Below are positions 1-64,000 of a stretch of DNA of 64,000 nt, piece by piece (the first letter of the stretch is position 1; each line of letters begins with the position of its first letter). The position numbers and the translations under genes are program-made. The DNA comes from Thermodesulfovibrionales bacterium (lineage in GTDB: Bacteria; Nitrospirota; Thermodesulfovibrionia; Thermodesulfovibrionales; UBA9159), in assembly GCA_035686305.1 (NCBI GenBank), contig DASRZP010000103.1, forward strand, positions 3,534 to 67,533, in the 5' to 3' direction. The notes under the pieces are model-generated. The model had not been told where the DNA came from. It did not search any database and was given only the letters and a program-made list of their open reading frames with translations.

Positions 1-508
1 AAGAGTGCGGCTTGTGGCATTGCAGGCACGACGGTTTCTTGCCGTGGACGTCATGGCATGTCGAGCAGTAGAGGTTCGTATGTTTGCTCTTGTGCTCCCT
101 CAGCTGGCTGATCTGCTGCGTATGGCACGTGAGGCAAGGATCGGTAATGTTACCGGTGAGCTTGATATTGAGCGGGGTATGAGGGTTCGTATGGCATGTG
201 AGGCAACCCTTGAGTTCATAATGGGACTTGCCCTGATGACACTGGTTGCAGCTCGGAATGATCTTCTCCTTTGCCACAGCAGGGGGATGGCCGACGTGGC
301 AGTCCTGGCAGGTAATCTTCCTGTGTCCGGCACCATTTGCGGCTATGTCGGCCGGGGGGCCGGCGTGACACTTCACACAATCGCCGCTGGTGAGTTGCAC
401 CTTTACAGGTTCCTGGGCAGCCATACCGACAGAGGCACAGAAAAAGACAGAAAAAAACAGGGCCAAACAGACACCGGCCAACAACGTCGTACTTCCTGAT
501 CTTTTCAT
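1..508 (-). CDS. multiheme c-type cytochrome, partial (3' end runs off the window start)
   Basis: Not in the ORF track because it has no stop inside the window. Hand translation of the reverse strand from the ATG at 508 gives MKRSGSTTLLAGVCLALFFSVFFCASVGMAAQEP (signal-peptide-like). Seven CxxCH motifs follow (CVKCH, CQDCH, CNQCH, CLTCH, CLTCH, CSTCH, CLQCH), and the frame stays open to position 1. Track ORFs 5..499(+), 100..336(-) and 216..524(-) are shadow frames of this gene. Confidence 0.85.
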   Translation of the reverse strand, partial: MKRSGSTTLLAGVCLALFFSVFFCASVGMAAQEPVKVQLTSGDCVKCHAGPPADIAANGAGHRKITCQDCHVGHPPAVAKEKIIPSCNQCHQGKSHYELKGCLTCHTNPHTPLNIKLTGNITDPCLTCHTQQISQLREHKSKHTNLYCSTCHDVHGKKPSCLQCHKPHS

Positions 509-811
509 TTCTACTCCTTTTCATTCTTGCGTAAGATAAGAAAAACTTTCCTTAAAAAACCGTCGCTGTCAAGGGTCCTCATGGGACCTTTCATATTACC
601 CTGCGGCAGCATAAAACAACCCTACACACGGCTTCCATTGTACAGAAATCATCGTCGTTGATGCAAGAATATTTCTCGTCCTCTCGGAGGCGGGATTGGC
701 GACGATTCCCTGCCCTGTTCCGTAGACCTCAGATCTATGGTAAACTAAAAAATTCCCGGCGCACCTCTTGAGATCTTCACCTGCGCCGATGAAAAAAAAG
801 GAAGGAGGATT

Positions 812-1453
812 ATGGAGTTACTCAACACCGTTCTCCAGACATTTCTTCATCTCGACAAGCACCTCGATCTCATTATCCGGAATTACGGTATCTGGACTTA
901 CGCTATCCTCTTTCTCATCATCTTCTGTGAGACGGGACTCGTGGTGACGCCGGTCCTTCCGGGAGATTCGCTCCTCTTCGCAGCAGGGGCATTCGCGGCA
1001 AAGGGCTCCCTTGAAGTCACCGTGCTCTTTTTTCTCCTCTCCCTCGCAGCCATTGGAGGGAATACCGTGAACTACTGGATAGGATATTTTGTCGGACCGA
1101 AGATGTTCCACAGGGACAATGTGCGGTTTCTCAACAGGCAGTATCTCGACCGCACCCACAAGTTTTACGAAAAGCACGGGGGCAAGACTATTGTCATTGC
1201 GAGGTTCCTCCCCATCATCCGCACCTTTGCACCCTTCGTCGCAGGCCTCGGGTTCATGAACCATTGGCGGTTCTCGATTTACAACGTCACGGCAGGCATT
1301 GCATGGGTCGGCATCTTTGTTTTCGGCGGTTATTACTTCGGCAATCTCCCTTTCGTAAAGCAGAACTTCACCTCCGTCATTCTCGCCATTATCTTCATCT
1401 CCGTCCTTCCCGGCGTTATCGAATTCCTCAGGCACCGCTGTCAGGCGACATAA
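812..1453 (+). CDS. DedA/SNARE-associated family membrane protein
   Basis: 213 aa and multi-TM, with the DedA-type motif VTPVLPGDSLLFAAGAFA. A strong SD (AAGGAAGGAGG) precedes the ATG. Confidence 0.85.
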   Translation: MELLNTVLQTFLHLDKHLDLIIRNYGIWTYAILFLIIFCETGLVVTPVLPGDSLLFAAGAFAAKGSLEVTVLFFLLSLAAIGGNTVNYWIGYFVGPKMFHRDNVRFLNRQYLDRTHKFYEKHGGKTIVIARFLPIIRTFAPFVAGLGFMNHWRFSIYNVTAGIAWVGIFVFGGYYFGNLPFVKQNFTSVILAIIFISVLPGVIEFLRHRCQAT

Positions 1454-1472
1454 CGCGCATGCCCCTGGCAGA

Positions 1473-2723
1473 TCAAAGCATCTGAACAAGAAGCATCACA
1501 TTGAGAAACGAGACGATGACCGCCGTTGTCCAGAGAAGAATCTTATGGGAGAGCGGATTGGCGTGTTTTGCCATGACCCTTCGGGAAGAGGTCAGGGCAA
1601 TGAGGGCAAATATCGTCCAGGGAAGCTGGATGCTGAGAACGACCTGGCTCCAGATGAGCCCCTGGAAAGGGTCTTTCAAAAAGAAGATGACGATCAAGGC
1701 GCCAAGAAAGGTAATGATCACACCTGCACGCGAGTGGCTGTCATTCAGGTCAAGGGGTTCCTGAAAGATCCCTGCGAAGATGCTCCCCCCTGCCATGGCT
1801 GCTGTTATGGAGGAGGAGAAGCCGGAAAAGAGCAGGGCAAGACCGAAGACAAGGGCAGATCCTCCTCCCAAAAGCGGCCTTAATGTTGCCTGGGCCTGCG
1901 GCAACTCGGTGACGACCGCTCCGTGAGTATGAAAGACCGAGGCAGCCACAAGGATCATCGCACTGTTAATCGCCCATCCGACGAGCATCGCAAGAATGGT
2001 ATCGGTGAATTCATATCTCAGCTGTCTCTCGATCACGTCTTCCCGTTCGAGGTTCCACTGCCGGCTCTGAATAATTTCGGAATGGAGGAAGATGTTGTGG
2101 GGCATCACGACTGCGCCGAGAACGCTCATCACGATCGGCACTGAACCAGCAGGCACGGAAGGCACAAACCAGCCTCTCAGTGCCTCATGCCACTCAATCG
2201 TTACGAGGCTGAGCTCAAAAAGGAATGCGAGACCGACAAGGGAGACCATGCCGATGATCCATCGTTCGAGCCTTTCATAACTCTTTGAGAGGAGCATCCA
2301 GCCTGCAAGGAGGGCTGAAAGAACTGCGCCGATCCTGAGGGGCAATCCTAAGAGCATGTATAATCCGATGGCCGCGCCCATGATCTCGGCGAGAGCGGTA
2401 GAGACCGATGCAATGACTGCCGTAGCGAGAAAGAGCCTGCTTATCGAGCCCCTGAAATGCCTTGTGGCAGATTCTGAGAGGCAGAGTCCTGTTGCAATAC
2501 CAAGGTGCGCTGCATTGTGCTGGAGGATGATCAGCATGAGGGTCGAGAGCGTGACCATCCAGAGGAGAGAATATCCATAGGAAGACCCGGCAGCAACATT
2601 CGCAGCCCAGTTCCCCGGATCGATAAAGCCCACCGTAACCAGAAAGCCCGGGCCTATGTACTTCAGGATCTCCAATGCCCCAAATTTCGGCTTATGCCTC
2701 CCGATGATGTTTCTCATCCTCAT
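1473..2723 (-). CDS. mntH: Nramp-family divalent metal (Mn2+/Fe2+) transporter
   Basis: 416 aa polytopic protein with the Nramp signature FIDPGNWAANVAAGS near the N-terminus. Its start overlaps the stop of the upstream gene (2720..2723). Confidence 0.85.
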   Translation of the reverse strand: MRMRNIIGRHKPKFGALEILKYIGPGFLVTVGFIDPGNWAANVAAGSSYGYSLLWMVTLSTLMLIILQHNAAHLGIATGLCLSESATRHFRGSISRLFLATAVIASVSTALAEIMGAAIGLYMLLGLPLRIGAVLSALLAGWMLLSKSYERLERWIIGMVSLVGLAFLFELSLVTIEWHEALRGWFVPSVPAGSVPIVMSVLGAVVMPHNIFLHSEIIQSRQWNLEREDVIERQLRYEFTDTILAMLVGWAINSAMILVAASVFHTHGAVVTELPQAQATLRPLLGGGSALVFGLALLFSGFSSSITAAMAGGSIFAGIFQEPLDLNDSHSRAGVIITFLGALIVIFFLKDPFQGLIWSQVVLSIQLPWTIFALIALTSSRRVMAKHANPLSHKILLWTTAVIVSFLNVMLLVQML

Positions 2724-3580
2724 CCCCTTCCCCCTCGTGCCTCGCCCAGGATAACGCTTTTCCCTTTCCTCCGCATGAACCCTTCGCTCTCCAGAGCATC
2801 AAGGTTCTTCTCAATCCTTTCCCGATCCATGTTCATTCGCCGAATCAACTCGGACTCGGGGATCTTCCCCTTCTCGACGAGCACCTTCAGGATCATCCCC
2901 CTGGCCTGTCTGTTGGAGCCATGAAAAGGCGTCTGCTTCTGATAATGGGCGCTCCTCCTGTTGGGGTTCTCAGATCCCTTTCCGAGCGTTACGCCATAAT
3001 CCATGAGGGCATAATACCACTCCCTCGGATCGGAGGAATCAAGGGTCTTTTCAACGAGCGGCATGATCTCCGTGTCTCTAATCCCTTCATGATCGTGGAA
3101 AAAGAAATGTATGAAGACCCGCCGGATATTGGTCTCGACGAATACTGTCGCTTCATTGAACGCAAAGGCAGCAATGGCAGAAGCAGTATATGTGCCGATT
3201 CCCGGCAGTTGCAATAATTCAGGAACCGTTGACGGGAGCCTTCCCTGAAACTCTGTCATGACGATACGGGCTGTCCTGTGGAGGGCAATGGCCCGCCGGT
3301 TGTATCCGAGCCCCTGCCACGCCCTCAGTATGTCGCAAAGCGGCGCCTCAGCCAGTGCCGGGAAGTCCGGGAACTTCTTGATGAACTCCCTGTACTTTTC
3401 GGTTACCCTTTCCACCTGTGTCTGCTGAAGCATGATCTCAGAAACAAGGATCCGGTAAGGATTGCGGGTCCTTCTCCACGGCAGGCTGCGGGGATGCCTG
3501 AGGTAGTGCCGGTAAATAATCCCCCGGAACTTTCGGACAGACCGCTCTGTAAGCCTCTGTGGCGTGAAAGTGACGTCCAC
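2720..3580 (-). CDS. HhH-GPD superfamily DNA glycosylase (MutY/EndoIII-like), apparently lacking the C-terminal Fe-S cysteine cluster
   Basis: Contains ILVSEIMLQQTQVERV and the helix-hairpin-helix LLQLPGIGTYTASAIAAFAF typical of MutY/Nth. No C-terminal Cys cluster is visible in the translation. Confidence 0.7.
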   Translation of the reverse strand: MDVTFTPQRLTERSVRKFRGIIYRHYLRHPRSLPWRRTRNPYRILVSEIMLQQTQVERVTEKYREFIKKFPDFPALAEAPLCDILRAWQGLGYNRRAIALHRTARIVMTEFQGRLPSTVPELLQLPGIGTYTASAIAAFAFNEATVFVETNIRRVFIHFFFHDHEGIRDTEIMPLVEKTLDSSDPREWYYALMDYGVTLGKGSENPNRRSAHYQKQTPFHGSNRQARGMILKVLVEKGKIPESELIRRMNMDRERIEKNLDALESEGFMRRKGKSVILGEARGGRG

Positions 3581-3593
3581 ACCTTCTCCGTCT

Positions 3594-5555
3594 TCATTTC
3601 CAATCAGGACTCTTTAAGAAGTCCTTGAGGCGACGGGGATCGTCAATGGGATCATAGCACCTTCCCTTCCCGCATGGAAGGACATACCCTTTATCCTCGC
3701 CGTACCGGATATAGGCGTGGGGCCGGAAACATGAGCGGGCCGTGTCGGCAAGGGCGCTGTCAGGAGATGCTTCAACAGAGAGCACAACCGAACGGAAATA
3801 GGCATCGGCTGCGCAGTAGTAATACCCGGCGTGAATGCCAAGTTCCTTTGCCTTGAGGGAGAAGGCCCTCAAGGCCCTCAAGGCATACTCATGGTATGAC
3901 TCTTTTTGCGTCAATGCAGCGAGCTTGTCCATGACGATAATGGCCACGGAGTTTGCCGAAGGATGAGGGATATCCTCGACGGACCTCAGCCTTAATCCGA
4001 GAACTGCATCCTCGGAATCAAAAAAACCTCCGTCATTTTCACTCCAAAACTTTCTCATGCATGTCTCCATAAGGTTATCGGCGGCCTCGAGATACCGCGC
4101 ATCACCCGTTATTTCATATGCGCCGACCTGCGCTTCGATAAGATCGATGTAATCATTCAGGAATCCCTTGACGCCATCGGAGTGATAAACTTCATTCTTG
4201 ATAACGCGCCTCCCGGTGAGTCTGTCGAGACTCGTGAGTGCGAAGTCTTTCAGTGACCCTTCCCCGAGTATTCTCGATCCCTTCAGATAGGCGTTTATGA
4301 GCAATCCGTTCAGCGACGTGTAGATCGTCCTGTCAATGAAAGGCTCCTCTCTCTTCCCTCTTGCCGCAAGTAATTTTCTCTTCCCACGATCTATCATTCC
4401 GCGGATAACCCTTCCCTCCCTGCCGGTCATCTGAGCAATCTGATCGGGTTCCATCGAGACAAAGAGCACCTTCTTCGCACTGTCATGGTGCATCGATCCC
4501 CTGTCATGGAGGAGATGGAGGGTGAGGACCTCTCGTTCCTCGTCGTCAAGGACCTTTCTGAAATCGCCGGCAGTCCAGGTGAAATACCCTCCTTCGTCGT
4601 CAGGGGTGACATCAGCGTCTTGACTCGCGTAAAATCCTCCCTCGGGATCGGTGAGTACTTCCCTGACGAATCTGACGATGCCTTCCGCCACCTCTCTGAA
4701 CAGGATATCGCCAAAGATTGCGTAGGCATCGGCATAATTCCGCAGAAGCCAGGCATTATCATCGGCCATCTTCTCGAAGTGAGGGATGATCCATGCCTCA
4801 TCCGTGGAATACCGGTGGAAGCCGCCCCCGATCTGATCATGAAATCCGCCCTTTGCCATCGCTTCAAGCGTCTTCTTCACGGCGTAGGCGGCATGTTCAT
4901 CCTGCTGAAAAAACGATCTGCACATGAGCATTTCCGTTGCCCCGGGCATCGGGAATTTGGGAAGCTTTCCGAAACCGCCGTGTTCGGCATCGAAATAGGA
5001 AAGGACCTCTTTTCCGGCTTCGTCGATCATGAACTGACTGATGTCGGCTGAGACCGTGGATTGATGCTTCATAAAGTCCAGGAGGCTGTCGGAATAGTCG
5101 GAAACCTCCTTCCTCTTCCGTCGGTAAAGCTGACTCACGGCAGCCAGTATCTTCTTGAAACCCGGTTTTCCGAATCGGTCCTCGGGAGGAAAGTAGGTCC
5201 CTCCGAAGAAAGGCTTCTTATCAGAGGTCAAGAACACGCTCAAAGGCCAACCGCCGCCCTGTCCCATAGCCGCTACCGCCTGCTGGTATCTCCTGTCGAT
5301 ATCAGGCCTCTCATCCCTGTCGAGTTTTATATTAATGAATCCTTCATTCAGGGTCTTGATGATCTCTTCATTTTCGAAGCACTCCTTTGCCATGACATGA
5401 CACCAATGGCACCAGATGGCGCCTGTGCTGAGGAAAACCGGCTTGTCTTCCTGCTCCGCCCTCAGGAAGGCCTCCTCGCACCACGGATACCAGTCGACCT
5501 GCTGGTCAGCAGCATGCCTCAGGTAAGCAGCTTTCTCTCTTGACAGCCTGTTCAT
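3594..5555 (-). CDS. thioredoxin-domain protein of the YyaL/DUF255 family (N-terminal Trx-like plus alpha/alpha-toroid domain)
   Basis: 653 aa. The N-terminus (DWYPWCEEAFLRAEQEDKPVFLSTGAIWCHWCHVM) is the characteristic DUF255 thioredoxin-like motif. Confidence 0.8.
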   Translation of the reverse strand: MNRLSREKAAYLRHAADQQVDWYPWCEEAFLRAEQEDKPVFLSTGAIWCHWCHVMAKECFENEEIIKTLNEGFINIKLDRDERPDIDRRYQQAVAAMGQGGGWPLSVFLTSDKKPFFGGTYFPPEDRFGKPGFKKILAAVSQLYRRKRKEVSDYSDSLLDFMKHQSTVSADISQFMIDEAGKEVLSYFDAEHGGFGKLPKFPMPGATEMLMCRSFFQQDEHAAYAVKKTLEAMAKGGFHDQIGGGFHRYSTDEAWIIPHFEKMADDNAWLLRNYADAYAIFGDILFREVAEGIVRFVREVLTDPEGGFYASQDADVTPDDEGGYFTWTAGDFRKVLDDEEREVLTLHLLHDRGSMHHDSAKKVLFVSMEPDQIAQMTGREGRVIRGMIDRGKRKLLAARGKREEPFIDRTIYTSLNGLLINAYLKGSRILGEGSLKDFALTSLDRLTGRRVIKNEVYHSDGVKGFLNDYIDLIEAQVGAYEITGDARYLEAADNLMETCMRKFWSENDGGFFDSEDAVLGLRLRSVEDIPHPSANSVAIIVMDKLAALTQKESYHEYALRALRAFSLKAKELGIHAGYYYCAADAYFRSVVLSVEASPDSALADTARSCFRPHAYIRYGEDKGYVLPCGKGRCYDPIDDPRRLKDFLKSPDWK

Positions 5556-6061
5556 GCCCTCTCTCTGATCTTCTTCATGGTCTCTCTCAAGAACGCGGGA
5601 AGATCGGCAGGCTGTCTCGATGTGACGAGATTTCCATCGACCACAACCTCTCTATCCTCGTAAAACGCACCGGCAGCCTTCATCTCTTTGGCTACGGACC
5701 TGTAGCAGGTCGCGTGCCTGCCCTTCAGCAGTCCTGCGGTGATGAGTATCTGGGGGCCGTGGCAAATGGCGGAGACGGGTTTCTTCATCTCAAAGAACTG
5801 TTGTGCGATCCTGACGGCGTCCTTTTCCTTCCGTATGGTTTCGGGCGCCCTGCCCCCGGGGAGAATAAGGATACCGTAATCAGAAGGACCGACCTCCCCC
5901 AGGGTCTTGTCAATCTCCACTTCATACCCGTGTTTACCCCTTATCCGGCCTTTCTTCATCGAGACAATATCCACGGCGACACCCTCTTCCTTCAACCGGT
6001 AATAGGGGACAAGGAGTTCCGTGTCCTCAAAATCGTCAGCGCTGATGATCAATGCCTTCAT
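5552..6061 (-). CDS. DJ-1/PfpI family intracellular protease or deglycase
   Basis: The track ORF 5552..6199 has a non-homologous N-terminal extension. The likely start is Met47 (ATG at 6061, SD AAGGGG upstream). MKALIISADDFEDTELLVPYYRL and the nucleophile-elbow motif AICHGPQIL are PfpI-like. The stop overlaps the yyaL-like start. Confidence 0.85.
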   Translation of the reverse strand: MKALIISADDFEDTELLVPYYRLKEEGVAVDIVSMKKGRIRGKHGYEVEIDKTLGEVGPSDYGILILPGGRAPETIRKEKDAVRIAQQFFEMKKPVSAICHGPQILITAGLLKGRHATCYRSVAKEMKAAGAFYEDREVVVDGNLVTSRQPADLPAFLRETMKKIRERA

Positions 6062-6112
6062 AACAATCACCCCTTTCCTTATGAGTGCACCCTGGAGTCG
6101 CACAAAACCTTT

Positions 6113-6180
6113 CTTCTTCGGAAAGGCAGGTATGGCGGGCTTCGATCCATGCCCTACCACCGTTTGCAACATAAGGTTGC
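6113..6180 (-). repeat. dispersed non-coding element, copy A (internally deleted version of copies B and C)
   Basis: Shares an identical 18-mer (gggcttcgatccatgccc, 6137..6154) with copy B (25335..25352). It also shares the flanking ttgcaaC-N-taaggtt block and the terminal (c)ttcgg(g/a)aaggcagg block. The central ~140 nt of B and C is absent. Confidence 0.55.
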
Positions 6181-6304
6181 ATTTTGTTTCCCGAAACACA
6201 GAGACAGAGGAGGCGCATCAGGGAAGTGAAGTCCTCCGCCTGTGGGTCAGCACGACTGAAAGAGACTGAGAAGTTTTGATAGTGAGATATGGCGTTCCCT
6301 TCTG

Positions 6305-6817
6305 CTACCACACTTCCCCTGTCCAGATATAATCGTTCTCCTTCTTCTTCTCATGACAACGCAGGCATACCTCGACCTTCCCTGACCCACGGGCCTTGCC
6401 ATCAGCAGCATACATTACCCAGAACCAGTCACCGCCTGCGGGATGATATCCCTTTATTCTGTACATCACGGTGAGGGCATCAAATCTTTTATCAGAGGTA
6501 TAATTCTCCTGGACAATGATTGAGTCATAGGCCATACCTGTTCTGTTCTTGATGGAACGGTAGGCCTCATCGTTCACAAAGGTCGTGAGCAGCTTGCCAT
6601 GGGGCTCTGCGCCTTTGTAAAGCCTCCCTTTGCCCGGCCACAGCTGCCACGCCCTGTAAGGGTTGAAGCGAATAATGTAATCGTTCAGTCTTTCTGCGTC
6701 TGGCTCCGGCATCGGAACCTGAGTCTCCGATGGTATGATCTCATGGATCGCCTCTCCACCATTCACGCCGGACAGCACAGCCAGCATTACGAGTAAGGGA
6801 AAGGCAAGCCTTTTCAT
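6305..6817 (-). CDS. secreted cytochrome P460-like monoheme protein
   Basis: Signal peptide MKRLAFPLLVMLAVLSGVNG (start taken at Met6 of the track ORF). A single C-terminal CLRCH heme motif is preceded by GDWFWVMY, as I remember for the P460 family. The family assignment is from memory, not from a search. Confidence 0.55.
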   Translation of the reverse strand: MKRLAFPLLVMLAVLSGVNGGEAIHEIIPSETQVPMPEPDAERLNDYIIRFNPYRAWQLWPGKGRLYKGAEPHGKLLTTFVNDEAYRSIKNRTGMAYDSIIVQENYTSDKRFDALTVMYRIKGYHPAGGDWFWVMYAADGKARGSGKVEVCLRCHEKKKENDYIWTGEVW

Positions 6818-7040
6818 ACTGGAGGCTCCCATGAAACAACATCACTGACCTTCATTTTCGATCTCATATAAATCCTATCACAGCAGGGTGCGATGTCAAG
6901 GCTCACACCATGTCACCTCACGTTACCGGACGTTGCTCAAACGCTCACCTTTTGGATCTTCCTCATCACTGGTCATGGCTGTTCCTGAAAGATATTCTTG
7001 TTGTTTATAATGAGAGAGTCTTCCTTTCATTCGAGGTGGC

Positions 7041-7646
7041 ATGGCAAGAATAAAGGCAGTAATCTTTGATTTTGGCGGGGTCCTTGCAGAGGAAGGCTTC
7101 AGGACGGGGTTGACGGCCATCGCTGAAAAGAACCGTCTTAATCCCGATGATTTTTTCAAGACAGCCGAGGGCCTCATCTATGAAACCGGCTATGTCACGG
7201 GCCGCTGCGACGAATCCCACTTCTGGAATTCCCTCAGAGAGAAGAGCGGCATCACCGCAAGCGATGAAGAGCTCAGGGAAGAGATTCTGAAGAGGTTCAG
7301 GCTGAGGCCGGAGATGATGGAGGCGGCAGAAGACCTCAAGTCCTCGGGTCTTATTGTGGCGGTTCTGAGCGATCAGACAAATTGGCTTGAAGAGATCAAT
7401 AAACAGACGCCTTTCTCTGACTGCTTTGACTACATCTTCAATTCCTTCAGGACCGGAAAGTCAAAGAGAGATCCGTCTCTCTTCACTGATGTATCTTCAA
7501 CTATGGGCCTTCTGCCCGGCGAGATGCTCTTTGTTGACGACAACATCGAGAACATTAAACGGGCTTCAGGAGTCGGTTTGAAGACGATTCATTTCAGAAG
7601 CAGGGAGGAGTTTGAAAAAAGGCTCGCGGACCTTCGTCAAGACTAA
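7041..7646 (+). CDS. HAD-superfamily hydrolase
   Basis: Motif I is present at the N-terminus (VIFDFGGVL), and motif IV-like FVDDN near the C-terminus. Confidence 0.8.
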   Translation: MARIKAVIFDFGGVLAEEGFRTGLTAIAEKNRLNPDDFFKTAEGLIYETGYVTGRCDESHFWNSLREKSGITASDEELREEILKRFRLRPEMMEAAEDLKSSGLIVAVLSDQTNWLEEINKQTPFSDCFDYIFNSFRTGKSKRDPSLFTDVSSTMGLLPGEMLFVDDNIENIKRASGVGLKTIHFRSREEFEKRLADLRQD

Positions 7647-8089
7647 AAAGTCGAGGGATCTTCCGCTGGAAGCCCTGCTTCATCAAAGGGCATGACGCCG
7701 AGCTGGGTCATGACGGATTCTATGCCCTTCAGTACCTGATGGTAATCGTAGTCAGCCAGTTCCTCATTGAGTGCCCGCACTACCAGGCTGTCAAAGGCCT
7801 GGTAATCAAAAGAGCCGTCGAGCACCTTTGAGCGCACAAGCACGCGATAGGCGGTTTCATCATCACGAATATCTTCGCCCTCATTGACCTTGACAGACTG
7901 TTCACGCTCAGGAGATGCGATGTACCACTGCATTGCAGCAGAGAGCGCATCATAGAGGGTCACAATGCCGGCTGATATCTTGCCTTGCCGAAGTCTCCTC
8001 CGGCCTCCCCTGATGTGGAGCCTTGCCCTCTGAAATGGTCCTTCAACAGGCCCAAGGGCGCCTTCGTCCATCAAGCCAAAATGCGGCAC
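7643..8089 (-). CDS. hypothetical protein (helical, function unknown)
   Basis: 148-codon ORF with a GTG start preceded by the strong SD GAGGAGG. It lies 60 nt downstream of the nitrilase-family gene on the same strand. I recognised no motif. Confidence 0.5.
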   Translation of the reverse strand: MPHFGLMDEGALGPVEGPFQRARLHIRGGRRRLRQGKISAGIVTLYDALSAAMQWYIASPEREQSVKVNEGEDIRDDETAYRVLVRSKVLDGSFDYQAFDSLVVRALNEELADYDYHQVLKGIESVMTQLGVMPFDEAGLPAEDPSTF

Positions 8090-8150
8090 GGAAGGACCTC
8101 CTCATTTTTGGGTTTATCAACAATCTCCATGCTCGGTCTCAAGCAGGCAC

Positions 8151-8960
8151 TCATAAGAAGGACCTATAGAGATTCCGGTACATCTCCGGCCTTCTGTCGT
8201 CAATAATATTGTTCATATCGTTCAGATCCTTGTTCCTCGCCATTTCGGGATTGATCTCCGCAATGAGCAATGAATCCTCCTCCTCGGGCGCACTGGCGAG
8301 CACCTTGCCCTCTGGAGAGACAATCAGGCTCTGTCCGATAAACCTCAAGGCCTGCCCTTCCTTCCTCACTTCCCTTCCTGTCCTGTTTGCCGTCACGGAG
8401 AACACCCTGTTTTCGAGGCACCGGAGAGGCATAGCCTGGGGACAATAAGGCAAAACAAGGTTGGACGGATGGGCAATGACCTCTGCACCCATAAGGGCAA
8501 GGGTTCTCATGGACTCAGGAAAGAACCAGTCAAAGCAGATCATGATACCGATGCGGCCCATATTTGTATCCCAGACCCTGAATCCCGTGTCACCGGGAAT
8601 GAAGTGGAGTTTTTCTTCGAAGAAGAGGTGGGTCTTTCGATAAACTCCGATGAACCCTTCAGGCCCGGTGATGATTGCACTGTTAAAATATCTGTCTCCG
8701 TCCTTTTCGGGGAGACCGGCAACGATATACAAATTCTTCTCATGTGATAACCTGATGAGCATCTCCGTCGTGGGCCCTTCCGGTATACGCTCTGAAAGCG
8801 CTGAGACTTCGTCCCGCGATGCAAACTGGTATCCCGTAGCAAAGAACTCGGGAAGGACAAGAAGGTCCATATCGGCTCCCTTGAGGACACGTGCAACCTC
8901 TTTCAGGTTCTCGTCCTTCTCACCGAAGATAGGGTTAAACTGATAGAGACCTGCTTTCAT
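8151..8960 (-). CDS. carbon-nitrogen hydrolase (nitrilase superfamily)
   Basis: 269 aa. The catalytic-Cys region IGIMICFDWFFPE and the E-K-C triad context (LVLPEF...YRKTHLF) are typical of the CN-hydrolase fold. Confidence 0.85.
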   Translation of the reverse strand: MKAGLYQFNPIFGEKDENLKEVARVLKGADMDLLVLPEFFATGYQFASRDEVSALSERIPEGPTTEMLIRLSHEKNLYIVAGLPEKDGDRYFNSAIITGPEGFIGVYRKTHLFFEEKLHFIPGDTGFRVWDTNMGRIGIMICFDWFFPESMRTLALMGAEVIAHPSNLVLPYCPQAMPLRCLENRVFSVTANRTGREVRKEGQALRFIGQSLIVSPEGKVLASAPEEEDSLLIAEINPEMARNKDLNDMNNIIDDRRPEMYRNLYRSFL

Positions 8961-9039
8961 AGAATACTTCGACGGTGCTCTTTCGGTTCCTCGAAGGAAT
9001 TGTTCAGGATCGGATTATCGACGGCGAGGGACATGGCAC

Positions 9040-9414
9040 TCAATTCCCATATCTATGGATTCTATATCCAGCTTCTGCGAGAACGATAACGAAAGACTTC
9101 TCTGTCCTGATCAAGTCTTTCTCATAACCGATGATATCTATAATGTTCTTCACTATCCGCGCTATATTGATGAGACGATGCCTGAGCAGGATTACCTTAC
9201 CCCTTCCCCATAACGTTCCGAACTCCATGAGCCCGCCGAAATCTTTGTCGCCGGATAGGAGGATACGATCGTGTTTTATTGCATACTCCAGAACTCTCTC
9301 ATCACTGCTTCCGGCAAGACCGATCTCAGGCACATAAAGAAGATCATACCCTGCATTGCGCAGGCCTCTGACGATGTCGCTATGGACACTTTCATCAGCA
9401 AGGATTTTGATCAT
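9040..9414 (-). CDS. DUF5615-type PIN-like putative toxin
   Basis: 124 aa (MIKILADESV...DERVLEYAIKHDRILLSGDKDF), resembling the DUF5615/Mut7-C-like partner of DUF433 proteins. Its start overlaps the upstream stop (TAATG). Confidence 0.7.
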   Translation of the reverse strand: MIKILADESVHSDIVRGLRNAGYDLLYVPEIGLAGSSDERVLEYAIKHDRILLSGDKDFGGLMEFGTLWGRGKVILLRHRLINIARIVKNIIDIIGYEKDLIRTEKSFVIVLAEAGYRIHRYGN

Positions 9415-9653
9415 TATTTTCTGCCTGAAAACATCCTAACTTCTTCTCCCTGAAACTGCCTTGCGGCAAAATCAAGCGCGGCATCCAGTCCCGCCTTTGT
9501 CAGCGTCGGGTAACCCCGAAGAATATCTTCCTTAGACATCCCGGATGCGATATTCTGCAGTATCAATGCAACAGATATTCGTGTGCCTTTGACAATAGGC
9601 TTGCCGTTAAGGATTTTCTGGTCCGAAACAATCAATGATTGACGTGTTGCCAT
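9414..9653 (-). CDS. DUF433-family putative antitoxin
   Basis: The likely start is the ATG at 9653 (SD GGAAGGAGG), not the track start at 9701. ILNGKPIVKGTRISVALIL...GYPTLTKAGLDAAL is the DUF433 signature. Confidence 0.75.
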   Translation of the reverse strand: MATRQSLIVSDQKILNGKPIVKGTRISVALILQNIASGMSKEDILRGYPTLTKAGLDAALDFAARQFQGEEVRMFSGRK

Positions 9654-9657
9654 TTGT

Positions 9658-9798
9658 TTACCTCCTTCCACTGTCAGAACTGCCGATAGGATCCTTCCCA
9701 AGCTTTCTAATAGCGTTGCCTATCTGACGCTTCACAGGCGAGTCGAACTTCCTGATATCTCTTCTCACCCTGCGTGTATAGATAAGCCTGTATTTCAC
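9658..9798 (-). pseudogene. truncated RelE/ParE-family toxin remnant (46 codons)
   Basis: The GTG at 9798 overlaps the antitoxin stop (GTGA). The translation VKYRLIYTRRVRRDIRKFDSPVKRQIGNAIRKLGKDP matches the usual N-terminal half of RelE/ParE toxins. It then degenerates to IGSSDSGRR-stop, whose last codons form the SD of the DUF433 gene. Confidence 0.55.
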
Positions 9799-9992
9799 TC
9801 GCCGAAAATGTCCTTGTGTGTGTTGATCCTGCCGGCTTTATAATCAGCCCTGGCCTCTTTCACGCTCCTGAGATATTCTGGAGATGTCATGGCAAGCAGA
9901 TCTTCAATGAACGCATCTCTATCTCTTTTCTTCATCTTCTTGACAGCACCGATAATCGCGTCCGCCGAAACCGGAACTTTAACTGCTAACAT
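9795..9992 (-). CDS. small antitoxin-like protein (partner of the truncated RelE/ParE toxin)
   Basis: 65 aa with SD GAGGAGG upstream. Its position and 4-nt overlap with the toxin remnant support the call. The C-terminus (EYLRSVKEARADYKAGR) resembles antitoxins of RelE/ParE modules. Confidence 0.5.
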   Translation of the reverse strand: MLAVKVPVSADAIIGAVKKMKKRDRDAFIEDLLAMTSPEYLRSVKEARADYKAGRINTHKDIFGE

Positions 9993-10231
9993 ATTTCCTC
10001 CTCGTTTTTGTAAATTCTAACATTCCTTATTGACTTGAGGATATCGTGGTCTATTCATTTCGCCTGCCCTAATGTCTATATTCGGCATGAATTACTTTCC
10101 ATATCTCCTTGCAAGTATTATACATTCATAGGCCTATGTCGGACCTGCAAATCCGCTTCACATCACATCCCTCACACTTCCTAAGCCTCGGCAAAGCATT
10201 GTCGCGTATCGCCCGGCCAGCCTTGATAACC

Positions 10232-12880
10232 TCAGACTCCGTTTTTTTTCAACAACTTCTCGTCCACTAACTCACGGACTGCAGCGCCCGCGCCCTTATC
10301 GAGACTATAGATTTCAACAAGGTCGGCTGATCTCCCCGCAAGCTGCTGGTACCCCATAGCATAGATATGCAGTTGCGTGCTTGTCACGTCTTCCTCCTGT
10401 GCGCGATCCGTAGACTTGAAATCGATAATTATTACCTGCTTTGTATCCGTTCTACGGATGAGATCGATGCGCCCATGTACCACAATGCCTTCGGCTAATT
10501 TCAATTCAACAGTCTTTTCCGCAAATTCAATTTTGTCCAGCACATCCGAATTCTCTCTCAGGTACTTGCGCATCACAATATCCGCCTGAGTGCGCATATC
10601 TACAAGCAGCTTGGGCCACGCGTAAGGCAGATGAAGATGGTCGTCAAGTAATCGGGGAACGTCGTCGGGCTTCAGATACTTGCCATCCAGCGCACGCCTG
10701 TGCACCTCGGCAAGGCAGTCATGCAGAGATTTCCCATACCCGAGTTTCTCATGAAACCCAGGATTGAAACCATACATGTACCTGAGCTTGAATTGATAAG
10801 GGCACTGGAAGTAGTACTTCAGTTCGGCGAATGTCAAAGGTATCTCGATATCAGCCTTTGCTGCCTTGGGCTCGATCTTGGCAATTGATGAAGGAGAAGG
10901 CTCCCTCGTCAGCACAAACTCCGATGCTGTAAATTCACTGACAAACGACGATTGACGCGAATAGTGCCCCGATGTTGCTTCAGGTGCCCAAGTGCAATAG
11001 AGATGCTTCTTGCTTCTCGTAAGGGCGACATAAAAGAGCCGTCGCTCATCTTCGACCGACCCAAGGTAACGCTCCGCTCCCTTTACGGCAGTCGGCGGGA
11101 TCACATGCCACCACTGCCGGCCCCTTGCACTCGGCGTCGGGAATCTGTTCTTAACAAGGTTCGGCAGGAACACGACCGGGAACTCCATCCCCTTGGCCTG
11201 ATGGATCGTCATGATCTGCACCGCATCGGGCGTCACAAAAGCCGCGTCTTCCCAACCCTCAGGGTAATAATCAGCAGCCTGATGCCGTAGAAAGCCTGCG
11301 AAGGCTGCATAAAGACTCTCTGCACTGCTCTGCCAATGGATCTCCTCAAAATCCGTGATCACCTGGCTAAACTTTCCGAGATTGTAATAGACAAGTTCAC
11401 CCCGGTTGCGGTCATGTACGCCGCGCCCAGGTATCGTGTCCTCTCTCAGCTCAATAACCCCAAGAAAACCCTGAAATGTCTGCTGAATGGAATAAGTTCG
11501 GTTGATCAGGCGGTTCGGCCAGTCAGCTTTTTCAGCATCGAGCCACCCAATCGCCCTCTGGAGCTTTGCGTCCTCAATCCCAAGGTTCGCGGCCTGCCAT
11601 GCCTTCCTCAGTTCATCTCCGGTGATCTCACCATTCAGATAGTAGACAATTGCTCTGGCAGCCAGAACTTCTGCCGCGTCAAAGAGACCGGCCCCGCCTT
11701 TAATCACATAAGGGATATTTGCTCGCCTGAGTGCGTCAACGACAGGACCTGCGCTATTCTTAACGCACCGAAGGAGGATTGCGCAATCAGACCATGTAAG
11801 TCCTCTCGAGTGACCTTCTTCCGTAAACGGTACACCGCGCATGGAAAGAACCTTCCCGACAATCCACTCCGCCTCAGCCTGTGGAGAGTTCAACCGACGA
11901 CAAAGTATGTCACCGTAATCGAAAGGTTGTTTCTCACTGCTCTCCATTCTTTTCGGCAGCCGATTGCGGTTCCTCTCCGCAATTTGCCTAGCAGTTTCTA
12001 CAACCCCTTTGCTACTACGGAAATTTTTCGCAAGTGGAACTTGATGGACATCCCTGTATCTCTCCTGAAAACCCAGAATGTTCTGGATATCGCTTCCATT
12101 CCACTGATATATCGTCTGGTCGTCGTCACCGACTACACGCACTTCTGCCCCTAGTTGATAAAGAAGCACCACAAGTGCTTCCTGAAGGGGGTTTACATCC
12201 TGGTATTCGTCTACGATGAGATATTTGACTCTGCCGGCTATCTTTGCTCTCAACTCAGCGTCGCTCTGGAGAGCAGTCACCGCCTCGGTCAGTATCCGAC
12301 TATAGTCAAGATAGCTTTTTCTATCGAGAAGCTGATTATATTTTTGAAGAGCTCCAGCAATTGGATGTGTCCCAAGCGCCTTATCGTCAATGAATGACTC
12401 TCTTATGATCGAGAGGCATCGTTGATACAGGCGAGAGTCCTGCCAACGCTTCAGAGATTTTCCATCGTGGGTGGCAAGGTCCGTCAGCCCTGACTCTTTT
12501 GAATGGCGGTGTATCAGAAGTCGCTGCTGTACATCGTTAAGAACTCTGTATTTCAGGAATCGATACTGGTATGTCTGAAGGAGATCCAAACAGAAACCGT
12601 GAATCGTGCCGACGAACATTTCGGCGAGGCCGGTACTTTGGCCCAACTGCTGGCGACAGAGTGTGTGTATCCGATCCTTGAGTTCCCCGGCGGCTTTTTC
12701 GGTGAAAGTAAACGCAATGATGTTTGGAGGGCCGATGCCTTCTTCAGCCTTGTCTTTAAGAAGCTTAACGACATGCTGTGCGAGCACGCGTGTCTTTCCA
12801 GAACCCGCGCACGCAATCACTTGAAGATTACCGTCCAAATGGTTGATTGCCTCAAGCTGCCGCTCTGTATAGTCCATCAT
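10232..12880 (-). CDS. UvrD/Rep-type SF1 helicase fused to a C-terminal PD-(D/E)XK (RecB/Cas4-like) nuclease domain
   Basis: 882 aa. It has Walker A (ACAGSGKTRVL), motif II (LIVDEYQDVN), TIHQAKGMEFPVVF and YVALTRSKKHLY. The C-terminal nuclease motifs are FQCPYQFKLRY, GRIDLI, IIDFKS and QLHIYAMGY. Its ATG overlaps the radC stop (ATGA, 12877..12880). Confidence 0.85.
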   Translation of the reverse strand: MMDYTERQLEAINHLDGNLQVIACAGSGKTRVLAQHVVKLLKDKAEEGIGPPNIIAFTFTEKAAGELKDRIHTLCRQQLGQSTGLAEMFVGTIHGFCLDLLQTYQYRFLKYRVLNDVQQRLLIHRHSKESGLTDLATHDGKSLKRWQDSRLYQRCLSIIRESFIDDKALGTHPIAGALQKYNQLLDRKSYLDYSRILTEAVTALQSDAELRAKIAGRVKYLIVDEYQDVNPLQEALVVLLYQLGAEVRVVGDDDQTIYQWNGSDIQNILGFQERYRDVHQVPLAKNFRSSKGVVETARQIAERNRNRLPKRMESSEKQPFDYGDILCRRLNSPQAEAEWIVGKVLSMRGVPFTEEGHSRGLTWSDCAILLRCVKNSAGPVVDALRRANIPYVIKGGAGLFDAAEVLAARAIVYYLNGEITGDELRKAWQAANLGIEDAKLQRAIGWLDAEKADWPNRLINRTYSIQQTFQGFLGVIELREDTIPGRGVHDRNRGELVYYNLGKFSQVITDFEEIHWQSSAESLYAAFAGFLRHQAADYYPEGWEDAAFVTPDAVQIMTIHQAKGMEFPVVFLPNLVKNRFPTPSARGRQWWHVIPPTAVKGAERYLGSVEDERRLFYVALTRSKKHLYCTWAPEATSGHYSRQSSFVSEFTASEFVLTREPSPSSIAKIEPKAAKADIEIPLTFAELKYYFQCPYQFKLRYMYGFNPGFHEKLGYGKSLHDCLAEVHRRALDGKYLKPDDVPRLLDDHLHLPYAWPKLLVDMRTQADIVMRKYLRENSDVLDKIEFAEKTVELKLAEGIVVHGRIDLIRRTDTKQVIIIDFKSTDRAQEEDVTSTQLHIYAMGYQQLAGRSADLVEIYSLDKGAGAAVRELVDEKLLKKNGV

Positions 12881-13593
12881 GCACCTGCCTCATAAACCGG
12901 CAGTGCTCCGTCCCGAGAAAAGCTGTAAATCTGCTCGCCTGCCACAATAATATGATCCACCACCTGGACATTGATTCCACCAAGGGCCTGGAACAGATTG
13001 CGAGTTAGCTTGTGGTCGTGGGTAGATGGTTTGGCGCTTCCCGCGGGATGGTTATGCGCAAGAATAACGGAGGCCGCCTTGTGCCTCACTGCCGCCTCTG
13101 CAACATGACGGGGGTGTACAAGGGCATCCTTCACTGTGCCCTCGCTTATCAACGCTGGATAAAGGACTCGAAGCTGAGAGTCAAGACAAATCACATAGAA
13201 TACTTCTTCGGAACGTCCAGCCATGAGGGGCACAAGATACTCGGCTGCCGACTCAGAATTGTTGAGAGGCTTTCGGGAGTGGTTAACACGATCGTGAAAG
13301 TATCGCCGAGTGACCTGAGGGATCATTGAAAGAAAGATAGCGGCATTTTCTCCGATACCTTCAACAGAGGCCAAATCCTTTGGATCGGCCTCAAAGACAG
13401 CTGAAAGACTGCCGAAACGCTGCATCAGCCTGTGCGCTAAAGGGTTTGTATCAAGCCGTGGGATCGTCTGGAATAAGAGAAGCTCAAGAACCTGATGATC
13501 TTCGAAGCTATCCAAGCCTTCTTTGAGGAAACGCATTCTTAACCGCTTACGGTGTCCTGCATGCATTTGTTCCCTAGAAGGAGCCTTGGCCAT
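12877..13593 (-). CDS. radC: RadC-family JAB/MPN-domain protein
   Basis: 238 aa. The N-terminal HhH region (HRKRLRMRFLKEGLDSFEDHQVLELLLF...GIGENAA) and an intact JAMM motif (LAHNHPAGSAKPSTHD) are both present. Confidence 0.85.
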   Translation of the reverse strand: MAKAPSREQMHAGHRKRLRMRFLKEGLDSFEDHQVLELLLFQTIPRLDTNPLAHRLMQRFGSLSAVFEADPKDLASVEGIGENAAIFLSMIPQVTRRYFHDRVNHSRKPLNNSESAAEYLVPLMAGRSEEVFYVICLDSQLRVLYPALISEGTVKDALVHPRHVAEAAVRHKAASVILAHNHPAGSAKPSTHDHKLTRNLFQALGGINVQVVDHIIVAGEQIYSFSRDGALPVYEAGA

Positions 13594-13612
13594 GCAGTGA
13601 CTCTATTGCCCC

Positions 13613-13765
13613 TCAATGAGCGTCTGGGTCATACTCGGATCTTTTTGGTTTGGGCTTTGAGGTATCGTAAGAGGCGAGACCTACAGGGACGGCATTTTTA
13701 CCGGTCTCGGCTTCGTGCCGGTAGGAATCAACATCTTCTTTACCTGAATCCTTCTTCTTGGCCAT
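13613..13765 (-). pseudogene. possible N-terminal remnant of an adenine DNA methyltransferase (type III-like family), 50 codons
   Basis: A short ORF below the track cutoff: MAKKKDSGKEDVDSYRHEAETGKNAVPVGLASYDTSKPKPKRSEYDPDAH-stop. It resembles, from memory, the conserved N-terminus of a methylase family (K-rich start, xYxHxxxRxNxP..GL, then Y..DP.LDPQLVW). It stops inside the DP motif, 20 nt before radC. The assignment is from memory only. Confidence 0.35.
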
Positions 13766-13799
13766 AAACCCTATCCCTTCTCAAACACACGATTTCGCG

Positions 13800-14084
13800 T
13801 TAAACCACTGCCCTTTCAGGTCTCATCCATGCGGGCAGAGGTTCTCCAGTTGCCTCATGATAAAGTGTCTCAGGTGCGATATCCAGCCCGTCAGGCCAGC
13901 ATAATGTTCCGATTTCCTTGTTTACATAGAACTGCTTAAAGTATTCAATATCGGAAAAACGGCTGAAAACACCGCCCTTATATCTATACTTGCTCAAATC
14001 AATAATCCCCTTCTTGCCTTTTTCGAAAACAAGTTCAAGCTTGTATTCTTCAATATATCTTGCTTCTAAAACGTCATAGTACAT
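13800..14084 (-). CDS. DUF2442-family protein
   Basis: 94 aa (LELVFEKGKKGIIDLSKY...WPDGLDIAPETLY), typical of DUF2442. It lies 10 nt downstream of a DUF4160 gene, the usual pairing. Confidence 0.7.
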   Translation of the reverse strand: MYYDVLEARYIEEYKLELVFEKGKKGIIDLSKYRYKGGVFSRFSDIEYFKQFYVNKEIGTLCWPDGLDIAPETLYHEATGEPLPAWMRPERAVV

Positions 14085-14094
14085 TGTGACCTCC

Positions 14095-14355
14095 TTATTT
14101 TAGGGGCTCAATTGGGAACAAGGGTTTCTGATCTTTAGCCAACTCCCAATCTTTCAATAGTTCTTCTTTATGGATATCTGCCCATTCTATAACAAGCCCT
14201 AATGCCTTCGGCGGCAAATATCCTTCCAGTATCGCAAAGTCCTCAATTCTTATCGCTATCGAATAACTTCCGTATCTCGCATGGAAGTGAGGAGGGTTGT
14301 GGTCGTCAAAAAACATTGCTATGACTATACCAAAGAACCTGCTTATCTCAGGCAT
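14095..14355 (-). CDS. DUF4160-family protein
   Basis: 86 aa. MPEISRFFGIVIAMFFDDHNPPHFHARYG is the DUF4160 signature. Confidence 0.7.
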   Translation of the reverse strand: MPEISRFFGIVIAMFFDDHNPPHFHARYGSYSIAIRIEDFAILEGYLPPKALGLVIEWADIHKEELLKDWELAKDQKPLFPIEPLK

Positions 14356-14628
14356 TCCTGCTCCTATAAATCTTACCTACAAGGAGATGTCATAAGAGAT
14401 AAGTCCTTCAGTGAAGACGTTCTTCCGCGTTCTGGCTTCGTCTCCGTGGGCTTCAATTCACTATTGCCATCAGGTGAATCCTTTCTCTTCTTTCCCCTTG
14501 CCATACGCCTCCAGCATGATGGATTCTATCGCGGGACGTTAGTCCTATTTTTCTTTAAATATTAGTATGTTTTAAGATTAATTTCAAGTAACTTATGAAT
14601 GTTAAGTACCCCTGAAAAATGTCTCCCC

Positions 14629-15279
14629 TCAGGCCACTCTCTTGACGAAGATCTCTTTGGCGATATCGGGGTCTAGGGCGACGGTGGTCTCATCAACCTG
14701 GATAACGTAGGAGGGGGTCTTCTGGATCAGTTTCAATATGCTCCCGGCAGCTATGCCTATGGAACCCAGTCTGTTGAGCCTTGCTGCCTCAGAGGGGACG
14801 ATGAATACGATCCTGCCTCTTGCACCGACCTCAAAGGTCGAGAGCCTCATGACGACCGGTGTCACCTCAACCTTATACTTCTTGCAGCATTCGCCCTTCG
14901 GAATAGGCTTTCCATGGGGACATGACGGTGGATGACCGAGGAACGTACAGACGCTGTCCGTCAATTCTTCGCTCAAAATATGCTCCATTTTGCAGGCGTC
15001 AGACTCTACCTGGTCGCTCTTGAGATCAAAGACATCTGTGAAGAGCCTTTCAGCCAGCCGGTGTCTCCTCGTCAAACCCCGGGCCAAGGTACGGCCTCTC
15101 TCAGAGAGCGAGACGTTAGCACCCTCCAGACTGATGAACCCTTCACGCTTCAATGCCTCCTGAAGCTCCTCGAAATCCGGGTCATCCGAACTCAGCCTGA
15201 AGCGCTCTAACTCAGGCCGGCCTTCCTCGTCAAGGAGCCAGAGGAGTTCAAGGGCCTCGTCGATCCGCTCTCTGTCCAC
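14629..15279 (-). CDS. DtxR/MntR-family metal-dependent transcriptional regulator with a C-terminal FeoA/SH3-like domain
   Basis: Has the wHTH plus dimerisation region (LSERGRTLARGLTRRHRLAERLFTDVF), metal-site residues (MEH...CPHG) and a C-terminal FeoA-like segment. Confidence 0.8.
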   Translation of the reverse strand: MDRERIDEALELLWLLDEEGRPELERFRLSSDDPDFEELQEALKREGFISLEGANVSLSERGRTLARGLTRRHRLAERLFTDVFDLKSDQVESDACKMEHILSEELTDSVCTFLGHPPSCPHGKPIPKGECCKKYKVEVTPVVMRLSTFEVGARGRIVFIVPSEAARLNRLGSIGIAAGSILKLIQKTPSYVIQVDETTVALDPDIAKEIFVKRVA

Positions 15280-15906
15280 CTACCCTCCTCCGCATGCAAA
15301 GGGAAGACTGAGGGACATGACGTGCTCAAAGCTCTTCCTGTGGATGGGACAGGGTCCTCTATTCACAATCCTCTTTCTATGGTCCTTTGTTGGGTAGCCC
15401 TTGTGCCGTGAAAAACCATACTCAGGATAGAGAACGTCGTAGTGTTCCATGATCCTGTCCCGCACGACCTTGGCGATGATAGATGCTGCGGCGATAGAAG
15501 CACTCCGTGATTCCCCTTTTATGAGCGACATCTGCCGTATATCCAACGTCTTCAACTGAACAGCGTCGATGAGGAGAAGATCGGGTTCTACAGAAAGGTC
15601 TTTTACGGCCTGCTTCATGGCAAGCTGCGTTGCCTTCAAAATGTTCATCCTGTCTATGACGTCGGCCTCCACAACTCCGACCCCTATGTCAAGGCAGCTG
15701 CAGAAGACTTCCCAGAAAAGGGACTCTCGCTCCCTTTCCGGGACCTTCTTTGAGTCCCTGAGACCGTCGATCCTCTCCGAAGGATCGATCACAACAGCAG
15801 CAGCGACGACCGGCCCGGCAAGGGGACCTCTCCCCGCTTCATCGATACCGGCGATCCTCTGAAATCCTCCGTCCCTGAGGGTTTCATCATACCGGTATAA
15901 ATCCAT
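15280..15906 (-). CDS. rnhB: ribonuclease HII
   Basis: IAGIDEAGRGPLAGPVVAAAV is the RNase HII active-site motif. 208 aa. Confidence 0.9.
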   Translation of the reverse strand: MDLYRYDETLRDGGFQRIAGIDEAGRGPLAGPVVAAAVVIDPSERIDGLRDSKKVPERERESLFWEVFCSCLDIGVGVVEADVIDRMNILKATQLAMKQAVKDLSVEPDLLLIDAVQLKTLDIRQMSLIKGESRSASIAAASIIAKVVRDRIMEHYDVLYPEYGFSRHKGYPTKDHRKRIVNRGPCPIHRKSFEHVMSLSLPFACGGG

Positions 15907-16275
15907 CTAGGCCTCTTTGGGAACGGCGATTCTCTCTCTTTCCTTCTCTTTTATCTTGGCTGCCTTACCCTTCTTTGTTCTGATATAGTAAAGCTTTGCC
16001 CTCCTGACGGAGCCCTTCCGTATCACGTCAATCCGCTCCAGTGACGGCGAATGGAGAGGGAATATCCTTTCCACGCCGATCCCGAAGGAGACCTTTCTGA
16101 CCATGAACGTACCCCTGACGCCTGTTCCCCGTCTCGCGATAACAACGCCCTCAAAGGGCTGGATCCTTTCCTTGTCTCCCTCAACAACCTTGACGAAAAC
16201 CTTCACCGTATCGCCAACCCGAAAAGCAGGAACGTCCTTCCTGTATCCTTCTTCAACGGCACTCACGAGATTCAT
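15907..16275 (-). CDS. rplS: 50S ribosomal protein L19
   Basis: [33 protein letters not shown] is the canonical L19 sequence. The trmD-rplS synteny is present. Confidence 0.95.
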
Positions 16276-17008
16276 CTTCTTCCTCCTTAATCTCTGAAAG
16301 TAATGTATGGTCTTCCCGCGTAAGCGAGGCCTTTTGGAGAAGATCGGGCCTCATCCTCAATGTGCCCTTCAACGCCTCCTTCCTTCTCCACCTCGCAATG
16401 TCCTTATGATTACCCGACAGGAGCACATCAGGGACCTTCATCCCCCGGTACTCCGGCGGCCTGGTGTAATGGGGGTAATCGAGGATACCCCACGAGAAGG
16501 ACTCCTCCACGACGGAACGTTCATCACCTAATGCTCCCGGCAGCAGCCTGACGAGAGCATCTATTATAACCAAAGCCGGCAGTTCCCCGCCAGTCAAAAT
16601 ATAATCTCCTATCGACAGCTCAAGGTCAACGAGTCTCTCTCTTACCCGTTCATCGATTGCCTCATACCTTCCGCATAAAAAAAGGAGTCTCCTCCTCTCC
16701 TGTGACAGGGCAAGAGCCGCCTCCTGATGGAAGGGTCTTCCCTTGGGCGTCAGCATGATCGTGCAGGTCTCGACTCCGTCTGCCTTTACGGACTCCACAG
16801 CGTCAAAAAAGGGTCCTGGCTTCATGACCATCCCCGATCCTCCTCCGTAAGGATGATCATCGACGGTCCTGTGCTTGTCAGTCGTAAAATCCCTGAGGTT
16901 GTGCACCTTCAGATCGATGATTCCTTTCTGGATCGCCCTCTTCAGAATGCTCTCGGAGAAGTAGGCATGGAAGATGCCGGGGAATATGGTGATGATCTCG
17001 CATCTCAT
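16253..17008 (-). CDS. trmD: tRNA (guanine37-N1)-methyltransferase
   Basis: The start is taken at Met12 of the track ORF (ATG at 17008): [25 protein letters not shown] and [10 protein letters not shown] are TrmD motifs. Confidence 0.9.
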
Positions 17009-17196
17009 GACGCACCGTGTATACTTTTTTGAGGCTTTCAAAAAGCTTAATAGAATCGCTCTCTTTTGTCAACGCACCGTCGCTTCCCTGTTCCATGGGA
17101 GGAGTGAGTCGGCAGGGATTGGAGAGTTTTTCGCCCTCAGACGTATCAACGGGGACAATGGACAAGGAAGGGAATGTTTTGTATGATTACAATAGG

Positions 17197-19173
17197 ATGG
17201 CACAGCAGGATACTATTGAAGTTCTTATGAGAGAGGAGAGGAGGTTCCCTCCGTCTCCGGAATTTCAGTCAGCGGCCCACATCAAGAGCATCGGCGACTA
17301 TGAGGGGCTCTACCGGCGGTCAATAACAGACCCCGACGGGTTCTGGGCCGAGATTGCCGATGAACATATATCATGGCAGAGGAGATGGGACAGGGTTCTG
17401 GAATACGATTTTTCGGTCCCCTCTGTGAGATGGTTTATCGGTGGAAAGTTGAACGCCTCTTTCAACTGCCTCGACAGATTTCTGCCGACCTCTGTAAAAA
17501 ATAAGGCTGCAATCATATGGGAATCTGATGACGGGCGCTACAGGACCTTCACTTACCAACAACTCTCCTATGAAGTGAACCGCTTTGCGAATGTCCTGAA
17601 GAAGAAAGGCGTCGGAAAAGGCGACAGGGTCGCGATCTACCTGCCGATGATCCCGGAGCTCCCCATCGCGATGCTCGCGTGCGCAAGGATCGGGGCGATC
17701 CATACTGTTGTGTTCGGCGGTTTCAGTGCCAGGGCCCTGAGGGACAGGATCAAGGACTCCCAGGCAAAGCTTCTCGTCACTGCCGACGAAGGTTTAAGGG
17801 GAGGGAAGACGGTCGGACTCAAGAGCAATGCCGATGAGGCAGTATCAGAATGTCCCTCCATTGAAAAGGTGATCGTTGTAAAGAGAACAGGCTCGCCCGT
17901 TGCCATGGACGAAAGGCGTGATTCAATATGGGAAGACGAGGTGACGGCCCCTGATATCAAGAATTACTGCGAACCAGAAATAATGGATTCCGAGGACCCC
18001 CTCTTCATCCTCTATACATCGGGGTCTACAGGAAAACCGAAGGGCATAATCCATGCGACAGGCGGCTACATGGTCTTTACAAATATAACCTTCAAGTGGA
18101 TATTCGACCATCATGACACAGATATCTTCTTCTGCACAGCCGACATCGGGTGGGTTACGGGCCACAGCTATATCGTCTATGGGCCTCTCTCCAACGGAGC
18201 CACCTGTCTCATGTTCGAAGGCATACCGACATATCCCGGACCGGACAGATTCTGGGAGATCGTAGAAAAACACAGGGTGACGGTATTCTATACCGCTCCC
18301 ACCGCCATACGGGCGTTGATGAGAGAAGGTGAGGAGTGGGCAAAAAATCATGACCTCTCATCCCTCAGACTCCTCGGGACCGTTGGCGAACCGATCAACC
18401 CCGAGGCCTGGATGTGGTACCACACCAACATCGGAAAAGGGAAAACGCCTATTGTCGACACATGGTGGCAGACAGAGACGGGAGGCATCCTGATAACGCC
18501 CCTTCCGGGCGCCTTTACCCTGAAACCCGGCTCTGCGAACAGACCCTTCTTCGGGATCGTCCCAAGGGTATTGAGGGAGAACGGAGAGGAGGCGTCCGCG
18601 AATGAGGGAGGATATCTCGTGATAGAGAGACCCTGGCCCGGGATGCTTGTCGGGATGTACAATGACGAGAAGCGGATGCGCTTCAGAGAGGTCTATTTCA
18701 GCCGCTTCAAAGGGAAGTACCTGACAGGCGACGGCGCCAGCGTCGACAGAGAGGGCGACTTCTGGATCATGGGAAGGATTGATGATGTCCTCAATGTGAG
18801 CGGCCACAGACTTGGAACATCAGAGATTGAATCGGCTCTCGTGAGCCACGAAGCCGTTGCAGAGGCAGCCGTCGTTGGCTTCCCCCATGAGATCAAGGGC
18901 GACGGGATCTACGCTTATGTGGTCTTGAAAGAGGGTTTTGATCCCTCGGACAGGCTCAGAAAGGACCTTACTATTCAGGTGAGGACGGTCATCGGGCCTA
19001 TCGCAACGCCGGACAAGATACAGTTTACCGCAGGACTGCCAAAGACAAGGAGCGGAAAGATTATGAGGAGAATCCTTCGTAAGATCTCGAGGGGCGATAT
19101 TGACGACCTCGGTGATATCTCAACACTGGCAGACAGCTCGATCGTCGAAAGCCTTGTAAGGGAAAAGGTCTGA
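17197..19173 (+). CDS. acs: acetyl-CoA synthetase (AMP-forming)
   Basis: The start is taken at Met61 of the track ORF (ATG at 17197, giving about 658 aa). The AMP-binding motif [20 protein letters not shown] and a C-terminal [11 protein letters not shown] are present. Confidence 0.9.
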
Positions 19174-19229
19174 TTGAGATAAATGGGATTTCTGTTTATA
19201 ATCTACGATCACGCTGCGAGGAGAGGCAT

Positions 19230-19751
19230 ATGGTAGTGGGAAGACCCTTTTTGACTGCCGAACAGATTCAGCAGAAGGTTAAAGAACTGGCAGAAAGAAT
19301 CTCTCATGATTACAAAGGAAAGGACATCCTGGCCGTCGGGATATTGAGAGGGGCTTTTATGTTCTATTCCGATCTTGTCAGGTTGATTCAGGTCCCTTTG
19401 ACCGTTGACTTTATTGTCGCCGCAAGCTATGAGAAGACCGAGACTACCGGCGATGTGAAGGTATTCTATGACATACGAGAGGACGTTACTGACAAGGACG
19501 TTCTTCTTATAGAGGACATCGTCGATTCAGGATATACCCTGAACTATATTCGTGAGCGAATACTCTCGAGGCGTCCGAGGAGCCTGAAGATTTGCGTGTT
19601 CCTTGACAAGAAAGAGCGGAGAGAAGTTGACGTCTACCTCGACTACGTTGGCTTCGAAATACCGAATGAATTTGTTGTCGGCTATGGTCTGGACTATGAC
19701 AACAGGTTCAGGAACCTCCCGTATATCGCCATATTCAGAAAGTCCGTTTGA
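19230..19751 (+). CDS. hpt: hypoxanthine phosphoribosyltransferase
   Basis: PRPP-binding motif VLLIEDIVDSGYTL and a C-terminal VGYGLDY. 173 aa. Confidence 0.9.
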   Translation: MVVGRPFLTAEQIQQKVKELAERISHDYKGKDILAVGILRGAFMFYSDLVRLIQVPLTVDFIVAASYEKTETTGDVKVFYDIREDVTDKDVLLIEDIVDSGYTLNYIRERILSRRPRSLKICVFLDKKERREVDVYLDYVGFEIPNEFVVGYGLDYDNRFRNLPYIAIFRKSV

Positions 19752-19795
19752 AGATCGGAACGCTGAAATAATCTGAGGAGACTGAAAGGAGAGCT

Positions 19796-20167
19796 ATGTT
19801 TGAACTCATGGTGGAGACTACGTTCTCTGCTGCCCATCAACTTCGGGGATACAAGGGCAAATGCGAAAACTTCCACGGCCATAACTGGAAGGTCCAGGTC
19901 CATGTTGCCGCAGAAAAACTGAACGAAATCGACATCGGCATCGATTTCCACGATCTGAAACGCTTCACCCGGGAAGTCGTCGGATCCCTTGACCACACCT
20001 TTCTCAACGAGATATTTCCCTTCACCGAGAGGAATCCATCCTCAGAAAATATCGCAAAATGGATACACGACACCCTCAAGAAGAAGGTGAACAGCGAGTA
20101 CATCCATCTCACGGCAGTCACGGTATGGGAATCGGACGCTGCCTCCGCCACTTATTATGAGGATTGA
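19796..20167 (+). CDS. queD: 6-carboxy-5,6,7,8-tetrahydropterin synthase
   Basis: FSAAHQLRGYKGKCENFHGHNW is the QueD/PTPS Zn-site and catalytic-Cys motif. 123 aa. Confidence 0.85.
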   Translation: MFELMVETTFSAAHQLRGYKGKCENFHGHNWKVQVHVAAEKLNEIDIGIDFHDLKRFTREVVGSLDHTFLNEIFPFTERNPSSENIAKWIHDTLKKKVNSEYIHLTAVTVWESDAASATYYED

Positions 20168-21491
20168 CAGGGAATTTGCCTCTCATCTTCTTGAGAGGGC
20201 TTTGAGCAGAGGCGCAGACCTTGCGGAAGTTTATCTCACGTCGGCAAAGAACCTCCTTGTGGAGGCAAAGGGTCAATCAGTCGAGGCTGTTGAGTCATCC
20301 ATCTCCTTCGGATATTCCCTCCGCGTTATTACCGATAAGAGACTCGGTTTCTCCTTCTCTACAGACCCCCGGGACGCTGAGAAGGTTGTCGAGAAAGCGA
20401 CCGAGACTGCGAGATGGACCGAGCAGGATGAATACCTCGATCTCCCCGGAGCGTCACCGGCGACGTCGGGAGGGATCTTCGATGAAGCAGTCGCCGCAGT
20501 GACCGAAGAAGATGCAGTCGCAAAGGCCCTTGCCCTGGAAAAGGCTGCCCTCGACTCCGACAGAAGAATTACGAAGGTGAGAAAGGCTTCTGCCTCCTTT
20601 TCATCGAGGGATCTGATGATCGTGAATTCAAAGGGCCTCCATGCGGCTTATCCAGCAACAGCCGCAACGGCCCAGATCACGGTCGCGGCCGAAGGTGAGG
20701 GCGACAGCCAGATGGGATGGGATTTTGACGGCAGCAGGTTTCTTACGAACCTATCCTTTGAGGCGGTGGGCAGGACGGCCGCTGAACGGGCGCTCCGCAT
20801 GCTCGGAGCCAGGAATATGAACTCACTCAAGGCACCGGTGGTGCTTGATAACTCCGTTGCTGTAGACTTCCTCGGAATCTTTTCTTCGCTCCTCTCGGCA
20901 GAGTCTGTTCAGAAGGGCAGATCGCTCCTTGCCCATCGGCTGAACGAGGAGGTCATGAGCCCCATGATAACGCTTGTTGACGACGGAACGATGAACCACA
21001 AACTCGGCAGCAGGCCCTGCGATGACGAAGGCACGGCAACTTCGAGAAAGAATCTCATAGAGGATGGCGTTCTTGTTGCTTATATGTACAATACTCGTAC
21101 CGCCAGGAAAGACGGTGTGAAATCCACCGGGAATGCCGTTCGGGGAGGTTTTTCATCGCTGCCTGCGGTGGGCCCTTCGAACCTCTTGCTGGCTGTCTCG
21201 GGGGAACATGTATATTCCGGAAATCTCTTTGACCTGCCGGAAAAATGCCTTTATGTCACCGAAGCCATGGGAATCCATACGGCAAATCCTGTGTCAGGGG
21301 AATTCTCTATCGGTGTTTCAGGCCTCTGGATTAAGAATGGAATTATCCAGCATCCCGTAAAGGAAGCCGTCCTTTCAGGGAACATTCTTGAGTTTTTCAG
21401 GAAGGTCGAGGCCGCAGGTGATGACCTGAGGTTCTATGGCAATATGGCCTCACCCGGTCTCCTCTTCGGCCCGACCGACATAAGCGCTTGA
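20157..21491 (+). CDS. TldD/PmbA-family metalloprotease
   Basis: 444 aa. The C-terminal GEFSIGVSGLWIKNG...PGLLFGPTDISA is typical of PmbA/TldD. It overlaps the queD stop. Confidence 0.8.
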   Translation: MRIDREFASHLLERALSRGADLAEVYLTSAKNLLVEAKGQSVEAVESSISFGYSLRVITDKRLGFSFSTDPRDAEKVVEKATETARWTEQDEYLDLPGASPATSGGIFDEAVAAVTEEDAVAKALALEKAALDSDRRITKVRKASASFSSRDLMIVNSKGLHAAYPATAATAQITVAAEGEGDSQMGWDFDGSRFLTNLSFEAVGRTAAERALRMLGARNMNSLKAPVVLDNSVAVDFLGIFSSLLSAESVQKGRSLLAHRLNEEVMSPMITLVDDGTMNHKLGSRPCDDEGTATSRKNLIEDGVLVAYMYNTRTARKDGVKSTGNAVRGGFSSLPAVGPSNLLLAVSGEHVYSGNLFDLPEKCLYVTEAMGIHTANPVSGEFSIGVSGLWIKNGIIQHPVKEAVLSGNILEFFRKVEAAGDDLRFYGNMASPGLLFGPTDISA

Positions 21492-21634
21492 TCAAGCTTC
21501 CAAAACTTCATGCTCTTCTGGTAGAATATGAAGTCCTATTATTCAGGAATGGTGAGTAGTCTGCGGTTAAGAGCAGACGTTGCCCTATCTTCTGCTGCTG
21601 TCGACGAGCTGCTGATGAGGTAAAGGGAGGATCG

Positions 21635-22798
21635 ATGATGGACTATTTTTTGACGGAAGAGCAGATAATGATACGAGACCTCGCGCGTCAAATCGCCGAA
21701 GAGAAGGTCGTGCCCGTGAGGGAAGAACTGGATGAGAAGGAAGCGTTCCCCTGGGAAATCGTGAAGGTCCTCGCCCAGTCTGACCTCTTCGGTCTCTTTA
21801 TTCCCGAGGAGTACGGAGGACTTGGCAAAGGGTGTCTCGAACTCTGTCTCGCTGTCGAAGAGCTCTCACGGGCCTGTGTCGGCGTCTCAACTTCCTATGC
21901 GGCAAATGCCCTGGGCACCTATCCCATCCTCCTTTTCGGGTCCGATGAACAGAAGAGACGATACCTCCCCGATATCTCAGCAGGTAAGCGCCTTGTCGCC
22001 TTCGGTCTTACTGAGGCAAACGCCGGCAGCGACGCAGCCGGGATCCAGACGACTGCAAAGCTGCAAGGCGATACGTATAATCTTAATGGCACGAAACAGT
22101 GGATCACGAATGGAGGCGAGGCTGAGATTTATACCGTCATCGCAATGACCGACAGGTCAAAGGGTCCAAGGGGTGCTTCGGCCTTCATCGTTGAAAAGGG
22201 GACCCCCGGATTCACCTTTGGGAAAAAGGAGCGGAAGATGGGCATAAGGGCATCCGTCACCCGCGAGCTCATATTCGATAATTGCAGAATACCGAAAGAG
22301 AACCTTATCGGCAAGGAGGGGATGGGGTTCATCGTGGCTATGAAGACCCTCGACAGCTCAAGGACCGGCGTAGGAGCCCAGGGCCTCGGAGTGGCGCAGG
22401 GAGCATTCGATGAGGCCGTCAAGTTTGCACGGCAGCGTGTCCAGTTCGGCCATCCCATCATCAGCTTCCAGGCGATCCAGCATATGCTTGCCGATATGGC
22501 AACGGAGATCGAAGCGGCCAGGGCCCTCATCTATTCCGTTGCACGCTATATCGACAGCGGTGCAAAGGACGTTTCAAAGGAGTCTGCCATGGCAAAGGTC
22601 TTTGCGACGGACATCGGGATGCGTGTCACAACAGATGCGGTCCAGATTATGGGGGGTTCAGGTTATATGAGGGAATACCCTGTTGAGAAGATGATGCGTG
22701 ACGCAAAGATCCTCCAGATCTATGAGGGGACGAACCAGATCCAGAGAAATGTTATCGGCCAGGAGTTGATCAAAGAGGCTGCGAAGAATAGAAAATAG
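21635..22798 (+). CDS. acyl-CoA dehydrogenase (short/medium chain type)
   Basis: 387 aa with GLTEANAGSDAAG, QWITNGG and IYEGTNQIQRNVIG (catalytic Glu region). Confidence 0.9.
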   Translation: MMDYFLTEEQIMIRDLARQIAEEKVVPVREELDEKEAFPWEIVKVLAQSDLFGLFIPEEYGGLGKGCLELCLAVEELSRACVGVSTSYAANALGTYPILLFGSDEQKRRYLPDISAGKRLVAFGLTEANAGSDAAGIQTTAKLQGDTYNLNGTKQWITNGGEAEIYTVIAMTDRSKGPRGASAFIVEKGTPGFTFGKKERKMGIRASVTRELIFDNCRIPKENLIGKEGMGFIVAMKTLDSSRTGVGAQGLGVAQGAFDEAVKFARQRVQFGHPIISFQAIQHMLADMATEIEAARALIYSVARYIDSGAKDVSKESAMAKVFATDIGMRVTTDAVQIMGGSGYMREYPVEKMMRDAKILQIYEGTNQIQRNVIGQELIKEAAKNRK

Positions 22799-22824
22799 CA
22801 TTTTTCAATTCCTGCGTTCTGAGG

Positions 22825-22849
22825 GCCCTGAAATGTTCAGGGCTTTATT
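22825..22849 (+). terminator. putative intrinsic terminator after the acyl-CoA dehydrogenase gene
   Basis: GCCCTGA-aatgt-TCAGGGC followed by TTTATT, about 25 nt after the stop codon. Confidence 0.5.
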
Positions 22850-22879
22850 GTTGATGCGAAAGACCGTATTGAGTATCGG

Positions 22880-23443
22880 ATGATCAGCTACAGGCTCGGA
22901 CATTTCCTCGACAGACCTCTTGGACCCATAGCAAAGAGGATCGCCATTGATCCCAACATCCTCACAATCTCAGGATTCCTCCTGACGACAACAGCCGCTC
23001 TTGTGATCCCCTTGAACCTCAGACTCGGCGGCCTTCTCATTTTCGCGGGGGGCATCTGTGATATGCTCGATGGAGTCCTCGCCAGGGTGAACGGCAGGGC
23101 AACGAGTTTTGGCGCCTTCCTTGACTCTCTCCTCGACAGGTATTCCGATGCCTTCATCTTTCTCTCCCTCGCCTGGTACCTCGGGGGACGGGGAGACCAA
23201 GCAGGCGCATTGCTGAGCATCGGGACCATGCTTGGAGCGCTCCTCGTCAGTTATGCACGTGCGAGAGGAGAGGGGCTCGGGATCGATAACCATGACGGGA
23301 TCATGGAAAGACCGGAAAGGATCATCCTCCTTATTGTCGCAGCACTAACCGGCTGGGTCGTGCCGATCCTCTGGGTCATGTTCGTTCTGACCCATGTCAC
23401 GGTCGTGCAGCGATCATACGCCGTCTGGAAAAGAGGAAAGTAA
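22880..23443 (+). CDS. CDP-alcohol phosphatidyltransferase family protein
   Basis: DMLDGVLAR...GAFLDSLLDRYSD matches the D-G-x2-A-R...G-x3-D-x3-D motif. The protein is polytopic. Confidence 0.8.
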   Translation: MISYRLGHFLDRPLGPIAKRIAIDPNILTISGFLLTTTAALVIPLNLRLGGLLIFAGGICDMLDGVLARVNGRATSFGAFLDSLLDRYSDAFIFLSLAWYLGGRGDQAGALLSIGTMLGALLVSYARARGEGLGIDNHDGIMERPERIILLIVAALTGWVVPILWVMFVLTHVTVVQRSYAVWKRGK

Positions 23444-23445
23444 CA

Positions 23446-23637
23446 TCACTCTGATTTTTCTGAAGCCTTCTCGATAAAGAAATGCATGAGAAACTCCTCG
23501 TCCTTAGGGGACAGGTTAAACTTGAACGAGCCTTCTTCGATCAACTTGAAGAGGGGGATCCCAGGATCTTCGAGATGAGCATCCGATATCCATTTGATCG
23601 CTTTTCTCAGTTGTTCGGCTTCGGGCAGTATGGTCAT
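23446..23637 (-). CDS. small hypothetical protein downstream of gatB
   Basis: 63-codon ORF starting 5 nt after the gatB stop. No motif was recognised and the SD is weak. Confidence 0.35.
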   Translation of the reverse strand: MTILPEAEQLRKAIKWISDAHLEDPGIPLFKLIEEGSFKFNLSPKDEEFLMHFFIEKASEKSE

Positions 23638-23642
23638 CGTGC

Positions 23643-25073
23643 TTATCCCACGAGTTTCTTCTTGAGGATATCATTTACGATCTGGGGATTTGCCTTTCCC
23701 TTTGTCGCTTTCATCACCTGACCAACGAAGAACCCCATAAGCTTTTCGTCGCCCCCCCTGAAGCGTTCAACCTCCTTAGGACTCTTTGCAATGATGTCGT
23801 CAATAGCCGTCTCAAGAGCGCCGGTATCGGAGATCTGGATGAGTCCCTTTTCCTCTACGATCATGGGAGCATCCTTTCCGCTTCTGTACATCTCCTCAAA
23901 GACGGTCTTGGCAATCTTTCCACTGATCGTCCCGTTCTCGATCAGCCTGATCATCTCAGCAAGCTGACGGGGTTTCAGCGCGCACTCTTCGATTGATCTG
24001 TTCTCGTCGTTGAGGATCCGCATCAGTTCTCCCATCATCCAGTTCGAGACTGCCTTGGGATTTGCTCCGGCACGAACAGCGTCCTCGCACCAGTCAGCCG
24101 TCGACTTCTCCGATGTCAGGAGGTCTGCGTCGTATTCGGGCAACCTGTATTCTGATCGAAAGCGTTCCCTCTTCTCATCGGGAAGCTCCGGCAGCGATCT
24201 CCTGATCTCGTCGATCCATTTCTGGTCCGCCGTGATCGGCACAAGATCGGGCTCAGGGAAATAGCGATAATCATGGGCCTCTTCCTTCGATCTCATGGAC
24301 TGCGTTGTCCCTGTCGAAGGATCCCACAGCCTCGTCTCCTGCACGATCTTTCCGCCCTCTTCAAGGGTCGCGATCTGGCGCCTGATCTCGTACTCCAGGG
24401 CCTTCTCGACAAACCTGAAGGAGTTGATGTTCTTCATCTCCACCTTTACGCCGAGTCCGGCGCTGCCGACAGGCCGTATCGAAACGTTCGCATCGCAACG
24501 CAACGAACCCTGTTCCATATTCCCGTCGCAGACGCCCAAATACCGTACGATGGTCCTGAGCTTCTTCATGTATTCCGCTGCCTCTCGGGGAGACCTGATA
24601 TCAGGCTCTGATACGATCTCCATTAGCGGGACCCCTGCCCTGTTCAGGTCCACAAAGCTGTAATTGCCGTTGCCCTCGTGGATATTCTTTCCCGCGTCCT
24701 CTTCCAGATGTATGCGGGTCAGTCCGATCCGCCTCTTCTCCCCGTCAACAATGATATCGACATGACCGTGTTCGCAGAGAGGGAGTTCATACTGGCTGAC
24801 CTGGTATCCCTTCGGCAGGTCAGGATAGAAGTAGTTTTTCCTCGCAAACCTGCTGAACGATGAAATCCTGCAGTTCATGGCAAGCCCCGTCTTGATTGTA
24901 AATTCGACGGCCTTTCTGTTCGCGACAGGAAGGACACCCGGCATACCGATACAGATCTGGCACGTCTGGGTGTTCGGCCCGGAACCGAACCTCGTGGGGC
25001 ACCCGCAGAACATCTTCGAATCCGTGAGCATCTGCGCATGCACTTCAAGGCCGATTACCGCTTCATATTTCAT
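23643..25073 (-). CDS. gatB: Asp/Glu-tRNA amidotransferase subunit B
   Basis: [25 protein letters not shown] is the canonical GatB N-terminus. 476 aa. Confidence 0.95.
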
Positions 25074-25192
25074 CTTTCCACCGCAGACACTGCCACAGAG
25101 GCACTGAGATAAAGGGCTGGCGAAGAGTTCATGGACATCTCTCCATTCTTCTCCGTGTCGTTCTTCACCTTCCCATAGTATAATCCTATCAT

Positions 25193-25409
25193 GTTCGGGA
25201 AGGCAGGCTTGGTGTGAAGCCCTGTATCGCGATTCCTTTCATTGTTGACGACTGCCGTTGTGTCCTCAATATGGGGAATCACCTTCCGTGAAGTCATCGA
25301 AGTACCCCGCTGGCGGAATCCCATCGCATCTGCAGGGCTTCGATCCATGCCCGCCTGACGATTCTTTGCAACGCTAAGGTTCATCCTTGTCGCTCCTTTA
25401 TAACTTCGG
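25193..25409 (-). repeat. dispersed non-coding element, copy B (full length, in the gatA-gatB spacer)
   Basis: About 215 nt, alignable by eye to copy C over its whole length at roughly two-thirds identity with few indels. The track ORF 25070..25447(-) covers it, but the equivalent frame in copy C has a stop and the peptides are unrelated beyond about 16 aa. Confidence 0.6.
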
Positions 25410-26852
25410 CCTCCTCTTGTGCCATTCCGTCGACCGTTCATAGGCATAGGCAGCCCTCAGTATCGTCTTCTCATCAAAATGCCTCCCGATCAGCTGCAGC
25501 CCGACGGGAAGATATTCGGAGGTGAAGCCGCAGGGGAGAGAGATCGCAGGCACCCCAGCCAGGTTGACGGATATGGTGAAGATATCTGAGAGATACATCT
25601 GCAAAGGGTCTTCCGTCTTTTCACCGAGTCTGAAGGCGGCTGTCGGAGAAGTGGGCGTCACTATGATGTCGACGTCCCTGAAGGCAGCATCGAAGTCCCT
25701 CTTGATCAATGTCCGCACCTGCTGTGCCTTCTTATAATAGGCCTCGTAATAGCCCGATGAGAGTGCATAGGTACCAAGCATGATCCTCCGCTTCACCTCA
25801 TCACCGAAACCCTTAGCCCGCGTGGCCATATACATTTCGAGCAGGTCCCTGCCCTGCTCCCTGAGACCGTACTTAACACCGTCATAGCGTGCGAGGTTCG
25901 ATGAAGCCTCTGACGTTGCGAGGAGATAATACGTAGCAATCGCGTAATCGGTGTGGGGTAATGAAACCTCCAACGGTATGGCGCCGAGGGATTCGAGCTG
26001 CTTTATTGCTCCCTTCACCGAGCTGTCCACATCGCCGTCCATTCCGGAGATAAAGTATTCCTTTGGGATCCCGATCCGTAAGCCCTCGATATCCTGCCCG
26101 ATGGCGACTGTGAAATCAGGGACCTCAATCGAGGCTGAGGTGGCATCATAGGGATCATGTCCTGAAATGACATTCATCACGATTGCAGAATCCCTCACAT
26201 CCTTTGTTATCGGTCCAATCTGGTCAAGGGACGACGCAAAGGCAACGAGCCCATAGCGAGAGACGCGGCCATAGGTGGGCTTCAGACCGACAACACCGCA
26301 GTGTGAAGCCGGCTGTCTGATGGAACCGCCGGTATCAGACCCCAAGGCGGCGATACATTCGCCGGCAGCAACTGCAGCCGCCGAGCCTCCGCTGCTTCCG
26401 CCGGGGATCCTCTCCGGGTCCCAGGGGTTCCTTGTGACAAGGAATCCCGAGTTCTCCGTTGACGAGCCCATGGCAAATTCATCGAGGTTCGTCTTACCCA
26501 CAAGTACGTAACCCTGTTCCTTCAGCCGAGACGTGACCGTACTTTCGTACGGCGGTATAAAATGTGAAAGAATCTTTGATGCACAGGTTGTCCTGATATT
26601 CATCGTGCACATGTTGTCCTTGATCGCCATGGGAATACCGAGGAGCGGCATGGAACAGCCCCTGTCCATCGTCTCCTGGGATTGAGCGGCCATGGTCAGG
26701 GCCTCGTCCTTTGTTATGGTGACAAAGGACCTGACGCGGTCCTCCACGGCCTCAAGCCGTTTGAAGACAGAGGACGTTACCTCTCCGGCCGTCACCTCTT
26801 TTTTGTCGAGGAGGGCCCTCAGTTCTGATATAACGAGTTCATGGAGTTCCAT
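25398..26852 (-). CDS. gatA: Glu-tRNA(Gln) amidotransferase subunit A
   Basis: Amidase signature [14 protein letters not shown] and a Ser-cisSer-Lys context. 484 aa. Confidence 0.95.
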
Positions 26853-27115
26853 CTCAAGATCCTTTCAGGGAGCAGCAAAGTGCTCTAGAGTTTAGCACTC
26901 TCACCGGGAAAATTGCAAAAAACTTCTACCACCCCTTCCGATGATGGAGGAGCATGTCTTTAGCCCCTTCTCCTGCCCAGCCCCCCACTTGCTGACTAAG
27001 GTGTGAAGTTGTTCCTTGAATGCCTGTAGATCCGCTATTGACACCAGTATAGAAGGAAGGCTCTGTCTCAATGGAGTGATTTGCAATTTCCCTTCCTATC
27101 CCGCATTATTAAGTC

Positions 27116-28279
27116 ATGGAAATTGTCCGTCTTCACCGCACGTCAAGAATACTCGCGGGCCATCTCTGGGTCTTCTCGAACGAACTTGCCGAGAGTCCGA
27201 AGAATCATGAACCTGGGTCTCTCGTGGAACTGCTCGACAGAAAGGATGCCTTTCTCGGGATCGGGTATATCAACCCCCATTCCCTTATTGCCGTGAGGAT
27301 TCTTACCCGCCAAAGGGAAGAGATCACCCACGATTTTTTCAAGCAGCGGATTCAGCATGCCCTTGATTACAGAAAACAGCTCGTGAAAGAGACGAACTCC
27401 TTCAGGGTGATCTTCAGCGAGGGAGATTTTCTTCCCGGTCTCATCGTCGACAAGTATGATGACTGCATCTCTCTCCAGATCCTCACAGCCGGCATGGAGA
27501 GATGGACCGATACTATCGTTGAGATCCTTGACCGTATCTTTGCTCCCTCAGGTATCGTCCTGCGTAACGATAGCTCAGCCCGTCTGCTTGAAGGGCTGCG
27601 ACGGGAGAAGAAGATGATCAAGGGTTCTTTGGATAGACATCCCGTAATCAGGGAAGGCCCCCTGCTCTTTGAAATAGACCCTATGGCAGGACAGAAGACG
27701 GGCTTTTTCCTTGATCAGAGGGAGAACAGGATGACCTTCAGCGACCTCGTTGGAGCGGGAGAGGGTCTCGACCTCTTCTGCTACGCCGGCGCCTGGGGCC
27801 TTCATCTTGCGAGCAGAGGAGCTGAAGTGACGGGCGTCGACGAGTCTGAAGGCGCGATTTCCCAGGCACAGAAGAACGCGGCCATGAACAATCTTTCGGA
27901 AAGATGCAGGGTCCGAAGAGGCGATGTCTTTCATTTCCTGAAAGAGGAAGTGCCGGCTGGGGCCCGTTATGACTTTATCGTCCTCGATCCGCCCGCCTTT
28001 GTCAAGGCCAGAACAAAGGTGAAAGAGGCCCTGAAGGGTTACCGGCAGATCAATGGGAATGCGATGAAGATACTGAAAAAGGGAGGCCTCCTTGCAACGT
28101 CTTCCTGTTCCTACCACATCGATAAAGAATCATTCCTTGCGATGCTGAGGGCGGCGGCTCGGGATGCAGGCAGGGAGGTGAGACTCATCGAGATGCGCTC
28201 CCAGGCAAAGGATCATCCCATACTCCTTTCGATGCCGGAAACAGAGTATCTGAAATGTGCGTTCTTAGAAGTGAGTTAG
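27116..28279 (+). CDS. class I SAM-dependent rRNA (cytosine-C5) methyltransferase, RlmI-like (PUA + MTase)
   Basis: 387 aa. The N-terminal PUA-like segment (GHLWVFSNEL), the SAM motif (LDLFCYAGAWG) and DPPAF are present. Confidence 0.85.
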   Translation: MEIVRLHRTSRILAGHLWVFSNELAESPKNHEPGSLVELLDRKDAFLGIGYINPHSLIAVRILTRQREEITHDFFKQRIQHALDYRKQLVKETNSFRVIFSEGDFLPGLIVDKYDDCISLQILTAGMERWTDTIVEILDRIFAPSGIVLRNDSSARLLEGLRREKKMIKGSLDRHPVIREGPLLFEIDPMAGQKTGFFLDQRENRMTFSDLVGAGEGLDLFCYAGAWGLHLASRGAEVTGVDESEGAISQAQKNAAMNNLSERCRVRRGDVFHFLKEEVPAGARYDFIVLDPPAFVKARTKVKEALKGYRQINGNAMKILKKGGLLATSSCSYHIDKESFLAMLRAAARDAGREVRLIEMRSQAKDHPILLSMPETEYLKCAFLEVS

Positions 28280-28403
28280 CAACCTGCGTAAGTTCGACGC
28301 CTCTATTTCTCTCGGCTGAAAGAACCACTTCTCAAATTATGAAGCGTGCGTTATAATAGCCGGGGCTGGGCGGTCTCTCGCTCTTGAGGGAAAGGATATT
28401 CCG

Positions 28404-29804
28404 ATGACGAAACAAGATATAAGTGAGAAAGCCAGGGCATGGTGGCTTCTCTTTGTTCTGAGCGGCTTGAGCTATGCCATCACCTTTTTTAGTGTTCAGT
28501 ACACGGGGGAAGAGGCGATTTACACGGTCATGTCCTATGAGATGCGGTATCACGGCTATATCCTTACTCCCATCATGTATGGCGAGAGCTACAACCGCCC
28601 TCCCCTTGTCAACCTTCTTATCATAGCAGTCTCTGAGTTGGTCGGCTGGTCACATATGATTGTCGCAGAGCGTCTTGTCGCCGCGCTGGCCACTGTCAGC
28701 TCAGGCCTTCTCCTCGCATGGTTTTCACGCAGGCTCTGGGGGGATAGGGATTTCTCCGTCTTCGTGGCTCTCATCTACCTGACGATCGGTGATGTGCTTT
28801 TTTATAACGGCTGGCTCGCCTACAGCGATCCTCTCTTTGCTTTTTTTGTGCTGGCCGCAATGCTCATGGGCTGGCTCGCCGTGGAACAGCGGCGCAACAC
28901 CTATCTGGCTATCTCGCTGCTTGCTCTGTCCTGCGCATTTCTTACCAAAGTGGCGACTGCCTACGTCTTCTATGCCGTGGCGGTGATGATCGTGGCCCAC
29001 CGAACACGGGCATGGCGGTTTTTGTTCTCACGGCCGTCGATTGCGATGCACCTCCTGGCAATCGCTGTGCCGGTAATATGGTACACGACAGCGCCTGAAG
29101 GGGGCAGGATGGCCCACGCGATGCTCGCCAAGGTCTTGCAGAAGATGCAAACCAACGGCATTTTAGCTTACCTTGCCAAGCTCATCTATTTCCCCATTCG
29201 GACATCCCTGCAATTCCTGCCCGTTGCAGGGGTCCTTCTTTACACCCGGCTGAGGCGTTATCCGTTATCATCAATGGTTTATGACCCTCGCGTTTCGACG
29301 GCTCTTTGGATCGGGATCGTGGGCTATATCCCTCATTGGCTTTCCCCCCACTGCGCAATGCGTTATCTCATGCCTCTCTATGGGATAGCCGCACTCGTCC
29401 TTGCGGCTCACGCCTATGGGAATGGGAAAACACGCCGTCTGGTCCTCTCCTGGATAGTAATCGCCATCTTTCTGAAGTACGTCTTCGCCCTATGGGCTTT
29501 CCCCTATTACACGAAGCGCTTTCGGCCCGATTTCGATGCGATCGCGAAGGATATCCTTTCAGTGACTCACGGCGAGTCCCTCTATGTGACTGCGGCGGGA
29601 TGGGAAGGCATCGCAGTGACCGCGCAGATCGACCTCGCGATAGCTCCGAGGCCGCCGCTGGTGCTGCCGCCGCAGGGCTTGGCGCATGGATTTATAATCG
29701 CCGAGAAACCGGATCCGGCGATGGGGGAAGTATACCGTTCCTATCACAAGCTCTATTTGCTCTGTAGAGGCGACGCCTGTGCCGGACCAGCCGGCACTCA
29801 ATAA
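28404..29804 (+). CDS. GT39/ArnT-like membrane glycosyltransferase (polyprenyl-phosphate sugar dependent)
   Basis: 466 aa polytopic protein. The first loop (GEEAIYTVMSYEM...YNRPPL) and the overall topology resemble the ArnT/PMT family. Confidence 0.65.
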   Translation: MTKQDISEKARAWWLLFVLSGLSYAITFFSVQYTGEEAIYTVMSYEMRYHGYILTPIMYGESYNRPPLVNLLIIAVSELVGWSHMIVAERLVAALATVSSGLLLAWFSRRLWGDRDFSVFVALIYLTIGDVLFYNGWLAYSDPLFAFFVLAAMLMGWLAVEQRRNTYLAISLLALSCAFLTKVATAYVFYAVAVMIVAHRTRAWRFLFSRPSIAMHLLAIAVPVIWYTTAPEGGRMAHAMLAKVLQKMQTNGILAYLAKLIYFPIRTSLQFLPVAGVLLYTRLRRYPLSSMVYDPRVSTALWIGIVGYIPHWLSPHCAMRYLMPLYGIAALVLAAHAYGNGKTRRLVLSWIVIAIFLKYVFALWAFPYYTKRFRPDFDAIAKDILSVTHGESLYVTAAGWEGIAVTAQIDLAIAPRPPLVLPPQGLAHGFIIAEKPDPAMGEVYRSYHKLYLLCRGDACAGPAGTQ

Positions 29805-29895
29805 CGATCAGCTGATGCGGAATTCTGGGGACACCATACCCAATTCTGTTCACCCCTTTTCTTCCTCCCCGGTTTTTGTTCAGACAGAACCCGAC

Positions 29896-30405
29896 TTATT
29901 TCTTGAGGAACATGCACATACGAAGCTGCCCAGTATGCCGAGAATTCCAAAAGTCATAGCTCCAGACGTAGGTAGCCTTCAGATCAACAAGGGAGCCATT
30001 GCTTACAACCTCAGAAAAAAACCCATGTGCGCCTTCAAACGTTGTTATGTCAGTGAAGACCGAGGTACCATGTACGACTAAAGATCCATCGGCTGAGAGG
30101 ATGGTATCGCGTGTAATTGCAACACCCGGATAATTATCTTCGCGTTGATATAAGTTGCCCCATGTGCTCTCGTGGAATGACAGTGTCCATGAATCTAGAA
30201 AAACACTGGCCTTGGAATCGCCACCCGCGCTTGAAGTCACCCGGCTCGAGGCATAATAAACAACGTCTGCCCCAATACATGGGTCTGTCTGGACCGGCGG
30301 CTTCACGGAGCCTATGGGTCCGATGCCACCTGCAGCGGATGCATCGGTCGCAACGATGATGGAGACGAGAACCGCAGATAAAGTCGAAAGCCTTTTGAAT
30401 CTCAT
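29896..30405 (-). CDS. secreted hypothetical protein
   Basis: Signal peptide MRFKRLSTLSAVLVSIIVATDASAAG. No motif was recognised. Confidence 0.5.
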   Translation of the reverse strand: MRFKRLSTLSAVLVSIIVATDASAAGGIGPIGSVKPPVQTDPCIGADVVYYASSRVTSSAGGDSKASVFLDSWTLSFHESTWGNLYQREDNYPGVAITRDTILSADGSLVVHGTSVFTDITTFEGAHGFFSEVVSNGSLVDLKATYVWSYDFWNSRHTGQLRMCMFLKK

Positions 30406-30522
30406 GACATCCTCCCAGTGTAAAACTGTACTAAGTTCAGAATTCTGCTCTTTCCCTGAGCGACCTCTGTCAATACTCAGAAGAGAAATCTCCCGACGAG
30501 TGGTCCGGAAGGCACCCAGGGT

Positions 30523-31653
30523 TCATTGTAGTTCCAATCTTTCGAAGAGCTCCGTTATCACCGTATTCGAAAGCACGATGCCCCTCCTCGTAAGCCTGAC
30601 ATGGCTTCCGTCTGACAACAACAGACCGTCCCTCACCAAAGGCTCTGACGCTGTCACGATGTCGATTCCAAGGTTCTCCCCGAATTCCCTGATATTGAGC
30701 CCCTCCGTCTTCCGCAGGCCGAGGAATATATACTCCTTTATCGCCTCCTCACAGGAGATCTCGACATCCTCTTCGATAGCAAGATCATCCCGAGCCAAAG
30801 TCTCAAGATACTTCCCGATGTCCGCGGTGTTTCTCGTCCTCCTCCCCCCGATGAAACTGTGAGCCCCTGGTCCGACACCCAAATAGTGCCCCCTGTCCCA
30901 GTAATTCAGATTATGTCTGCATTCAAAGCCGGGCCTTGCAAAATTTGAGATCTCATAATGGCCAAATCCGGCATTGCAAAAAGCATCTATTGCAAGGCAA
31001 TACATGTCGATAATCGTCTCTTCGTCAGGTTTCTTAAGCCTCCCCTGTTCGATCAAGCCGTGAAGAGGAGTCCCCTTCTCGGGCGTCAGTTCATAGGCCG
31101 AAATGTGCTCAGGAGATAATTCGACTGCCGTTGCAATCGCATGCGACCAGCCCTCCATAGTCTGCCCGGGAATCCCATAGATGAGATCGATCGAAATGTT
31201 ACCGACCTTCGAATATCGCGCCGCTCCTAGTGCGTTGATCACGTCTTCCCCGCTATGTATTCTGCCGAGCAGTCTCAAGTCCCTGTCATTGAATGCCTGT
31301 GCGCCGACGCTCAACCTGTTTATCCCTGCGTCACAGAGCGCACCGATCTTCTCCTCATCAATCGTCCCGGGATTCGCCTCAATCGTCACCTCAGCATGAG
31401 GCGCTATCCTGAAGGACTCTTGAATCTTTCTGAGCAGTCGCGCGAGCGCCGGGGCAGGAAGGGTCGTCGGAGTGCCGCCCCCGATATAGATTGTCCGCAA
31501 TTCTCCAACCCGCTCCTTTCTGAGGTCAAGTTCTCTTGAGACCGCAGCTATATATTCGAGGGCGAGGTCCTCATCATAGGGCACTGAGAGAAAATCACAG
31601 TAGATACATTTCTTTACACAGAAGGGGACGTGGATGTAAAGAGCATTCGTCAT
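30523..31653 (-). CDS. hemW: radical SAM heme chaperone HemW (HemN-like)
   Basis: LYIHVPFCVKKCIYCDF (CxxxCxxC radical-SAM motif) plus a HemN_C-like C-terminus. 376 aa. Confidence 0.85.
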   Translation of the reverse strand: MTNALYIHVPFCVKKCIYCDFLSVPYDEDLALEYIAAVSRELDLRKERVGELRTIYIGGGTPTTLPAPALARLLRKIQESFRIAPHAEVTIEANPGTIDEEKIGALCDAGINRLSVGAQAFNDRDLRLLGRIHSGEDVINALGAARYSKVGNISIDLIYGIPGQTMEGWSHAIATAVELSPEHISAYELTPEKGTPLHGLIEQGRLKKPDEETIIDMYCLAIDAFCNAGFGHYEISNFARPGFECRHNLNYWDRGHYLGVGPGAHSFIGGRRTRNTADIGKYLETLARDDLAIEEDVEISCEEAIKEYIFLGLRKTEGLNIREFGENLGIDIVTASEPLVRDGLLLSDGSHVRLTRRGIVLSNTVITELFERLELQ

Positions 31654-31744
31654 GGTGCTTTATCAAACACAGGTCGCGGGCTTCTGAATTGCCGTTATGC
31701 CTTCGCCGCCGCCTCCCGCCTAAGAGGGCTCCTAGAAAAGATTC

Positions 31745-32767
31745 CTACTGGGAGACTTCATCGAGTGCCCTGAGAATGGCCGCCTCGCTAATATCCTTTG
31801 TGCCGACGAGGCGCACCGCCTTTTTTGTTTTCTCGTTGTTGACGACGACTGTGGGGGTGGCAGTGACCTTATAGGTCCTGGCAATTTCATCATAGAATTT
31901 TATTCCCCTGTTGGCGAGCATAAAACTCAGGGGTCTATAGGTGACGTGCAATGGAGTTATCGCCTTCTGAACATCTTCCGTTGACGGCTCCTTGGTCTTC
32001 TCTGTCAGGCCCATGAGCGCCCTCCTCAGTTCGAGGTACTTCTCTTTTTCATGGACAAGAAAGGAAAGGTTATAGGGAGTATAATTCAGCGATTCTCCAT
32101 GGATCGGGACATCGACAAAGACGACCTTGGCCCTTTTCCCGATGGCCGGGACCGTCCTCTCTATCTCCTGCTCAGCCTTGCGGCATGCCGGACAGAACCA
32201 GTCCGTCAAAATGAAGACCTCAAGGGAGCTGCTCTTATTCCCCATAATGATGTCAGGGATGTTCTCCTCAGCTTCACTCTTCTGAGCGCCTCTGTAAGCT
32301 ACATAGAACCCGACGGTAAAGACGATAACGATAACTGATAGCTTTCTTAATACCGGCATAACGGACATTCTCCTCTCTCTCATGGGATTCAGCGTAAAGC
32401 CTTTTATCTTTTCGAAAGAAACTATTGCGGCAGTGAAATACACTGTGGCAGCTACCCCGACACACAGCTTGCACCATTGCTGGATCTCATACTTCTGAAT
32501 GAGAATAAAGGCAAGTTCGGCCCCGCACGCCCCGAAGATCATGAGCAAGAAAAGCTGGGAGAAGATCCTCGATGAGATGCTGAGTTCATGGACAACCCCG
32601 GCTATGACAAAGAACGCAATCCCGACAATCGAAAAGGGGATTCCGAAGATGGCATACTTGTGCGCTTCAGCACAGGCAAATGTTCCGCAGAGATCGAGGA
32701 CCGATGCCACAGAGAGCGCGAGTCCGACAAGAAGAGAAGCCCGTGCGAGAAATCGCTTCGCCATCAT
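31745..32767 (-). CDS. VKOR-domain / thioredoxin-like (DsbA-type) fusion protein
   Basis: The N-terminal 4-5 TM region carries the Cys pairs CGTFAC and CKLC (VKOR-like). The C-terminal periplasmic Trx fold has a CPAC motif (DWFCPACRK). Confidence 0.75.
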   Translation of the reverse strand: MMAKRFLARASLLVGLALSVASVLDLCGTFACAEAHKYAIFGIPFSIVGIAFFVIAGVVHELSISSRIFSQLFLLMIFGACGAELAFILIQKYEIQQWCKLCVGVAATVYFTAAIVSFEKIKGFTLNPMRERRMSVMPVLRKLSVIVIVFTVGFYVAYRGAQKSEAEENIPDIIMGNKSSSLEVFILTDWFCPACRKAEQEIERTVPAIGKRAKVVFVDVPIHGESLNYTPYNLSFLVHEKEKYLELRRALMGLTEKTKEPSTEDVQKAITPLHVTYRPLSFMLANRGIKFYDEIARTYKVTATPTVVVNNEKTKKAVRLVGTKDISEAAILRALDEVSQ

Positions 32768-32845
32768 TTGTGCCTCCCTGTTGCTTTCTCCTTCATCATT
32801 CTATAATATCATATCCCATTGGCTGCCTCCTTATCTTCCCTTTGC

Positions 32846-32878
32846 ATAAAACGATCTTGTACCTGAAGGCAAGATCGT
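32846..32878 (-). terminator. hairpin plus U-run at the downstream (minus-strand) end of repeat copy C
   Basis: The minus strand reads ACGATCTTG-ccttcaggta-CAAGATCGT followed by TTTTAT, giving a perfect 9-bp stem. It lies about 80 nt upstream of the VKOR-DsbA start codon. Confidence 0.5.
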
Positions 32879-33076
32879 GAGAAGCCGTGTGTCGCGATAC
32901 CTTCGTTGGTTGCCGCGTGCTCACGTATACTCAATGCGGGCAGCCACCTTCGTCGAAGTCCTCGAAGTACCTCATTGCCGGACTCTCATAGCATGATACA
33001 GGGCTCCGATCGATGCCTGCCTGATAGGTTGCAACGGGAAGGTTTACCTTTCGCCGATCTCTGTTATATACTTCGA
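32851..33076 (-). repeat. dispersed non-coding element, copy C (full length, ends in a terminator-like hairpin)
   Basis: See copy B. Conserved blocks include gaagcc-N-tgt-N-tcgcgat, caccttc-N3-gaagtc-N-tcgaagtacc, cagggct(t/c)cgatc-N-atgcc-N-gcctga, ttgcaac-N3-aaggtt and tata-N-acttcg. Track ORFs 32906..33106(+) and 32931..33116(-) overlap it but have no conserved counterpart in copy B. Confidence 0.6.
33062..33070 (+). promoter_or_regulatory. extended -10-like box (TGtTATATA) 8 nt upstream of the mazG ATG; no SD
   Basis: The sequence is ctGTtTATATActtcgatcATG. No purine-rich SD lies between the box and the ATG, which suggests a leaderless or very short-leader mRNA. Confidence 0.3.
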
Positions 33077-33078
33077 TC

Positions 33079-33858
33079 ATGTCAAAGGATGCATTCCAAA
33101 GACTGATCGACATCATGGCTGCCCTTCGCGGCGAGAACGGCTGTCCATGGGACAGGGAGCAGACCAGAGAGTCTCTGAAGCCCTTCCTCGTTGAAGAGAC
33201 CTACGAGGTTCTTGAGGCGATCGATGAGGGCAAACCTGAAATGATAAAAGAGGAACTTGGGGACCTCCTCTTCCAGATCATCTTCCATTGCCGCATCGCT
33301 GATGAGCGCAAGGAGTTTACCATGACTGACGTAGCCGATGCGATTGCTGAGAAGATGATCGGAAGGCATCCCCATGTCTTTGGAGATGCCCGGTTCGAGA
33401 CCTCCGAGGAAGTCCTCAGGCAATGGGAGGACCGGAAAAAGGAGGAGGGGAAGAACAGGGAATCGATTCTTGAGGGGATCCCGAAGAGCCTCCCTTCCCT
33501 TCTCAAGGCGCACAGGATACAGGCGAGGGCGTCACGTGTCGGCTTTGACTGGAGACAGGTGGATGACGTTCTCGAAAAGCTCGAAGAAGAATTGCGGGAA
33601 TTCAGGACGGCCCTCGAAAAAAAGGACCAGAAAGAGATCGAAGACGAGCTTGGAGACATCTTCTTTGTCCTGGTGAATATTTCACGGTTCGTGGGCGTCA
33701 ATCCCGAGGATGCCCTGCGGAAGACGATCAGCAAGTTCATCTCGCGCTTTCGCCATATCGAGATGGCGGCCAGCGAATCGGGCAGGAAGTTGTCAGAGAT
33801 GACCCTCGAAGAAATGGATGCCCTTTGGGACGAGGCGAAGAAGAGAAGAAAAGGCTGA
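33079..33858 (+). CDS. mazG: nucleoside triphosphate pyrophosphohydrolase MazG
   Basis: LRGENGCPWDREQTRESLKPFLVEETYEV plus a second EELGDIFF repeat, i.e. the tandem MazG domains. Confidence 0.9.
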   Translation: MSKDAFQRLIDIMAALRGENGCPWDREQTRESLKPFLVEETYEVLEAIDEGKPEMIKEELGDLLFQIIFHCRIADERKEFTMTDVADAIAEKMIGRHPHVFGDARFETSEEVLRQWEDRKKEEGKNRESILEGIPKSLPSLLKAHRIQARASRVGFDWRQVDDVLEKLEEELREFRTALEKKDQKEIEDELGDIFFVLVNISRFVGVNPEDALRKTISKFISRFRHIEMAASESGRKLSEMTLEEMDALWDEAKKRRKG

Positions 33859-33886
33859 GAGAAGGTTTAGCCTTCTTCGCCTGCCC

Positions 33887-35005
33887 TCATGCCGACGGTA
33901 CGAGCACTTTGCCCGTAAGCTCGTCCATAAGGGCCTTGACAGGGACGATCTTGTCAACGCGGCTGGCATTTGTGCCGACGGTGTAGAGAGGTTCTTCCCT
34001 GTCGGGATTATAACCCGCAGAACTGAGAAGTCCATTGCAGATACAGAAATGGTGTTCGTTGCTCTCCTTGGCTGGACAGATGCTGAATTTGCCGTCCCTA
34101 TCTTTGAGAAGCACATATCCCTTGTCGCACTTCGGCTTTCTCAGCCTCTTGAGCGCGGAGACATACATAGGAGACTGTTTTATCACCCTGAAAGGCAGGC
34201 CACAGGGTGAACCAGGATCATGAGCAACGATGATGTCCTCCTCCCTGGCGCCGACCACGGCCCGTTTATAGTCATCCGTCGCGCTGCTCTCTTCCGTCGC
34301 GAGGAATCGCGTCCCCATCTGAACACCGTCTGCACCCATCTTGAAAAATTTGAGGATATCCTCATGAGTATAGATACCCCCGGCGACGATAACGGGGAAG
34401 TCTCCGTATTTCCTCGCCATCTCCTTAACAGGCGCGAAGAGGTTTTCGAGCCTGTTGCAGTCAAGGTCTATCTGGTCGATCTTAAAGCCAAGGTGACCGC
34501 CGGCAAGGGGACCTTCGAGAACCACGGCATCAGGTCTGGAGCCGATCTTCTCCCATTTCTTGCAGATGATATCGAGGGCCCGCGAAGATGAAACGATAGG
34601 GATCAGGGCCGTATCCTTCTGGGGCTGAATAGCAGGAAGAGTCAGGGGGAGCCCTGCCCCTGCAATGATCGCATCGGCCCCGGCGTCAAGAGCACCTCTC
34701 ACAGAGTCGTTGAAGTCCCTGACCAGGGCGTTCATGATGTTGATGCCGACAAAACCCCCGGCAGCCTTCGAGCGCGAGACTTCTTCGTAGGAGGCCTCGT
34801 AAGTGCTGTATTTCTTGCCGGTCCTCTTCGTCAGGAGCCTGTCGAGGCAGGCACTTGATATTATGCCGAGTCCTCCCTCCCTTGCAACGGCGGATGCAAG
34901 AGGATAGAGGGATACGCCTACACCCATCCCCCCTTGTATGATGGGTACCCGTATCTTTTTTCCTCTTATGACGAGCGCAGGCAGCGCCTGTTCCTGATCA
35001 AACAT
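33887..35005 (-). CDS. nitronate monooxygenase / FabK-like FMN-dependent oxidoreductase
   Basis: VPIIQGGMGVGVS and VIVAGGIYTHEDI are TIM-barrel NMO motifs. 372 aa, with a Cys-containing C-terminal extension. Confidence 0.8.
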   Translation of the reverse strand: MFDQEQALPALVIRGKKIRVPIIQGGMGVGVSLYPLASAVAREGGLGIISSACLDRLLTKRTGKKYSTYEASYEEVSRSKAAGGFVGINIMNALVRDFNDSVRGALDAGADAIIAGAGLPLTLPAIQPQKDTALIPIVSSSRALDIICKKWEKIGSRPDAVVLEGPLAGGHLGFKIDQIDLDCNRLENLFAPVKEMARKYGDFPVIVAGGIYTHEDILKFFKMGADGVQMGTRFLATEESSATDDYKRAVVGAREEDIIVAHDPGSPCGLPFRVIKQSPMYVSALKRLRKPKCDKGYVLLKDRDGKFSICPAKESNEHHFCICNGLLSSAGYNPDREEPLYTVGTNASRVDKIVPVKALMDELTGKVLVPSA

Positions 35006-35101
35006 GAAAAAACCTCGCAGACTGCGGAAAGAGTTTCCTAGGCGGGATGCCAGCCACGAGAAATTCCTTCCTTTGGTCCTGAAACAATGCCGCTGTCATT
35101 A

Positions 35102-35118
35102 ATTGTTATTATAACAAT
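35102..35118. promoter_or_regulatory. perfect palindrome ATTGTTAT-T-ATAACAAT in the divergent intergenic region (candidate operator)
   Basis: 8-bp arms with a 1-nt spacer. It sits about 100 nt upstream of the NMO-family gene start (35005) and about 155 nt upstream of the tetR-family start (35274). Confidence 0.35.
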
Positions 35119-35223
35119 ATTTTACCAAGAAAATCTTCCGGAAATATTTCCTTCTCACCCCCCCGGCCGGCAGAAAGGATCCGTTCCTCCCCTCCGGCTG
35201 TACAAGGGCCTCGGAAGGAAGCA

Positions 35224-35253
35224 TTGACATTTCGTCCCGGGACCCTCCATAAT
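35224..35253 (+). promoter_or_regulatory. candidate sigma-70 promoter of the TetR-efflux operon
   Basis: TTGACA (35224..35229), an 18-nt spacer and CATAAT (35248..35253), about 20 nt before the tetR-family ATG. Confidence 0.35.
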
Positions 35254-35273
35254 GTAAGTAAGCACTAACAATC

Positions 35274-35861
35274 ATGAAGACCGCGGTCACGAGAGAAAAG
35301 ATCATCGATGCAGGGCTCAAGACGTTTTCGAGGAGGGGTTATCTCGGCTCGACAACGAAAGAGATCGCCGGCAAAGCCGGGATCGCCGAGGTGACGCTCT
35401 TCAGGCATTTCCCTTCAAAGGAGGAGCTCTTCGAAGAGGTGATAAGCACCCATTCCTTCCTGCCGACGCTGAAGGGACTCCTCCCTGAGGTCTCGACGAT
35501 GGCCTTTGAAGATGCCCTCACCCTCATCGCACGGAGGTTTCTCGATACCCTCAACCTGAGAAAGGATATGATTAAGATCATGCATTCGGAGATGCATCGC
35601 TACCCGGAGAAGATCCAGAAGATATACCACGCCTTCGTCGACGAGATCAGGAAGACCCTCGCTTCCTATTTTGTTGAAATGCAGAAAAAGGGGGTCCTCA
35701 GGGAGTTTGACGCGGCCCTCGGAGCGAGGGCATTTTTCGGGATGTTTTTGTCCTATTTCAACGCCGAGGAATTTCTCACGTCCAAGAGGCACCGGACGGT
35801 TGATCCTGAAAAGACGATCAGGGAGTTCGTTGAGATCTTCATACAGGGAACGGTGAAATAA
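35274..35861 (+). CDS. TetR/AcrR-family transcriptional regulator
   Basis: N-terminal HTH FSRRGYLGSTTKEIAGKAGIAEVTLFRHF. 195 aa. It heads the efflux operon. Confidence 0.85.
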   Translation: MKTAVTREKIIDAGLKTFSRRGYLGSTTKEIAGKAGIAEVTLFRHFPSKEELFEEVISTHSFLPTLKGLLPEVSTMAFEDALTLIARRFLDTLNLRKDMIKIMHSEMHRYPEKIQKIYHAFVDEIRKTLASYFVEMQKKGVLREFDAALGARAFFGMFLSYFNAEEFLTSKRHRTVDPEKTIREFVEIFIQGTVK

Positions 35862-35866
35862 CAAGG

Positions 35867-37024
35867 ATGATGAAAAAACTCCTGTTCGGCTTTCTCATTA
35901 TGACGGTCCTCGGCATTGCAGCCCTCCTCTCCTTCAGAAATAAGGAGACCCTGCCAAAGTACCGGACGGAAAAGGTCACCAGGGGAGAGATTGTGATGAA
36001 GGTAACAGCCACAGGAACGGTGAACGCCGTCACAACCGTCCTCGTTGGGACCCAGGTCTCGGGTACGATAAAGGAGATCTTTGTCGATTTCAATTCGCTT
36101 GTGAAAAAGGGCCAACTCATTGCCCGGATCGACCCGGCCCTCTTCGAGGAGCAGGTAGCCCAGGCAAAGGCAAATTTTCTCTCTGCAAAGGCCACACTCG
36201 AAAAATCGAATACGGCCCTTGTTGACGCCAAGAGGACCATGGACAGGAACAGGGAGCTCTTCTCAAAAAATCTCATCGCACGGAGTGACCTCGACACGGC
36301 CGAAACAAACTACGAGAGCGCCAGGGCTCAGGTCGGCGTCTCCAAGGCCCAGGTGGCGCAGGCGGAGGCTGCCCTGAAAAATGCAGAGACAAACCTCGGC
36401 TATACGCGGATCGTCTCACCCGTTAACGGGACCGTCGTCTCGAGGAATGTTGACGTGGGACAGACGGTCGCAGCGAGTTTCCAGACGCCCACGCTCTTCA
36501 CGATTGCTCAGGACCTGACGAAGATGCAGATCGATACGAATGTTGACGAAGCGGACATCGGCAAGGTGAAGATCGGGCAGGACGTCGAATTCACCGTGGA
36601 CGCTTACCGTGACGTCACCTTCAAGGGGAAGGTCGGCCAGGTGCGGATCGCGCCGATCACCGTCCAGAATGTTGTCACGTACGACGTCGTCATTACCGTG
36701 AATAATCCTGATTTTAAACTGAACCCCGGCATGACTGCAAACGTTTCGATCATTGTGGCCCAGAAGCAGGACGTGCTGAAAATACCGAATGCCGCCCTCA
36801 GATTCAAGCCTGCAGACAAGACAAAGGCGAAACAGCCGCAGAAAGGATCGGGTATCTGGATTCTCGAAAACGAAAAGCCGAAGCGCCTCCCCGTCAGCAT
36901 CGGCGTGAGCGACGGGAACTTTACCGAGATCGTGACGGGAGACGTGAAAGAGGGTCAGGAAGTGATCATAGAGGCGTTGACAAGACCGAAGAGTCCTTCG
37001 ACGTCTGGCCCGAGAATGTTCTGA
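35867..37024 (+). CDS. MacA-like periplasmic adaptor (HlyD/MFP family)
   Basis: Has an N-terminal TM segment, a coiled-coil hairpin (AQAKANFLSAKATLEKS...AEAALKNAETNLGYTRI) and a beta-barrel region. A MacB-type ABC pair follows directly. Confidence 0.85.
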   Translation: MMKKLLFGFLIMTVLGIAALLSFRNKETLPKYRTEKVTRGEIVMKVTATGTVNAVTTVLVGTQVSGTIKEIFVDFNSLVKKGQLIARIDPALFEEQVAQAKANFLSAKATLEKSNTALVDAKRTMDRNRELFSKNLIARSDLDTAETNYESARAQVGVSKAQVAQAEAALKNAETNLGYTRIVSPVNGTVVSRNVDVGQTVAASFQTPTLFTIAQDLTKMQIDTNVDEADIGKVKIGQDVEFTVDAYRDVTFKGKVGQVRIAPITVQNVVTYDVVITVNNPDFKLNPGMTANVSIIVAQKQDVLKIPNAALRFKPADKTKAKQPQKGSGIWILENEKPKRLPVSIGVSDGNFTEIVTGDVKEGQEVIIEALTRPKSPSTSGPRMF

Positions 37025-37025
37025 T

Positions 37026-37715
37026 ATGCCACTCATCGAGGCACGGGAAATCAACAAGGTGTACAGGCTCGGCGATATCGATCTGGAGGCACTCTCCGAT
37101 GTCTCTGCAACCATTGAAAAGGGGGAAATGGTCGCGATCATGGGGCCTTCGGGCTCAGGCAAATCCACATTCATGAATATCCTCGGATGTCTCGATACAC
37201 CGACAGGCGGCCGGTACCTTTTGGAGAGTATCGATGTGGGCAAACTCGACAGGGACGAACTGGCAGGGATAAGGAACAAGAAGATCGGTTTTGTCTTTCA
37301 GGGCTTCAATCTCCTTCCAAGGACGTCTGCCATGGAGAACGTCCAGCTCCCGCTGTTATACAACGGACTCCCTTCAAAGCAAAGAAAGGAGCGGGCAATC
37401 GCAGCGCTCAGGAGCGTGGGGCTTGAAGACAGGGAGAACCATCACCCCAACCAATTGTCAGGGGGCCAGCAGCAGAGGGTGGCGATCGCGAGGGCGCTCG
37501 TGAATGACGCCCCCATCATCCTCGCCGATGAACCTACGGGCAACCTCGACACAAAGACGAGCAATGAGATTATGGAACTCTTTGTTAAACTGAACACGGA
37601 ATCGGCCATCACCGTTATCCTCGTGACTCACGAACAGGACATAGCGGCGTTCAGCAGGCGGATCATCCGTTTCCTCGACGGCCGCATCGTGAGCGACAGG
37701 CCGGCAAAAGGATAA
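37026..37715 (+). CDS. MacB/LolD-type ABC transporter ATP-binding protein
   Basis: Walker A (GPSGSGKST), signature ([15 protein letters not shown]) and Walker B ([11 protein letters not shown]). Confidence 0.9.
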
Positions 37716-37724
37716 GAAGGATCA

Positions 37725-38957
37725 TTGATGATAAATATCCCGGCGACGATACGGATATCCTTCAGGGCAATCAGGGTGAACAAGATGCGGTCCGCCCTCA
37801 CCATGCTCGGAATCATCATCGGAGTCGGAGCGGTAATCGCGATGCTTGCCGTCGGCACCGGGGCAAGGGAACAGATATCGGCACAGATTGCGAGCATGGG
37901 AAGCAACCTCCTCATCGTTCTTCCCGGATCGACGACGTCGGGAGGGGTGAGAATGGGCTCGGGGACACAGCCAACGCTCACCACGGGAGATGCAGAGGCT
38001 ATACTCAAGGAGTCTCCGGCTGTTGCCGAGGTCGCCCCTGTATTGAACGGGGTGGCCCAGATCGTGTACGGCCATCAGAACTGGTCTACGGTTGTAGTCG
38101 GCACGACGCCGGGTATGCTGGAGGTGAGAGACTGGCCGCTCTCTGCCGGCAAACCCTTCACCCAGCAGGACATAAACAGCGCTACGAAGGTCTGCCTGCT
38201 GGGGCAGACGGTTGTGGATAATCTCTTCGGGGACATGAACCCGGTCGGTCAGGTCGTCAGGATCAAGAAGATCCCCTTCATCGTAATCGGAGTCCTTGCA
38301 GTCAAGGGGCAATCTCCCCAGGGACAGGACCAGGATGATACCATATATATTCCTGTGACAACAGCCCAGAAGAAAGTGTTCGGAACGTCCTTCCCCGGCA
38401 TGGTAAGGGTTATCATGGTCAAAGCCAGGAGCGCTGAAAACCTTGATACGGCAGAGAATCAGATAACAGAACTGCTCAGGCAGAGACACCATATCGGCCA
38501 GAAACAGGACAATGATTTTACGGTCAGGAACCTGACACAGATGATGCAGGCGGCGGAGCAGTCAACGAAGGTGATGACCCTGCTCCTTGGGGCTATCGCT
38601 TCCGTCTCTCTCCTTGTCGGCGGGATCGGGATCATGAACATCATGCTCGTTTCGGTGACTGAGAGGACCCGGGAAATAGGAATCCGGATGGCCGTGGGCG
38701 CAAAGACATGGGACATACGACTACAGTTCATAATCGAAGCCCTTTCGCTTTCCCTGATAGGGGGCGTCGCAGGCATTATCGCCGGCCTGACAGGTTCGAA
38801 GGCGGTCTCAATGATCGCAGGCTGGACGACGATAGTCTCTCTTTCGTCGGTCCTTCTCGCCTTCGGCTTTTCCGGCCTCGTAGGGATCTTTTTCGGGTTT
38901 TATCCCGCATACAAGGCATCTCTTCTTGACCCCATTGATGCATTACGGTATGAATAA
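37725..38957 (+). CDS. MacB/FtsX-type ABC transporter permease
   Basis: 410 aa with a MacB_PCD-like periplasmic domain between TM1 and TM2 and a C-terminal FtsX motif (GIMNIMLVSVTERTREIGIRMAVGA). Confidence 0.9.
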   Translation: MMINIPATIRISFRAIRVNKMRSALTMLGIIIGVGAVIAMLAVGTGAREQISAQIASMGSNLLIVLPGSTTSGGVRMGSGTQPTLTTGDAEAILKESPAVAEVAPVLNGVAQIVYGHQNWSTVVVGTTPGMLEVRDWPLSAGKPFTQQDINSATKVCLLGQTVVDNLFGDMNPVGQVVRIKKIPFIVIGVLAVKGQSPQGQDQDDTIYIPVTTAQKKVFGTSFPGMVRVIMVKARSAENLDTAENQITELLRQRHHIGQKQDNDFTVRNLTQMMQAAEQSTKVMTLLLGAIASVSLLVGGIGIMNIMLVSVTERTREIGIRMAVGAKTWDIRLQFIIEALSLSLIGGVAGIIAGLTGSKAVSMIAGWTTIVSLSSVLLAFGFSGLVGIFFGFYPAYKASLLDPIDALRYE

Positions 38958-39005
38958 TGAGAAATGCACGGAGATTATAACGATGAGAGGAAGGAAACGA
39001 CCATT

Positions 39006-40394
39006 ATGAGGATAAGATTGAGGATAAGATCGTTCTTCATCTGCCTTGCCCTATTGGCCCTGGCGGTCTTGAGGACGCCCGACGCCGTCCTTGGTGCTGA
39101 AGAATCTTCTCCCCCCGATGAGCAGACAAGAGCATTCCGGGAAGATATGATACGAAAAGGCGAGCTCCTCACCCTTGAGCGGTGCATCGAGATCGCGCTT
39201 AAGCGCCAGCCGAACATCATCGCCGCCCTGTACACTGTGGACGTCAACAGAAACAGGGTGGGAGAGGCGTTATCCAACTATTATCCCCAGATTGAGGCAA
39301 ACGCCTCCTACACCAGGCTCAAACCTTTTACGGGGACACAGAAACTTGTATCCACAGGACTTTCCGGGACATCCGTCAGCACTTCGACGGCTTCCTTTGA
39401 TCAGTATAGCGGCACCCTCACCCTCAACCAGATTATCCACGATTTCGGAAGGACTTCGTCTCAGGTTTCGATCTCGAGGCTCAATCTTGCCTCCTCGGGA
39501 ATGGACCTCGAAAATGTTTCTGAGCAGATCGTCCTGAACGTAAAGCAGACATACTACGCGGTCCTGCTGGCAAAGAGGAACAAGGCTGTGGCAGATGAGA
39601 CGGTACAACAGTTCCAGCAGCACCTCGAACAGGCAAAGGGCTTTTATGAGGTCGGAACCCATCCAAAATTCGACGTGACAAAGGCAGAGGTTGATTTGAG
39701 CAATGCAAAGCTGAACCTCATAAGGGCTGATAACGCCGTAAGACTCGCAGTCGTAAATCTCAATAACGCGATGGGTGTGCCAGACGCTCCTGACTACATC
39801 CTTGAAGACAATCTTTCCTTCGAAAAATACGCAATAACCTTTGAGGGGGCCCTCTCGACAGCCTTTACGAACAGGCCCGACTTAAAGTCAATCATCGCAA
39901 AGAGAAAGGCAGCCGAGGAATCCATCGCCCTCGCCAGGGCGAATTATTATCCGACAATCTCGGGCAATGCTGCTTACAATGTATTTGGAACCGACTTTCC
40001 TCTCAGCAGCGGCTGGAGTATTGGGGCGGCGGTTTCATTCCCGATCTTCAGCGGTTTTCTCACCAAACATCAGGTGGACGAAGCGAAGGCGAACCTGAAC
40101 GTCATCAAGGCCAACGAAGAGTCTCAGCGTCTGAGTATATTCCTCGATGTCCAGCAGGCGTACCTCAACCTTAAGGAGGCAGGGGAGCGGGTCCCGACAG
40201 CCGAACTCACCGTGACGCAGGCAAAGGAGAACCTCGATATCGCCAACGGCAGATACTCCGCGGGAGTCGGAAGCCCTATAGAGGTCACGGATGCACAGGT
40301 CGCATACACCAATGCAGAGACTGCCTATAGTCAGGCCCTCGCTGATTATAAGGTTGCCAAGGCCGCTCTCGAAAAAGCGATGGGGAGCAGATGA
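39006..40394 (+). CDS. TolC-family outer-membrane efflux channel
   Basis: The start is taken at Met15 of the track ORF, giving the signal peptide MRIRLRIRSFFICLALLALAVL. The two-repeat OEP architecture is present (LERCIEIALKRQPNI...; TAFTNRPDLKS...). Confidence 0.85.
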   Translation: MRIRLRIRSFFICLALLALAVLRTPDAVLGAEESSPPDEQTRAFREDMIRKGELLTLERCIEIALKRQPNIIAALYTVDVNRNRVGEALSNYYPQIEANASYTRLKPFTGTQKLVSTGLSGTSVSTSTASFDQYSGTLTLNQIIHDFGRTSSQVSISRLNLASSGMDLENVSEQIVLNVKQTYYAVLLAKRNKAVADETVQQFQQHLEQAKGFYEVGTHPKFDVTKAEVDLSNAKLNLIRADNAVRLAVVNLNNAMGVPDAPDYILEDNLSFEKYAITFEGALSTAFTNRPDLKSIIAKRKAAEESIALARANYYPTISGNAAYNVFGTDFPLSSGWSIGAAVSFPIFSGFLTKHQVDEAKANLNVIKANEESQRLSIFLDVQQAYLNLKEAGERVPTAELTVTQAKENLDIANGRYSAGVGSPIEVTDAQVAYTNAETAYSQALADYKVAKAALEKAMGSR

Positions 40395-41527
40395 TGGAAT
40401 ATAAGAGAAAGCACATAACGGCTCTCTTCTCTGGTCTCATGATATTCGCCCTCTTTTCCCTTGTTGCATGCACGGACAAGAAGATTAAACAGGAGACTCC
40501 AAAAGCGGTTCCCATTAAGGCAGCTCTTGTTAACCAGAAAACGGTGCCTCTTCAGATCACCGCCATCGGGAATGTCGAACCCTTTTCCTCTGTAGCGGTC
40601 AAGGCCCAGGTCGGCGGCGAGCTCAGACGGGTCCACTTTAAGGAAGGTCAGGACGTGAACAAGGGCGACATGCTCTTTACCATCGACCCCCGTCCTTACG
40701 AAGCTGCGCTCATGCAGGCTGAGGCAAACCTTGCCCGCGACTCCGCACAATTGGAAAACGCCCGTCAGGAGGACCACAGGTATGAGGAACTGGTGAAGAA
40801 AGGCTATGTAGCGCAGTCGCAATTCGACCAAATCCGCACCAACTATACCGCCCTTGAGGCGGTGGTCAAGGCTGACAAGGCGGCCATCGAGAATGTGCGG
40901 CTCCAGGTCGGATACTGTTTCATCCGCTCCCCTCTCACAGGACGGACCGGCAATCTCATCTCCTATGAGGGAAATCTGATCAAGGCTAACGCAGATACGG
41001 CCATGGTCGTCATCAATCAGATCCAGCCGATCTATGTCGGGTTTTCAGTACCGGAAAAATACCTCGGTGAGATAAAAAAGCGCATGGCCTCAGGAAAGCT
41101 GGGCATAGATGTCTTTATCTCGCCTGAGGACAGATCGCCGGTTCAGGGTGTGCTGACCTTTATCGACAACACCGTCGACACTGCAACAGGGACGATAAAA
41201 CTCAAGGGCACCTTTACAAACCAGGAGAAACGTCTCTGGCCTGGTCAGTTCGTCAATATTGTCCTGACACTCGCCGATCAGCCGAATGCAATTACCGTCC
41301 CGACGCAGGCGGTCCAGACAGGCCAGAGTGGTCAGTATGTCTATGTTATAAAGCAGGACCAGACTGTCGAGATGCGGCCTGTCGTTGTGGCGAGGACCTT
41401 TGGCAGTGAGTCCATTGTCGAAAAGGGTCTGCAGTCTGGCGAGAAGGTCGTGACTGACGGCCACCTCCGTCTTGTTCAGGCCTCGAAGGTAGAGATCAAA
41501 GGCGAAGGGGAAGGCGGCAAGAAATGA
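40391..41527 (+). CDS. RND efflux periplasmic adaptor (AcrA/MexA family), lipoprotein
   Basis: Lipobox-like LVAC, then GNVEPFSSVAVKAQVGGEL...GDMLFTIDPRPYEAAL, typical of MFPs. It overlaps both neighbouring genes (ATGA junctions). Confidence 0.85.
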   Translation: MMEYKRKHITALFSGLMIFALFSLVACTDKKIKQETPKAVPIKAALVNQKTVPLQITAIGNVEPFSSVAVKAQVGGELRRVHFKEGQDVNKGDMLFTIDPRPYEAALMQAEANLARDSAQLENARQEDHRYEELVKKGYVAQSQFDQIRTNYTALEAVVKADKAAIENVRLQVGYCFIRSPLTGRTGNLISYEGNLIKANADTAMVVINQIQPIYVGFSVPEKYLGEIKKRMASGKLGIDVFISPEDRSPVQGVLTFIDNTVDTATGTIKLKGTFTNQEKRLWPGQFVNIVLTLADQPNAITVPTQAVQTGQSGQYVYVIKQDQTVEMRPVVVARTFGSESIVEKGLQSGEKVVTDGHLRLVQASKVEIKGEGEGGKK

Positions 41528-44500
41528 ATATCTCGGAGCTCTTCATCCGCCGTCCAATCATGACAACCCTCGTCATGCTCGCTATCCTCATCTTCGGTAT
41601 CGCAGCATACCGTCTCCTTCCCGTGAGCGACCTCCCCAATGTCGATTTTCCTACGATCCAGGTGACAGCCGGTCTTCCAGGCGCCAGCCCGGAGACCATG
41701 GCCTCTGCCGTGGCCATCCCCCTTGAGCGCCAGTTCTCAACCATCGCAGGACTCGATTCGATGACCTCCACGAACGGTCTCGGCAACACGATGATAACAC
41801 TCCAGTTCAGCCTCAGCAGGAACATCGACGCAGCGGGACAGGACGTTCAGGCGATGATCGCCAAGGCGATGAAACAACTCCCTCAGAATATGCCGAGCCC
41901 TCCGACATACAGCAAGGTAAACCCCGCTGACCAGCCGGTGATCTACCTCTCGCTCAGCTCTGCCTCGCTCCCCCTTTCTCAGGTTAACGAATATGCGGAC
42001 ACCTTCATGGCCCAGCGCATATCCATGATCAGCGGTGTCGCCCAGGTCCAGATCTTCGGGGCCCAAAAATACGCAGTACGCGCCCAGGTAGACCCCCGCG
42101 CCCTTGCAGGAAGAAAGATCGGGATCGATGAAGTCGGCAGCGCCCTCGAGCGGCAGAATGTCAACCTTCCCACAGGCACCCTTGAAGGCAAGCAGCAGGC
42201 CTTCACGATCCAGGCCACCGGCCAGCTCTTCACTGCCGCCGATTACCGGCCCCTCATCGTTGCCTACCGAAACGGCTCTCCGGTGCACCTTGAGGAGATC
42301 GGAAGGGTTATCGACAGCGTCGAAAACAACAAGGTGGCGAACTGGTACAATAAGGACCGGGCAGTGGTCCTGGCCATTCAGCGACAGCCCGGTACGAATA
42401 CGGTGGAAGTCGTAGACAGTATCAAGAACCTCATTCCCGTATTTCGCTCTCAGATGCCGCCTTCCGTGGAACTCAACGTCCTGTATGACCGTTCCGTCTC
42501 GATTCGCGAGTCCGTCAGGGACGTTAAATTCACCCTCGTCCTGACCATCTGCCTTGTGGTGATGGTGATCTTCCTCTTCCTTCGCAACCTCTCTGCTACG
42601 ATCATCCCGAGCCTTGCCCTTCCCTTCTCGATCATCGGTACCTTCGCTGCCATGTATCTCATGGGATTCAGCATCGACAACATCTCTCTCATGGCCCTCA
42701 CGCTCTCCGTCGGGTTCGTTGTCGATGACGCAATTGTCATGCTCGAGAATGTCGTGCGCCACATGGAACACGGCGAAGGGGCACTGGAAGCAGCCCTCAA
42801 AGGCTCAAGGGAGATCGGCTTCACCATCCTCTCCATGACACTTTCTCTCGTAGCTGTCTTTATCCCAGTGCTCTTCATGGGAGGGATCCTTGGCAGGCTC
42901 CTCCATGAATTCGCCGTGACGATAAGCATGGCGATCCTCATATCAGGTCTTGTTTCCCTGACACTCACCCCTATGCTTTGCAGCCGCTACCTGAAATCCC
43001 CGGGTGGGGTTCAGCATGGCCGCCTTTATCTTCTTATGGAGCGTTTCTTTGATGGGATGCTCCATACTTACGAAAGGACACTGAAAATCGTCCTCCGTCA
43101 CCGCCCTGCTATGCTGATTGTTACTGCAGTCCTTACTGTCGTGACAGTCTGGCTCTTCACGAAGATGCCCATGGGGTTCCTGCCGACCGAAGACACGGGT
43201 TCCATCTTTGCCTTTACCGAAGCGGCCGAGGGCATCTCCTTTGAAGACATGACAAGACACCAGAAGGAACTGGCTGAGATCGTCTCAAAGGAGCCAAATG
43301 TGGACTCTTTCATGTCAGCCATCGGCGCGAGCGGCATCAGTGTTGCGAACAATACAGGCCGTATCTTCATGCGCTTAAAACCCCGGGACGAGCGCAGAAT
43401 GAGCGCAGACGAGATCATCCAGAAGTTGCGTCCCCAAGTTGCCACCGTGCCGGGCATCCGCATGTTTATGCAGAATCTCCCGGCCATCAGAATCGGAGGC
43501 CAGCTGACAAAGAGCCAGTACCAGTTCACCCTCCAGAGCCCGGATACCGATCTCCTTTACAAGTCAGCCACTGAACTGGAGAACAAGATGCGCGGCCTCA
43601 CGGAGCTCCAGGATGTTACCAGCGACATGCTGATCAAGAGTCCCCAGGTGAATGTGGAGATCAACAGGGACAAGGCCTCTGCCCTTGGTTTGACCGCTGA
43701 TCAGATCGAGGACGCCCTCTATTACGCTTACGGATCACGCCAGGTCTCGACGATTTATGCTCCGAACAACCAGTACCAGGTCATTCTTGAACTGGACCCG
43801 AAATACCAGAGTGACCCTGCCGCGCTCTCGATGCTCTATGTCCGTTCCAACTCAGGGCAGCTCGTTCCGCTGAACACCGTGGCGAGCCTCACAAGGAGTT
43901 TAGGACCATTGACGGTAAACCACCAGGGCCAACTCCCTGCAGTCACAATCTCATTCAATCTCAAGCCCGGGGTCGCCCTCGGCGATGCGGTGAAGATTGT
44001 CGGAAAGGTCTCCCGTGAAACCCTGCCCCCGACTATCAGCACGAGTTTTCAGGGATCGGCCCAGGCCTTCCAGTCCTCCATGCAAGGACTCTGGATCCTC
44101 CTCATCATGGCGATCCTCGTCATCTACATAGTGCTCGGCATCCTTTATGAGAGCTTCATCCATCCCCTGACGATCCTTTCAGGTCTCCCCTCGGCAGGCT
44201 TCGGCGCCCTCGTTACCCTCATGGCCTTCAACAAGGACCTGAACATTTATGCCTTTGTCGGAGTGATCATGCTCCTCGGAATCGTCAAGAAGAACGCCAT
44301 CATGATGATCGACTTTGCCCTCGAAAACCAGCGTACCGAAGGGAAATCACCGCTCGAAGCGATTTACCAGGGCTGTATCATCAGATTCAGGCCCATCATG
44401 ATGACGACGATGGCCGCACTCATGGGAACCCTCCCGATCGCCCTCGGCTTCGGCGCCGGCGGTGAATCGAGAAGACCCCTCGGCCTTGCAGTGGTGGGCG

Positions 44501-44622
44501 GATTGCTAGTCTCCCAGCTGCTTACGCTCTACATAACACCCGTTGTGTACACTTACATGGACGCCTTCCAGACATGGCTGGGAGGGAGGAAGAACATTCC
44601 GGTCCCGGCTGAGGAGGGTTAG
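41524..44622 (+). CDS. RND multidrug efflux permease (AcrB/MdtB/MexB family)
   Basis: 1032 aa. The N-terminus (MNISELFIRRPIMTTLVMLAILIFG) and the 12-TM / two-large-loop layout are characteristic. Confidence 0.95.
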   Translation: MNISELFIRRPIMTTLVMLAILIFGIAAYRLLPVSDLPNVDFPTIQVTAGLPGASPETMASAVAIPLERQFSTIAGLDSMTSTNGLGNTMITLQFSLSRNIDAAGQDVQAMIAKAMKQLPQNMPSPPTYSKVNPADQPVIYLSLSSASLPLSQVNEYADTFMAQRISMISGVAQVQIFGAQKYAVRAQVDPRALAGRKIGIDEVGSALERQNVNLPTGTLEGKQQAFTIQATGQLFTAADYRPLIVAYRNGSPVHLEEIGRVIDSVENNKVANWYNKDRAVVLAIQRQPGTNTVEVVDSIKNLIPVFRSQMPPSVELNVLYDRSVSIRESVRDVKFTLVLTICLVVMVIFLFLRNLSATIIPSLALPFSIIGTFAAMYLMGFSIDNISLMALTLSVGFVVDDAIVMLENVVRHMEHGEGALEAALKGSREIGFTILSMTLSLVAVFIPVLFMGGILGRLLHEFAVTISMAILISGLVSLTLTPMLCSRYLKSPGGVQHGRLYLLMERFFDGMLHTYERTLKIVLRHRPAMLIVTAVLTVVTVWLFTKMPMGFLPTEDTGSIFAFTEAAEGISFEDMTRHQKELAEIVSKEPNVDSFMSAIGASGISVANNTGRIFMRLKPRDERRMSADEIIQKLRPQVATVPGIRMFMQNLPAIRIGGQLTKSQYQFTLQSPDTDLLYKSATELENKMRGLTELQDVTSDMLIKSPQVNVEINRDKASALGLTADQIEDALYYAYGSRQVSTIYAPNNQYQVILELDPKYQSDPAALSMLYVRSNSGQLVPLNTVASLTRSLGPLTVNHQGQLPAVTISFNLKPGVALGDAVKIVGKVSRETLPPTISTSFQGSAQAFQSSMQGLWILLIMAILVIYIVLGILYESFIHPLTILSGLPSAGFGALVTLMAFNKDLNIYAFVGVIMLLGIVKKNAIMMIDFALENQRTEGKSPLEAIYQGCIIRFRPIMMTTMAALMGTLPIALGFGAGGESRRPLGLAVVGGLLVSQLLTLYITPVVYTYMDAFQTWLGGRKNIPVPAEEG

Positions 44623-44624
44623 TC

Positions 44625-44894
44625 CCCCCCGACGGCATCTATATTACGGCGCATTACAAAGAGACCCAGCTGGAAAAGACAAAGGTCGGGCAGAAGGTGG
44701 AGATAAAAGTCGATACTTATCCCGGCAAGAAGTTCAAAGGAACGGTCGAGAGCATTATGGCAGGAACAGACTCTGTCTTCTCCCTCTTCCCTCCTGAGAA
44801 AGCAAAAGGGAATTTCGCGAAGGTAGTTCAGAGGGTGCCCGTAAAGATTATTTTTGATAAAGACACGGACAAGGAGCATGTTCTAAGGAGATGA
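44625..44894 (+). pseudogene. C-terminal fragment of an EmrA/HlyD-family adaptor gene
   Basis: An open frame begins immediately after the RND stop, in another reading frame: PPDGIYITAHYKETQLEKTKVGQKVEIKVDTYPGKKFKGTVESIMAGTDSVFSLFPPEKAKGNFAKVVQRVPVKIIFDKDTDKEHVLRR-stop. This matches the conserved C-terminal third of EmrA-type proteins (ANFKETQL...D.YP...F.G.V.SI...FSLLPP.NA.GN..KVVQR.PV.I). The N-terminal two-thirds and the extreme C-terminus are missing. Confidence 0.6.
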
Positions 44895-45092
44895 GATCGA
44901 AGATGTGGCATTTGATGACGAGCCGTGGATAAGAAAAGGCCGCGGAGGGACGCGTTACATGCTTGGTTATGCGGTAGCGGGCCGTTATCTTTTTGTTGTT
45001 TATCTGTTGAAAGGAAAAGGCATTGCGAGAGTAATTATGCAATGGATATGGACGAGAAGACAAGGAAGATGTACAAGAAAAGGGGCAAGTGA
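44887..45092 (+). pseudogene. BrnT (DUF497) toxin gene, N-terminally truncated and frameshifted
   Basis: EIEDVAFDDEPWIRKGRGGTRYMLGYAVAGRYLFVVYLLKGKGIARVI matches the BrnT core. The expected C-terminus (AMDMDEKTRKMYKKRGK-stop) is in the -1 frame from about 45037 and ends in a TGATG overlap with the brnA start. About 20-30 N-terminal residues are absent. Confidence 0.6.
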
Positions 45093-45358
45093 TGAAGAAA
45101 CTTCCAGAATTTAAGACAGAAGAGGCAGAAATAAGATTTTGGGAAACGCACTCGATTGCCGACTACTGGGATGAGCTTGAAGAAGGCAGGGAGATTTTTA
45201 GGAGACCCAAGCTTACTCCGATTACCCTGAAGTTCGACCCGCTCGTGCTGAAGAAGATCAAAATGCTTGCGCGCAAAAGGGGGATTTCCTACAATGCGTA
45301 TATACGCTATTTGGTCGCCAAAAGCGTTGAGAAGGAAATGCTTCCCGCAGGCCGCTAA
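45092..45358 (+). CDS. BrnA-family antitoxin (RHH/CopG-like)
   Basis: MKKLPEFKTEEAEIRFWETHSIADYWDE...LKFDPLVLKKIKMLARKRGISYNAYIRYLV is the typical BrnA layout. Confidence 0.75.
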   Translation: MKKLPEFKTEEAEIRFWETHSIADYWDELEEGREIFRRPKLTPITLKFDPLVLKKIKMLARKRGISYNAYIRYLVAKSVEKEMLPAGR

Positions 45359-45485
45359 AGATATAGCGGGGATACGGCCCATCGCATCCAAATCACGCAA
45401 GATTGGCCGCTTATCGACCGGCCTCTGGCATGTCCGTGGTGCCTGCCATTCTGGTCGGGACGTGAAGGCACTGTGTTAATCGGAA

Positions 45486-46235
45486 TTATGCCCGCTCCAT
45501 CTTGGGAGCATTCGGCGTCTTGCCTTCGCTTAAAATCTCACCCTTGATTCCGACAACAACTTCCTTATAGGGGATGTCCTTCCCTGATGCCTTCAGGGCC
45601 TCTTTGACGAGATAAGCCAATCCGCCGCAGCACGGGACTTCCATTCTGAGTATGGTTATGCTCTTCACCGAATTGACCTTGAAGAGCTCCGTAAGCTTTT
45701 CATAATAGTACTTCGAATCGTCGAGTTTCGGGCACGCTATAAGGAGTATCTTACCCCTGATGAAACGGCTGTGAACATTGATCGTCGAAAATGCCGCGCA
45801 GTCCGCTGCCAGGAGGAGATCTCCATCCTTGAGAAAGGGCGCGTTCGTCGGGACTAGTTTCAACTGTATAGGCCAGTTCATCAGCTGAGGTTTCGTATCA
45901 CCCTCATCCTTGCTGACATCAGTCTCAGCCTTCTGGGAGAAGTCGACAGCCCTTGTACCGGGGCATCCTGAAAGCTCCTCTTTCGGGGTTTTTATTTTGT
46001 CAACATGTATTTCTGTTGCTTTCTCGTCAAAGGGGTCGGCTTCCCTCTGCACAATCCTGAGAGCGCCCGTAGGGCATCCGCCAATGCAGGCGCCAAGCCC
46101 GTCGCAGTATATCTCCTTCACAAGCTTTGCCTTGCCGTTCACGATCTGGAGGGCAGCCTCCGCACAGTCGACAATGCACTGACCGCATCCGTTGCACTTC
46201 TCTTCATCGATCTCTATGATGTTCCTTATTGCCAT
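45486..46235 (-). CDS. 4Fe-4S dicluster domain protein with a conserved C-terminal domain of unknown function
   Basis: Two ferredoxin motifs (CNGCGQCIVDC and CDGLGACIGGCP). The start is taken at the ATG at 46235 (SD GAGGAGG 9 nt upstream). The C-terminal part carries a CC pair (VPCCGG). Confidence 0.7.
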   Translation of the reverse strand: MAIRNIIEIDEEKCNGCGQCIVDCAEAALQIVNGKAKLVKEIYCDGLGACIGGCPTGALRIVQREADPFDEKATEIHVDKIKTPKEELSGCPGTRAVDFSQKAETDVSKDEGDTKPQLMNWPIQLKLVPTNAPFLKDGDLLLAADCAAFSTINVHSRFIRGKILLIACPKLDDSKYYYEKLTELFKVNSVKSITILRMEVPCCGGLAYLVKEALKASGKDIPYKEVVVGIKGEILSEGKTPNAPKMERA

Positions 46236-46355
46236 TCCCACAATCCTCCTCGACGAGATGTCTTGTACCTCCAGTATAAACGATCTCCTTTCGGTGATCC
46301 ATAACAGCGGTCATATCGTATTGAGCGGGAGCATCGACTCCTGATAGACTACGGC

Positions 46356-47126
46356 ATGGACGACTGGAAGGGAAACATATACTTTATCCTCGTGGAACCG
46401 AGGGAACCCGGCAATATCGGCGCCTCTGCAAGGGCGATTAAGAATATGGGATTCAGAAACCTCTGTCTTGTGAAGCCTCAGGCCGGGATGTCGGAAGAGG
46501 GGAGATGGTTCGCCCGCAATGCCCATGATGTCCTTGACTCTGCAGAGAGGTTTTCTTCGCTCGAAAAGGCGATGAGAGACAAAGCGCTCGTAGTGGGAAC
46601 GACCCGGAGGACAGGGAAGAGACGCGGCGTGATACTCCCTGTCGAAACAGGGGCGTCAAGGATTTACAACGCCGCAAGAAACAATAAAGTCGCCATACTC
46701 TTCGGGAGGGAGGCGAGAGGACTCTTCAACGCCGAGGTTGACGAGTGCGGTTTTATGATCACCATCCCGAGCAGCGCAATGCAGCCTTCCCTCAATCTTG
46801 CACAGGCAGTCCTCATCATCGCATATGAACTCTCAAAATGCGCGCAAGTGCTAAAGAATGAAACCGGCAAGGGCCGAAAGAGAAAGCCGGACAACTCGAC
46901 ACTGAAAGATGACCTGATTGCTCATGGAGAGGTCGACCGGTTATACGCGAGGATCTCAGGCGTGCTGGAGCTCCTTCAATACATTCCGAAGGGCGACAGG
47001 AATCTCAGGGAAAAGATCATCGCCAACCTGAAGCACTTCATCGGCAGGGCAGGCATTACCGAGTGGGAGCTGAACATGCTTCACGGCGTCTGCACCCAGA
47101 TCAAGAAGAAGATCGGAGAGAGGTGA
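46356..47126 (+). CDS. SpoU/TrmH-class RNA 2'-O-methyltransferase (TrmJ/LasT-like)
   Basis: IYFILVEPREPGNIGASARAIKNMGF and LNLAQAVLIIAYEL are SPOUT motifs. Confidence 0.8.
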   Translation: MDDWKGNIYFILVEPREPGNIGASARAIKNMGFRNLCLVKPQAGMSEEGRWFARNAHDVLDSAERFSSLEKAMRDKALVVGTTRRTGKRRGVILPVETGASRIYNAARNNKVAILFGREARGLFNAEVDECGFMITIPSSAMQPSLNLAQAVLIIAYELSKCAQVLKNETGKGRKRKPDNSTLKDDLIAHGEVDRLYARISGVLELLQYIPKGDRNLREKIIANLKHFIGRAGITEWELNMLHGVCTQIKKKIGER

Positions 47127-47383
47127 ATGGAGAGAGCGCCGCGTCTAGCCCGTCCCCAGAGCCTTCGCTTGCTGAATTGTGTAACGCTGATATTGGAAGC
47201 ATTTGCTTTTTTTACTGTATAATATATCAATTTCTTCATGGATGTCTTTTTACTATAGAACGGTACCTCTAAGGTGGTGGCGCAGAACGATGTTCTCCTT
47301 CAGACTCTTTTGTGCATAACGCTCGTTGCTGAGGGGGATGAAGTTTATGCTGCGTTAATGAACATGAGGAGGTTTCTCGTTAG

Positions 47384-49660
47384 GTGAGCGGATTACCTGG
47401 GCGCAATCGGGCAGAAGAGAATCTACTCTTCACCCAGTTCGCGGTCGATCACGCGGTTGACGGCATTACCTGGATAGGAAAAGACGGGCGTTTCAGGTAT
47501 GTCAATGATGCCTTCTGCCGGTCTCTCGGTTACTCGCGGGATGAATTATTGTCCATGACGGTTCACGATATCGATCCACATTTTCCGAAGGAGCGATGGG
47601 TCGCCCATTGGGAGGAGCTAAGAAGGCTCGGGCGCAGCGTCATTGAGACCGTCCATCGGACAAAAGACGGAGGGGAAATCCCTGTCGAAATTGCCGTCAA
47701 CCATCATGAATTCGGCGAGGAAGAGTACCATTGCTCTTTTATCCGCAATATCACAGAACGTAAAAAAGTGGAAGAGGCGTTGAAGAAAGCCAGGACCACG
47801 GCTGAAGATGAGAAGGCGAAGACAATGTCCATTCTTTCTGCCATCGGTGACGGTATCAGCATTCAGGACAGGGATTACAGAATCATATACCAGAATCATG
47901 CTGCTAAGAAGCTTGTTGGAGATCACGTTGGAGAATACTGTTACAAGGCGTACCAGGGCAGGGAGAGCGCTTGTGAAGGCTGCCATATCGCCATGTCCTT
48001 TGGAGACGGAGACGTCCATAAGAAGGAGCAACACAGAGTCACCGATGAGGGAATGCGATACTATGACATCATCTCATCTCCCTTGAGAAACTCAGCAGGG
48101 GAGATCGTAGCATGCGTCGAGGCGGTCAGAGACATAACCGAGCAGAGGAAGGTGCAGGCTTTGATTTCCTCGGGCAAGAAGCAGTGGCAAGAAACCTTTG
48201 ATGTGATCAACGACGCAATAACGATTCATGACAGGGATTTTACGGTCATACGAGCGAATAAGGCCGCCCAAGCAATACTCGGATTGTCATTCAGAGAAAT
48301 CATAGGACAGAAGTGTCATCGACTGTATCATGGATTGGATTCTCCCCCGGAAGGCTGTGCCAGTTGCCTCTCTTTGAAGACAGGCAAGCCCTCCACCTTT
48401 GAGACCTTTGAACCCCACCTAGGCAAATATCTTGAGATAAAGGCATTTCCGCAGGTGGATGAAAAAAATGAAGTCGTCAGGTTGGTGCATGTTATAAGGG
48501 ACATCACAGAGCACAAGAAGATGGAGACAGAGGTATTGAAGGCTCAGAAACTCGAATCGATCGGCATCCTTGCCGGGGGAATAGCCCATGATTTCAACAA
48601 TCTCCTTCAGGCAATGATGGGAAATATTTCCCTCGCCAAGATGTTGACGAATCCGAAGGAAAAGACGTTCCCTCTCTTGGAAGAAGCAGAAAAGGCGTCC
48701 GAGCAGGCAAAGGAATTGAGCTACAGGCTCCTAACGTTCAGCAAGGGAGGTGACCCTGTACGATGCATAACCCCTGTGGAAGACATCCTCAGGGAATCCG
48801 TCAGCCTCTGCCTGAGTGGATCGAATGTTGCCGCCAAACTGAGTCTTCCTGAGGACCTTGATCCTGTTGAGGTGGACAGGGGGCAAATGAACCAGGTCTT
48901 CAACAATCTCTTCATCAACGCGAAAGAGGCGATGCCCGAGGGTGGGACAATTGAGATCAGCGCGGCCAATGTCAGGATAACGGGACGCACCGAAGTCCCT
49001 CTCAAGGAGGGGCAGTATGTGAAGATCTCTGTGAAAGACTGTGGCACCGGTATCCCCGAAGAGCATCTCCCGAAGATCTTCGATCCCTATTTCTCGACCA
49101 AGGAAAGGGGAAGCGAGAAAGGCATGGGACTCGGTCTCGCAATCTGCTACTCAATCATTGCGAAACATGGAGGACATATCGCAGTCGAATCCACGGTGGG
49201 AGTCGGCACCACATTCCGTATCTATCTCCCGGCCAGTGCGAAGAAGACCGCAGGAGGGAAACCAGGGATACAGGGAGGTCTCCCCGCTGGCTTGGGACGG
49301 GTCTTGTTCATGGATGACGACGAAAGGGTGAGACGGATAACCGGCGCCATGTTGCAGCAAGTGGGATATGCCGTTGAGTTTGCGAGGAACGGGGAAGAGG
49401 CTATTGAGCGGTACCGGAGAGAGAAGGAAGCAGGGAAGAGGATTGATGCGGTAATTCTCGATCTCACCGTGCAGGGTGGCATGGGTGGAGAGAAGGCTCT
49501 CAGGAGACTCCTTGCGATAGACCCTGAGATAAAGGCGGTTATATCGAGCGGCTATGCTGATGACCCTGTCATGAAGGACTTCAGGGCTTACGGGTTTGTG
49601 GCTGCCATAGCAAAGCCCTATACCGTCGAAAAGCTGAGGGAACTTCTCGGAAAACTCTAA
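47384..49660 (+). CDS. hybrid sensor histidine kinase (multiple PAS domains, HisKA/HATPase, C-terminal receiver)
   Basis: Has several PAS-like repeats, the H-box (GGIAHDFNNLLQAM), N/G boxes (NLFINAKEAM; GMGLGLAI) and a receiver with DAVILDLTVQGGMGG. GTG start with SD GAGGAGG. Confidence 0.85.
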   Translation: MSGLPGRNRAEENLLFTQFAVDHAVDGITWIGKDGRFRYVNDAFCRSLGYSRDELLSMTVHDIDPHFPKERWVAHWEELRRLGRSVIETVHRTKDGGEIPVEIAVNHHEFGEEEYHCSFIRNITERKKVEEALKKARTTAEDEKAKTMSILSAIGDGISIQDRDYRIIYQNHAAKKLVGDHVGEYCYKAYQGRESACEGCHIAMSFGDGDVHKKEQHRVTDEGMRYYDIISSPLRNSAGEIVACVEAVRDITEQRKVQALISSGKKQWQETFDVINDAITIHDRDFTVIRANKAAQAILGLSFREIIGQKCHRLYHGLDSPPEGCASCLSLKTGKPSTFETFEPHLGKYLEIKAFPQVDEKNEVVRLVHVIRDITEHKKMETEVLKAQKLESIGILAGGIAHDFNNLLQAMMGNISLAKMLTNPKEKTFPLLEEAEKASEQAKELSYRLLTFSKGGDPVRCITPVEDILRESVSLCLSGSNVAAKLSLPEDLDPVEVDRGQMNQVFNNLFINAKEAMPEGGTIEISAANVRITGRTEVPLKEGQYVKISVKDCGTGIPEEHLPKIFDPYFSTKERGSEKGMGLGLAICYSIIAKHGGHIAVESTVGVGTTFRIYLPASAKKTAGGKPGIQGGLPAGLGRVLFMDDDERVRRITGAMLQQVGYAVEFARNGEEAIERYRREKEAGKRIDAVILDLTVQGGMGGEKALRRLLAIDPEIKAVISSGYADDPVMKDFRAYGFVAAIAKPYTVEKLRELLGKL

Positions 49661-49816
49661 TTTCATAGAGACCCATTGTTTCTCCCTTGGGACGGCGGCC
49701 CTGGGCCATGGGCGCGCATTGACGGCAGGCCCATTTCTCCCTTCGAGCCCCCGCCTGCGCCAGAAACCCGAGACCAGGTGATCCTGATCTTCCCCGCTAC
49801 GAATTCGTATTAGATA

Positions 49817-49825
49817 TGCTACAAT
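49817..49825 (+). promoter_or_regulatory. extended -10 box (TGcTACAAT) 6 nt upstream of the PilZ-gene ATG; no SD
   Basis: The sequence is ataTGcTACAATacgcccATG. The spacing would place a transcription start at or next to the ATG, suggesting a leaderless mRNA. Confidence 0.35.
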
Positions 49826-49831
49826 ACGCCC

Positions 49832-50188
49832 ATGGAAAAGAGGAGTTCCAGGAGAATAACGGTCAACCTCAGGGCAGAGCGTATCTCCGGAGACCAGAAC
49901 TACACGGTCTTCCTTGAAAACGTCTCAGAGAACGGCATCCATATGATAACAACGCCTGCAGATATCCACAAGAAATATGCTCCCGGCACAAAGGTCGTCC
50001 TGAAATTCCGCCTCCCCTCGGGAGAGGTCCTCAATCTCGGATGCAGAGTGCGATGGGCCCATTACAGGATCCCTCCTGACAAATCAACCGACAGCATAGG
50101 CCTCGAGATCATCGAAAAGCCAGAGAGATACGTCGAATTCGTAAGATCACTCCATCAGCCTTCGCCGCACGATATCAAGACCCGCTAA
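49832..50188 (+). CDS. PilZ-domain protein (putative c-di-GMP receptor)
   Basis: RRxxR-like SSRRITVNLRAE and D/NxSxxG (ENVSENGIHM) motifs. 118 aa. Confidence 0.75.
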   Translation: MEKRSSRRITVNLRAERISGDQNYTVFLENVSENGIHMITTPADIHKKYAPGTKVVLKFRLPSGEVLNLGCRVRWAHYRIPPDKSTDSIGLEIIEKPERYVEFVRSLHQPSPHDIKTR

Positions 50189-50191
50189 GAC

Positions 50192-50791
50192 ATGCCGGAT
50201 ATCCTCAAAAACATCATCTCTGCCTTTATTCCGATCTTTGTGGCCATCGACATCTTTGCCGTTCTTCCGATATTCATATCCATGACTGAAGGGATGTCGC
50301 ACGAGAAGATCAGGGCCGTCGAGAGGGACTCCGTCATCACCGCCATTGTCGTCGGTCTCAGTTTCACGGCCTTGGGAGAAGCCATATTCAATACGCTCAG
50401 CATAACCGTAAACGATTTCAAGATTGCCGGAGGCTTGGTGCTCCTCATCTTTGCGGTACTCGACCTCATGGGACATACGGGAACGAGGCAGCAGCCTGCA
50501 GGGAAATGGGGTGTTGTACCGATGGGAGTTCCGCTCATTGTGGGACCTGCGGTCCTGACCACGATCCTCGTCCTCATTGACCATTATGGGATCTTCGCGA
50601 CCGTCGCCTCCTTCGTCATAAATCTTGCCGTCGTCTGGATTGCGCTAAGGTCCGCTCAGAAGATCGTCCATATCCTCGGAAGGGGAGGAATCCTGGCAGT
50701 CTCCAAGATCATGGCGCTTCTCCTCGCCTCAATAGCGGTCATGATGATCCGCCTCGGCATCGAGAATATTGTCAGGGGCCATGCCATGTGA
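50192..50791 (+). CDS. MarC/UPF0056 family integral membrane protein
   Basis: 199 aa with 6 predicted TM segments. FIPIFVAIDIFAVLPIF and GVPLIVGPAVLTT are typical of the MarC family. Confidence 0.8.
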   Translation: MPDILKNIISAFIPIFVAIDIFAVLPIFISMTEGMSHEKIRAVERDSVITAIVVGLSFTALGEAIFNTLSITVNDFKIAGGLVLLIFAVLDLMGHTGTRQQPAGKWGVVPMGVPLIVGPAVLTTILVLIDHYGIFATVASFVINLAVVWIALRSAQKIVHILGRGGILAVSKIMALLLASIAVMMIRLGIENIVRGHAM

Positions 50792-50795
50792 GGGG

Positions 50796-50824
50796 TTGAC
50801 TTTCTCGTTTCGCGATGGTATAAA
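50796..50824 (+). promoter_or_regulatory. sigma-70 promoter of the cold-shock gene
   Basis: TTGACT, a 17-nt spacer and TATAAA. This leaves a 5' UTR of about 90 nt, consistent with long csp leaders. Confidence 0.5.
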
Positions 50825-50913
50825 AAAACATCCTGTTTTGCAGGTTTCATTTTTCATCCCTTTTATGAGGCGCCAACGCGGCTCTCATAGGGAAAAAGGA
50901 GGAAGTAAGAAGC

Positions 50914-51117
50914 ATGCCGTTCGAAGGGAAAGTCAAGTGGTTTAATGAAACTAAGGGGTATGGTTTCATCCAGCAGGACAACGGACCGGACGTATTCGTC
51001 CATTATTCGGCAATCTCTAATGAGGGGTTCAAGACCCTTGCCGAAGGCCAGAGGGTCCAGTTCGATGTCGTTGAAGGAGACAAGGGACTAAAAGCAGCAA
51101 ATGTTATGAAGATATAG
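50914..51117 (+). CDS. cspA: cold-shock protein (CspA family)
   Basis: [15 protein letters not shown] (RNP1) and DVFVHYS (RNP2). 67 aa. Confidence 0.95.
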
Positions 51118-51134
51118 TAACATTTGAACAACGA

Positions 51135-51170
51135 CGGGTGAGGAGATCATGAACTTCTCACCCGTTTTTT
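51135..51170 (+). terminator. intrinsic terminator after csp
   Basis: CGGGTGAG-14 nt-CTCACCCG followed by TTTTTT. Confidence 0.8.
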
Positions 51171-51183
51171 ATTGGAGGGGATC

Positions 51184-51666
51184 ATGATCCTCGGCATAAT
51201 CTCAGACTCGCATGACGACATGGCATCAATAGCGTGGGCCGTCGATCTCTTCAATGCCAGGGGAGCTTCTCACGTCATTCATGCCGGAGACATCATCTCA
51301 CCCTTCACCTTCGAGGTCTTCCGGGAACTGGTCTGCCCATTCACGGGCATCTTCGGCAACAATGATGGCGACAAGCTTCTCCTGAGGGAGAAATCCGGCG
51401 GAACTATTCATAAGCAGCCTTACATCATGACGCTCCAGGGAAAGAAGATCGTTATCCTCCATGAACCCGATCTCGTTGCGGCCCTCGGGGAAAGCGGAGA
51501 CTTCGACATCGTCATTTATGGGCATACGCACAGGCCCGACGTGCGAAAGATGACCAACGTCCTTGTCGTGAACCCCGGGAAACTCGCGAGACTCAACAAG
51601 GGGAAAGCGACCCTTGCCCTCCTCGATATGGATTCGATGGAGGCGGAGATTATCACGCTTCCATAA
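51184..51666 (+). CDS. YfcE/MJ0936-family metallophosphoesterase
   Basis: ISDSHDD, HAGD, GNND and GHTH are the calcineurin-like phosphoesterase motifs. The start is taken at the ATG at 51184. Confidence 0.8.
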   Translation: MILGIISDSHDDMASIAWAVDLFNARGASHVIHAGDIISPFTFEVFRELVCPFTGIFGNNDGDKLLLREKSGGTIHKQPYIMTLQGKKIVILHEPDLVAALGESGDFDIVIYGHTHRPDVRKMTNVLVVNPGKLARLNKGKATLALLDMDSMEAEIITLP

Positions 51667-51798
51667 TGCGTGAATCCGCTTTTCTTGTACGACTCTCCTT
51701 ACGCAATGTCTCAGTGCAAATAGATGTCTTGTCCGGCCTTCTCTTCTTGTAAGAGCACAGGGCTTTATGGTAATCTCATCCTCAGCAACGGAGGTCTC

Positions 51799-52347
51799 AT
51801 GGTAAAGAACGACAGGTGGATACGGGAGATGGCCTCAAAGGGGATGATAACGCCCTTTGAAGAGCGGCAGAAACGTGAAGGAGTAATATCTTCAGGCGTG
51901 AGCTCCTACGGCTACGACATGAGGATATCCGATGAGTTCAAGATCTTCACGAACATCAATACGACGATCGTTGATCCCAAGGACTTCGACCCTAAGAGTT
52001 TTGTGGACTTCAAAGGTGACATATGCATTGTCCCTCCCAACTCCTTTGTCCTCGGCTCTTCTGTCGAATACTTCAGGATCCCCAGGGATGTGATTGTCAT
52101 CTGCCTCGGGAAGTCGACCTATGCGAGGTGCGGGATGGTCGTTAACGTGACCCCCCTTGAGCCTGAGTGGGAAGGCCATGTGACGATCGAGATATCGAAC
52201 ACGACGCCTCTCCCCGCAAAGATATATGCAAATGAAGGTATCGCCCAACTCCTCTTTCTGACGGGCTCGGAGGTCTGCGAGACTTCATACGCAGACAAGG
52301 CAGGGAAGTACCAGGCACAGAGGGGCATCACCCTGCCGAGGATGTAG
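51799..52347 (+). CDS. dcd: dCTP deaminase
   Basis: The start is taken at Met26 of the track ORF ([11 protein letters not shown]...). SSYGYDMRI and GKSTYARCG are Dcd motifs. Confidence 0.9.
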
Positions 52348-52348
52348 C

Positions 52349-53068
52349 GTGCCGGCAAAGGAGAAGATCATCCTCGCCCTCGATGTTTCCGACGGCATGC
52401 AGGCCATCGAGCTTATGGAGACCTTCAGGGACCATGTGAACATATTCAAGGTGGGCCTCGAATTGTTCGTCTCCGCGGGATCCGGTATTGTGGACGAGTT
52501 CCATAAGAGAGGGAAAAGGGTCTTCCTCGATCTCAAGTTCCATGATATTCCGAACACTGTTTCCAGGGCAGCGATGGCAGCAACAAGGCTCGGCGTATTC
52601 ATGTTCAACATCCATACAACGGGCGGCCTTGACATGATGAGGAGATGCAGGGAGGCTGTTGTTGAATTGTGCCTGAAAGAGAATATCGAGAGGCCGAAGA
52701 TTCTGGGAGTAACGGTTCTTACCGGACTTACCCAGGATGCACTCAGAAATGAACTCGGCGTCCAGCACAGTCTGAAGACCCATGTAAAGCACCTTTCAAA
52801 ATTGGCTCATGAAGCTGGTCTTGACGGTGTTGTGGCGTCAGGCCATGAGGCTGCGTCGATACGGGACCATCTTGGCAAGAAATTTCTCATCATCACACCC
52901 GGGATCAGGGCATCCTGGAGTCCTCCCGACGACCAGAGGCGGACTGTTACGCCCCGCCAGGCAATCAGGGAAGGCGCCGATTATCTGGTCCTCGGGAGGA
53001 CGGTCTTCAATCAGCCCGATCCCCTGAAGGCCCTCGAGTTGATCACGACTGAAGTCCTCACCGCGTAA
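52349..53068 (+). CDS. pyrF: orotidine 5'-phosphate decarboxylase
   Basis: ILALDV, FLDLKFHDIPNT and the C-terminal GADYLVLGR motifs. GTG start 1 nt after the dcd stop. Confidence 0.9.
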   Translation: MPAKEKIILALDVSDGMQAIELMETFRDHVNIFKVGLELFVSAGSGIVDEFHKRGKRVFLDLKFHDIPNTVSRAAMAATRLGVFMFNIHTTGGLDMMRRCREAVVELCLKENIERPKILGVTVLTGLTQDALRNELGVQHSLKTHVKHLSKLAHEAGLDGVVASGHEAASIRDHLGKKFLIITPGIRASWSPPDDQRRTVTPRQAIREGADYLVLGRTVFNQPDPLKALELITTEVLTA

Positions 53069-53070
53069 CC

Positions 53071-54558
53071 ATGCAGGACAGCGCCTTTGCCCCTTCGGTA
53101 ACAAAAGAAGAGTTCCTCGCCCTTTGCGGCAGCGGACCGGTCCCTCCTCTCTATGTTGAGATACCCTATCTCGCTCCTGAACAGGCATATCCCCTCTTTT
53201 CAGGGCCTGAATCCTTTCTCCTCGAAAGTGTAAAAGGACCGGAAAAGATCGCACGATACTCCTTCCTTGGCTTCGAACCCTCCATGACCTTCAAGGTCAA
53301 AGACGGGATTGTTGAGATAGCGGCTGAGGAACAGTCATCACTGTCAAGGGAGAGGCCCCTGAAGAGCCTTAACCAGATCCTCCACAGATATCTCCAGAAG
53401 CCCCTGCCCGAACTTCCACCCTTTCAGGGTGGCCTCGTGGGGTTCTTGAGCTATGATTTCGTCCACTATCTCGAGAGGCTTCCGAAGACTACAGCCGACG
53501 ATCTCAGAATCCCCGATGCCCATTTCTTCATCATCGACCGGCTCATCGCCTTCGACCATATCGGGAGGAAGGCATGGATCATTGTATGTCCGGGAGCGAG
53601 AAGCGCTGCAAGGGACCGTGCCCAGTGGTATGAAGAAGCAGAAGATGCCCTTGCCCGGATAGGGAAAACGCTTAGTGCGGGCAAGGAGAGAAAGAGATCA
53701 GGAAAGGCACGTCTGGTACCTCCAAAGATCGAGCTCCTTCACGAGATGAAGAAGGAACAATACCTGGACATGGTGAGGAGGGCAAAGGAGTATATTGCGG
53801 CAGGAGACATCTTCCAGGCAAACCTCTCACAGAGGGTCTCAGCCTATGTGGGAGGACTGGAGCCGTGGGATCTCTATATGACCCTCAGGACAATAAACCC
53901 CTCCCCCTTCGCCGGGCTCATCGATTTCGGCAGCTACTCCATCGTCAGCTCGTCCCCTGAGAGGCTGGTCCGTCTGAAGGACTGCGTGGCAGAGGTCCGG
54001 CCCATAGCCGGCACAAGACCGAGGGGTAAGGACATGAAGGAAGACAAGAGGATGAGAGAAGAATTGCTCTTGAACGAAAAGGAACGGGCCGAACACATCA
54101 TGCTCATCGACCTCGAGAGAAACGACCTCGGTAAAGTCTGCGACTACGGAAGCATAGAGGTCGATGAACTGATGATAACCGAAGACTACTCCCATGTCAT
54201 CCATATCGTTTCGAATGTGCGCGGGGTGCTTGCCAGGAACAAGACGGCCATCGATGTCATTCGTGCGGTCTTCCCAGGTGGCACCATCACCGGTGTTCCG
54301 AAGGTGAGGTGCATGGAGATCATCGATGAACTGGAACCGGTCCGGCGGGGCCCCTATACCGGCTCCATGGGCTATGTCGGGTTTTCAGGAAATATGGACC
54401 TGAACATCATCATACGGACCTTTGTAATCAAGGACGGATATGCGTATGTTCAGGCAGGCGCAGGCATTGTTGCCGATTCAGACCCCGAGCGGGAGTTCCA
54501 CGAGACCCTCAAGAAGGCCGAGGCCCTCATAAAGACCCTGGAACGCATAAAGATCTGA
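53071..54558 (+). CDS. chorismate-utilising enzyme: anthranilate synthase component I or aminodeoxychorismate synthase component I
   Basis: SPERL...RPIAGTRPRG, MLIDLERNDLGKV and GGTITGVPKVRCMEII are TrpE/PabB motifs. No adjacent glutamine amidotransferase subunit, so TrpE versus PabB is unresolved. Confidence 0.85.
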   Translation: MQDSAFAPSVTKEEFLALCGSGPVPPLYVEIPYLAPEQAYPLFSGPESFLLESVKGPEKIARYSFLGFEPSMTFKVKDGIVEIAAEEQSSLSRERPLKSLNQILHRYLQKPLPELPPFQGGLVGFLSYDFVHYLERLPKTTADDLRIPDAHFFIIDRLIAFDHIGRKAWIIVCPGARSAARDRAQWYEEAEDALARIGKTLSAGKERKRSGKARLVPPKIELLHEMKKEQYLDMVRRAKEYIAAGDIFQANLSQRVSAYVGGLEPWDLYMTLRTINPSPFAGLIDFGSYSIVSSSPERLVRLKDCVAEVRPIAGTRPRGKDMKEDKRMREELLLNEKERAEHIMLIDLERNDLGKVCDYGSIEVDELMITEDYSHVIHIVSNVRGVLARNKTAIDVIRAVFPGGTITGVPKVRCMEIIDELEPVRRGPYTGSMGYVGFSGNMDLNIIIRTFVIKDGYAYVQAGAGIVADSDPEREFHETLKKAEALIKTLERIKI

Positions 54559-54625
54559 ACCCCGGGGCACGCGCCAAGGATCTCGGTCTCACTGCCCTAT
54601 CAGGTTAGAGTGGGTCGACTGTCTG

Positions 54626-55360
54626 TTACTGGTCTACTTCAAGCTCCCTGAGCCTGATTTCGACCCTCCTGTTCTGGGCCCTCTGCTCGGGTGTGTCATT
54701 GGGGGCGACAGGACGGTGATCGGCATTCCCTTTGATCGAGAGATGGGACGGATCAATCCCATGGACACCGATAAAGTACCTCAGGACACTTGCGGCACGG
54801 GCGACAGATAATTCCCAGTTCGAGGGGTAGAGCCGACTCTTAATCGGGACGTTGTCGGTATGGCCATCAATCTCGACTGCATAGGAAGGATGTCTCCTGA
54901 TAATCCCGGCAATGTTATCGAGAACCGGACCAGAGTCTTTCAGGATCTCAGCCTCTCCCGGTCTGAAGGTGACGTTCTCCTTCATGGTAATAACAATCCC
55001 TTTCCTGATTGTCTCGACTGAAACATCCTGCTCCATCTTGAGGTCCCTGATGAGGGAATTCATCTCGCTTCTCATCTTTTCAGCTGCCGCCGGGAGGGGT
55101 GTCTTCAGCCCCGTCTCTGCTAATGGAACCTCCGCAGAACTGTCTTCTCTAATCCTTTTGTCCTTGCCCGCATTCTTCGTCATCACAAAGGACATGATGA
55201 AGAACACAAGAAGAAGGGACAGCACGTCGCTCAGCGTGATGAGCCAGTTGCTGTCGCTGTCAAGAGACAATTCCGAACTCTGGACCGATCTGGGGTGGAG
55301 GGAGGGGTAAACACCCGTCCTCCTATTCGGCTTGCTGATTTCGCAGGTCGAGCTCTTCAT
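54626..55360 (-). CDS. motB: MotB-like stator protein (OmpA-family peptidoglycan-binding C-terminus)
   Basis: A single TM segment carries the conserved Asp (WLITLSDVLSLLLVFF). OmpA-like C-terminus: GHTDNVP...SNWELSVARAASVLRY...NRRVEI. Confidence 0.8.
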   Translation of the reverse strand: MKSSTCEISKPNRRTGVYPSLHPRSVQSSELSLDSDSNWLITLSDVLSLLLVFFIMSFVMTKNAGKDKRIREDSSAEVPLAETGLKTPLPAAAEKMRSEMNSLIRDLKMEQDVSVETIRKGIVITMKENVTFRPGEAEILKDSGPVLDNIAGIIRRHPSYAVEIDGHTDNVPIKSRLYPSNWELSVARAASVLRYFIGVHGIDPSHLSIKGNADHRPVAPNDTPEQRAQNRRVEIRLRELEVDQ

Positions 55361-55368
55361 AATATACG

Positions 55369-56169
55369 CTAGGCCCCGCTAAGGCTCTTGGTCATGGAGA
55401 GCTCAGTCCCCGCACCCTGGAACGTGGTTCCGCCCGCATCACTGCACCCTCTCATCCTCTCTTCGATCCTCAGGGGATGTTCCATGTTATTCATTGCCAC
55501 GACTCCCTCGATCGTGATGTACATGAGTGTCTCGGAGTCTGTGGTCCTGTCCTTCAGTTTCGCGGACAGGGGAAGCATGAAAAGGTTCGATAGTACCACG
55601 CCGTAAAAGGTGGACATGAGGGCAACAGCCATAAGAGGAGCGATGGTATCAACAGACTGGAGATGCTTGAACATCTTGATGAGACTTATGACCGTACCTG
55701 CAAGGCCAAAGGACGGCGTGAGACGGGCAGCGGTCTTCAGCATGTTCTGACTGCAGCGGTGATTCACAATCTTGATGGCCATCTCCCGCTCCATGATATT
55801 CCTTATATCGTCACTCCTGTGGTGGTTTATGATGAGGTTTACGCCGAGACGGAGGAAATCGTCTCTTGTTGCCTTCATCCTTCTCTCGATGCCGCGGATA
55901 TCGGCCTTCCGGTAGATCCGTGCAATCTCGAGGGTCTCTTTTATCAGGGTCTCCCTGTCGGTTCCGCCGGTAAAGGTATCGATGACGTCACGGACGGTCT
56001 CACGGATCCTCACAAAGGGAAAACCGATGAGGAGTGCAACAAGGGTCCCGCCGATAACAATGAAGATGGCGTCCGGGTTCAGGAGCATGGTTACGCCGAT
56101 GTCCCTGAATATGGTCACAAGAAAGGCCAACACGCCGGTTATCAACGCTGCTCCTACGATGAGATTCAT
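55369..56169 (-). CDS. motA: MotA/TolQ/ExbB-family proton-channel stator protein
   Basis: The start is taken at Met29 of the track ORF (ATG at 56169, SD GAGGAGG). The protein has 4 TM segments, and the C-terminal TFYGVVLSNLFMLPLSAKL is MotA-like. Confidence 0.8.
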   Translation of the reverse strand: MNLIVGAALITGVLAFLVTIFRDIGVTMLLNPDAIFIVIGGTLVALLIGFPFVRIRETVRDVIDTFTGGTDRETLIKETLEIARIYRKADIRGIERRMKATRDDFLRLGVNLIINHHRSDDIRNIMEREMAIKIVNHRCSQNMLKTAARLTPSFGLAGTVISLIKMFKHLQSVDTIAPLMAVALMSTFYGVVLSNLFMLPLSAKLKDRTTDSETLMYITIEGVVAMNNMEHPLRIEERMRGCSDAGGTTFQGAGTELSMTKSLSGA

Positions 56170-56211
56170 GCCAATCCTCCTCGATATGTTCTTCGATCCT
56201 GCCTGGGGCAA

Positions 56212-56227
56212 AGCAACTGACATGCCA
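56212..56227 (-). promoter_or_regulatory. sigma-54 (-24/-12) promoter upstream of motA
   Basis: The minus strand reads TGGCATGtcagTTGCT against the consensus TGGCACG-N4-TTGCW, with correct GG-N10-GC spacing. The -12 element lies about 42 nt upstream of the motA ATG. Confidence 0.55.
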
Positions 56228-56542
56228 GAAAACGGGACAGAAGCGTGAGGCACACCATGAGGAATAACGGGCAGTTAGCTGCTCCCGATAAATGACGATG
56301 GAGATCAGGAGAGGAAGAATTTTCCCGGCAGACAATTTTTTCCTGTATGGAGCAGAAGCAGAAAGACCCGATTCCCGATGAACGGAGGGGACACTGGACT
56401 TGGCGCCGTCTTCATCCTTCAGAAGCTCCCAGATGTATTCCTGCACCTTTAGCCGAACCATATCCTCTGATACCTCAAGTACGTCGCACTTGACGACATC
56501 GCCTTCTCGGTGATACCCTTTCTCATTGGAAAAGGCCTTCTT

Positions 56543-56845
56543 ATGAAACTCGGCATTCTCGTAAACACCGGCAGGAACCTGAAACACATCATAGGGTTGA
56601 CAGAGGCTGCTGTCAGGAAAGGGCACGAAGTGATGATATTTGCCATGGATGACGGGGTAAGGTTGTTCCGCGAGCCGGACTTTAAAACGTTATGCGGGCT
56701 TGACAACGTCTCTATGAGCTTTTGCGATCTCAGCACCGGTGTCCTTGACGTGCCGAAGGAAGGGATACCCGATGAGATCATCTGTGGCAGCCAATACAAC
56801 AACGCGGTCATGAACCACGATGCCGACAGGATCATCGTTCTCTAG
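56543..56845 (+). CDS. DsrE/DsrF-like sulfur-relay family protein
   Basis: The start is taken at Met12 of the track ORF: MKLGILVNTGRNLKHIIGLTEAAVRKGHEVMIFAMDDG...SFCDLS...ICGSQYNNAVMNHDADRIIVL. The size, the beta-alpha-beta N-terminus and the conserved Cys positions resemble the DsrE family. The assignment is from memory. Confidence 0.6.
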   Translation: MKLGILVNTGRNLKHIIGLTEAAVRKGHEVMIFAMDDGVRLFREPDFKTLCGLDNVSMSFCDLSTGVLDVPKEGIPDEIICGSQYNNAVMNHDADRIIVL

Positions 56846-56854
56846 AGGCAAGCG

Positions 56855-57025
56855 GTGAAGGTCCTCTACCTTATTCAGTCGTCCCTCGATGAGACGGCAG
56901 AGGCAATCATGGCCGTCCAGAAGAAAGGACATGATGTGAAGGTTATCGACCTCTCAAAAGGAGATCTCTCCTATGACGCTGTCATTGAGGAGATCTTCGG
57001 TCATGACAGGGTAATATCATGGTGA
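56855..57025 (+). CDS. small ORF (56 aa) downstream of the DsrE-like gene
   Basis: GTG start 9 nt after the previous stop: VKVLYLIQSSLDETAEAIMAVQKKGHDVKVIDLSKGDLSYDAVIEEIFGHDRVISW. It is below the track cutoff and its function is unknown. Confidence 0.35.
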   Translation: MKVLYLIQSSLDETAEAIMAVQKKGHDVKVIDLSKGDLSYDAVIEEIFGHDRVISW

Positions 57026-57276
57026 AAGGGAGCAATGAATAGGATGATGAGGGAAGGATAGATATTGAATTGTTGCGTTCGTTCACTATAGAATGAACGC
57101 ACAAACGGAGGTGGCGGTGTCTCTGGGGTAAGGGAAAGCACGACGTGAAGATACACGATCAAGCCGCTCATGTCGCGTCCGTCCAGACCGTAAACAGGAG
57201 GTGAAGCCATGACCTAGTTCATATCTCTCTTCCGAAAGCCGTTTCCTGCATTCAGAAATGAGAAAGGGAGGAGTGT

Positions 57277-59085
57277 ATGGATGAAAAACGTATCGATGAA
57301 GATAAGCTGTCCGAGGGAAAATGCGACTCCCCTGCAACCTGCGTGGTGGAGCCCAATAAGGGGATAAGCGAAGACTGGCTGTCTTTCTGGCTCGCCATGT
57401 TCATCTTTGTGGTTTCCCTTGTTTCCTTTGCCGGTGTGAACGTCTTCGGATGGGCCATATCCACCAACGTATGGACGGATATTTCGAAAGCTATGTCGCC
57501 CGCCTCGGCCGATCTGAAGCCCTTGAAGGGGGAAATAGCGAAGATTGAAGGGACCAAGATCACCATCAAAAAGGCTGACGGAAAAGAAGAGACCCTGACC
57601 GTAAAAGATGCTGCCCGGCTCAATGTGGGGGACAAGTATGAGAGAAAGGGGATGTCCGGCGTCATGTCGCTCGCACTGACCTATCTCTTCATGCTTGTGC
57701 TGATGACAGTGGGCGCAGTGCTCCTGCGCGCCCAAGTCGGGAAGTTCATCGTCGGCTTCACCATTGTCTTCTGGCTCAGTTACGGCTGCTGGATCATAGG
57801 CCATTATGCCTATATAGCAGCGACGGATGCCGGCAAGGCAGGGATCCCCTGGTCCATGAAGCTGACGGGTGAGGCAGGATTCATTGTTGCCCTCCTGGCC
57901 GGCCTCTTTATCGGCAACTTCATGCCGGGAGTTGCGAATCTCCTGAGGGAAGCCGTAAGGCCCGAGCTCTATATCAAGACCGCCATAGCCCTCATGGGGG
58001 CCCTGCTCGGTCTGAAGTCTGCACAGGCCTTCGGACTTGCATCGGCAGTGCTCTTCAGAGGGCTCTGTGCCATCATTGAGGCATACCTCATCTACTGGGC
58101 ACTCGTGTACTTTGTCGCCAGGAAATACTTCAGGTTCAGCAAAGAATGGGCGGCACCCCTGGCGTCGGGGATATCGATATGCGGCGTCTCGGCGGCCATA
58201 GCGACGGGTGGCGCCATAAGGGCGAGGCCGGTGGTTCCGATCATGGTATCGTCCCTCGTCGTTGTCTTTGCTGTTATTGAGCTCATCATACTACCCTTTA
58301 TGGCCCAGGCCTTCCTCTGGCAGGAGCCGATGGTGGCAGGCGCGTGGATGGGTCTGGCGGTGAAGACCGACGGCGCAGCCTTTGCAAGCGGCGCCGTTGT
58401 CGATTCCCTTGTGCTTGCGAAGGCCCAGGCAGAGGCAGGGGTGAAGTATGAGAGCGGATGGTTGCTTATGGCTGCCTCGACAACAAAACTCTTCATCGAT
58501 ATCTTTATCAGCATCTGGGCCTTCATTCTTGCCTATGTATGGTGCGCAAAGATAGAATGCAAGCCCGGCGAAAAGGTACAGGCCGGAGAGATATGGAGGC
58601 GGTTCCCGAAGTTCGTTATCGGCTACGCAATTACCTTTGTTGTTCTTCTCATCATCGCGGTCGCTCCGACTGCCCAGATCACCCCTGCCGAGAAGGAGAT
58701 CAAGGGATTGAAAAAGGAGATCGCTGCTGCTGAGAAACAGGTTCCGGCAGTCACAGAACCGGCGCAGCTGGCAGGGCTTAACGAGAAGACTCAGGCTGCG
58801 AAGCAGCGGATCAAAGACATCGAGGCCCAGATCAAGGAGCCAAAGAAGACCATGGCAGCGGCAAGGGATGCGACAGACGGAAGCAATGCTTTCCGGGTAA
58901 TGTTTTTTCTCGTGACGTTTTTTACCATCGGCGTTGTTTCCAATTTCAAGAAGCTCTGGGAAGAAGGGATCGGGAAACTGGCGGCGGTCTATCTCCTCTG
59001 CCTTTTCGGGTTCATCATCTGGATCGGGCTTGTGATCTCGTGGATATTCTTCCACGGCGTAAAACCGCCTATCGTGGCGGGTTAG
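57277..59085 (+). CDS. YeiH/UPF0324-type (putative sulfate-exporter family) membrane transporter with extra soluble insertions
   Basis: 602 aa. The family motif PLASGISICGVSAAIATGGAI is present. An extra N-terminal loop (about residues 70-125) and a C-terminal Lys/Glu-rich coiled-coil-like insert (PAEKEIKGLKKEIAAAEKQ...KQRIKDIEAQIKEPKK) make it far longer than the roughly 350 aa I expect for this family. Strong SD (GGGAGGAG). Confidence 0.7.
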   Translation: MDEKRIDEDKLSEGKCDSPATCVVEPNKGISEDWLSFWLAMFIFVVSLVSFAGVNVFGWAISTNVWTDISKAMSPASADLKPLKGEIAKIEGTKITIKKADGKEETLTVKDAARLNVGDKYERKGMSGVMSLALTYLFMLVLMTVGAVLLRAQVGKFIVGFTIVFWLSYGCWIIGHYAYIAATDAGKAGIPWSMKLTGEAGFIVALLAGLFIGNFMPGVANLLREAVRPELYIKTAIALMGALLGLKSAQAFGLASAVLFRGLCAIIEAYLIYWALVYFVARKYFRFSKEWAAPLASGISICGVSAAIATGGAIRARPVVPIMVSSLVVVFAVIELIILPFMAQAFLWQEPMVAGAWMGLAVKTDGAAFASGAVVDSLVLAKAQAEAGVKYESGWLLMAASTTKLFIDIFISIWAFILAYVWCAKIECKPGEKVQAGEIWRRFPKFVIGYAITFVVLLIIAVAPTAQITPAEKEIKGLKKEIAAAEKQVPAVTEPAQLAGLNEKTQAAKQRIKDIEAQIKEPKKTMAAARDATDGSNAFRVMFFLVTFFTIGVVSNFKKLWEEGIGKLAAVYLLCLFGFIIWIGLVISWIFFHGVKPPIVAG

Positions 59086-59102
59086 AAAGAAAGGATCGAG
59101 GT

Positions 59103-59264
59103 ATGGCAGACCAACCAAAATTGGCAGAAGAGTTGAAAAAGATGGAGTATGAGCCTTTGCTTCCCGTGGAAAAGAGGCTCATCGGGTGGAGCATCGTCCT
59201 GGGGACCGTGCTCCTCGGGCTCCTCGTCTGGATAAGCTACACCTTTTTCCCGAGCGGACATTGA
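59103..59264 (+). CDS. small single-TM protein (53 aa)
   Basis: The ATG at 59103 has an SD (AAGGATCGAGG): MADQPKLAEELKKMEYEPLLPVEKRLIGWSIVLGTVLLGLLVWISYTFFPSGH. It lies 17 nt after the transporter stop. Confidence 0.4.
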   Translation: MADQPKLAEELKKMEYEPLLPVEKRLIGWSIVLGTVLLGLLVWISYTFFPSGH

Positions 59265-59282
59265 CACTTCCATCAGGAGAGA

Positions 59283-59326
59283 GGAAGGCCCTGGCTCGGA
59301 GATTCATCCGGGGCCTTCCTTTCTCC
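59283..59326 (+). terminator. putative terminator hairpin after the transporter/small-TM pair
   Basis: The outer stem is GGAAGGC...GCCTTCC, the inner stem CTCGGA-gattca-TCCGGG, followed by the T-rich TTTCTCC. Confidence 0.45.
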
Positions 59327-59336
59327 TTCCTCTCTT

Positions 59337-61493
59337 GTGATAGACTATAGCATGCGGGACGAAAAGGGGCAGCTCCCCTTCGATACGAGATTGCTCAGTG
59401 AAGCCATCATCGAGCTCAATATCTGCCGCCGCAATGTCTCTATCTATCCGAGAGAGCATCCCGCAGTCGAACGGTCTCTGGACCGCGTCTTCGAATTTAT
59501 CCAGAAGCTTTTTGAACTGAGGGACGAGATCACCCTCGCCGTGGCAGGAGATGTCCTCATTGTCGACGATTTCTTTCTTGACAAGAAGAACCCTGTCTAC
59601 CGGGAGTTTGCCCTTCATATGAACAGGATGAATATCGCCTCGGTGACCTTCATCACCGGCCTCACGCGAGAGGAACTCTATGAGTTTCACTTCCTTCTTT
59701 CGGACGAGGCCAAGGATTTCGGCCCCGACGACGTGAAAGGAAGATTGCGGGAGCGCAAGGTGGCCCATATCAGGATAGATTTCGTCGATTACAGGGCTTT
59801 CGCCCTCCGCGAAGGACGGACCGAGACGGAAGCCTTTGGCAGGCACCTCTGGGACCGTTATGTCCATGCCCTTCTTCAGGGTACATTACTGACGGACGAT
59901 GTGTCTGATGCTGTTCACGATATCCCTCCCGATGAGCTCGCAAAGGTCATCAATAAGACGGCTTCCGGTGACCTTTCCGAGGAGAGCTATGACAGGGTCA
60001 TCATCTCCTACCTGAAAAGGTCAATGGAAAGAGTCTTTTCGAGCGCCGAACTCAAGAGGGTGATGGACTTCATCAGCGGGCTGAGACCCGACTTAAAGAA
60101 GCAGTTTCTTTCCTCTTCAGTCAATGCCATCTCACGCGATATGGAGTCTGCCCATGAGGCATTGAAGGGTCTCCCTGTCGAGGATGTCATAAACATCCTC
60201 GCTAAGATCAATGAGCAGAACGTCGCCGTCCCCGAAGTCCTGAGGAACCTCCTCGAAAAATTCTCGGAGATCGAGACCGGAGCTGTTGAAGACCTTACGT
60301 TCAGAGGCAACCTTATTGCCGATGACGTCTTCCTTTCATCTGATGTTATGGATCTTCTCGTCGGCCATGATTTTGAAAAGTTTGTGACCCGAACCTATCA
60401 GAGCGAAATCGAGAAGATCATGCGGTTCAATGTTTCACGGCTCGCCGGAGAGGGGCTGAAGGAGCTTGAGAACGAATGCAGCGAAGAGAATATGGAGAAG
60501 GCCTTTCATGCCTTGATCCGGGAACTCCTCGTGTCCAAAGTCGTTACGGAAGAGGAATACCGCTACTTCATCGATACCTTGTATGACCAGGCAGAGGAGT
60601 TCATCGGAACCGGTCAGTACGGCGCGGTTCTGAAGACCCTCGGAATTCTTGAAACAAACCATGGGGAAGGCATTTTTCCTGACCTGACCTCGGGGGCCCT
60701 CGCACATTACCATACTCCTGAGTTTATCGCGCAATTCACCGATTCACTGAGGATGGTAGGGAGGCAGGCGAGGGAGGAGGCCCAGGCACTCTGTGATCAT
60801 TACGGCGATGAAATACTCCCCGCCCTCTTTGATGCCCTTGCCGAAGAGAAATCTCAGGCGTTACGAAGTTTTTTTATCAGCCTCATTACCCATTTCGGCC
60901 CGAAGATCGTTCCTGAGGCGATCAAGCGTCTGAACGACAGCAGATGGTATGTGAAGAGGAACATGCTCTTGATCCTGAGCGAGTGCGATGAAAATCCCGG
61001 GCTCTATGCGCTACCCTATTGCCACCATGAGAACGTTCGAGTCAGCTTCGAAGCGATCAAGTGTCTCCTGAAAGCCGGTGACAGACATGGCCATCCCTCG
61101 CTGAGGGATTACATGCGTCATGAATCAAGAGAGGTCGTTGAACAGGCGATTCTTCTTTCCGGGGTCTACCGGGTGAAGGAATTGGTTCCTGACCTGCTTC
61201 AGATGCTCAGGAAAAAGGGAGTGAGCGGCGCCGACTTCTATGAGAAGATACGGGTCGTAAAGGCCCTCGGAGATATCGGCGACGCCCGGTCTATCCCTGC
61301 GCTCAGGGAGGTCCTTTCGATGAAGAGCATTCTCTTTAAGGGGACCCTCGACGATCTGAAAGGAGAGATTTACAAGACACTGAAGAAATATCCCTTTGCC
61401 CAGGTCCGGGACCTTGTGGAGGCCGGTACAACCTCTAAGAACGACACGATTCGGGAAGAGTCCCTGAAGCTTAAGAGGCTCGGGCAGGAATGA
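59337..61493 (+). CDS. HEAT/armadillo-repeat protein whose N-terminal domain is shared with the downstream HD-GYP protein
   Basis: 718 aa. The C-terminal third has HEAT-like repeats (RWYVKRNMLLILSE; VVEQAILLSG; IRVVKALGDIGDARSIPALREVL). The alternative start at ATG 59352 is equally plausible. Confidence 0.7.
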   Translation: MIDYSMRDEKGQLPFDTRLLSEAIIELNICRRNVSIYPREHPAVERSLDRVFEFIQKLFELRDEITLAVAGDVLIVDDFFLDKKNPVYREFALHMNRMNIASVTFITGLTREELYEFHFLLSDEAKDFGPDDVKGRLRERKVAHIRIDFVDYRAFALREGRTETEAFGRHLWDRYVHALLQGTLLTDDVSDAVHDIPPDELAKVINKTASGDLSEESYDRVIISYLKRSMERVFSSAELKRVMDFISGLRPDLKKQFLSSSVNAISRDMESAHEALKGLPVEDVINILAKINEQNVAVPEVLRNLLEKFSEIETGAVEDLTFRGNLIADDVFLSSDVMDLLVGHDFEKFVTRTYQSEIEKIMRFNVSRLAGEGLKELENECSEENMEKAFHALIRELLVSKVVTEEEYRYFIDTLYDQAEEFIGTGQYGAVLKTLGILETNHGEGIFPDLTSGALAHYHTPEFIAQFTDSLRMVGRQAREEAQALCDHYGDEILPALFDALAEEKSQALRSFFISLITHFGPKIVPEAIKRLNDSRWYVKRNMLLILSECDENPGLYALPYCHHENVRVSFEAIKCLLKAGDRHGHPSLRDYMRHESREVVEQAILLSGVYRVKELVPDLLQMLRKKGVSGADFYEKIRVVKALGDIGDARSIPALREVLSMKSILFKGTLDDLKGEIYKTLKKYPFAQVRDLVEAGTTSKNDTIREESLKLKRLGQE

Positions 61494-61494
61494 T

Positions 61495-62610
61495 ATGGAA
61501 CAGGTAGCACGATTTCTTGCAGTCCTCATGTCGGCCATATCGAATTGTTCACTCTATTCAAAAGAGCATAAATCCATCGATGAACTTTCACAAAAGGCCT
61601 TCTCGCTCCTTGATCAGATACTGAGAGGAAAAGAAGGTTTCGAACTCATGATCGTCGGAAATGATCTGATCGTCAATAAGGTTCCTTTCCGCAAGGAAGG
61701 CATTCATGGGATGAACCTCCTGAGGCGTCTGAAGAAGAAGAGTGTCACCGGTGTCAACTTCCTTCCGGGAGTGACGACGGACGAGATCAGACAACTCATC
61801 ATCGACATGTCTGATCCTCAGAAAGATCTCGCCGCGTACCCCCATATAAAGACCGGATCTGTAGATGTCCGCACCTCAGGCCCTCAGTCTGATACCCTCC
61901 TCGATCCCGATGGCCTTGCCCATCTGAAATCAGAACAGGTGGAGAAACTCAAGGAACTCTACCATGACGTTTCTCTCTTTCGGCAGCTGAATGTCGCAGG
62001 GATCGAAGAGGTTGTCGTCAACATGATCAGCGCCTTCAAGAGGCAGGCCAGCCTCCTTCAATTAATCAGCCCGGTAAAATCCTACAGCGAGTATACCTAT
62101 ACCCATGCCATAAATGTTTCGGTTCTGGCCCTCTTTCAGGCCGAATCCCTTGGCGTAAAGGGCCAACTGCTCCATGACATCGGAATAGCCGCCCTCCTCC
62201 ATGATGTAGGCAAGATCTTTGTATCAAAGGAGGTCCTTGAGAAGCAGGGCTCCCTGGAAGAGCGGGAGTGGGAAGAGATGCGGAGACACACGGTTTATGG
62301 CGCGAGATACCTTTCCAAGATAGACGCCCTGCCCCATATCGCTCCCATCGTGGCATTGGAACACCATATGAGATATGACGGAGAGGGATATCCAAGAATG
62401 AAGACGAGAGAGAACCATCAGCATCTCTGCAGCCAGATGGTTGCCCTTTCAGATTTCTTTGATGCCCTGAGGAGCAAGAGACCCTATAAGAAAGACTGGC
62501 AGATCAAGGAAATCATCTCCCTCATGAAGGCGAATGAGGGGAAGGAATTCAATGCCTTCCTCGTTGACAATTTCGCAAGGATCATGTCCCTGGCATTGAA
62601 GGCGGCGTAG
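61495..62610 (+). CDS. HD-GYP domain c-di-GMP phosphodiesterase-type protein
   Basis: HAINVSV...LLHDVGKIFV...HHMRYDGEGYP (HD and GYP motifs). It starts 1 nt after the HEAT gene stop. Confidence 0.85.
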   Translation: MEQVARFLAVLMSAISNCSLYSKEHKSIDELSQKAFSLLDQILRGKEGFELMIVGNDLIVNKVPFRKEGIHGMNLLRRLKKKSVTGVNFLPGVTTDEIRQLIIDMSDPQKDLAAYPHIKTGSVDVRTSGPQSDTLLDPDGLAHLKSEQVEKLKELYHDVSLFRQLNVAGIEEVVVNMISAFKRQASLLQLISPVKSYSEYTYTHAINVSVLALFQAESLGVKGQLLHDIGIAALLHDVGKIFVSKEVLEKQGSLEEREWEEMRRHTVYGARYLSKIDALPHIAPIVALEHHMRYDGEGYPRMKTRENHQHLCSQMVALSDFFDALRSKRPYKKDWQIKEIISLMKANEGKEFNAFLVDNFARIMSLALKAA

Positions 62611-62769
62611 CCCTCACCCACATACTTCATATACTTGGGAGTTGACGCCCGATTCGCAGGCAAGAGTCGGGGTTATTGGCCGGTCCGCTCACGCGGACCG
62701 TAACCGTCTTTCCAGAACAGCGTGCTCTCAGGATCATGTGGTTGGAACAATCACAGCGGGCCTTTCTGA

Positions 62770-63414
62770 ATGATGTATAATAGCCCTGTGCTTGTCGTCG
62801 GTTTGACAGGAAACTATGGGATGGGAAAGAGCACGGTCCTCGGCCTCTTCAGGGAGCTCGGTGCAGTCACCCTCAAGACCGACGGGATCGTGGACCTGCT
62901 TCTTCACGATGCAGGTGTACTTACAAAGCTCAGGCAAATACTCGGGGACTCCGCCTTTGCAGACGACGGAACCCTGATCAAGGCCAAGGTAGCTGCTGCC
63001 ATATTCCGCGATAGGGGACTCAGGGAGGCAGTGGAGGGACTCCTCCACCCCCTTGTCTTTGAGAAGATCGCTGATATTCTCGGGAAGCTGAGAAAAGAAG
63101 GTGCCGATAAGAAGGTCGTCGTTGTTGAGATCCCCCTGCTCTTTGAGAAGGAATACTCCAGGAGATTCGGAAAGACCGTCACCGTCTATACCGACCTTGA
63201 GACAGCCCTCAGTCGCCTCGGAGAGAAAGGTGTGAGCAGGAATGATGCCTTGTCGCGCCTGAGCGCCCAAATGCCCGTCGAGGAGAAGATCGGCATGTCG
63301 GACCTTGCCATAGATAACAGCGGCACTCTTGATGAGACCCGGAAGCAAGTGGTCAAGGTTTTTGAAGCCCTTAAGCTCATTGGGGAAAGGGATGATCGTC
63401 ATTCAGGGGCTTGA
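62770..63414 (+). CDS. coaE: dephospho-CoA kinase
   Basis: P-loop VGLTGNYGMGKST, plus the VVEIPLLFE motif. Confidence 0.85.
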   Translation: MMYNSPVLVVGLTGNYGMGKSTVLGLFRELGAVTLKTDGIVDLLLHDAGVLTKLRQILGDSAFADDGTLIKAKVAAAIFRDRGLREAVEGLLHPLVFEKIADILGKLRKEGADKKVVVVEIPLLFEKEYSRRFGKTVTVYTDLETALSRLGEKGVSRNDALSRLSAQMPVEEKIGMSDLAIDNSGTLDETRKQVVKVFEALKLIGERDDRHSGA

Positions 63415-64000
63415 AGCCCTTCAAGAACGGTATCCAAGTGTCGTCCTCACCATCGGCAACTTCGATGGGGTCCATAAAGGACACCAAAAGATATTCAAGA
63501 CGGTGGTGGACAAGGCACGGGCTTTGAACGGGACGGCCATGGCGATGACCTTCGACCCCCATCCCGTTCGCGTGCTCTTCCCTGAGAGGGGTCTGCGGAT
63601 TCTCACTCCCTTTGCCGAGAAGTCACGTCTCATGGAGCTCTATAGAATAGATGTTCTTCTCCGCATCCCCTTTACCAGGGAATTTTCGAAGACAGGACCC
63701 GATGATTTCATAAAGAAGGTGATCGTCGAAAAGATCGGCGCCCGGGAAGTCATCGTCGGCCACAATTATGCCTTCGGCAAAGGGAAGAAGGGAACGACGG
63801 ACCTCCTCAGGAGAAGGGGGAAGAAATACGGAATAGCCGTCAAGGTCGTGCGGAGCGCCAGGCTCTTCGGAGATTCGGTCAGCAGCAGCAGGGTCAGGAG
63901 CCTTTTGAGCAGGGGCAGGGTCTGTGAGGCATCCTGGCTTCTCGGAAGGCCTTACGCCATCGAGGGCGCCGTAGTCAGGGGAGCGGGAAGAGGAGGAAGG
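63392..64000 (+). CDS. ribF: bifunctional riboflavin kinase / FAD synthetase, partial (3' end beyond the window)
   Basis: Not in the ORF track because it has no stop. Hand translation from the ATG at 63392 gives MIVIQGLEALQERYPSVVLTIGNFDGVHKGHQKIF...MTFDPHP...GHNYAFG, open through position 64000. It overlaps the coaE end by 23 nt. Confidence 0.85.
   Translation, partial: MIVIQGLEALQERYPSVVLTIGNFDGVHKGHQKIFKTVVDKARALNGTAMAMTFDPHPVRVLFPERGLRILTPFAEKSRLMELYRIDVLLRIPFTREFSKTGPDDFIKKVIVEKIGAREVIVGHNYAFGKGKKGTTDLLRRRGKKYGIAVKVVRSARLFGDSVSSSRVRSLLSRGRVCEASWLLGRPYAIEGAVVRGAGRGGR

What the first reader, a model, noticed from the sequence alone, without database searches (positions are those of the whole stretch)
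10232..13593. Translationally coupled RadC (JAB) + UvrD-helicase/PD-(D/E)XK-nuclease pair inside a toxin-antitoxin island: candidate undescribed DNA-targeting or defence module
What the sequence shows:
- The radC stop (TGA) and the ATG of the 882-aa gene overlap as ATGA at 12877..12880, so the two are almost certainly co-translated.
- The large protein has a complete SF1 helicase motif set (GSGKT, DEYQD, QAKGMEFP, ALTRSKK).
- It also has a complete RecB/Cas4-type nuclease core (CPYQFKLRY, GRIDLI, IIDFKS, QLHIY).
- RadC retains an intact JAMM metal site (HNHPAGSAKPSTHD).
- The pair is flanked on both sides by TA-like modules and gene remnants (9040..9992 and 13613..14355).

Established knowledge: SF1 helicase plus nuclease is a recurring architecture in anti-phage systems (Gabija GajB, Nhi and similar), and such systems cluster with TA modules. 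RadC-like JAB proteins are also recurrent on mobile elements, and their biochemical role is unresolved.

Inference: I know of no named system that pairs a full-length RadC with a helicase-nuclease, so this may be a distinct two-gene system. It could instead be a repair cassette.
Basis: partly seen in the sequence, partly recalled or inferred. Interest (0 to 1): 0.7.

Follow-up and report, generated by a model that had tools for sequence, protein, structure and literature searches.

The report
Decayed RadC–helicase-nuclease restriction cassette remnant
The radC plus helicase-nuclease pair is real, but it is the worn-down front half of a four-gene restriction-modification operon (radC, UvrD-Cas4 helicase-nuclease, Mod, Res); the helicase-nuclease family is already described, while the recurring tight link to RadC seems to be new and gives a way to test what RadC does.

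Summary
The two ORFs, the ATGA overlap, all quoted motifs and the flanking TA modules are present. However, the "882-aa" gene is a frameshifted gene of about 917 aa. An A8 run (10242..10249) puts the last 36 codons out of frame, including three of the four invariant Fe-S cysteines.

[quoted passage not shown] In my census of 76 de-duplicated loci (75 besides the window), a Mod-cluster MTase, usually with Res, lies downstream in 29 of 50 evaluable loci.

A full-length RadC sits immediately upstream (4-nt overlap to a gap of about 22 nt) in 10 distinct loci. All of them fall in one helicase clade. The closest homologue (78%) is a clean RadC–HelNuc–Mod–Res operon.

The window keeps only the first six codons of mod (MPNIDI, 10088..10071). 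Mod and Res are deleted, and TA genes follow.

The RadC is the lineage's canonical radC. It is 83–97% identical to RadCs that could be checked only in part; the three examined sit in housekeeping contexts without a helicase.

So this is not a stand-alone two-gene system. It is a decaying remnant of a known kind of system, with a previously unreported RadC linkage.

The parts
12877..13593 (-). radC: full-length canonical RadC (N-terminal HhH/UPF0758_N plus C-terminal JAB domain with HNHPAGSAKPSTHD)
   Evidence: Pfam RadC 7.8e-39. NCBIfam PRK00024 equivalog scores 192.5 against a cutoff of 180. It is 83-97% identical to many RadCs labelled Nitrospirota.
12877..12880 (-). ATGA stop/start overlap between radC and the helicase-nuclease
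   Evidence: Read directly from the sequence. Junctions in 9 other paired loci are a possible 4-nt overlap or gaps of about 8-22 nt, several with a GGAG-like motif.
10232..12880 (-). Helicase-nuclease ORF as it stands (882 aa): UvrD-like SF1 helicase plus the N-terminal part of a Cas4-like PD-(D/E)XK domain
   Evidence: Family alignment A1 has 67% mean column identity.
10242..10249 (-). A8 homopolymer run that causes the frameshift (the intact reading needs A7)
   Evidence: Removing one A gives a 917-aa protein that aligns end to end with homologues. The run is not conserved in homologues, whose A-runs are 1-6 at this site.
10126..10241 (-). Out-of-frame 3' end of the helicase-nuclease gene, encoding the CxxCx5C Fe-S ligands
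   Evidence: The repaired domain matches PDDEXK_1 over positions 2-247 of 247 (89 bits) and passes the Cas_Cas4 gathering score, 28.1 against 22.7. DNA homology to L174 runs through to 10120.
10071..10088 (-). Scar of the deleted Type III mod gene: ATGCCGAATATAGACATT, encoding MPNIDI
   Evidence: It lies about 35 nt after the helicase-nuclease stop (41 nt in L174). It is 16/18 nt and 6/6 aa identical to the mod start in L174. MPNIDIT[KR]PELIWPGKYD is the conserved Mod N-terminus. Homology breaks after it.
9658..9992 (-). 65-aa ORF with no family match (antitoxin-like by position only) plus a 46-aa fragment with a weak ParE/RelE-like match, occupying the place of mod and res
   Evidence: for the ORFs; no Pfam family for the 65-aa ORF; ParE-like_toxin match for the fragment is only E 0.18, covering profile positions 2-34 of 87, well below threshold.
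9040..9701 (-). DUF433 / DUF5615 (PIN-like) TA-like pair
   Evidence: Pfam 2.2e-20 and 2.2e-18.
13800..14355 (-). DUF4160 / DUF2442 TA-like pair upstream of radC
   Evidence: Pfam 5.1e-23 and 1.2e-16.
13613..13765 (-). 50-aa ORF directly upstream of radC, with no family match
   Evidence: Searches found no hit. It is called as a gene in L170.

Best explanation
The locus is the decayed 5' half of a four-gene operon: radC, a UvrD-Cas4 helicase-nuclease, Type III mod and Type III res.

Shown:
- The helicase-nuclease belongs to the UvrD-Cas4 fusion family, whose commonest partner is a Type III R-M system encoded directly downstream.
- In one clade of that family, a full-length canonical RadC is encoded immediately upstream and is probably co-transcribed.
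- In this window mod and res have been deleted, leaving six codons of mod, and TA genes occupy their place.
- The helicase-nuclease carries a +1A frameshift that removes three of the four Fe-S cysteines of its Cas4-like nuclease.

Inferred:
- In intact cassettes, Mod2Res makes a single double-strand break in unmethylated invader DNA. The SF1 helicase / Cas4-like nuclease then loads on the ends and unwinds and degrades the DNA, acting as a private RecBCD/AddAB-like activity so that one cut becomes irreversible.
- RadC (an HhH DNA-binding domain plus a JAB metal site) is co-expressed as a DNA-end co-factor. It could be a second nuclease or could remove end-bound proteins.
- In this genome the defence function is probably lost, and only radC remains under selection.
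For: Family and Type III context:
- Pfam and NCBIfam domain calls, with Cas4 membership once the frame is repaired.
- Hudaiberdiev 2017 describes the same fusion family and its Mod/Res context.
- In my census, a Mod-cluster MTase lies within 4 genes downstream in 11/25 loci (>=57% identity) and 18/25 loci (<57%).
- For L104, Mod hits PADLOC MTase_III at 3e-117 and Res hits REase_III at 3e-19.

RadC linkage:
- RadC is at -1 on the same strand in 7/22 evaluable loci of the >=57% clade, plus L116 (partial), L174 and the window. It is at -1 in 0/25 loci outside that clade.
- Junctions are all about 22 nt or less, against 75-203 nt downstream of three unpaired radC genes.
- Genes upstream of radC are unrelated between loci.
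- RadC and helicase divergences correlate, r=0.75.
- All paired loci fall in one helicase clade.

Full cassette and decay:
- The closest homologue (78%) is RadC238-HelNuc916-Mod617-Res917.
- No Mod or Res was found in 64 kb.
- The frameshift is, and is shared by a contig differing at 2 positions and by a JGI fragment.

Independent RadC-helicase links:
- RadC-DinG fusions are reported in PMC3239186 and PMC11981726.
Against: - No experiment shows that UvrD-Cas4 proteins contribute to restriction or that RadC interacts with them.
- Many cassettes in the same clade lack an adjacent radC. In L083/L090 the helicase-nuclease heads the operon after a 329-nt divergent gap, so RadC in cis is not required.
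- The window's RadC is closest to unpaired RadCs, and L174's RadC is equidistant from paired and unpaired ones. There is therefore no RadC subfamily dedicated to the cassette.
- L172 has an unrelated TA plus Type III R-M island downstream of radC, which fits a positional hotspot.
- The frameshift could still be a shared assembly error, or be partly bypassed by transcriptional slippage on the A8 run.
- Independence of the JGI and ENA records could not be established.
Confidence: 0.7

Rival explanations
1. Positional hitch-hiking. radC is a conserved, constitutively expressed core gene whose 3' flank is a recurrent landing site for defence islands. The helicase-nuclease/R-M cassette docks there and uses radC's promoter, but RadC has no functional role in it.
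For: - Three close RadC orthologues (83-90%) are unpaired, with different genes downstream.
- L172 has an unrelated PIN TA plus Type III R-M plus zeta-toxin island right after radC.
- RadC similarity follows lineage rather than pairing status.
- About two thirds of cassettes in the same clade have no radC upstream.
- In L081 the helicase-nuclease is joined just as tightly (shared end and start coordinate, 1-nt overlap) to a RES toxin gene.
Against: - Ten distinct loci diverged to 54-78% identity all keep radC exactly at -1 with gaps of about 22 nt or less, while everything upstream differs.
- The pairing is confined to one helicase clade, including its basal branch.
- RadC-helicase gene fusions exist independently in the DinG family.
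Confidence: 0.3
2. One reading: RadC plus helicase-nuclease is a self-sufficient two-gene defence or DNA-targeting system that does not need an R-M partner.
For: - Some loci have the pair without Mod/Res within reach. In L001 and the window neither gene is seen; in L137 and L162 the pair is followed by other defence genes, although L162 has an MTase five genes downstream.
- Hudaiberdiev 2017 notes that uvrD-cas4 can be stand-alone.
Against: - The window carries a mod scar, so it had Mod/Res and lost them.
- Its helicase-nuclease is frameshifted.
- The nearest homologue and L088, L104 and L122 are complete RadC-HelNuc-(cargo)-Mod-Res operons.
- A nuclease-helicase with no self/non-self discriminator would be hazardous.
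- PADLOC has no such system.
Confidence: 0.07
3. A housekeeping DNA-repair cassette: RadC plus an AddA/RecB-like helicase-nuclease acting in double-strand-break repair, unrelated to defence.
For: - The domain architecture resembles AddA/RecB.
- RadC has historically been annotated as a repair protein.
- Hudaiberdiev 2017 suggests partial redundancy with RecB.
Against: - Scores are far below every repair-equivalog cutoff: addA 157 against 707.65, recB 141.7 against 696, pcrA 258 against 911.
- There is no AddB/RecC/RecD partner nearby.
- Distribution is patchy across phyla and sits in defence islands.
- Many close RadC-bearing relatives appear to lack the gene.
- The gene is frameshifted here.
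- radC mutants are not repair-deficient (Attaiech 2008, as cited).
Confidence: 0.05
4. The frameshift is not biological decay. It is either an assembly or sequencing error in a homopolymer, or a phase-variable or slippage-corrected site, and the helicase-nuclease is still made at full length.
For: - The frameshift lies in an A8 run, and the downstream frame is perfectly preserved with no further lesions.
- Homopolymers are prone to error and to slippage (established knowledge).
Against: - The same A8 is seen in a contig that differs from the window at 2 positions and in a JGI-derived protein.
- The tract is absent from homologues, so it is not a conserved programmed site.
- The R-M partner is deleted, so relaxed selection is expected.
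- The correct frame requires a +1 shift, not the usual -1.
Confidence: 0.2

Closest known systems
UvrD-Cas4 fusion helicase-nucleases associated with Type III R-M (Hudaiberdiev et al. 2017, PMC5704561)
   Same: Same architecture: an SF1 UvrD-like helicase plus a C-terminal pfam12705 Cas4-like nuclease with four cysteines. Same dominant neighbourhood: Mod and Res, sometimes with a Schlafen-like ATPase, found here as the DUF4062/HATPase_c_4/Fic_C genes in L104 and L122. The second reported context, Dcm/Vsr/Type II REase, is seen in the plasmid relatives.
   Different: That paper does not mention RadC. Here a clade of the family has radC fused into the operon upstream. The window copy is frameshifted and has lost Mod and Res.
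Type III R-M systems with a third, helicase-like ATPase gene 5' of mod (Murray et al. 2021, PMC8259958; Eco86II, BspHIV)
   Same: Same operon logic: an extra ATP-dependent motor gene sits immediately 5' of mod-res and is conserved by guilt-by-association in hundreds of genomes. Its function is unknown, and it is not required for methylation or cleavage in vitro.
   Different: That extra protein is described as SF2-like with no nuclease motif. The protein here is SF1 UvrD-like with a Cas4-like nuclease, and a RadC gene precedes it.
AddAB / RecBCD / AdnAB end-resection helicase-nucleases
   Same: An SF1A UvrD-like motor fused to a RecB-family nuclease. As in AddB, the Fe-S cluster is ligated by one cysteine before and three cysteines after the nuclease core. 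It probably works in a similar way on DNA ends.
   Different: It scores far below the equivalog cutoffs. It is a single polypeptide with no AddB/RecC/RecD partner, and it sits in a defence-island context.
RadC-like DinG helicases and RadC/ArdB or RadC-ArdC antirestriction modules on mobile elements (PMC3239186, PMC11981726, PMC12458937)
   Same: RadC-type JAB domains repeatedly partner helicases and restriction-related functions.
   Different: Those cases are domain fusions to SF2 DinG helicases, or short RadC-like proteins on mobile elements that are thought to counter restriction. Here a full-length chromosomal RadC is a separate gene placed upstream of an SF1 helicase-nuclease on the restriction side.
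Gabija GajB and Nhi
   Same: GajB shares the UvrD-like core, with PADLOC GajB models scoring up to 1e-62. Nhi also combines a nuclease with an SF1 helicase.
   Different: There is no GajA (OLD/TOPRIM) partner in the window, and GajB has no Cas4 domain. Nhi's domain order and helicase subfamily differ (from my own knowledge, not tested), and it did not appear among the 25 PADLOC hits shown out of 57.

Membership tests
UvrD-Cas4 fusion family (pfam12705 branch of Hudaiberdiev 2017) | N-terminal SF1 UvrD-like helicase with a complete motif set | tested here: met
   PF00580 2.1e-57 and PF13361 4.9e-35. GSGKT, DEYQD and the other motifs are invariant in A1.
UvrD-Cas4 fusion family (pfam12705 branch of Hudaiberdiev 2017) | C-terminal Cas4-like PD-(D/E)XK domain with four Fe-S cysteines | tested here: inconclusive
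   The catalytic motifs and C693 are in frame, but the CxxCx5C is encoded after the A8 frameshift. Once repaired, the domain matches PDDEXK_1 at full length (89 bits), passes Cas_Cas4 at 28.1 against 22.7, and hits PADLOC Cas4 at 4e-12.
UvrD-Cas4 fusion family (pfam12705 branch of Hudaiberdiev 2017) | Encoded next to Type III Mod and Res | tested here: inconclusive
   Relatives: a Mod-cluster MTase lies downstream in 29/50 evaluable loci, and the closest homologue has Mod and Res. In the window only a six-codon mod scar remains, with no Mod or Res in 64 kb.
Canonical full-length RadC (NCBIfam PRK00024 / TIGR00608) | Whole-protein score above the curated equivalog cutoff | tested here: met
   192.5 against 180 for PRK00024, and 171.4 against 133.85 for TIGR00608.
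Canonical full-length RadC (NCBIfam PRK00024 / TIGR00608) | Intact JAMM metal site (HxH...S..D) and an N-terminal HhH region | tested here: met
   HNHPAGSAKPSTHD is present. PF04002 scores 7.8e-39. The HhH and UPF0758_N hits fall just below their gathering scores, 26.4 against 27.1 and 23.4 against 27.
Type III restriction-modification system | Mod (beta-class N6/N4 MTase) plus Res (SF2 ATPase with endonuclease) in one operon | tested here: not met
   Absent from the window. Present in relatives: in L104, MTase_III at 3e-117 and REase_III at 3e-19.
Gabija | GajA (ATPase plus TOPRIM/OLD nuclease) encoded next to a GajB helicase | tested here: not met
   Only the helicase core matches GajB models. 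No OLD/TOPRIM gene is adjacent in the window.
AddA / RecB / PcrA / UvrD / Rep orthologues | Score above the NCBIfam equivalog cutoff | tested here: not met
   pcrA 258 against 911, uvrD 235 against 1144, addA 157 against 708, recB 142 against 696.

The most novel reading that the evidence does not exclude
Canonical RadC is a working partner of SF1 and SF2 helicase-nucleases at DNA ends. In the radC-uvrD/cas4-mod-res operon it would supply a second catalytic activity, such as cutting the other strand or removing end-bound or covalently attached proteins. That activity would let the helicase-nuclease destroy DNA cut by the Type III enzyme. If so, a biochemical role would be assigned to the nearly universal but functionally orphan RadC protein, and a four-component class of Type III restriction systems would be defined.
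Probability: 0.25. Interest if true: 0.75.

Novelty: new variant of a known kind. Interest (0 to 1): 0.5.

Why it matters
RadC is found in most bacteria, and its function has been unresolved for decades (the literature cited here includes 'RadC, a misleading name?'). A conserved, probably co-translated radC–helicase-nuclease–mod–res operon places RadC in a setting with an easy read-out: restriction of phage or plasmid DNA and the fate of the cut DNA. It also adds a second candidate accessory gene to the little-studied Type III systems that carry extra motor proteins.

For this genome the message is more modest. The locus is a decaying defence remnant, and it should not be annotated as an active system.

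Tried and rejected
- **Generic alignment scan.** A genome-contig scan with the full-length alignment mostly returned ordinary UvrD/PcrA, because the chosen patterns were helicase motifs. Only about 15 loci were family members. I then switched to a nuclease-domain alignment.
- **L172 as the mirror-image decay product.** I tested whether it was the same cassette with the helicase-nuclease lost and Mod/Res kept. This was rejected: its Mod and Res are only 38-42% and 24% identical to the cassette's, and no helicase remnant exists.
- **The 50-aa ORF upstream of radC.** I suspected an MTase N-terminal remnant. There is no support from the Mod set, Pfam or plasmids.
- **The JGI contig behind P0076.** The look-up, meant to test independence of the frameshift, found no record.
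- **Viral contigs.** Only 2 hits, so there is no evidence that the family is phage-borne.
- **PADLOC on RadC.** Neither the window's RadC nor L104's gave a hit.
- **Programmed frameshift.** Considered unlikely, because the A-run is lineage-specific and the shift needed is +1.
- **Structure prediction.** Not run. No multimer option is available, and the sequence evidence was sufficient for the questions asked.


Full report
**1. The observation**

Both ORFs exist as stated: radC at 12877..13593(-), 238 aa, and a large ORF at 10232..12880(-), 882 aa. The junction reads ...GGT GCA TGA TGG..., so the radC stop and the helicase ATG overlap as ATGA.

Pfam finds UvrD-helicase, UvrD_C and PDDEXK_1 in the large protein. 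It finds RadC plus weak HhH/UPF0758_N signals in the small one. NCBIfam places the small protein above the equivalog cutoff for canonical full-length RadC, at 192.5 against 180.

The flanks are TA-like: DUF4160/DUF2442 upstream and DUF433/DUF5615 downstream. There is also a 65-aa ORF with no family match, antitoxin-like by position only, and a 46-aa fragment with a weak, sub-threshold ParE-like match.

**2. The large gene is frameshifted**

The closest 120 homologues are about 916 aa, not 882. In alignment they continue for about 35 residues beyond the window protein. They end in a CxxCx5C whose three cysteines, together with C693 (the C of CPYQF), are invariant. This is the Cas4/AddB-type Fe-S ligand set.

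In the window an A8 run (10242..10249) shifts the frame. The next frame reads KKTESEVIKAGRAIRDNALPRLRKCEGCDVKRICRSDIGL* and reaches a stop at 10126. Deleting one A gives a 917-aa protein that is colinear with its homologues.

With the frame repaired, the nuclease domain matches PDDEXK_1 end to end, at 89 bits against 67 bits truncated. It passes the Cas_Cas4 gathering score and hits PADLOC Cas4 models.

The same truncation occurs in an ENA contig that differs from the window at 2 of 14,690 bases, and in a JGI protein fragment. I could not establish whether those records are independent of each other. The A-run is absent from homologues. I therefore read it as a lineage-specific A7 to A8 slip rather than a programmed site.

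**3. What the helicase-nuclease is**

It is not an orthologue of UvrD, PcrA, Rep, AddA or RecB, because all of these score far below their cutoffs. PADLOC matches it only through the generic helicase core, to GajB and DRT helicase models. No solved structure of the fusion exists.

The family was described by Hudaiberdiev et al. 2017 as the largest branch of pfam12705: a monophyletic UvrD-Cas4 fusion. Its commonest neighbourhood is Type III Mod and Res, sometimes with Schlafen-like ATPases. A second context contains Dcm and Vsr. The authors proposed an ancillary role in defence. RadC is not mentioned in that paper.

**4. Neighbourhood census**

I fetched loci from genomes, from metagenomes and viral contigs using a nuclease-domain alignment, and by exact look-ups. 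I called genes, located the helicase-nuclease, de-duplicated at 97% identity to 76 loci including the window, and clustered the neighbours.

- **Mod and Res.** The two largest neighbour clusters are a Mod-like MTase and a Res-like protein, downstream on the same strand. The Pfam labels come from look-up annotations. For L104, Mod hits PADLOC MTase_III at 3e-117 and Res hits REase_III at 3e-19. A Mod-cluster MTase lies within four genes in 11/25 evaluable loci with >=57% identity to the window protein, and in 18/25 with <57%. In a few loci the MTase is short or paired with another enzyme type, as in L087.
- **Cargo.** Other defence genes are often inserted between the helicase-nuclease and Mod. 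These include IetAS, a DUF4062/HATPase_c_4/Fic_C protein, a PD-Lambda-2_B-like protein, a HigB-like toxin and a ThsA-macro protein.
- **Plasmids.** Distant plasmid relatives sit beside Dcm, Type II REase and Vsr genes.

**5. The RadC link**

The third largest neighbour cluster is RadC. It is always at -1 on the same strand. It occurs in 7/22 upstream-evaluable loci of the >=57% clade, plus L116 (partial), L174 and the window. It occurs in 0/25 loci outside that clade.

Junctions range from a 4-nt overlap in the window (possibly also L088) to gaps of about 8-22 nt, several with a GGAG-like motif. The three unpaired radC genes examined have 75-203 nt downstream. Genes upstream of radC are unrelated between loci.

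On a neighbour-joining tree of the helicase, all paired loci fall in one clade, including its basal branch, and are interspersed with unpaired ones. RadC and helicase divergences correlate across pairs, r=0.75, although these pairwise comparisons are not independent.

The complete forms are:
- RadC-HelNuc-Mod-Res in L174/L175, which carry the window's closest homologue at 78%.
- RadC-HelNuc-(Schlafen-like ATPase)-Mod-Res in L104 and L122.
- RadC-HelNuc-IetA-IetS-Mod-Res in L088.

**6. The window is a remnant**

DNA homology to L174 runs from 13530 to 10120. About 35 nt after the true stop, the window retains ATGCCGAATATAGACATT (MPNIDI, 10088..10071). This is 16/18 nt and 6/6 aa identical to the start of mod, whose conserved N-terminus is MPNIDIT[KR]PELIWPGKYD. 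Homology then ends and the TA genes follow. No Mod or Res, and no other remnant of them, is detectable anywhere in the 64 kb.

Deletion of the R-M partner followed by a disabling frameshift in the helicase-nuclease is what would be expected if the latter depends on the former. That dependence is an inference.

**7. Which RadC is this?**

RadC has about 60 homologues at >=80% identity, several labelled Nitrospirota. The helicase-nuclease has none above 82% apart from its own fragment. Only one contig length is shared between the two hit lists, which suggests few of these RadCs are paired. That is a rough proxy, and most RadC contigs are too short to check.

The three close RadCs I examined are unpaired:
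- radC followed by purB and purL (L171, 90%).
- nusB, then radC, then glycosyltransferases (L173, 83%).
- radC, then a PIN TA pair, then an unrelated Type III R-M and a zeta toxin (L172, 85%).

L174's RadC is about equally distant from the window's RadC and from the unpaired ones. The partner is therefore the lineage's ordinary radC, not a cassette-specific paralogue. This keeps a positional explanation alive, in which radC's 3' flank is a landing site and a source of transcription.

Three observations argue against pure coincidence:
- The arrangement persists with tight junctions across loci only 54-78% identical.
- It is restricted to one clade of the helicase family.
- RadC-DinG helicase fusions exist independently, and they led Iyer et al. 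to propose that the RadC JAB domain may act as a nuclease.

RadC-like proteins also accompany ArdB and ArdC antirestriction modules on mobile elements.

**8. Mechanism**

Shown: the operon structure, the domain content and the decay state.

Inferred from established knowledge of Type III enzymes and of AddAB/RecBCD: Mod2Res introduces a single double-strand break in unmethylated DNA. The UvrD-like motor with its Cas4-like nuclease then enters at the ends and degrades the DNA. RadC, which has an HhH domain and a JAB metal site, assists at the ends. It could act as a second nuclease or remove proteins that block the ends.

A truncated protein lacking three Fe-S ligands is expected to have an unstable or inactive nuclease domain, by analogy with AddB and Dna2 as summarised in PMC11981726. 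A small amount of full-length protein made by slippage on the A8 run cannot be excluded.

**9. Verdict**

The interpretation as an undescribed two-gene system is only partly supported. The helicase-nuclease family and its R-M association are already known. The pair is half of a four-gene operon, and this copy is degenerate.

What appears to be new, as far as the searched literature and PADLOC show, is the recurrent and tightly coupled placement of canonical radC at the head of UvrD-Cas4/Type III R-M operons. That is a new variant of a known kind. It is moderately interesting because it offers a tractable assay for RadC function.

Noticed in passing
window 10071..10088 (-) and 9658..9798 (-): A six-codon scar of a deleted Type III mod gene (MPNIDI) lies right after the helicase-nuclease. 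A 46-aa fragment with a weak, sub-threshold ParE/RelE-like match overlaps the DUF433 start. Together they point to at least two separate deletion or insertion events in about 500 bp.
   Followed up: partly
window 13613..13765 (-): A 50-aa lysine-rich ORF directly upstream of radC ends in ...SEYDPDAH. It reminded me of MTase N-termini, but there is no support from Pfam, from the Mod proteins of related loci, or from plasmid tblastn. It remains unexplained.
   Followed up: partly
L088 3856-7188; L100, L085, L091; L104 10738-12249; L122 6383-7969; L137 10701-12254; L162 6573-8614: The gap between the helicase-nuclease and mod is a hotspot for embedded defence cargo. The cargo includes IetA/IetS, a DUF4062-HATPase_c_4-Fic_C (Schlafen-like) protein that also hits pAgo-associated PADLOC models, a PD-Lambda-2_B-like HTH protein with a HigB-like partner, and a ThsA-macro protein.
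   Followed up: partly
L172 7001-14246: A close RadC orthologue (85%) is followed by a PIN TA pair, a different Type III Mod (504 aa) and Res (882 aa), and a zeta-toxin-like gene. A GIY-YIG-like remnant (…YVGVTNDLIRRVYEHK…) appears in the 800-nt gap between mod and res. This suggests radC's 3' flank is a defence-island site in this lineage.
   Followed up: partly
L081/L082 4866-6001: In the 76%-identical homologue, the gene joined to the helicase-nuclease (shared end/start coordinate, 1-nt overlap) is a RES-domain toxin with its Xre-like antitoxin, not RadC. An intein-containing ribonucleotide reductase lies further upstream.
   Followed up: no
L087 8883-10639 and 11259-14754: Here the helicase-nuclease sits next to a short N6_N4 MTase and a SmaI-family Type II enzyme. 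GmrSD lies upstream and phage tail and lysis genes lie downstream, so the family also pairs with Type II systems near a prophage.
   Followed up: no
L168 (IMG/VR UViG_3300031991_000072) 4608-7343 and downstream: One of only two viral-collection hits carries HelNuc-Mod-Res on a contig classed as viral. This could be a prophage- or satellite-borne copy.
   Followed up: no
window 14629..17041 (-): Core genes trmD, rplS and rnhB, plus a DtxR/FeoA-type repressor, lie immediately upstream of the TA/radC block. The variable region is therefore embedded in a housekeeping neighbourhood, not in an obvious mobile element. No integrase or tRNA was looked for.
   Followed up: no

Follow-up and report, generated by a model that had tools for sequence, protein, structure and literature searches.

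The spacer between gatA and gatB in the DNA analyzed here (a 64,000-nt stretch from a Thermodesulfovibrionales bacterium, hereafter the window) carries a sequence that is very likely, at a probability of about 0.87, a decayed copy of a new MITE family, that is, of a non-autonomous DNA transposon. The identification rests on terminal inverted repeats, target-site duplications, deletion derivatives, dispersed copies and empty sites. The sequence-only reading had left the choice between a structured RNA and a MITE-like repeat: these features favor the second, and the first is disfavored by mixed orientation, no net covariation, uniform decay and no match in Rfam. The copies measure 88-214 bp, below the 500-bp limit of MITEs, and have no conserved coding capacity; they also share with MITEs terminal inverted repeats, flanking repeats that vary from copy to copy, dispersal and orthologous empty sites.

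Anatomy of the element and its insertion sites

The spacer is 324 nt long, close to the 325 nt or so estimated beforehand, and the element inside it (copy B, Table 1) aligns as proposed with copy C, the two being 71% identical over ~250 nt (blastn E 7e-34; nhmmer E ~1e-70 to 1e-80). The 18-mer of the right arm of copy B does recur at 6137..6154; the extent of the match was underrated, copy A being an internally deleted element with both arms, recovered near 6.1 kb in two pieces by an HMM made from copies B and C. The limits first drawn for copy B had to be moved, being 25-30 nt too far right of those set by terminal repeats and target-site duplications. The family escaped a generic repeat finder applied to the entire window, its copies being too diverged and gapped. 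What remains of the spacers around copies A, B and C is unique sequence, in which no further repeats were found. Weak nhmmer matches at 51309..51379, 10824..10858 and 55962..56023 (E > 0.05) were rejected; the one inspected is inside a coding ORF.

Table 1. The gatA-gatB junction and the element copies of the window (window coordinates)
Feature	Position	Strand	Remarks
gatB	23643..25073	-	GatB_N and GatB_Yqey domains, 476 aa; N-terminus as in relatives
ORF104	25070..25384	-	AAGGAG 8 nt before ATG, right after gatA stop; spans the element; ATGA overlap with gatB
Pre-insertion spacer remnant, gatB side of copy B	25074..25163	-	unique sequence
Left target-site duplication of copy B, TTCA	25164..25167		fixed boundary rule
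Copy B, 212 bp, gatA-gatB spacer	25168..25379		placed by anchors and target-site duplication; nhmmer E 4.6e-72
Left subterminal inverted arm of copy B	25201..25224		pairs with 25333..25356; 24 nt, 79% complementary
Right subterminal inverted arm of copy B	25333..25356		contains the 18-mer GGGCTTCGATCCATGCCC, also in copy A
Right target-site duplication of copy B, TTCA	25380..25383		on the minus strand gives TG-A of the ORF104 start region (ATGAA)
gatA	25398..26852	-	Amidase domain, 484 aa; C-terminus collinear with relatives
Copy A, 88 bp, both arms kept	6090..6177		internally deleted; between cytochrome P460 gene and pfpI
Copy C, 209 bp	32834..33042		divergent spacer between VKOR-DsbA-like gene (31745..32767, minus) and mazG (33079..33858, plus)
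mazG promoter-like site	33043..33072	+	TTTACC, 18-nt spacer, TATACT; conserved in relative L012

Similarity between copies drops sharply at both ends. One boundary rule was applied to all copies, the left end being set 7 nt before a GTTGCA-like hexamer (degraded in the left end of copy B), the right end 7 nt after TTGCAAC. So delimited, elements are 209-214 bp long, and deletion derivatives of 142 bp (locus L007) and 88 bp (copy A) keep both ends. The terminal inverted repeats are imperfect (left CCTTCCAGTTGCA, right TGCAACGTTAGGG, the reverse complement of the latter being CCCTAACGTTGCA), and in the consensus fold the two ends of the element are paired. They are followed inward by longer subterminal inverted arms, 24-30 nt in length and 79-80% complementary, which in copy B form the long closing stem of the folds. 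The GC content of the element is 51%, that of the window 53%.

The 4 bp that flank the element on either side are identical in eight copies out of nine (TTCA, TGCA, TCTT, TTTA, GTTA, TGAA, TTTA and TCTC), and agree at three bases out of four in the ninth, copy C (CTTA at 32830..32833, TTTA at 33043..33046). Pairing left and right flanks of mismatched copies gave 4 matches in 72. The flanking 4-mers are target-site duplications, mostly T-rich (TTTA, GTTA, TGAA, TTCA); as the ends are ambiguous by 1-2 nt, the duplication could be 4-6 bp long. In copy A the repeats are TGCA at 6086..6089 and 6178..6181.

The element is absent from the gatA-gatB junction in all four syntenic relatives, a comparison that had been suggested from the outset. 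The two genes overlap at ATGA in L011, and are separated by 15 nt in L013 and L019/L020 and by 70 nt in L012; their proteins are collinear with those of the window at the C-terminus of GatA and the N-terminus of GatB. Since these relatives are only 82-84% identical to the window in GatB, the empty junctions demonstrate insertion in the window lineage, not recent mobility. Two contigs, one of 80 kb from an ENA metagenome and the other from JGI, encode a GatB protein identical to that of the window; the next-closest GatB proteins are 84% identical at most. Over window positions 20643..28073, 7431 in all, the ENA contig (L001) shows ~10 differences (99.87% identity) and the JGI contig (L002) none; copy B has the same sequence in all three. 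The window and L001 probably represent different assemblies or strains of one population.

Genes around gatA and gatB vary. No gatC was called adjoining either gene, in the window lineage or in the syntenic relatives. Directly upstream of gatA lies an AMP-binding gene in L013, a divergently oriented PUA methyltransferase gene in L019. Downstream of gatB, at a distance of 5 nt, the window has a 63-aa ORF (23446..23637, minus strand; 4437..4628 in L001) with no Pfam match; no such ORF is present at this position in L011, L012 and L019, and L013 has there a barnase-like ribonuclease and barstar pair, inserted at 11655..12424. Upstream, at 1453..5001, L013 also carries a MmeI-type restriction-modification gene and, after it, a DUF4258/DUF2283 pair, both set between the PUA methyltransferase gene and the pre-gatA genes. 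The gat neighborhood seems to be an insertion hotspot.

The alignment of the window with L012 upstream of mazG runs up to GTTTACC, a sequence falling exactly at the right boundary of copy C (33042/33043) and its duplication, and then breaks. The TTTACC of the promoter-like site begins with copy C's right target-site duplication, so that the putative mazG promoter was not disrupted by the insertion. This site ends 6 nt before the mazG ATG, and the same sequence is found in L012 (~4461..4510) at a similar distance from the ATG; the mazG mRNA may be leaderless or near-leaderless. At copy A, the public PfpI/DJ-1 gene call (206 aa, start 6172; window 5552..6199, minus strand) starts inside the element. 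An alternative in-frame ATG at 6061, after GGGGTGA, gives a product of 169 aa, the typical size of PfpI; the annotated protein has probably been extended too far at its N-terminus, across the repeat.

Dispersal and orientation of the copies

Other genomes were scanned for the conserved right arm GGGCTYCGATCSATGCC followed, after a gap of 8-18 nt, by TTGCAAC. The pattern had 0 matches in 185,579 GTDB species-representative genomes, in a scan that needs near-exact stretches; a scan of viral contigs gave 0 matches as well. A degenerate scan of representative genomes, derived from translated copies and likewise requiring near-exact stretches, gave matches to 55 patterns, none of which was confirmed, and a 'distant' search of PLSDB plasmids gave no match. 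The arm pattern was found at eight loci, on eight contigs of the JGI metagenome Ga0335070; nhmmer resolved them into five full-length copies and three partial or shortened ones. Proteins adjoining these copies all belong to one Thermodesulfovibrionales MAG at NCBI (HET6513896 to HET6516161), referred to below as the second MAG. A further, diverged copy adjoins lexA in a third metagenome (nhmmer E 4.5e-38), and surfaced as an 88-aa 'protein' in an exhaustive HMMER search with ORF104. The family sample thus amounts to about a dozen copies, from at least three metagenomes. No solitary terminal repeats were seen beyond the known copies in the ~300 kb of DNA examined.

Full-length copies of the second MAG are 95-98% identical to their own consensus, to which copies B and C are each ~80% identical. 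From these values the element appears to have multiplied in a recent burst in the second MAG, the copies of the window being old. One of the young copies (6234..6447 of locus L004, 5816..8091) is found in a ~770-nt gap between archease and rtcB, usually a tight pair. The partial copies in L006 and L008 were considered as possible ends of a full insertion sequence or of a TnpB/omega-RNA unit; their neighbors are MscS, OEP and aldehyde dehydrogenase genes, no transposases, and the idea was dropped.

Had only the window been available, where just three copies reside, two of them 71% identical, the similarity might be taken for a one-off segmental duplication within the contig, with no wider family behind it. 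The eight copies on eight contigs of the second MAG, and that of the third metagenome, reduce the probability of such a local event, which the sequence-only reading had itself named as the outcome that would count against it, to next to nothing. The flanks of the copies are moreover unrelated to one another, denoting insertions at non-homologous sites.

Copies A, B and C share one orientation and lie upstream of minus-strand genes, as had been remarked. They might on this account belong to a structured non-coding RNA family, of cis-regulatory leaders or of small RNAs, situated 5' of gatB, VKOR-dsbA and pfpI. The regularity holds within the window, but not for the family. In the second MAG, orientation relative to flanking genes is split, L003, L009 and L010 lying on one strand, L004 and L005 on the other; among the eight copies with a clear context, three are co-directional on one strand, four are on the other strand, and one resides in a divergent spacer. 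The shared orientation of the window copies is a three-copy coincidence.

The minus strand of copy B folds better than shuffled sequences (z = -3.8), and in copy C one position has changed on both arms with complementarity kept (ATGG/CCAT to ATCG/CGAT), but copy C folds no better than shuffles (z -0.4 and -1.3). The RNAalifold consensus is a long hairpin made by the two arms, the covariation term of which is unfavorable (+2.17 kcal/mol), with double changes in 2 of 66 pairs, over seven sequences that give the test low power. Copies B and C have decayed uniformly, left arm, center and right arm retaining similar identity. With Rfam 15 the window had no match at gathering score, and neither copy B at E <= 10 nor the L009 copy at E <= 1 had a relevant one. 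Covariation and Rfam, two of the checks recommended along with the RNA hypothesis, gave it no support. Target-site duplications and empty sites are, in addition, unexpected for an RNA gene. Mixed orientation, no net covariation, uniform decay and no Rfam match lead to the conclusion that the element is not a strand-specific RNA, a reading which retains a slim chance of being right.

The element is a long imperfect palindrome, and a young copy has a very stable fold as single-stranded DNA (z = -6.7). It is intergenic, and one of its ends frequently borders on the 3' end of a gene or overlaps it (L003, L004, L005 and gatA). These traits would suit a REP/BIME-type element mobilized by a RAYT, or a PATE-type derivative of IS200/IS605, the latter moving as single-stranded DNA hairpins. 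PATE, REP and RAYT elements make no target-site duplication, insert by a fixed short motif and are associated with a Y1 transposase. The 4-bp flanking duplications, by contrast, vary between copies, and neither IS200/IS605 nor RAYT chemistry is known to produce such duplications. The 212-bp unit is also far larger than REP units, and no Y1 transposase, TnpB or RAYT gene adjoins any of the copies. Hardly any credit can be given to movement of this type, and identification as a MITE is retained below.

Reading frames across the gatA-gatB junction

Two versions of a reading frame cross the spacer on the minus strand, ORF104 (Table 1) and a 125-codon one (25070..25447), which ends, as had been described, in an ATGA overlap with gatB. 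The public entry for ORF104 is 'MAG TPA: hypothetical protein VFG09_11790 [Thermodesulfovibrionales bacterium]'. Either version could encode a real small protein, translationally coupled to its neighbors gatA and gatB, such as a divergent GatC-like subunit. The strong Shine-Dalgarno sequence and the overlap with gatB are what such a gene would have, ORF104 is annotated by the ENA, JGI and NCBI gene callers, and its frame is the sole one free of stops among 42 copy-by-frame combinations. Against a real protein, ORF104 has no Pfam match at E <= 0.01, and matches only itself among 5.8 billion proteins. One marginal match (E 4.7e-5), the translation of another repeat copy, came from an exhaustive HMMER search that covered 1.84 billion representatives. 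The frame of ORF104 contains 1-3 stops in the other copies, all five young ones included. Codon positions 1, 2 and 3 hold 17, 12 and 14 of the 43 differences from the consensus, an even distribution (p = 0.64). In the four relatives, there is either no room for an ORF at this place, or only an unrelated one of 19 codons (L012).

Identity with GatC in particular is supported neither by Pfam, where ORF104 has no match, nor by homologues, none being found in the two protein searches. A 322-aa protein, P0133, also returned by the exhaustive search, highly repetitive and made up by tandem units of ~50 aa (GIHIQIGTTLHNSGYTRDT...; E 4e-4), looks like a chance match due to low complexity, unrelated to the element. 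That the spacer encodes a functional small protein is accordingly very improbable. Earlier arguments for a non-coding nature are borne out: no frame of copy C is free of stops, and the lack of true homologues of ORF104, the stops in other copies and the flat distribution over codon positions place conservation at the nucleotide level.

Removal of copy B along with one TTCA leaves a spacer of 108 nt (25074..25163 + 25384..25397 + TTCA). The reconstructed spacer contains a 32-codon ORF, which starts 8 nt after the AAGGAG behind the gatA stop and ends in the gatB ATGA overlap. Element and duplication together amount to 72 codons (216 nt), with no stop when read in frame with this ORF. No terminator-like site is predicted in the gatA-gatB spacer, and gatA, copy B and gatB presumably share one transcript. 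On leaving gatA, ribosomes would initiate anew at AAGGAG/ATG, cross the hairpin-forming 212-bp insert, and stop in the gatB overlap. After landing in a small coupling ORF, copy B would have lost its in-frame stop(s), with no frameshifts. Translation across the insert, rather than the peptide, may have been preserved to keep gatB coupled, a suggestion to be taken as tentative.

In a neutral simulation the frame stays open in copy B in 4.6% of the cases. This figure must be discounted, the true chance being higher, because copies B and C share the loss of one of the two consensus stops. It is on the whole unlikely that copy B has been retained in an adapted form, as a MITE tolerated by selection for being translated and not for an encoded product. 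The unrelated 19-codon ORF of L012 is found in its 70-nt spacer (9931..10000); small bridging ORFs may recur at the gatA-gatB junction, or their presence may be due to chance.

Mobilization, related elements and significance

In cut-and-paste DNA transposons generally, a transposase acts at the element ends and the target is cut in a staggered manner. By analogy, a transposase encoded elsewhere would recognize the terminal inverted repeats, excise or copy the element, and insert it at a staggered 4-bp cut, repair of which would leave the 4-bp direct repeats. In this manner copy B would have entered the gatA-gatB spacer, then ~108 nt long; copy C would have inserted at the mazG promoter's edge, and copy A upstream of pfpI, its center being lost afterwards. 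We infer that the family was mobilized in trans by a transposase making 4-bp staggered cuts. Copies A, B and C, at ~80% identity to the family consensus, are by now relics and probably immobile. No autonomous element, nor a transposase gene with matching ends, was found in the ~300 kb of DNA examined.

Members of the IS1380 family, distant relatives of piggyBac, end in CC and generate duplications of 4-5 bp. The MITE starts with CC and is flanked by T-rich 4-bp duplications (TTTA, GTTA, TTCA), and we assume an insertion sequence of this family to be a possible parent, but no transposase linking both was found. The IS5 and IS701 families also make 4-bp duplications.

Prokaryotic MITEs are shorter than 500 bp, have terminal inverted repeats, direct repeats flanking the younger copies, stable stem-loops and size variants (PMC10969869). 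The family described here shares with them size, terminal inverted repeats, direct repeats, intergenic location, a stem-loop if transcribed, variants with internal deletions and the lack of a transposase of its own; with a GC content of 51%, it differs from 'typical' MITEs in not being AT-rich (PMC10969869). Its sequence is unrelated to all entries of the Rfam, PLSDB plasmid and GTDB representative collections as searched here, and no parent insertion sequence was found. In the account given by PMC10969869, citing Chen et al. 2008, Chunjie, a MITE from Geobacter uraniireducens, is 178-235 bp long and occurs in size variants and partial copies. It resembles the present element (212 bp) in size, in the variants, and in having a copy inside an operon which does not abolish the operon, as copy B and the archease-rtcB copy of L004; the host belongs to another phylum, and the likeness is one of description. 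Rickettsia palindromic elements (RPEs) and other MITEs create in-frame fusions (PMC10969869). Copy B is similarly a palindromic repeat read through in frame, but RPEs are found inside real protein genes, while here the frame is a tiny unconserved spacer ORF, open in one of ten copies.

A full-text literature search for MITEs in Nitrospirae returned nothing. The present data add a MITE family for Thermodesulfovibrionales (Nitrospirota), the family being new and the kind of element well known. The unusual spacing of gatA and gatB has a mundane cause, the insertion of a MITE; the 104-aa 'hypothetical protein' VFG09_11790 is an artefact of reading through the repeat, and so, probably, is the 206-aa pfpI call. 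The recent-burst copies, 95-98% identical, could aid MAG binning, strain typing and the search for the transposase. If translation through copy B is indeed preserved, polarity would be prevented and subunit stoichiometry kept in an essential amidotransferase operon, and the stop-free copy B provides a small, testable example of an essential operon tolerating an insertion.
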